From: Kiritimatiellia bacterium
GTDB taxonomy: Bacteria; Verrucomicrobiota; Kiritimatiellia; RFP12; JBMNHG01
Assembly (NCBI GenBank): GCA_050950285.1
Contig: JBMNHG010000011.1
Location: forward strand, 366,794 to 386,793
Length of the DNA: 20,000 nucleotides
Direction of reading: 5' to 3'
The position numbers were made by a program, and so were the translations under genes. Of the stretch, positions 1 through 20,000 are shown piece after piece (positions within the stretch are counted from its first letter, which is position 1; the number at the start of each line of letters is the position of its first letter). The notes below the pieces were generated by a model. It searched no databases and had not been told where the DNA came from. It saw only the letters and a program-made list of their open reading frames with translations.

Positions 1-22
1 TGCCGTCCCCGGCTGGCTGGCT

Positions 23-46
23 GGAGGGACGACCTCCGTGTCGTCC
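23..46 (+). repeat. REP-like short palindrome GGAG-GGACGAC-ctccgt-GTCGTCC
   Basis: Perfect 7-bp inverted repeat (27-33/40-46) with a 6-nt loop, preceded by a GGAG tetranucleotide, in intergenic DNA. Only one copy is in the window, so REP status is inferred. Confidence 0.35.
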
Positions 47-91
47 GTCTGGGTTTTGCGAGCGCCACCGCGCCGCCTCCCATGAAAATTA

Positions 92-120
92 TTTACACGC
101 TTTTGAAAGATTCATATTGT
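92..120 (+). promoter_or_regulatory. Putative sigma70 promoter TTTACA-N17-TATTGT
   Basis: -35 at 92-97 and -10 at 115-120 with a 17-nt spacer, in an AT-rich patch upstream of the 288..761 gene. Confidence 0.5.
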
Positions 121-143
121 ACTATCCGTATCATAACTGTCTA

Positions 144-209
144 CTATCCCTATCCCGCCAGCCAGTAGCCAGCGCGACACTCCTGATACTGGCTGGCGGG
201 GTGGGGTGG
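144..209 (+). other. Long RNA stem-loop in the putative 5' leader
   Basis: Perfect 14-bp inverted repeat CCCGCCAGCCAGTA (154-167) / TACTGGCTGGCGGG (187-200) with a 19-nt loop. It extends outward to about 144/209 using G-U pairs on the + strand. Confidence 0.6.
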
Positions 210-287
210 GAGGGGGCATTGCCTGCGGGTTGCCCACCTTCGCGAGGCAGGCTTGACAACACTGTTGGACGTGAAAGGAGAGTCGCT

Positions 288-761
288 ATGGCGGCGAAGC
301 AAAACAAGGCTATCAGCGAGCAATTGGCCGAATGGCGGCGAGAGCAATCGAAACGAAGCGTTGACGAACGAGTCGACGCAGCATTGGTTCACGGAACAAA
401 CAAAGACATTCGCCATCGGCTTGGCGTTTGGGGAGTGTTTTTGATTCTTGTTGGCATCGGGACGATCCTAACGTGGTACGACGTCTTGAGGGATCCATTC
501 GTCAAAAACTCGGTCATTCCTTGGTTGTTAATGGTATGGGGCGCTTTGACAATTGTTCTGGGTGTTGCGGACTTGAAAAGTTCGAATCCCAAGTTGCTTT
601 TCCCAACAGGGATAGCCACACTGATCAACGGCGTTTACTTGGTCGCAGGTCTGAACATGATATGGGGGCCTGTCATGCTTATTGTGGGGGCATTGATGCT
701 GCGTGACGCGTTCAAAGCACGGAAGCAGCAATGCGGCCAGCCAGAACAGAAGACGAGATGA
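288..761 (+). CDS. Hypothetical membrane protein, about 4 TM helices, 157 aa
   Basis: Strong RBS AAAGGAG (274-280) before ATG 288, in frame with track ORF 117..761. Charged N-terminus, then four hydrophobic segments (LGVWGVFLILVGIG; WLLMVWGALTIVLG; GIATLINGVYLVAG; WGPVMLIVGALML). Visibly lower GC than its neighbours. Confidence 0.75.
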   Translation: MAAKQNKAISEQLAEWRREQSKRSVDERVDAALVHGTNKDIRHRLGVWGVFLILVGIGTILTWYDVLRDPFVKNSVIPWLLMVWGALTIVLGVADLKSSNPKLLFPTGIATLINGVYLVAGLNMIWGPVMLIVGALMLRDAFKARKQQCGQPEQKTR

Positions 762-798
762 GTCCCAGGCAACCTCCGAGGGTACGCGCGGGCGGCCA

Positions 799-863
799 CC
801 CCCCGGGGGGCCCGGTTCTCCGGTCTCCTCCGTCAAACACGGGGGGCAGGCTGCCCCCCTACA
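799..863. repeat. GC-rich palindromes between convergent genes (GTAG-type REP-like hairpin or terminator-like)
   Basis: CCCCCCGGGGGG at 799-810 and GGGGGGCAG-G-CTGCCCCCC at 841-859. On the minus strand the latter reads GTAG-GGGGGCAGCCTGCCCCCC and overlaps the TAG stop of the WG-repeat gene. No poly-U tail. Confidence 0.35.
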
Positions 864-2421
864 TCCCCTCCCGATCCAAGAATCCGGCGTCAAAGCCGGG
901 ATGGCGGGCGGGATCCCAGCCGTAGCGCAGGGGTTCGCCCCGTGCATCCATCCCCCATTCCATCCCATCGTATTCACACGCCAGCACCTCGTTGCCGTTC
1001 TCGTCGACCAGTCCCCATCGACCGGCGCGCCGGACGGGATGGAGTCCGTTCCATGGACGCCCCGAGGCCTCGAACCGCGCCTTCCATGGCCGGTCGGCAT
1101 CGGCTTGGGCCGGGGTGTCGCCGGCAGCGGCACGCAAGGCGCCAGCACCGTCTGTCCATTCGTCGAGTTTGCCCTTCCACCTCTTGTGCACCGCAGGGGT
1201 TGCGTCGAGCAGGTGGACCTGGTCGCCGCGTTGTCCGGCCAATCCTGCCTCCCACGGCATCAGCCGCTCGTACTCGAATGGCACCAGCACCCGCCCCGAG
1301 GCCAGATCAATGACGCCCCACTTGCCTTGTCGCATCGCGAGTGCATGGGCGTCGGACGCCGGGGCCAGCGAGACCAGGCGTTCATAGCGCGCCGTATCCC
1401 GGAATCCGCCGCGGGCGGGGTCGAGCAGGCCGGCGCGCCCCTCGCTCCACCCCGCCCAGCATCCCGGCGCCAGAGCCTCGATGCGCTCGTAGACGCAAGG
1501 CACCTGCTCCTGTCCGTTCGTGCCCACCAGCCCCCAGCGGCCCGCCGCGGACTGGGCCATCCACCAGTGGCCTGTGGCTGCCGGCGGCGGTTCGAGCGCG
1601 GCATAGCGCGGCGCGACGCAAAGGTGTCCGCCGACCGTCATCAACCCCCAGCGGTTCTCCTGGCGCACGCTGACCACGCCGCCGCATGGGACGCCGAAGT
1701 CGTCGAAACGCGCCTCCGTAAGCAGTGCACCGTCGCGGTGCAGCAGGCCGCGCTTCCCCTTCAGACGGTAGTTCCAGATGCGCGGCTCGTCGGCAAACCA
1801 CCAGAGGTCGTCGAACGCGGGTTTGGCCACCCAGGCGCCGTTCTCGTCGATCAGCCCCCAACGCCCGGACTCGGCGGCCGGCGCGCGTCCGCCGCGGAAG
1901 GGGCGCGCCTCGTCAAACTGCGGAGCGATCTTCACGGTGCCCGTGCGATCCATATAGCCCATGTGGCGCCCCTCGGCGATCAGCAGCAGCGGATCGTCCT
2001 GCCGGAGAAAGGCGCCGGCGCGGCTCGTGCGCCCCAGCAGCCGCCCCTCGCGATTCACGTACCCATAGGCGCCGTCCGCCAGGCCGACCACCGCCAGGCC
2101 GCGCTGGAAGCACGGCAGCGGTTGCTCCGGCAGGAGGTCGGCGAGGTTGCGCATCTCGGTGTCGGCGGGCAACGGGCGGGCCTGCTCGTCGAGAAACCTT
2201 CCGGACTGGGTGCCGCCGTATCGCTCCTGCACCCAGATGCGCCCCTCGCTCCAGCGGCCGGCCGCTTCGTAGCGCGGGGCGGCCAGCAGGCTGCCATCGC
2301 CCGCGACAAACCCGGCCTTGCCGTCCCGGAACACCGGCCAGGGGTGGTCCGCCGGCGGTGCCGCCCGGCAGGCGCAGGCGAGGGCCAGCCAGAGTCCCGG
2401 CAAGGTCAACCGGTGCGTCAT
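859..2421 (-). CDS. Exported WG-repeat (KWG/WG beta-repeat) protein, 520 aa, possible lipoprotein
   Basis: About 11 units of the type G-K/R-W/Y-G-L/Y/F-I/V-D-x-x-G...P-x-Y/F-D/E (e.g. SGRWGLIDENGAWVAKPAFD, QGKWGVIDLASG, AGRWGLVDENGNEVLACEYD). N-terminal signal peptide with LALACAC. Start overlaps the upstream stop (ATGA). Confidence 0.88.
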   Translation of the reverse strand: MTHRLTLPGLWLALACACRAAPPADHPWPVFRDGKAGFVAGDGSLLAAPRYEAAGRWSEGRIWVQERYGGTQSGRFLDEQARPLPADTEMRNLADLLPEQPLPCFQRGLAVVGLADGAYGYVNREGRLLGRTSRAGAFLRQDDPLLLIAEGRHMGYMDRTGTVKIAPQFDEARPFRGGRAPAAESGRWGLIDENGAWVAKPAFDDLWWFADEPRIWNYRLKGKRGLLHRDGALLTEARFDDFGVPCGGVVSVRQENRWGLMTVGGHLCVAPRYAALEPPPAATGHWWMAQSAAGRWGLVGTNGQEQVPCVYERIEALAPGCWAGWSEGRAGLLDPARGGFRDTARYERLVSLAPASDAHALAMRQGKWGVIDLASGRVLVPFEYERLMPWEAGLAGQRGDQVHLLDATPAVHKRWKGKLDEWTDGAGALRAAAGDTPAQADADRPWKARFEASGRPWNGLHPVRRAGRWGLVDENGNEVLACEYDGMEWGMDARGEPLRYGWDPARHPGFDAGFLDREGM

Positions 2422-5201
2422 GGCGCGATCCTCAAGCCTTGGAAGATCGCCTGGCGGACAATCTCCTCGATCCGTCGATAGCCGGGCGCCATGTAGTGGA
2501 GGCCGTCGTCGTCGCTGTCGTGGGGCACGTTTTCGATGTCGGCCACAATGAAGCGCGTATGGGGATTGTTGACGGTATGGGCGCGGACCAGGTTGTTGAA
2601 CGCGCGCAGCTGCCGGTCGCGCGCGGTCGTGTAGTTGGCGTAGTCGCTTCGGATCCGGGTCAGCGTCATGGCCACGACCAGCGTTCGTCCGCGCCCCGCG
2701 CGCAGCGCCAGGATCTTGTCGAGGCCTATCTTCCAGTCGGCATAGATCTCATTTGCGCTGCGGTTCCGCGACAGGTCGTTGATCCCGATAAAGTAGAGCA
2801 CGACCAGCTCGGCCGGCTCCGTGGTGACGGCCTTGACGGGGTAGGGGCGTGTCGGCTCGTCCAGCATGCCGTTGATATGGCCGGGGCGAGAACCGGGGTA
2901 GCCGCAGTGGTCGGGTCCGTGTCCGTTTGCCGGGTGGCCCACCCAGGGGATGGCGGTGGTGAGGTCGCTCCTGAGATAGCCGCGGTAGCCCTGGAAGGCG
3001 ATGTCGTTCCAGTTGCCGTACAGCCTGTCCCACTCTTGCGGCGCGGGATAGCTCAACCAGGGGCTGTTCCATCGCGGCGTCTCTTCGGTGCCATCGCGGC
3101 GTCGGCGGAATCCGTAGGTCATCGAGTCGCCGATGGCGGCCACGGCGAGGCCGATCAGCCGCACCCGGTTCTGCACGGCAACCACGTTGCCGGAGGCTCC
3201 GCGCAACACATAATCGACCGTGACCGAGGTGCCCGCCGGCCAGGCCCCCTGCACGAGCAGCTCCATGTCCACCGCCGCGTCGGAAGCGCCGGGCAGGGCG
3301 ATTTCCGATCCCGCCGGCGCGGCGAAGCCGCCCATGCCGGGCAACTTGTAGCGGAGCCGCGCAGGCGCGCTGAAGCGGGCATGGCGGGTCAGGCCGGGCA
3401 TGTTCCCGATGCCATGGAACCGCAGTTTCGCCGGCGGCACCGTTCCCGCGAAGGCCGCCGTATAGGAGGGCAGCACCAGGACGCCGGGATCCGCCAACTG
3501 CGCCCGAGGCACTTCCGCGACCCCCGCACCGCGACCGGCCGCCCAGGCATCGACACTCGTGGCGAGCGCCGGATCGATGACGGGCGTCGTGCCATCCGGC
3601 AGGACGCGCGACTGGATCCAGATCGTGGCCGTGCGTGACGTATCGAGCGGCGCAATCCCCGGCGGAACGAGGGCGCCGGACACATGGGTGCCGAGCAGGT
3701 CCTGCGGGTCTTCGATCGCCAGCGCCGTGCCGCCGGCGCCCTCGACCCGCGCCTCGTAGTCCGGATCGGCGAAGCCGTTGGCGGCGCGCACACTGCCAAG
3801 GTGGCCGAGGGAGACGCGATAGCGCGCACCGATCACGAGCGATAGCGTCTGCGTCTGCACCACGCCATAGGCGGTGTTCTGGAAGGTGAAGGAGCGCGTG
3901 TCGCCGGAGATGGCCTCGATGTGCATCTCGTAGGCCTCGGTGGCTCCATCCAGTCCGGGGTCGCCCAGTACGAAGTTGACGGGCGCCAGCAGGTTTTGCG
4001 AGGCCACGCCGCCATCACCGATGGGATTGGCTCCCCTGGCGATCTCGCATGCATCGCTCCATCCGTCGCCGTCGCTGTCGGCCAGGCGCGGCCGGCTGCG
4101 GTGGAGACGCTCCGCCAGGTTGGGGAGCCCGTCGCCGTCGCCATCGCCTTCCAGGCCATGGATGCCGGTGGCGTCGTAGGCCAGCAGGCGCGCGGCGACC
4201 TCGTAGCCGTCGCCCAGCATGTCGCCGTCGCTGTCCCAGTAGAAGGGGTCGAGCCGTCCGTAGAGAAACTCCGTCATCACATCGAGTCCGTCGCGGTCGA
4301 CATCGCCGGGGTTGTCGGGCGTTGCCGGATCGAGCCTGTGTTCGGGGAGGCTGCCCGGACGGTGGGCATAGAAGAACTCGACGCCGTCGGGGATGCCGTC
4401 GCCGTCGCTGTCGGCGTTCGCGGGGGAGACACCATGTAGCGGAACCAGCAGCAGCGCCGCGCCGGGCGCGAGCTTGTCGCTGAAGCACCACCATCCGCGC
4501 TTGTCGCGCTGTGCGCCCAGCGTGCCCGCCGCCACGCCGCCCTGCCCATCCTCCAAATCGCGGTAGCGCCAGATCATCGAGCCGTCGCGGCGCAGCTCCG
4601 CCTGGAAGGAGATCCGCGAGTTGACCGCATTGCTAAGCCGGAGGTTTTCCCAGCCGATGACGAAGCGGTCGTCCGCAGGTGCCCCTGTCCAGACGCGGCC
4701 GCCTGCGGCCGGCTCGAGATAGAGCTGCTGCCAGAAGACGCCCAGAAAGGGGTAGGGGCCGGAAGAGGTCGCGGGCAGCGGGCGAGGCGCGGGAGAAGGC
4801 TGGCCTCTTTCGAACCCCAGCGTGCCGTTGACCCCTACCCAGATGCTGGTCCAGCTCCGGTCGCCCCATGGGAAGGCGAAGGGCAATGCAACCGGCTGCA
4901 CGTCGTCATCCACGCCGCACCAGTTCCACTCCGCGATTCCGCCGGTACCGGGATCGGCGACCCATTCGCGATCGGCGTCGCCGGTCGCGCCCCAGAGCAC
5001 CAGGCCGACGGCCTCCTCGTCGTCGGCGAGTCCATCCCAGTCCGTGTCGGTGCCGTTGAGATAGACCTGCCGCGAGATGTCATCCCAGGAACGCGCCCAC
5101 GGCGGGCCGTGGATTTCTTCGGCCGGCAATAGCGCGGGACTCAGCGCCCGGGCGCCCAGCGCAAGGCAGATGCCGGAAAGGAGATGGAAACGCCTCTTCA
5201 T
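2418..5201 (-). CDS. Secreted multidomain SGNH/GDSL hydrolase with thrombospondin type 3-like DxDxDG repeats and a NIDO-like domain, 927 aa
   Basis: Start reassigned to ATG 5201 (MKRRFHLLSGICLALGARA signal peptide, ATGA overlap with the upstream stop). Six Asp-rich repeats, e.g. DSDGDGIPDGVE and DGDGDGLPNLAE. DDD..VALPFAFPW..IWVGVNGTLGF is NIDO-like. C-terminal SGNH blocks: IGDSMTYG, GYPG, IGINDL, DGLHY. Confidence 0.85.
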   Translation of the reverse strand: MKRRFHLLSGICLALGARALSPALLPAEEIHGPPWARSWDDISRQVYLNGTDTDWDGLADDEEAVGLVLWGATGDADREWVADPGTGGIAEWNWCGVDDDVQPVALPFAFPWGDRSWTSIWVGVNGTLGFERGQPSPAPRPLPATSSGPYPFLGVFWQQLYLEPAAGGRVWTGAPADDRFVIGWENLRLSNAVNSRISFQAELRRDGSMIWRYRDLEDGQGGVAAGTLGAQRDKRGWWCFSDKLAPGAALLLVPLHGVSPANADSDGDGIPDGVEFFYAHRPGSLPEHRLDPATPDNPGDVDRDGLDVMTEFLYGRLDPFYWDSDGDMLGDGYEVAARLLAYDATGIHGLEGDGDGDGLPNLAERLHRSRPRLADSDGDGWSDACEIARGANPIGDGGVASQNLLAPVNFVLGDPGLDGATEAYEMHIEAISGDTRSFTFQNTAYGVVQTQTLSLVIGARYRVSLGHLGSVRAANGFADPDYEARVEGAGGTALAIEDPQDLLGTHVSGALVPPGIAPLDTSRTATIWIQSRVLPDGTTPVIDPALATSVDAWAAGRGAGVAEVPRAQLADPGVLVLPSYTAAFAGTVPPAKLRFHGIGNMPGLTRHARFSAPARLRYKLPGMGGFAAPAGSEIALPGASDAAVDMELLVQGAWPAGTSVTVDYVLRGASGNVVAVQNRVRLIGLAVAAIGDSMTYGFRRRRDGTEETPRWNSPWLSYPAPQEWDRLYGNWNDIAFQGYRGYLRSDLTTAIPWVGHPANGHGPDHCGYPGSRPGHINGMLDEPTRPYPVKAVTTEPAELVVLYFIGINDLSRNRSANEIYADWKIGLDKILALRAGRGRTLVVAMTLTRIRSDYANYTTARDRQLRAFNNLVRAHTVNNPHTRFIVADIENVPHDSDDDGLHYMAPGYRRIEEIVRQAIFQGLRIAP

Positions 5202-5935
5202 TTGATCATCAAGATGCTGTGGCCCGCATGTTCGAGCGAGAGATCCAGCAGTTCGGCGCGCTCCCCGCGCGTTTCGATGCGCACCAGTTCCCATGCGGTG
5301 GCGGTGGCGGCGTCGGACGGCGGCGTGTGCCATCCGGGATCGACGTCGGCCAATTCCGCCGGAGCACGCCAGCCGCCGGCATCCTCCACCTTGGCGTGCA
5401 GGAGGTGGCCGTCGGGATCCATCCGCACGATGATGCGGCAGGGGCCGCCATCGGGCGGCAGCTGCGCCGGCGCCCAGACGGGCGCGTCCATGGCGTTGCC
5501 GCGCAGCCCCCAGCGTCCGCGGTCGAGTCCGACCATCAGGCGGGACTCCACTCCGTCCAGGATGCCGTTGGTCTCGATGTTGTCGGCGCCGAAGGCGGCC
5601 CATACGGCCTGGTCGGGCCAGCCGCGCACCGTCATGACCAGCCGCACGGCGCGATTGTCGCCCGCGCCTGGAGCCTCGAAGTCGCAGCGATGATGCGACA
5701 GCACATGGTGCGCCTGCGTATTGCGCAGGCTTCCACGGGCGATCGCGACGCTGTCGAAGACGCCCGGCAGACGCCACTCCGCGAGTTCGCGCAGCGGCAC
5801 GTGGACGTCCTGTGCCGGCCACGGCAGCTGCCAGCTGTCGGCATGCAGCGCGCCGGCCAGCGACAGCACGCCCAGCAGACTGGCCGCGAGCAGCGTGGCG
5901 CGGTGCCGCGGGGGAAGGTTGTCAGTTGACCACAT
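5198..5935 (-). CDS. Hypothetical exported protein, 245 aa
   Basis: Signal-peptide-like N-terminus (RHRATLLAASLLGVLSLAGALHA), normal composition with Trp/beta-rich character, stop overlaps the next ATG. Confidence 0.75.
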   Translation of the reverse strand: MWSTDNLPPRHRATLLAASLLGVLSLAGALHADSWQLPWPAQDVHVPLRELAEWRLPGVFDSVAIARGSLRNTQAHHVLSHHRCDFEAPGAGDNRAVRLVMTVRGWPDQAVWAAFGADNIETNGILDGVESRLMVGLDRGRWGLRGNAMDAPVWAPAQLPPDGGPCRIIVRMDPDGHLLHAKVEDAGGWRAPAELADVDPGWHTPPSDAATATAWELVRIETRGERAELLDLSLEHAGHSILMIK

Positions 5936-5943
5936 CGCGCTTT

Positions 5944-5972
5944 ACGATAGTGGAAAACACATGGATGAGCAA
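5944..5972 (-). promoter_or_regulatory. Putative sigma70 promoter TTGCTC-N17-TATCGT for the three-gene exported-protein operon
   Basis: -35 at 5972-5967 and -10 at 5949-5944 with a 17-nt spacer. The -10 ends 8 nt before ATG 5935. Confidence 0.4.
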
Positions 5973-6027
5973 GCGTATCGTAGCCCGTATCGCCGACTGC
6001 GGCCGACCGCGGGCTTTCCTCCGGGCG

Positions 6028-6057
6028 TTGACAATCGTGGGGGCGCCCTGCTACGTT
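6028..6057 (+). promoter_or_regulatory. Putative sigma70 promoter TTGACA-N18-TACGTT with extended -10 TG
   Basis: Consensus -35 at 6028-6033, TGn at 6049-6051, -10 at 6052-6057, upstream of the VIT1 gene. Confidence 0.55.
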
Positions 6058-6204
6058 TCCATGGCGCAATTTTGCACTGGCTTCCCCGGGTGCCGCGACG
6101 GGCGCTGATGAAGGGAAAGGCCGTCAGGACATCGCCCCGGTGCGGTTGTCCGCGCCGGCAATGCCGTGTGCCGGCCGCAGGCCGAGAAGAGGAGAAGAAA
6201 CGAC

Positions 6205-7068
6205 ATGGACGAACGTGTGCGCGCCATCCTCCGGAAGCATCAGCTTTCGGAAATCACGGAACACCACATCTACCTCCAGTTGGCGGCCCGCCAGAAGGAT
6301 GCCGGCAACCGCGCCGTCCTGGAGCGGATCGCGGCCGACGAAAAACGGCACGCCGCGATCTGGCAGCGATATACCGGCGAGGCGATCGCCCCCGACCGGG
6401 GCAAGGTCCGGCGTTACGTCTGGATCTGCCGCCTGTTCGGCCTCGCCTTCGGCACCAAGCTCATGGAGCGCGGCGAGAACCGTGCCCAGCGGGCCTATGG
6501 GAAACTCCCGGCGTCCATTCGCGAGGCGGAGGCGATCCGGCACGACGAGGATGTCCACGAGCAGGCCCTGCTGAACATGATCGACGAGGAGCGGCTGCGG
6601 TACATCGGTTCCATCGTGCTGGGCCTGAACGATGCGCTGGTCGAATTGACCGGCGCGCTGGCCGGCCTGACACTGGCGCTGCGCAGCACGCGGCTGATCG
6701 CGATGACCGGCAGCATCACCGGAATCGCGGCCGCCCTTTCGATGGCCGCCTCGGAATACCTCTCGACCAAGACCGAGGGCGGGCAAAAGCATCCGGTCAA
6801 GGCGGCCGTCTATACCGGGGTCGCCTACATCCTGACCGTGGCGCTGCTGATCCTGCCCTACCTGCTGCTGTCGAACTATCTGATTGCTCTGGGCTGCACG
6901 CTGGCGATCGCGCTGGCGATCATCGCCGCGTTCAACTGCTACATTTCCGTGGCCCAGGACCAGCCCTTCGGACGTCGCTTTGCGGAAATGGCGACGCTGA
7001 GTCTCAGCGTGGCCGCCATCAGCTTCCTGGTCGGCTTCCTGCTGCGCGGCCTCGGCGTGGAAAGCTGA
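6205..7068 (+). CDS. Rubrerythrin/ferritin-like N-terminal domain + VIT1/CCC1 transporter (MbfA-like iron exporter), 287 aa
   Basis: RBS AGGAG (6190-6194) before ATG 6205. Di-iron ligand motifs SEITEHHIY, DEKRH, ERGE, DEDVHE. VIT1 motifs IVLGLNDALV and AAALSMAASEYLS, followed by further TM helices. Confidence 0.9.
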   Translation: MDERVRAILRKHQLSEITEHHIYLQLAARQKDAGNRAVLERIAADEKRHAAIWQRYTGEAIAPDRGKVRRYVWICRLFGLAFGTKLMERGENRAQRAYGKLPASIREAEAIRHDEDVHEQALLNMIDEERLRYIGSIVLGLNDALVELTGALAGLTLALRSTRLIAMTGSITGIAAALSMAASEYLSTKTEGGQKHPVKAAVYTGVAYILTVALLILPYLLLSNYLIALGCTLAIALAIIAAFNCYISVAQDQPFGRRFAEMATLSLSVAAISFLVGFLLRGLGVES

Positions 7069-7132
7069 GTGTTGGGTTGGTTGCGCGGACCAGGGAGGGC
7101 GGCAGGAACCCCGCGTCTTCCCGTCCGTCCTG

Positions 7133-8506
7133 TTATCCGAGGCGATTCCCTTCACTGGGCGCACCGTCTGGGCTTCTTGCGGTCGAGGCAGACCGGACTT
7201 TCCCGATCGTCAGCACCATGAAGATCAGGGACAGGATGAGCGCGGAGAAGAAGAAGCTGGCGGCTCCGCCGGCGACACCGTAACTCCGCACGGCAAATGG
7301 GGTGAAGGCGTGGCTTGCCGCAACCGCGAGCAGGATGCCGATCAGGCAGGCGGTCTGGCGGCGGCGGATGATGAGGATCGACTGGAAGACGTAGTACGCA
7401 GCGACCAGGGAACCGCCGACAATCAGCAGACACAGGGCGTTTCGGTACGGCGTCAAGTCGATCCCGTAGATCAGCGAAAGCACCGGCGTGCCCCAGAAGT
7501 AGGCCAGTATCAGGGTCGGCATGGTGAACGCCACGATCCAGGCGAGCTGCTGGCCGATCTGCCGGCGGAAGCCTCGCATGTCTCCTTTCTTGCTGGTAAG
7601 CGCCAGCCGGGTCATCGCCGGGCGGAGCACGAAGCTGGAGAGCAGGACCACGAGGAACGACAGCATGAACAGCGCGTTGTATTCGGTCATCCGCCGTTCG
7701 TCCAGAAACCGGTCGATCGTGTAGCGGGAGAGGTTGTTGAGGTAGATGAAGAGGAAGGCGTTCGTGGCCAGCGGCAGGCACGCGAGGAACAGCTGGCGCT
7801 GCTTGCGGAACGAAGTGCGGAGGTTGAGCCGGGCGAAGGAGGGGATGAGCAGGGCGTCCATGCCGATCAGCAGCAGCCAGTAGAGCAGCGCCATCCAGGC
7901 GAGCGCGGCGAACAGGTCCCGCGTGAGCCAGAGCGCCACGCCGAACAATCCCATCGGCAGGAGGGTCTTGAAGAACATCCCCTTCGAGGCGATGTCCAGT
8001 CTGCCAAGTTGCTGGTAGCGCCCCTCGAAGACATCGGAAAAGGACTCGCCCGCCCGGAGGGCGAGCAGCAGCAGGATGGCGATCGTCTTGTCGCGCCCCA
8101 CGCCGGTCGCGGCGATCCAGGCGGCGCCTGCGGCGCCCATCAGTCCGACCGTCAGCATCCGCGAGACGAGGTAGTCGCCGAACGAGTAGGTCTCGTCCAC
8201 GTCCGACACCTGGAAGGGGCGCACCTGGAAGAGGCCGATGGTGATCAACTGCTGCGAAATGGCCAGTGCGATGCTGAACACGCCGCCCCAGTAGGGGCCC
8301 TGCTCGCCAAGGAGCCGTACGACGAGCAGCAGCAGGACGAACGAACTGGCGCTGAAGCAGCCCCCGGAGAGCGCCGTCCAGAAGTAGGTGCGCCGCGCCA
8401 GCGCACCGGGACGTTCGAGGCGGAAGAAGCGCAGCACCCAGCCACCGACGCCGGAGGGCGGGTCGCGGGGCGGCAAGGGAGGCAGCGCGCTTTCCACCGT
8501 CTTCAT
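7133..8506 (-). CDS. Wzx/MOP-superfamily polysaccharide flippase-like membrane protein, 457 aa
   Basis: Start reassigned to ATG 8506 (ATGA overlap with the upstream stop). About 12 hydrophobic segments. Motifs RPFQVSD, YLVSR, ESFSDVFEGRYQQLGRLD, PLATNAFL..YLNNLSRYTID and YGVAGGA are typical of this flippase family. Confidence 0.85.
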   Translation of the reverse strand: MKTVESALPPLPPRDPPSGVGGWVLRFFRLERPGALARRTYFWTALSGGCFSASSFVLLLLVVRLLGEQGPYWGGVFSIALAISQQLITIGLFQVRPFQVSDVDETYSFGDYLVSRMLTVGLMGAAGAAWIAATGVGRDKTIAILLLLALRAGESFSDVFEGRYQQLGRLDIASKGMFFKTLLPMGLFGVALWLTRDLFAALAWMALLYWLLLIGMDALLIPSFARLNLRTSFRKQRQLFLACLPLATNAFLFIYLNNLSRYTIDRFLDERRMTEYNALFMLSFLVVLLSSFVLRPAMTRLALTSKKGDMRGFRRQIGQQLAWIVAFTMPTLILAYFWGTPVLSLIYGIDLTPYRNALCLLIVGGSLVAAYYVFQSILIIRRRQTACLIGILLAVAASHAFTPFAVRSYGVAGGAASFFFSALILSLIFMVLTIGKVRSASTARSPDGAPSEGNRLG

Positions 8507-9777
8507 GTGATTCGGGCGTTGTAGCGGGAGGGATAGAGCCACTTCTCCCGCAACCGGGCATAGCGGGGATACTCCGGCGAGTACTTGTACCAGGGGAAGC
8601 GGGGGAACTTGAAGGCCTTGCCCCGATGGTCGCGGACCACGTAGTCCGGATCGTAGGCGCCGTCCAGGACGCGGATGCAGGCGGTTTTGGCCTCGGCGGC
8701 GGTGCCGGCCACCCGGTTGAGGGCGGCGCGGAAGGTGCGGCCTTGGCCCGATTCGTCATCGACCAGCAGGACTTTCCGCCCCCGGATCGACCTCGGGCAG
8801 TCGCCGAGCACGACCGGCTCGTTGCCGTAGATGGCGTCCCGCAGGAAACAGGCGCCGATGATGTCGTCCGTGTCGAGGTTGCCGACACGGATTTGCCGGT
8901 GGGTGATGCGGATGGTCTCGAACGGCAGGCCAAGGGCCCGGGCCGCGTGGAAGGCGGGAAACAGCCCGCCGTTGGCGATGCCGACGACGATCTCGGGTTC
9001 GTAGCCGGAATCGCGCACCTTCGCGGCGAGTTGCACGGCAAGCCGCTCGACCTCCTCCAGGCTGAAGAACGATCCGCCCGTCAGGCGGAAGGCCGCCCGT
9101 TGCAGCCTGGCAAAGACGCGCTCCGGCAGGGTCAGCGCGGAATACCTGCCCCAGATGCTTTTGAGGCGCAGGCATCCGCGGTAGAAGTACGAGTCCCGCT
9201 TGGCGTGGATGTTGCCCGGAGTCCACGGGAAGTTCTGCGGTGTCGGCGCTTCCGGCAGCTCGAAGGTGGCGCGGCCGACCTCCTCCGGGAAGTGCGCGTC
9301 GACGCCGGGGAGCCCGACCTTGCCGTAGCGCTCGCAGTCCGCCGCCGCGCGCCGGTCGTGCCGGGCGGAGAAGGTGCGGCAGTTGAAGACCTCGACGATG
9401 TCCGTCTGGGAAAAGGCCGTTTCATGGGCCTCCGGCTTGAGGGAGGACGGGCGCCAGGCATCGTACGGGTGCGGCAGGGCGACGATCCCGCCCTGGGTGC
9501 GGATCGCGGCGATCGTCTCCTCCACGCTCCGGCCCGGCGCGACCTCCTCCTCGAGGAAGAGGCCGATGATCTCGCCGGCGGTCGTCATGATCTCCGAGCC
9601 GACGACCGTGAGAAACTCGGGGAAGCGCTCCTGGAAGCGGAGCGCGCCCTCGATCGTATTGTGATCGGTGATGAACAGGCAGTCGATTCCGGCGGCCTTG
9701 GATCGGCGCGCCAGTTCCGGCAGCGTGATCCTTCCGTCGCCGGAATAGATCGTGTGGACATGGAACATGCACTTCAT
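8503..9777 (-). CDS. PHP-family phosphoesterase fused to a type I phosphoribosyltransferase, 424 aa
   Basis: Residues 1-190 carry PHP motifs HVHT (H6,H8), D14, ITDHN (H39), GSEI (E62), PHPYD (H103), EVFN and GVDAH (D160,H162). Residues 236-400 carry PRTase motifs IVVGIANGGLFPA, KVLLVDDESGQGRT and PDYV...FPW. Confidence 0.88.
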   Translation of the reverse strand: MKCMFHVHTIYSGDGRITLPELARRSKAAGIDCLFITDHNTIEGALRFQERFPEFLTVVGSEIMTTAGEIIGLFLEEEVAPGRSVEETIAAIRTQGGIVALPHPYDAWRPSSLKPEAHETAFSQTDIVEVFNCRTFSARHDRRAAADCERYGKVGLPGVDAHFPEEVGRATFELPEAPTPQNFPWTPGNIHAKRDSYFYRGCLRLKSIWGRYSALTLPERVFARLQRAAFRLTGGSFFSLEEVERLAVQLAAKVRDSGYEPEIVVGIANGGLFPAFHAARALGLPFETIRITHRQIRVGNLDTDDIIGACFLRDAIYGNEPVVLGDCPRSIRGRKVLLVDDESGQGRTFRAALNRVAGTAAEAKTACIRVLDGAYDPDYVVRDHRGKAFKFPRFPWYKYSPEYPRYARLREKWLYPSRYNARIT

Positions 9778-9831
9778 CGTGCTGCGTCATTTCGGCCCTT
9801 GGCAGCAGGGCACTCGCGTTTACGGGCCCCG

Positions 9832-9860
9832 ATTGTAGCCAAGCCGGGCGAGCGATTCAA
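9832..9860 (-). promoter_or_regulatory. Putative sigma70 promoter TTGAAT-N17-TACAAT for the PHP-PRTase/flippase operon
   Basis: -35 at 9860-9855 and -10 at 9837-9832 with an exact 17-nt spacer, about 55 nt upstream of ATG 9777. Confidence 0.6.
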
Positions 9861-10091
9861 GCCCGCCGGCAACCGGATGGCAATGCGCCGGACTCCCGGG
9901 TACGCGGAGCGAGCATGGGGAGCGGCCGAGGCACGAGCGACATCGCGCGCGGCGCGGTCCGTCCGGATTGCGTTTCGATGTGACAAACACGTGGGTTTGT
10001 GGGATACTTGCATATCAACATCGAACAGTCTCCCACACACAATTCCATGAGTGTAGCCGCTAAAATTGTGCCAAAGCATGCGGAAGCAGGC

Positions 10092-10901
10092 ATGGCTCGC
10101 CGGACACGCACGCAGCCCAAGCGTCGGCATGTTGGCGTTGCGAGGATGATATGGGACATGGCGCGGAATGATTTCCGCGCCAGGTTCGCCGGCTCCTATT
10201 TCGGCATCATGTGGGTTCTTGCGCAGCCGATAGCGACCATCCTGGTGTTCTGGTTCGTCTTCCAGGTTGGTTTCCGGGTTGCGCCGACGGCCGAGGGTGT
10301 GCCTTTTGTCTTGTGGCTGGCCGCAGGACTGACCCCCTGGTTTTTCTTTTCCGAGGGCCTGATGACTACCACGTCATCCTTCACGGACTACTCCTATCTG
10401 GTGAAGAAGGTCGTGTTCCGCATCGAGCTGATCCCCGTGGTCAAGGTTGTCTCGGCCTTCTTCTTCCATCTGGCGTCCGTGCTGGTGCTCCTGCTGCTTG
10501 CCACGCTGCTGGGCTCCCCTCCGTCCATCTACTGGCTGCAGCTTCCGTACTACAGCTTCTGCATGATCGCCCTCGTCCTTTCGCTGGGACTGCTGACTGC
10601 CTCGGTGTTGCCCTTCTTCCGCGACCTCAACCAGCTTCTCGCCATTGTGTTGCAGTTCGGCATGTGGCTGACGCCGATCCTCTGGCGCGTCGAGATGGTT
10701 CCCGAACAATACCGCTGGGTCTTCAAGCTGAATCCCGTCGGCTACATCGTCGAGGGCTACCGCGATGCGATTTTCGGCAGGATCTGGGTCTGGCAGCACT
10801 GGGCGACGACGCTCGGCTTCTGGGCGGTCACGATAGCCCTGTGGGCCTTTGCCCGCAACGTCTTCCGCCGGACGAAACCCCATTTCGCGGACGTGCTCTA
10901 G
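10092..10901 (+). CDS. wzm: ABC-2 polysaccharide export permease
   Basis: NDFRARFAGSYFGIMWVLAQP, GLTPWFFF, YLVKKVVF, FFRDL, WLTPILW, KLNP, YRDA and C-terminal HFADVL. Start is uncertain (ATG 10047, 10092 or 10146). Confidence 0.93.
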   Translation: MARRTRTQPKRRHVGVARMIWDMARNDFRARFAGSYFGIMWVLAQPIATILVFWFVFQVGFRVAPTAEGVPFVLWLAAGLTPWFFFSEGLMTTTSSFTDYSYLVKKVVFRIELIPVVKVVSAFFFHLASVLVLLLLATLLGSPPSIYWLQLPYYSFCMIALVLSLGLLTASVLPFFRDLNQLLAIVLQFGMWLTPILWRVEMVPEQYRWVFKLNPVGYIVEGYRDAIFGRIWVWQHWATTLGFWAVTIALWAFARNVFRRTKPHFADVL

Positions 10902-10908
10902 GGTGACC

Positions 10909-12213
10909 ATGCAAACCGAATACGCCATCCGCTGCGAGCATCTGGGCAAAGTCTACAACCTCTACGGCCATCCGATGGAGAGGCTCAAGGAGGCCTTGAA
11001 CTGGCGCGGACGCCGCTACAGCCGGGAGTTCCATGCGCTGCGCGACGTCTCGTTCGAGGTCAAACGCGGCGAGACGCTCGGCATCATCGGGCGCAACGGC
11101 TCGGGCAAGTCGACCCTGCTGAAGATTCTGGCGGGGGTTCTGACCCCGACCAGCGGCCGTGTCGACGTCAGGGGCCGCGTCTCCTCGCTGCTGGAGCTCG
11201 GCGCGGGGTTCAACCCCGAGTTATCGGGACTGGAGAACGTCTTCTTCCAGGGCACGCTGATGGGTTTTTCCCGCGACGAGATGCAGGAGCGGCTCGATGG
11301 CATCCTTGCCTTTGCGGACATCGGCGACTTCATCCGCCAGCCGGTGAAGCTCTACTCCAGCGGCATGTTCGTTCGCCTCGCCTTCGCCTGCGCCATCAAC
11401 GTCGATCCGGACATCCTGATCATCGACGAGGCTCTGGCCGTCGGAGACGCACGGTTCCAGATGAAGTGCCATCTCAAGATCGACGAATTCCGCGAAAAGG
11501 GGAAGACCATCCTGCTTGTTTCGCATTCTGGAAACGACGTGGTGAGCTTGTGCAGTCGCGCAATCTGGCTGGATGAAGGCGCGGTTCGCGCCGAAGGCCA
11601 GGCGAAGCGCATCGTCGAGGAATACTCCGCGTGGATGGTGCATGACGTCGGGGTTCTGGCTCCGCCAGCATCGGAGGCAACCGCGAAAGAGGGTGGCGAT
11701 GAGTTCGATCTGGTTCCGATTCCGCCTCATGCGATGATCACCGGAGAAGGTGGTGCAGCCATCGTGGCCGCAGGGCTGTTCAACGCCCAGGGTCGGCGGA
11801 TCACCGTCCTTCATGGGCCGGGCGCCGTCCAGATCGTCATGAAGGTGACCGCCGCCGTTCCTCTGAGAATGCCCTACTACAGTTTTCAAATCGTGAACGC
11901 CCAGGGCATCCGCCTGATGGGATGCAATACCGCCGTCCTGAATGCCGGGCCGCCGGCGCTGGCCGCAGGCGAGACTGTGGTGGCGAGCTTTTCCTTTACG
12001 ATCCCCGAAATCGAGAACGGAACCTATCTCATCGCGCTCGGCATCGTCGACGGGACGTCGAGCAGTCACATCCGGCACCAGCAGGTGGCCGACGCCTATG
12101 AATTCCAGTTTGTCAGCGGAAGCGATTTCCAGAAGCAGAGCGTCCTGCTCAAGCTGCCGGAGTGCAAGTTCTCCGTCAACGCAGAAAACCGGAGACCGGA
12201 TGTTTCCCTGTGA
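10909..12213 (+). CDS. wzt: Polysaccharide ABC transporter ATPase with C-terminal Wzt_C carbohydrate-binding module, 434 aa
   Basis: Walker A GRNGSGKS, signature YSSGM, Walker B ILIIDEALAVGD, H-loop VSH. About 170-aa beta-rich C-terminal extension (GEGGAAIV...GTYLIALGI). ATG lies 7 nt after the wzm stop. Confidence 0.93.
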   Translation: MQTEYAIRCEHLGKVYNLYGHPMERLKEALNWRGRRYSREFHALRDVSFEVKRGETLGIIGRNGSGKSTLLKILAGVLTPTSGRVDVRGRVSSLLELGAGFNPELSGLENVFFQGTLMGFSRDEMQERLDGILAFADIGDFIRQPVKLYSSGMFVRLAFACAINVDPDILIIDEALAVGDARFQMKCHLKIDEFREKGKTILLVSHSGNDVVSLCSRAIWLDEGAVRAEGQAKRIVEEYSAWMVHDVGVLAPPASEATAKEGGDEFDLVPIPPHAMITGEGGAAIVAAGLFNAQGRRITVLHGPGAVQIVMKVTAAVPLRMPYYSFQIVNAQGIRLMGCNTAVLNAGPPALAAGETVVASFSFTIPEIENGTYLIALGIVDGTSSSHIRHQQVADAYEFQFVSGSDFQKQSVLLKLPECKFSVNAENRRPDVSL

Positions 12214-12280
12214 ATCCACCCGGATCAGCGTTCCGGACCGCTGCTGGTGAAAGAATGGATGAGAACCATCCGTCCGCCCT

Positions 12281-14890
12281 GTGGCAAACCTTCTGGACAT
12301 GAACGAAGAATTGAAAGACGACTACAATCCCGATGCCCTGACCGCAGTCAGGCCCGCAGGCGATGACTTCGACATGTTGGTCACGCCCAGGTTTGTGGAC
12401 GTATATGCCCACGGATACGAGACTCTTTCCACTCGAATCACGCGGAAGCATCTCTCACAAAAGGATCTCTTCATCGACGTCGGCGCCCACTACGGCTACT
12501 ATTCCCTGCTTGCGGCTGCGGCAAATCCCACGCTCAGGGGCATCGCGATCGAACCCGTCTCCGAAAACCTGCAGGTGTTGCAACGGAATCTCGAATTGAA
12601 CCATGTTGATCAGAACCGCTTCACCTGCATCAACGCCGCCGTCTCATCCAAACCGGGACGTATTTCTTTCTGCAAGTCGGAGGCGTCCGACAATGGCAGT
12701 GTCTATCCTCATCCGGGTTCGGGGATGATCGACCGCATCGAAGTCGCAGCTGTCTGTCTCGACGATGTCGCTGCCCAAACCCCCGCGAACCGCATATTCA
12801 TCAAGACCGCCACGAACGGCCATGAGCTGGAGGTGTTCAAGGGGTTTTCACGGACGCTGGCTTCCGACAGGGACGTGACGATTCTCCTGGAAATGAATCC
12901 GAAGATGGCGAAGATTGCCGACACCAGCGTCATGGAGATTCTCGACTATCTGCGTGCCAGATCCTTAACCCTTTTCGCCATCGACGATCACGAGGGGTTG
13001 CTCTATCCCCTGGACAAACCGGCTAACGTCGCCCTGATGGAAGCCCGCCACGAGTCTTCCTGCTACAACGTGATCGCCGTCCGTGACATTCAGGCGCTGT
13101 CCGTGATGCTCTTCTCGCATTCGTCGCATTTGGCGGGTGCGGAGCGCACGCTGGTCGACCTCGCCGGCGGACTGGCCTCCCGCGGGATCCTCTGCACGGC
13201 CGTGCTGCCCGCCCCCGGCCCTCTGCGAGAGAGATTGACGAATGCCGGATGCGCCGTTCTCGTGCCTTCCGGCAACCGGTCCATGCAAGACGGATGGTGG
13301 TGGGCGAGGCGCGGACTGGAAGCCATCCGGTGCGAAATGGCCGCAGTCCAGTCGTCCGTCTCGGAGGAACTGATTCCGATGGTGGAGAAAATCTCGCCGG
13401 ACGTGATCCTCTCCCAGACGATCGCCTCCCCCTGGGGGGCTCTGGTCGCCGAAGCGACCGGCATCCCGCACGTCCTTTCCGCCCGGGAATACGGGGAGCT
13501 GGACCACGGAATGTCCTTCTTCCTCGGCTTCCAGGAAAGCCTCCAGGCGCTCTATCAGGGAAGCGACGCCGTCTTCTGCGTTTCCGGAGATGTAAAAAGG
13601 GTGCTGTTTGAAGAGGATCCCGAGGGGAAGGCCGAGGTCGTCTACAGCAACATCGGCATCCCTACGCCAGTCGCACGGCCAGCTCGACCCGACAACACCC
13701 CGACCTCCTCCACGAGCGGGGGGCGGATCCCCTCGGTCGGCATCTTCGGAACCGTTATCGAGAGCAAAGGACAGATCGACCTCGTCCGCGCCTGCATCGA
13801 ACTGGCCTGCGGCGGCATGCCGCTGCGCTGCCACATCGTGGGCGTGATCGGCGATGAAGGCTACGCGGAGGCGATCCGCGGCGAGGTGGCGCAATCAGGA
13901 TTTGCCGATCTTGTGGTCTGGACGGAATTTGTTGAAGACCCCTATCCCCTCATGCAGAGCATGGATGTGGTCGTCTCCTGCGCGAAGCGGGAGGCATTGG
14001 GGAGAACCCTGCTGGAGGCGGCCCTGCTAGACAGGCCGATCGTGTATGCGCGTTCCGGGGGGTTCGCCGAGATCTTTGTCCACGGGGAGCATGGTATGGC
14101 ATACGAGCCCGGCGATTCCCACGCCCTTGCCGGGGCGATCCGGACCGTCCTCCAGAACCCCGAAGATACACGTGCCAGGACGAAACGGGCACGGGAATAC
14201 GTGCGGAACCGCTTCGCATCGGACGCATTCGTTGAAACAATCCTCAACGGACTGCGAAAGGCCGCGCGTCAGGCCGGCAGATCGTGTGTCCGGCGAAGAG
14301 CAGTCGGCGGCCTTTTCTTGAAGGAAGGGCTCCCCGTGCCGCAAAAGATCTGGACGCGGCCTAAGCTGTACCATGCCGCCGAAACCGGCGAGTTTACAGA
14401 ATCACACACGATATATGCCGACGAGATGCCGATCGGGCCCTTCGTGGTCGCCTTCGATATTCCGGTCTCCGGGTGCGCGCGGTTGAGGTTCGACTACACC
14501 GAGCGCCTACCGATCTCCATGACGCTCGCTTCGGCTCGCATTTGGACTGAAAACGGCGGTCTGCTGGCTCCCGAGGAGATCCTCCTCGAGACCAACGGCA
14601 TCGCCACGGGCAAGCGGTCCTGGAATTTCTTCACGACAGACCCCCAGTTGGTTCTCCGGCTGAAGCGTCCCGCCGCGAGGATTCAACTGCTAGGCGAAAC
14701 CAGGCTCCTGAGTGCCGCCTCCCTGCTTGATGTTACCAGGCGGCTGAATGATTTTACCAGACAACAGCAGGTACGCATCAACGCTTTGGAAACCAGTCTG
14801 AGCTGGCGTCTGACACAGCCGCTACGCCGGATGGTGTCAAGCCTTCGGGCGATTTCCGTAGGTCGGCGCCGTGAAAGAGATGATCGATGA
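12281..14890 (+). CDS. FkbM-family methyltransferase + GT4 glycosyltransferase + beta-rich domain + C-terminal coil/SWRLTxPLR motif
   Basis: FIDVGAHYGYY and AIEPV (SAM binding). SHSSHLAGAER, GTVIESKGQ and the EX7E motif REALGRTLLEAA (GT4). TDPQL and ETSLSWRLTQPLR at the C-terminus. Start is GTG 12281 or ATG 12299. Confidence 0.85.
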   Translation: MANLLDMNEELKDDYNPDALTAVRPAGDDFDMLVTPRFVDVYAHGYETLSTRITRKHLSQKDLFIDVGAHYGYYSLLAAAANPTLRGIAIEPVSENLQVLQRNLELNHVDQNRFTCINAAVSSKPGRISFCKSEASDNGSVYPHPGSGMIDRIEVAAVCLDDVAAQTPANRIFIKTATNGHELEVFKGFSRTLASDRDVTILLEMNPKMAKIADTSVMEILDYLRARSLTLFAIDDHEGLLYPLDKPANVALMEARHESSCYNVIAVRDIQALSVMLFSHSSHLAGAERTLVDLAGGLASRGILCTAVLPAPGPLRERLTNAGCAVLVPSGNRSMQDGWWWARRGLEAIRCEMAAVQSSVSEELIPMVEKISPDVILSQTIASPWGALVAEATGIPHVLSAREYGELDHGMSFFLGFQESLQALYQGSDAVFCVSGDVKRVLFEEDPEGKAEVVYSNIGIPTPVARPARPDNTPTSSTSGGRIPSVGIFGTVIESKGQIDLVRACIELACGGMPLRCHIVGVIGDEGYAEAIRGEVAQSGFADLVVWTEFVEDPYPLMQSMDVVVSCAKREALGRTLLEAALLDRPIVYARSGGFAEIFVHGEHGMAYEPGDSHALAGAIRTVLQNPEDTRARTKRAREYVRNRFASDAFVETILNGLRKAARQAGRSCVRRRAVGGLFLKEGLPVPQKIWTRPKLYHAAETGEFTESHTIYADEMPIGPFVVAFDIPVSGCARLRFDYTERLPISMTLASARIWTENGGLLAPEEILLETNGIATGKRSWNFFTTDPQLVLRLKRPAARIQLLGETRLLSAASLLDVTRRLNDFTRQQQVRINALETSLSWRLTQPLRRMVSSLRAISVGRRRERDDR

Positions 14891-17088
14891 AAACGCCTGT
14901 ATTCCGTTTTCTTAAGTTGGTTTTTAAGTTGGGTCGAACCAGTTGTTGGCTTATGCGTCAACAAGTCCGTCTCAGTGGTGGCATCTGGCCTGCCGTTCGC
15001 TACGCGGCAAAGCGAATACGCTCGCTTGGAATTCGCAAGTCGTTTCACTTGGTTTTAGATTATTCCCGTTCGTCAACGGGCATTGTCGAAACTCCCATTG
15101 ACTTGGCGGCGGGGGGGCAAGCGGTGGCATCAGAAGGAGGCTGGTCGGGATACGCGCTGCTGTCCGACAAGTTGTCCACACCCCGTCCTTCTCCGATTTG
15201 TTCTCCCGTGAAGCTTGCAGAGGTACCAGAAGAAAGATTCAACGAGGTATTGGAGCGCTTCAACTTTCCAGAGTACCACAAGCCCATTGTGTCGATCATC
15301 ATACCGTTCCACAACCAGGTCAAGTATTCTGTGGAGTGCCTGCTCTCCTTGTCGGAAACGGACGATGCCAGCACGCCGTATGAAATCTTGTTGGCGGACG
15401 ATGCTTCGAGTGAAAACAGTGTCACAGGACTTATGAATGTCAGACATGTCCGTTATCTCCGCAATCCGAGCAATCTAGGGTTTCTACACACCTGCAATCG
15501 GGCGGCGTCCGAAGCCAAAGGCCAGTATCTCGTATTTCTCAATAACGACACGCAAGTAACCCCAGGCTGGCTTAGTGCTTTGCTCGAAGTGTTCAAGGAA
15601 TGCCCCGATGCGGGTGCTGTTGGGCCTAAAGTGCTCTACCCGAGCGGGCACTTGCAGGAAGCCGGAGGGCTCTTGAGGGGCGACATGACAACGGAAATGG
15701 TCGGCGTGAACGACAATCCCGATCATCCGTGTTTCAACATCCGCCGTGCAGTTGATTATTGCTCCGGCGTTTGTCTGATGGTTGAACGTGAAGTATTCCT
15801 GTCTGTCGGCGGATTTTCCGACGAATTTGCGCCAGCTTACTACGAGGACGTGGACCTTTGTTTGAAGTTGAGGACGACCGGGCGTCGAATCTACTATCAG
15901 CCAAAATCGGTCGTCGTGCACCATTTGAGCAAGTCGCACGCGACTCCTGGCAACACCCTGAAGAACAAACTGATTTGCCGAAACCGTCAAAAGATGGTTG
16001 AGAAATGGCAAGCCTTCGTCGATCATTCGGCACGGACACGTCAAATCGCCTTTTACCTGCCACAGTATCATCCCATACCGGAGAATGACCGCTGGTGGGG
16101 CAAGGGCTTCACCGAATGGCGAAATGTTGCCGCCGCCACGCCTGTTTTCGATGGGCATGTTCAACCAAGACTCCCTGGTGATCTGGGTTTCTACGACCTT
16201 CGTGTGCCGGAAGTCATGGAGCAACAGGCTGAATTGGCCCAACGGTATGGTATCACTGGGTTTTGCTACTATTACTATTGGTTTGGAGGCAAGCGGCTTC
16301 TGGAAATGCCGCTAGAGCGAATGCTGGACACGGGGAAACCCGACTTCCCCTTCTGCCTGTGCTGGGCAAACGAAAACTGGACTCGCCGCTGGGACGGTCA
16401 AGACAAGGAAGTTCTGCTCGCGCAATCCCATTCGCCCGATGATGACGAAGCGATCATTCGCGACTTGATCCGTTATTTGCGCGATCCCCGGTACATCCGC
16501 ATCAACGGGCGCCCCCTGCTGTTGGTGTATCGAACGTCGCTGCTGCCCGACATGCGCAAAACCGGCGAACGGTGGCGCCAGGCATGCCGGAGGGAAGGCC
16601 TTGGGGAAATCTATTTGGCAGGTGTAGAGTCGCTTGGCGTCAATTTAGAAGGCGATCCCGGTGTTGATGGAATCGATTTCACGGTTGCATTCCCCCCGCA
16701 TGGCACGCCCTATTCCAATCGATCCAAGACGCTGAAGCTCCGGCGGGAAGCGCTCGTCTACAACTACCTTGACATGGTCCAACACTTTGTAAACCGGAAG
16801 AACTTCAGCCCGAAGCGCTTTCTAAGCGTCTGCCCTGGATGGGACAACACACCCAGGCGGAAGACGGGCAGCACTGTTTTCACGGGTTCAACACCCGGCT
16901 ATTTTCAAGCGTGGCTGGAGTGGACGATCGACCAGACGCGCCGCTTCCACCAAAATGACGAACGGCTGGTTTTCATCAACGCCTGGAACGAATGGGCGGA
17001 AGGCGCCGTGTTGGAGCCGGACTCCCTGAATGGCCACGACTATCTGGAAGCAGTTCGCAATGCCATCCACAACTCGACCGTGCGATAA
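14887..17088 (+). CDS. GT2 glycosyltransferase + WbsX/GH99-like domain, 733 aa
   Basis: VSIIIPFHN, ADDASS, NLGF, FLNNDT, YYEDVDLC (GT2). IAFYLPQYHPIPENDRWWGKGFTEW, GFCYYYYWF, CWANENWTRRWDG, PGWDNTPR, FINAWNEWAEG (WbsX-like). ATGA overlap with the upstream gene. Confidence 0.92.
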   Translation: MKTPVFRFLKLVFKLGRTSCWLMRQQVRLSGGIWPAVRYAAKRIRSLGIRKSFHLVLDYSRSSTGIVETPIDLAAGGQAVASEGGWSGYALLSDKLSTPRPSPICSPVKLAEVPEERFNEVLERFNFPEYHKPIVSIIIPFHNQVKYSVECLLSLSETDDASTPYEILLADDASSENSVTGLMNVRHVRYLRNPSNLGFLHTCNRAASEAKGQYLVFLNNDTQVTPGWLSALLEVFKECPDAGAVGPKVLYPSGHLQEAGGLLRGDMTTEMVGVNDNPDHPCFNIRRAVDYCSGVCLMVEREVFLSVGGFSDEFAPAYYEDVDLCLKLRTTGRRIYYQPKSVVVHHLSKSHATPGNTLKNKLICRNRQKMVEKWQAFVDHSARTRQIAFYLPQYHPIPENDRWWGKGFTEWRNVAAATPVFDGHVQPRLPGDLGFYDLRVPEVMEQQAELAQRYGITGFCYYYYWFGGKRLLEMPLERMLDTGKPDFPFCLCWANENWTRRWDGQDKEVLLAQSHSPDDDEAIIRDLIRYLRDPRYIRINGRPLLLVYRTSLLPDMRKTGERWRQACRREGLGEIYLAGVESLGVNLEGDPGVDGIDFTVAFPPHGTPYSNRSKTLKLRREALVYNYLDMVQHFVNRKNFSPKRFLSVCPGWDNTPRRKTGSTVFTGSTPGYFQAWLEWTIDQTRRFHQNDERLVFINAWNEWAEGAVLEPDSLNGHDYLEAVRNAIHNSTVR

Positions 17089-17094
17089 ACAACC

Positions 17095-18219
17095 ATGCCT
17101 GAAAACTTGTCCAACCCACCCGAACTTGTCTTGATCGGCCATCCGTTCGCTCCCAGCGGAATGGGGCAGCTCTTACGCTCCGCCATTGCCAGCTTCCGGG
17201 CAGCAGGCCGCTCTTTCCGCGTTCTGGATTGCCATGGTTATTTCCCCGAAGATCGAACGCTGGATCTCGAACTTGTTAAGAAACCAGGGCCGGGAATCAA
17301 CATCTTTCACATCAACGGAGATGAAGTCGAGCCGATCCTGAACAAGTTGGGCTCCCCCCCGGCAGGATCGTACAACATCATTTTCCCGGCGTGGGAGCTG
17401 CCTGTCTATCCCGAAGGATGGGCACGGCAACTCGACCGATTCGATGAAGTATGGGGCTTCTCCGAATTCGTGGTTGCTTCGCTAAAGGCGGCGGTGAATC
17501 GCACGGTGTTCCTCGCCCCGCTTTCCGTGGCCCCGGAGATACGCCACTACCATTCCCGCCGGAAATGGGGCATTTCGGCTTCGGCCATGGTCTTTTACTT
17601 TTCGTTTGACTGCTCGTCTTTTCCCGAACGAAAGAATCCTTGGGCCGTCATCGAGGCTTTTCGACGATTGCGGCAGCGCCGTCCCCTGGCGGACGTGCAA
17701 CTGGTTCTGAAGGTCGGTGGCGGCTCCCGGGATCCTAAGGCGTTGGAACGACTGCGTACGGAAACTGCGGCGCTCGGCTCATCTGCACTCCTGATTGATC
17801 GAACGCTTGACACAGAAGAGGCCAAGAGCCTGCTGATGGCTTGCGATTGCTACGTATCGCTTCACAGATCGGAAGGCTTTGGATTTTGTCTTGCGGAAGC
17901 CATGTATTTTGGTAAACCCGTCATTGCCACGGCTTATTCCGGCAACATGGACTTCATGACACCCGAGACGTCATTGTTGGTCGACTATCAATTGGTGCCA
18001 GTCCAGACGGGTGCATACCCCCATGGCGAAGGACAATGTTGGGCTGAGCCCGATATCGAGCAAGCGGCCGGGCATATGGCCCATCTAGTGGACAACCCCG
18101 AAGACGGACGAAGCATTGGCAAAAGAGCCAGTGCGCGAATTCGGTGCACGTTCAGCCCATTGGCAACGGGCTTGCAGTATGTCGAGCAACTTAACCCACG
18201 GGGGTCGATTCCTTCATAG
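17095..18219 (+). CDS. GT4 (GT-B) glycosyltransferase, 374 aa
   Basis: SGMGQ, AWELP, ERKNPWAVIEAF, and YVSLHRSEGFGFCLAEAMYFGKPVIAT (EX7E motif). Confidence 0.9.
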   Translation: MPENLSNPPELVLIGHPFAPSGMGQLLRSAIASFRAAGRSFRVLDCHGYFPEDRTLDLELVKKPGPGINIFHINGDEVEPILNKLGSPPAGSYNIIFPAWELPVYPEGWARQLDRFDEVWGFSEFVVASLKAAVNRTVFLAPLSVAPEIRHYHSRRKWGISASAMVFYFSFDCSSFPERKNPWAVIEAFRRLRQRRPLADVQLVLKVGGGSRDPKALERLRTETAALGSSALLIDRTLDTEEAKSLLMACDCYVSLHRSEGFGFCLAEAMYFGKPVIATAYSGNMDFMTPETSLLVDYQLVPVQTGAYPHGEGQCWAEPDIEQAAGHMAHLVDNPEDGRSIGKRASARIRCTFSPLATGLQYVEQLNPRGSIPS

Positions 18220-18297
18220 GCCGTTCACGCTTGCATCCAACGCCACGTTTTGTTTTGCCATTGCCGCCGACGAGTTTGCCGAAGCCTCTTGAGACAA

Positions 18298-20000
18298 ATG
18301 ATGATGAAAATTGATATTCTTAGCGAGGTCTCCCATAAATGCCGGAGAGCGAAGGACTGGGCGATTCGGACCCCGGGGTTTTGGGCCGTCGTTGCTTTTC
18401 TCATAGGCTTCACACGCCATTACCTGCCCTTTTTATATAACCTTGACGGCTTTATTTTTGGCGACATGACGGATGGCTATTTCAACCTTTGGGTTATGGA
18501 GCATGCGCGAAATTTCTTCACCTCCGGCGACCTTCAAGAATATATCAACACGAGGTTCTTTGTGCCTGACAACAAACTGGTGCTTTTCTGGTCTGACATG
18601 CTCCTATTCCCCAGCTTGTTGTATTCATTCTTGTTTTTGTTTGCCGGCAACATGATTGCCGCATACAACCTTACAACCTTGGCGCTCATAGGCATGGGGT
18701 TTTGGATTTCGTGGGATTTTTTCCGCACTGTTTACATTCATGCCGCATGTTTGCCGGAAAAAACGAATATCCCCGCTTCCATTGCAGCAAGCATTGCTCT
18801 ATTGACATATGTAACCATGTTCAGTGATTCGCGCCTGATGTTTACATTCCATTTCCAGAACCAGATGTCCAGTTTTGTTCTGCTTGGATTTTCTTGCGCA
18901 CTGCGTTATTCAAGAAACGCCGAGCCCCGTCAACCTTTGGGGCATATTGGGAACTTGTCTTATCTTGTTATACAGCGCCCCTTATTACGCGCTTTTCTTC
19001 GCCTTGCTGCTGGCTTTCTTTCTGCTGTTCTACACCAAGGCATTCGGCTTCAGGTCGGTGCTTCACAAAATTAAAGCTCAAGGCTGGATCGTGTTCGTTG
19101 CAATCGTGCTATGTGTTCCAGCAGGACTCGGATATCTTGCGATGCGAACAGGCTACGACAACCAAGACGCCTTTTGCAGTCAACTTCAGCATGTCTTTTT
19201 GCCCGATGCCTCCACGAGACTGGGCAGCCATCTTCAGCGTCTGGGATTCAACATGCCATCCTGCGGACACGAATCATTGGCGTATTCCGGCTTCTTCATT
19301 GCACCCGTGATGCTCGCCCTGTTGCTGGCGAAAAGCTGGCAACGAATACCCGCTCGATGGCACATCAAACCGCTCGCCTTTGTTTGTCTAGGCACAGTAA
19401 TTGTCGGGATCAGAAGCCTCATTGGACATGGGCGTCTGGCGAGTGCCTTTGACTGGATTGCACTGCTATCTGTACTTGCTGTTTTATGCATGACAGCGCT
19501 TGCCAGTCGCAGCCGACTTGCCCCCATCTGGCTTCTTCTGGCCGTTTTCGTCAGCTACGGCACCGCCTTGGGACCAACCCCTTCCCCCGTGCGGAACTTC
19601 AATCCCAGCCTGTGGGGCGTTCTTGCCGAAGTGGTGCCGGCTTATGACTCAATCCGTGCAGTGGGACGATTTGGGGCGCTTGGGTTTAGTTTTGCACTCG
19701 GACTATCCTGGTATGCGGCGATAACCCTGTCCATTCCCCGCCCATCAATCCGAGGCGGCTTCTTGGCCATGGCAGTTTTGCTTGGAGCTGTCGGTCTATC
19801 GGTTGTCGTCGATGTCCCGCGCGCACCGAACTGCAATCGATATGATTTCAGCGCACTGTCGCCAACACCATCCGAGAAGAAGTTCTTTGACGACAATCCG
19901 TGTCGCATCCTGATTCTGCCAGTGAACAACCTCAGTCTGATTCCGGGACACATGTTGTACTTCGAAAAGCTCCCGACCGTGGAGCTTGTCAACGGTTATT
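18298..20000 (+). pseudogene. Frameshifted polytopic GT-C/YfhO-like membrane glycosyltransferase, 3'-truncated by the window end
   Basis: Frame 1 from ATG 18298 has GDMTDGYFNLWVMEH, FFVPD and HFQNQ, and stops at 19074. Frame 2 is open from 18839 to the window end and reads QETPSPVNLWGILGTCLILLYSAPYYALFF...LGP...VPAYDSIRAVGRF...ILILP...LVNGY. A +1 shift near 18910 joins the two. This could be a real lesion or a sequencing error. Confidence 0.75.

Follow-up and report, generated by a model that had tools for sequence, protein, structure and literature searches.

A PHP-phosphoribosyltransferase fusion as a candidate two-step ribofuranosyltransferase for lipid-linked glycans

A gene on the reverse strand of the analysed window (the whole stretch of 20,000 nucleotides from a Kiritimatiellia bacterium) encodes a PHP phosphoesterase domain and a type I phosphoribosyltransferase (PRTase) domain in one polypeptide, whose homologues accompany a glycosyltransferase cassette. 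Joining the observed domains, folds, metal ligands, co-occurrence and gene order to a predicted chemistry, we lean towards the view that the fusion works in the cytoplasm and attaches ribofuranose to a lipid-linked oligosaccharide in two steps. The wider proposal, that a canonical salvage-type type I PRTase was turned to the O-ribosylation of polyprenyl-monophosphate-linked sugars and combined with a PHP domain into an independently assembled ribofuranose route, appears to us evenly balanced. A literature search, covering mainly open-access main texts, returned no account of a glycan enzyme joining PHP and PRTase; supplementary material on outlier Ribf loci could bear on the novelty.

The fusion protein and its active sites

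The features of the locus are collected in Table 1. Both halves of the fusion were recognised by Pfam above the curated cut-offs, the N-terminal one by PHP (E 4.6e-8) and PHP_C (1.7e-5; PF02811/PF13263) and the C-terminal one by Pribosyltran (PF00156; 3.5e-11, residues 242-368, 43.1 bits against a cut-off of 26.3). In the AlphaFold2 model (pLDDT 88, pTM 0.87) residues 1-~195 matched PHP structures (3e38: Z 17.2, rmsd 2.8, 185 aligned), so that the (beta/alpha)7 PHP fold was found by HMM and fold search alike, and residues ~229-400 matched purine PRTases (4trb: Z 14.6, rmsd 3.0, 137 aligned). The earlier note had read one polypeptide with a PHP domain retaining its main metal ligands and a type I PRTase domain, and had proposed checking both by HMM and structure prediction; both domains were confirmed, and all nine ligands are present. 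In the 21 aligned fusions eight of these never vary and the remaining one, H8, is kept in 20, a trinuclear-site pattern which agrees with PMC11656708. Judging from its sequence, the PHP domain is predicted to be a phosphoesterase. Small PHP phosphoesterases (TM0559 2anu, BVU_3505 3e38, RNase AM) have the fold and the trinuclear ligand set in common with it (Z 16-17), whereas the PHP domain of the fusion is 19-28% identical to them and is joined to a PRTase.

Table 1. Features of the fusion locus (positions in the window)
Feature	Positions	Strand	Remarks
Wzx/MOP-like polysaccharide flippase gene (P0002)	7133..8506	(-)	457 aa; assigned from Atlas features and structure
ATGA stop/start overlap, fusion/flippase gene	8503..8506	(-)	read in sequence
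PHP-PRTase fusion gene (P0001)	8503..9777	(-)	424 aa, ORF without internal stop
Type I PRTase domain, residues 233-424	8503..9081	(-)	C-terminal family motif R-F-P-W-x-x-Y-S-P-x-Y
PRPP-binding loop, residues 336-348	8734..8772	(-)	D340-D341 invariant; 342 always Asp/Glu; 344 never Asp
Enlarged flexible loop, residues ~290-320	8818..8910	(-)	invariant D302-T-D-D305
Two basic amphipathic linker helices, residues 197-232	9082..9189	(-)	net +3 each
PHP phosphoesterase domain, residues 1-190	9208..9777	(-)	nine metal ligands H6, H8, D14, H39, E62, H103, E129, D160, H162
Sigma-70-type promoter-like site	9832..9860	(-)	TTGAAT-17-TACAAT; -35 at 9860-9855, -10 at 9837-9832

A frameshift, a chance fusion or a read-through artefact could be ruled out, since 23 clusters (one of which, P0003 at 100%, is the query's own) cover at least 96% of the query at 43-100% identity. 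A search for shorter, split forms returned one fragment and one weak match, and none of 2274 candidates was a longer fused form; as evidence the latter is weak. The linker helices may form a membrane-docking element, for which the hydrophobic moment alone is not distinctive.

In the PRTase half the type I core fold and the vicinal acids are present, D340-D341-x4-G346-x-T/S being kept in 21 of 21 fusions. The site is lined as well by other charged positions, both acidic and basic, that never vary. Its best sequence and structure matches were archaeal-type purine PRTases (P. horikoshii 1vdm; Sulfolobus 4trb, 4z1o; E 9e-10, Z 12-15), from which it differs by the acid after DD, by the lack of Asp at DD+3 and of the PPi-loop Arg, and by the addition of a loop insertion of ~20 residues and of N-terminal basic helices. 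The enlarged loop carrying D302-T-D-D305 is a candidate acceptor-binding insertion. Asp or Glu follows the DD pair in 25 of 25 fusions; of 113 lower-ranked PRTases, 9 have such an acid, 98 have another residue and 6 were unparsed. This contrast is partly circular because the profile was built from proteins having that acid. In purine salvage PRTases of the HGXPRT/GPT type a hydrophobic residue after DD and an Asp three places after DD have a role; both are present in 1vdm and missing from the aligned fusions, where residue 344 is G, T or S in 21 of 21. The PPi-loop Arg (A-R-G-G in 1vdm) is replaced in all 21 fusions (N 12, G 5, S 4), therefore PRPP turnover by the fusion is not assured. Thus, of the purine-salvage features tested (the residue after DD, the Asp at DD+3 and the PPi-loop Arg) none was found in the fusions. 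Furthermore, in a quick tree the fused PRT domains group together on a single branch, separate from the salvage-type PRTases of this genome (SH-aLRT 99). The structures most similar to the PRT half nevertheless belong to purine PRTases, makers of N-glycosides, which counts against a reading as O-ribosyltransferase.

Genomic context of the fusion

The fusion is rare: it was found in 6 of 61 relatives and in 9 of 401 genomes of the class. Its carriers amount to 12 distinct genomes, which represent about four lineages rather than 12 independent events; the family comes mostly from metagenome-assembled genomes. A gene for a polyprenyl-phosphate-sugar synthase-like protein, GT2a, was present in all 12, within 6 kb of the fusion in 10 of them. 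A GT-C match was likewise present in 12 of 12, once only as a contig-end fragment; it shares a contig stretch with the fusion in eight and lies elsewhere in the other four. A GT2b-type gene stands in the locus of the fusion in nine of the 12 genomes, one of these being a 27%-identical substitute. Among the 61 relatives full-length GT-C was confined to the six fusion genomes and G017, and GT2b to the same six, G017 and G007. In G017 the row Wzx-GT2a-GT2b-GT-C is preceded, in the place of the fusion, by LicD, IspD, an NAD epimerase, a cytidylyltransferase and a class V aminotransferase, a swap of modules from which it follows that the fusion's slot holds a 'decorating' activity. In the present genome the kit is split: the fusion and Wzx lie in the window and GT2a-GT2b-GT-C on another contig (G000:C2:997863-1002503). 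Such a separation from the GT2/GT-C trio occurs in two of the 12 genomes (this one and G053) and counts against our preferred explanation.

GT2a keeps the DxD motif, has four transmembrane helices at its C-terminus and finds its best PDB match in dolichol-P-mannose synthase (5mlz, E 5.9e-13); on this sequence evidence it is likely a polyprenyl-P-sugar synthase-like GT-A enzyme of the DPM-synthase/GacI/WpsA kind. The membrane transferase (~800 aa) had no sequence match in PDB, Pfam or NCBIfam, but its model (pLDDT 63 overall) has the GT-C fold (Pmt1: Z 21.1, rmsd 3.9, 348 aligned), the best 20 matches listed being Pmt1, AglB, ALG12, ArnT, AftD and their kin with Z values of 21.1-11.9, then 8.2; it also carries an invariant G-D-E-x-H-Y motif. 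No small conserved gene for a GacJ/WpsB-like activator was seen in the cassette with a gene caller that skips ORFs below 50-70 aa.

The product of the downstream gene, P0002, had no match in Pfam, NCBIfam or the PDB sequences. The Atlas groups it with polysaccharide flippases, both by features (score 0.99-1.00) and by structure (TM 0.88 to PF01943 clusters), and since the sequence searches were blank, its designation as Wzx-type is owed to the Atlas alone. To this extent the flippase of the earlier note could be retained, placed by the Atlas and matched by neither HMM nor PDB sequence. The ATGA overlap that it described was found as claimed. Its near-consensus promoter of the fusion's own was borne out too: two promoter-like sites were found against 0.3 +/- 0.4 in shuffles, and TTGAAY-17-TAxxAT-like hexamers with differing spacers precede four of seven orthologues inspected by eye (L024, L025, L105 and L018, of which L025 and L105 are near-identical). 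The idea of a dedicated flippase partner had to be given up, as Wzx stands beside the fusion in seven of the 12 fusion genomes, was not found in the other five, and occurs also in a cassette lacking the fusion (L126). The co-occurrence with flippase and glycosyltransferase genes that the earlier note had proposed to score held for GT2a and GT-C and only partly for Wzx; the salvage or random contexts that would have spoken against it were not where the homologues lie.

The divergent wzm/wzt/glycosyltransferase cluster next to the fusion, to which the earlier note had drawn attention, is real according to Pfam; the functional link is what failed, the two adjoining in one of the 12 fusion genomes, this one. 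The cluster was rejected as a partner because there were no wzm/wzt matches in the other fusion loci, and because WbsX, present in 21 of the 55 genomes without fusion among the 61 relatives, is absent from the five further ones that carry the fusion. In GC3, too, the wzm/wzt/WbsX cluster (0.61-0.82) lies below the fusion and Wzx (0.89-0.90).

A UbiA-type polyprenyl-P phosphoribosyltransferase (DPPRS homologue) is encoded in 55 of the 61 relatives irrespective of the fusion, this genome included; most of these are devoid of the fusion, so DPPRS is unsupported as its regular partner. No UbiA was present among the scanned cassette neighbours, and the two UbiA genes of this genome lie elsewhere. 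Related stand-alone PHPs adjoin DPPRS genes in two of 73 loci (L085 and L089, the latter also with an epimerase and a PRPP synthetase), and the same PHP-DPPRS-epimerase order appears in a gene table of PMC4866403. Most stand-alone relatives of the PHP occupy housekeeping contexts, 28 of 68 anchored loci being next to aminopeptidase P and 26 next to efp. A stand-alone PRT subfamily of ~200 aa includes at least one member from Pacearchaeota and one fusion to a HAD (P0158, found with the same profile); in the one context read, its member L111 adjoins secY and not glycan genes. Four Patescibacteria matches among the 401 genomes were discarded from this subfamily as generic PRTases lacking the family tail and the N-terminal extension.

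A possible route and its alternatives

According to the proposed model GT2a, with its four C-terminal membrane helices, would load a sugar onto polyprenyl phosphate and the soluble GT2b would extend it; the PRTase would then move ribose-5-P from PRPP onto the polyprenyl-P-sugar and the PHP domain would hydrolyse the 5-phosphate. Wzx or another flippase could export the product, and GT-C could transfer it to an envelope acceptor. We infer all of the chemistry, the order of the steps, the acceptor and the linkage. The core idea of the earlier note, transfer from PRPP followed by dephosphorylation for envelope glycans, has gained the GT2a/GT-C context, and its chemistry is still inferential. A supporting pattern is that the PRTase-phosphatase logic recurs, in the PRTase-HAD protein and in the PHPs beside DPPRS genes.

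Und-P, one of the acceptors considered earlier, is the weaker option because the cassette has a DPM-synthase-like enzyme and a UbiA-type enzyme is so widespread among the relatives. The PRTase might still ribosylate the carrier itself (Und-P to Und-P-Ribf-5-P to Und-P-Ribf), as a soluble-fold replacement of a UbiA-type PPPRS whose ribose GT2b might extend; the flippase and GT-C partners resemble the Citrobacter three-component system, related PHPs adjoin DPPRS genes, and the linker helices are basic and amphipathic. We consider this very unlikely, as no transmembrane segment was found in the fusion, GT2a already offers the carrier-loading step in every fusion genome, and this genome has its own DPPRS homologue. 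It is quite unlikely that the PRT domain has no catalytic role and senses PRPP or a nucleotide, in the manner of PyrR or PurR, to gate a PHP phosphatase whose substrate would be a cassette intermediate or the Und-P-Ribf-5-P made by UbiA: the invariant DD pair, loop glycine and T/S and the further charged residues of the site argue against it, as does DPPRS being mostly found without the fusion, even though PyrR and ancestral PyrR were among the sequence matches, the PPi-loop Arg is absent, and the PHP of the fusion is the sole member of its subfamily in a genome whose DPPRS has no adjacent phosphatase gene.

The canonical type I fold with its FPW hood motif would also suit the making of a small riboside on a base, amine or polyol, to be used by the cassette as donor or decoration; alternatively Ribf-5-P might be kept as an anionic substituent, the PHP cleaving another ester or diester. 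Both monoesterases and diesterases occur among PHP enzymes (PMC11656708), and the alternative module of G017 installs phosphodiester substituents via LicD; yet no enzyme able to activate such a product is conserved in the fusion loci, and we regard this as unlikely. Highly improbable in our view is a recycling of by-products or nucleotide salvage for the cassette, with the PHP as nucleotidase or bisphosphatase and the PRTase salvaging the base. Some sources label homologues 'hypoxanthine phosphoribosyltransferase', and NCBIfam gave weak matches to RNase AM, 3',5'-bisphosphate phosphatase and PyrR, each of which falls far short of its cut-off; against this stand the two 1vdm residues missing from the fusions, the separate salvage-type PRTase and UPRTase-like gene encoded in this genome, and the rarity of the fusion and its tie to one cassette.

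Should the two-step ribofuranosyltransferase reading be true, the same two-step logic would have arisen again from different folds, in a route that searches based on HAD-PRP, gPRT or UbiA would miss, and PHP would be a further phosphoribose-phosphatase family. The stand-alone PRT subfamily and the PHP-DPPRS pairs would extend the route over bacteria and archaea, and a function would be suggested for the PHP genes adjoining DPPRS genes. The fusion would furthermore offer a new marker by which ribosylated glycans could be recognised in lineages that have been little studied; in glycoengineering it would be a tool enzyme, small and soluble. One homologue (P0019) is named as from Desulfonatronum zhilinae, a cultured species, and could permit a glycan check there.

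Comparison with known ribose-adding and four-component systems

The characterised ribofuranose routes in bacterial glycans pair a transferase of the gPRT/CriT or UbiA kind with a phosphatase that is either a HAD or an unrelated one (Rv3807c-type), and a 2024 PNAS paper states that known PRPP enzymes explained every beta-Ribf residue which the authors had identified (PMC11127046). Like the fusion in our proposal, gPRT/PRP (the Klebsiella/Thermobacillus prototype and Salmonella STM0726) and CriT/CrpP of Hib Bcs3 hold a proposed two-step scheme in one polypeptide: Ribf-5-P would be transferred from PRPP to a sugar, then the phosphate removed (PMC11127046, PMC11294581, PMC10299916). Their phosphatase is a HAD, whereas that of the fusion is a PHP by HMM and fold and not a HAD. 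CriT shares a PRTase-like core with the fusion, but its vicinal DD is replaced by residues from two loops in what was called a new GT fold; the fusion keeps the vicinal DD and appears to have the canonical type I fold, the listed fold matches of its PRTase half being canonical PRTases. Structures of gPRT/CriT were absent among the 50 matches listed in a wide fold search, by which a relation is not excluded. Finally, those enzymes act on polymers of the ABC or Wzy pathways, whereas the fusion sits with a polyprenyl-monophosphate-sugar/GT-C cassette.

The three-component pentofuranose systems (Citrobacter youngae ORF15 PPPRS-PRP, MATE flippase and GT136; mycobacterial Rv3806c/Rv3807c) also use PRPP as donor followed by dephosphorylation, as proposed for the fusion, and resemble the cassette in the MOP-type flippase and in a GT-C with a C-terminal beta-sandwich domain. 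In them PRPP is used by a membrane protein of the UbiA family, and the donor is Und-P-Ribf, while the fusion cassette has no UbiA and two constant GT2s. The complex four-component systems (Lactococcus WpsA/B-WpsC-F-WpsG-WpsJ; Streptococcus GacI/J/K/L) have a GT-A polyprenyl-P-sugar synthase, cytoplasmic extension, Wzx and GT-C; among these components a GT-A synthase could be recognised in the cassette by sequence only, GT-C by fold, and Wzx here as in the seven genomes mentioned. LicD/cytidylyltransferase accessories occur in four-component loci too, which are Gram-positive rhamnan side-chain systems, and the available part of the same source describes no PRPP-using or PHP component there (PMC9574508). 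The Wps/Gac systems employ the small membrane activator GacJ/WpsB; GT2a of the cassette carries its own membrane domain.

Architecture and active site of the fusion protein

The earlier note had placed a PHP and a phosphoribosyltransferase (PRT) domain in one polypeptide, and this was confirmed: PHP, PHP_C and Pribosyltran were all above the Pfam cut-off in the 424-aa protein, and the confident AlphaFold2 model (pLDDT 88, pTM 0.87), built from 21 homologues, aligned in structure comparison with PHP structures over residues 1 to ~195 and with archaeal purine PRTases over residues ~229-400. The PHP metal ligands were indeed kept, eight being invariant in 21/21 aligned fusions and H8 present in 20/21. 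The P0064-P0122 range includes further fusions of this PHP subfamily, with GT4 domains or with dephospho-CoA kinase.

In the PRPP loop D340-D341, G346 and T/S348 were kept. The residue after D340-D341 was Asp/Glu in 25/25 fusions, and an acid stood there in 26 of the 34 top-ranked matches that are not part of the fused clade (3 with another residue, 5 unparsed) but in 9 of 113 PRTases of lower rank (98 with another residue, 6 unparsed), a contrast which is partly circular since the search profile favours an acid at this place. In purine PRTases the Val after DD packs under the purine, and the Asp two places on deprotonates it. The compared structure 1vdm has this Val and Asp, whereas the fusions have Asp/Glu after DD; furthermore, its PPi-loop Arg is replaced by N, G or S in the aligned fusions, and their flexible loop is enlarged, with an invariant D-T-D-D. 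These features, as read from the sequence, argue against purine salvage and fit a polar acceptor, short of proving catalysis. Purine salvage is covered by other genes in the source genome (G000).

The proposed promoter of the fusion was borne out, its site exceeding the shuffle expectation and similar hexamers recurring upstream of 4/7 inspected orthologues (two of these four orthologues being near-identical to each other), and the fusion stop does overlap the downstream start. The 457-aa product of this downstream gene, described as a Wzx-type flippase, grouped with polysaccharide flippases in Atlas by features (0.99-1.00) and structure (TM 0.88); that much of the assignment stood, while Pfam, NCBIfam and PDB sequence searches were blank.

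Features of the window, the source genome (G000) and compared loci
Feature	Position	Strand	Remark
WG-repeat protein	window 859-2421
245-aa ORF	within window 859-5935		no family match
1134-aa ORF	window 2418-5822		DxDGDG-type repeats, SGNH-like end; by eye
Rubrerythrin-like/VIT1 gene	window 6166-7068		MbfA-like iron exporter architecture; converges on flippase
ATGA stop/start overlap	window 8503-8506	-	fusion to next gene
Fusion ORF, 424 aa	window 8503-9777	-	single ORF with PHP, PHP_C, Pribosyltran
Promoter-like site of fusion	window 9860-9832	-	above shuffle expectation
wzm, wzt (with Wzt_C), FkbM-GT4, GT2-WbsX, GT4 genes	window 10080-18219		GC3 0.82 falling to 0.61
Two overlapping membrane-protein ORFs	window 18250-20000 (18250-19074; 18875 onward)		different frames; AT-richer stretch, no family match
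GT2a-GT2b-GT-C trio	G000, C2:997863-1002503		away from fusion locus
GT-C of cassette	L104:9843-14510 (G000, C2)		unnamed family, C-terminal beta-sandwich; no Pfam, NCBIfam or PDB sequence match
Two UbiA genes	G000, C11:158450-160116; C3:581480-584216		one above DPPRS cut-off, beside DPM1-like GT2; other beside GT-C-like gene (by motif)
G017 cassette	L126:3264-14338		aminotransferase is class V
Stand-alone PRT	L111:79-699		adjoins secY
PHP locus	L085:2930-6973		GT-C, DPPRS above cut-off, PHP, LPG_synthase_TM
PHP locus	L089:8166-12806		DPPRS-like gene below cut-off, LPG_synthase_TM-PHP fusion, epimerase, PRPP synthetase

Distribution and partner genes

Among the best 120 of 352 homologue matches, 23 clusters covered the fusion in full and the remaining ones its PHP half only; the named full-length members belong to Kiritimatiellia/Verrucomicrobia and Desulfonatronum. 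Counting the source genome each time, the fusion was present in 6/61 close relatives, 9/401 class-level and 4/401 phylum-level genomes. After merging duplicates 12 genomes remained (G000, G014, G023, G040, G045, G053, G422, G967, G986, G951, G1006, G433), whose fused PRT domains formed one branch (SH-aLRT 99) apart from the G000 housekeeping PRTase when 79 PRT domains were placed in a quick tree.

Three neighbours recur in the gene maps: GT2a (~385 aa, four C-terminal membrane helices, best PDB match dolichol-P-mannose synthase), the soluble GT2b (~330 aa), and a membrane protein of ~800 aa without family match. The core of its model (pLDDT 63) resembles GT-C-fold proteins (top 20 rows Z 21.1 to 11.9, then 8.2), with weak agreement from Foldseek. 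GT2a lies <6 kb from the fusion in 10/12 genomes (elsewhere in 2/12), a GT2b-type gene in the fusion locus in 9/12 (one a divergent substitute; elsewhere in 2/12) and GT-C in 8/12 (elsewhere in 4/12, once as a contig-end fragment only), counts which overstate independence because the 12 genomes represent about four lineages. In G951 the contig ends past GT2a. Within the 61-genome set full-length GT-C was confined to the six fusion genomes and G017, apart from two short partial matches in other genomes, and GT2b to these seven and G007. We consider it very probable that the fusion serves this cassette. At 2.4 kb from the G000 GT-C lie a GDP-mannose dehydratase and a reductase-like gene, and at 7 kb one resembling GtrA.

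The neighbours emphasized earlier fared differently. The wzm/wzt cluster does not hold as a partner, as the gene maps had no wzm/wzt match in any other fusion locus and WbsX occurred in 0/5 other fusion genomes of the 61-genome set versus 21/55 without the fusion; it is probably an acquired ABC-type O-antigen cluster. A WbsX gene scoring equally is present in G034, its frame likewise measuring 734 aa. The ORF pair beyond the cluster may be one frameshifted GT-C-like gene, and no Rubrerythrin-like/VIT1 gene stood beside the fusion in other loci. Nor was Wzx supported as a dedicated partner: it adjoins the fusion in 7/12 genomes, all closely related (at least 75%), a search run without positive control gave no match in the five divergent ones, and G433 has an LPG_synthase_TM gene in its place. 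In G017 (93% complete, no match to the fusion) Wzx-GT2a-GT2b-GT-C is preceded by LicD, IspD, NAD epimerase, cytidylyltransferase and aminotransferase; Wzx is thus a cassette member, with the fusion filling a 'decoration' slot that can be exchanged. The G017 version is probably a ribitol-phosphate and/or amino-phospho variant.

Proposed pathway and its alternatives

We lean somewhat towards a pathway in which the fusion adds ribofuranose (Ribf) to a lipid-linked sugar. GT2a would make a polyprenyl-P-sugar and GT2b extend it; the PRT domain would move Ribf-5-P from PRPP onto the extended sugar, the PHP domain would dephosphorylate the product, and after flipping GT-C would pass it to an envelope acceptor. 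Ribosylation of the lipid carrier itself is improbable, and so is a PRPP-sensing phosphatase: a UbiA-type DPPRS homologue occurs in 55/61 relatives with or without the fusion, which weakens both readings. Such a distribution within the order means that the lineage as a whole may possess lipid-linked pentose. That the fusion makes a small riboside, or leaves Ribf-5-P retained, is unlikely, and we give equally little credence to carrier ribosylation and to a by-product salvage enzyme.

Concerning relatives with a transfer-then-phosphatase logic, a stand-alone PRT subfamily of ~200 aa emerged when 1.84 billion representatives were searched with a profile; its members (P0127-P0160 and L111) share a P-W-x-x-x-S-P tail and a PRPP loop containing three acids. 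An organism name was obtained for one of 20 members looked up (18 outside the fused clade), Pacearchaeota, and DPANN archaea account for at least part of the subfamily. In P0158 the PRTase is joined to a HAD domain (probability 99.1). The sole stand-alone context read, L111 beside secY, counts against a PRT-phosphatase glycan pattern. The 73 stand-alone PHP loci were mostly housekeeping contexts and held no fusion-profile PRT; two of them, L085 and L089, adjoin a UbiA-type decaprenyl-P phosphoribosyltransferase, their PHPs ranking 28 and 62 of 68 and hence not being the closest relatives of the fusion's. PHP, DPPRS and epimerase also stand together, by annotation, in a gene table of a haloarchaeal element in the portion consulted of PMC4866403. 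These are places needing a phosphoribose phosphatase, and PHP may be an unrecognised enzyme of this kind in three-component pentofuranose systems.

Comparison with known systems

The literature compared comprised parts of PMC11127046, PMC10299916, PMC11294581, PMC11194591, PMC9574508, PMC11656708, PMC9798254 and PMC4866403. 'PHP' was absent from the main text of the first three, and our literature searches, which covered main texts, found no description of a PHP-PRTase architecture. The fusion is a real, rare and apparently undescribed enzyme architecture within a coherent glycosylation cassette. It would work like gPRT/PRP and CriT/CrpP in the proposed two steps from PRPP but is not a member of either, because its phosphatase is a PHP and its transferase appears to keep the canonical fold; neither is it a PPPRS. 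The Wzx-GT2a-GT2b-GT-C cassette has the same layout as Lactococcus WpsA-GTs-WpsG-WpsJ and Streptococcus GacI-K-L, loci of a type which, according to the part of PMC9574508 consulted, also take LicD accessories.
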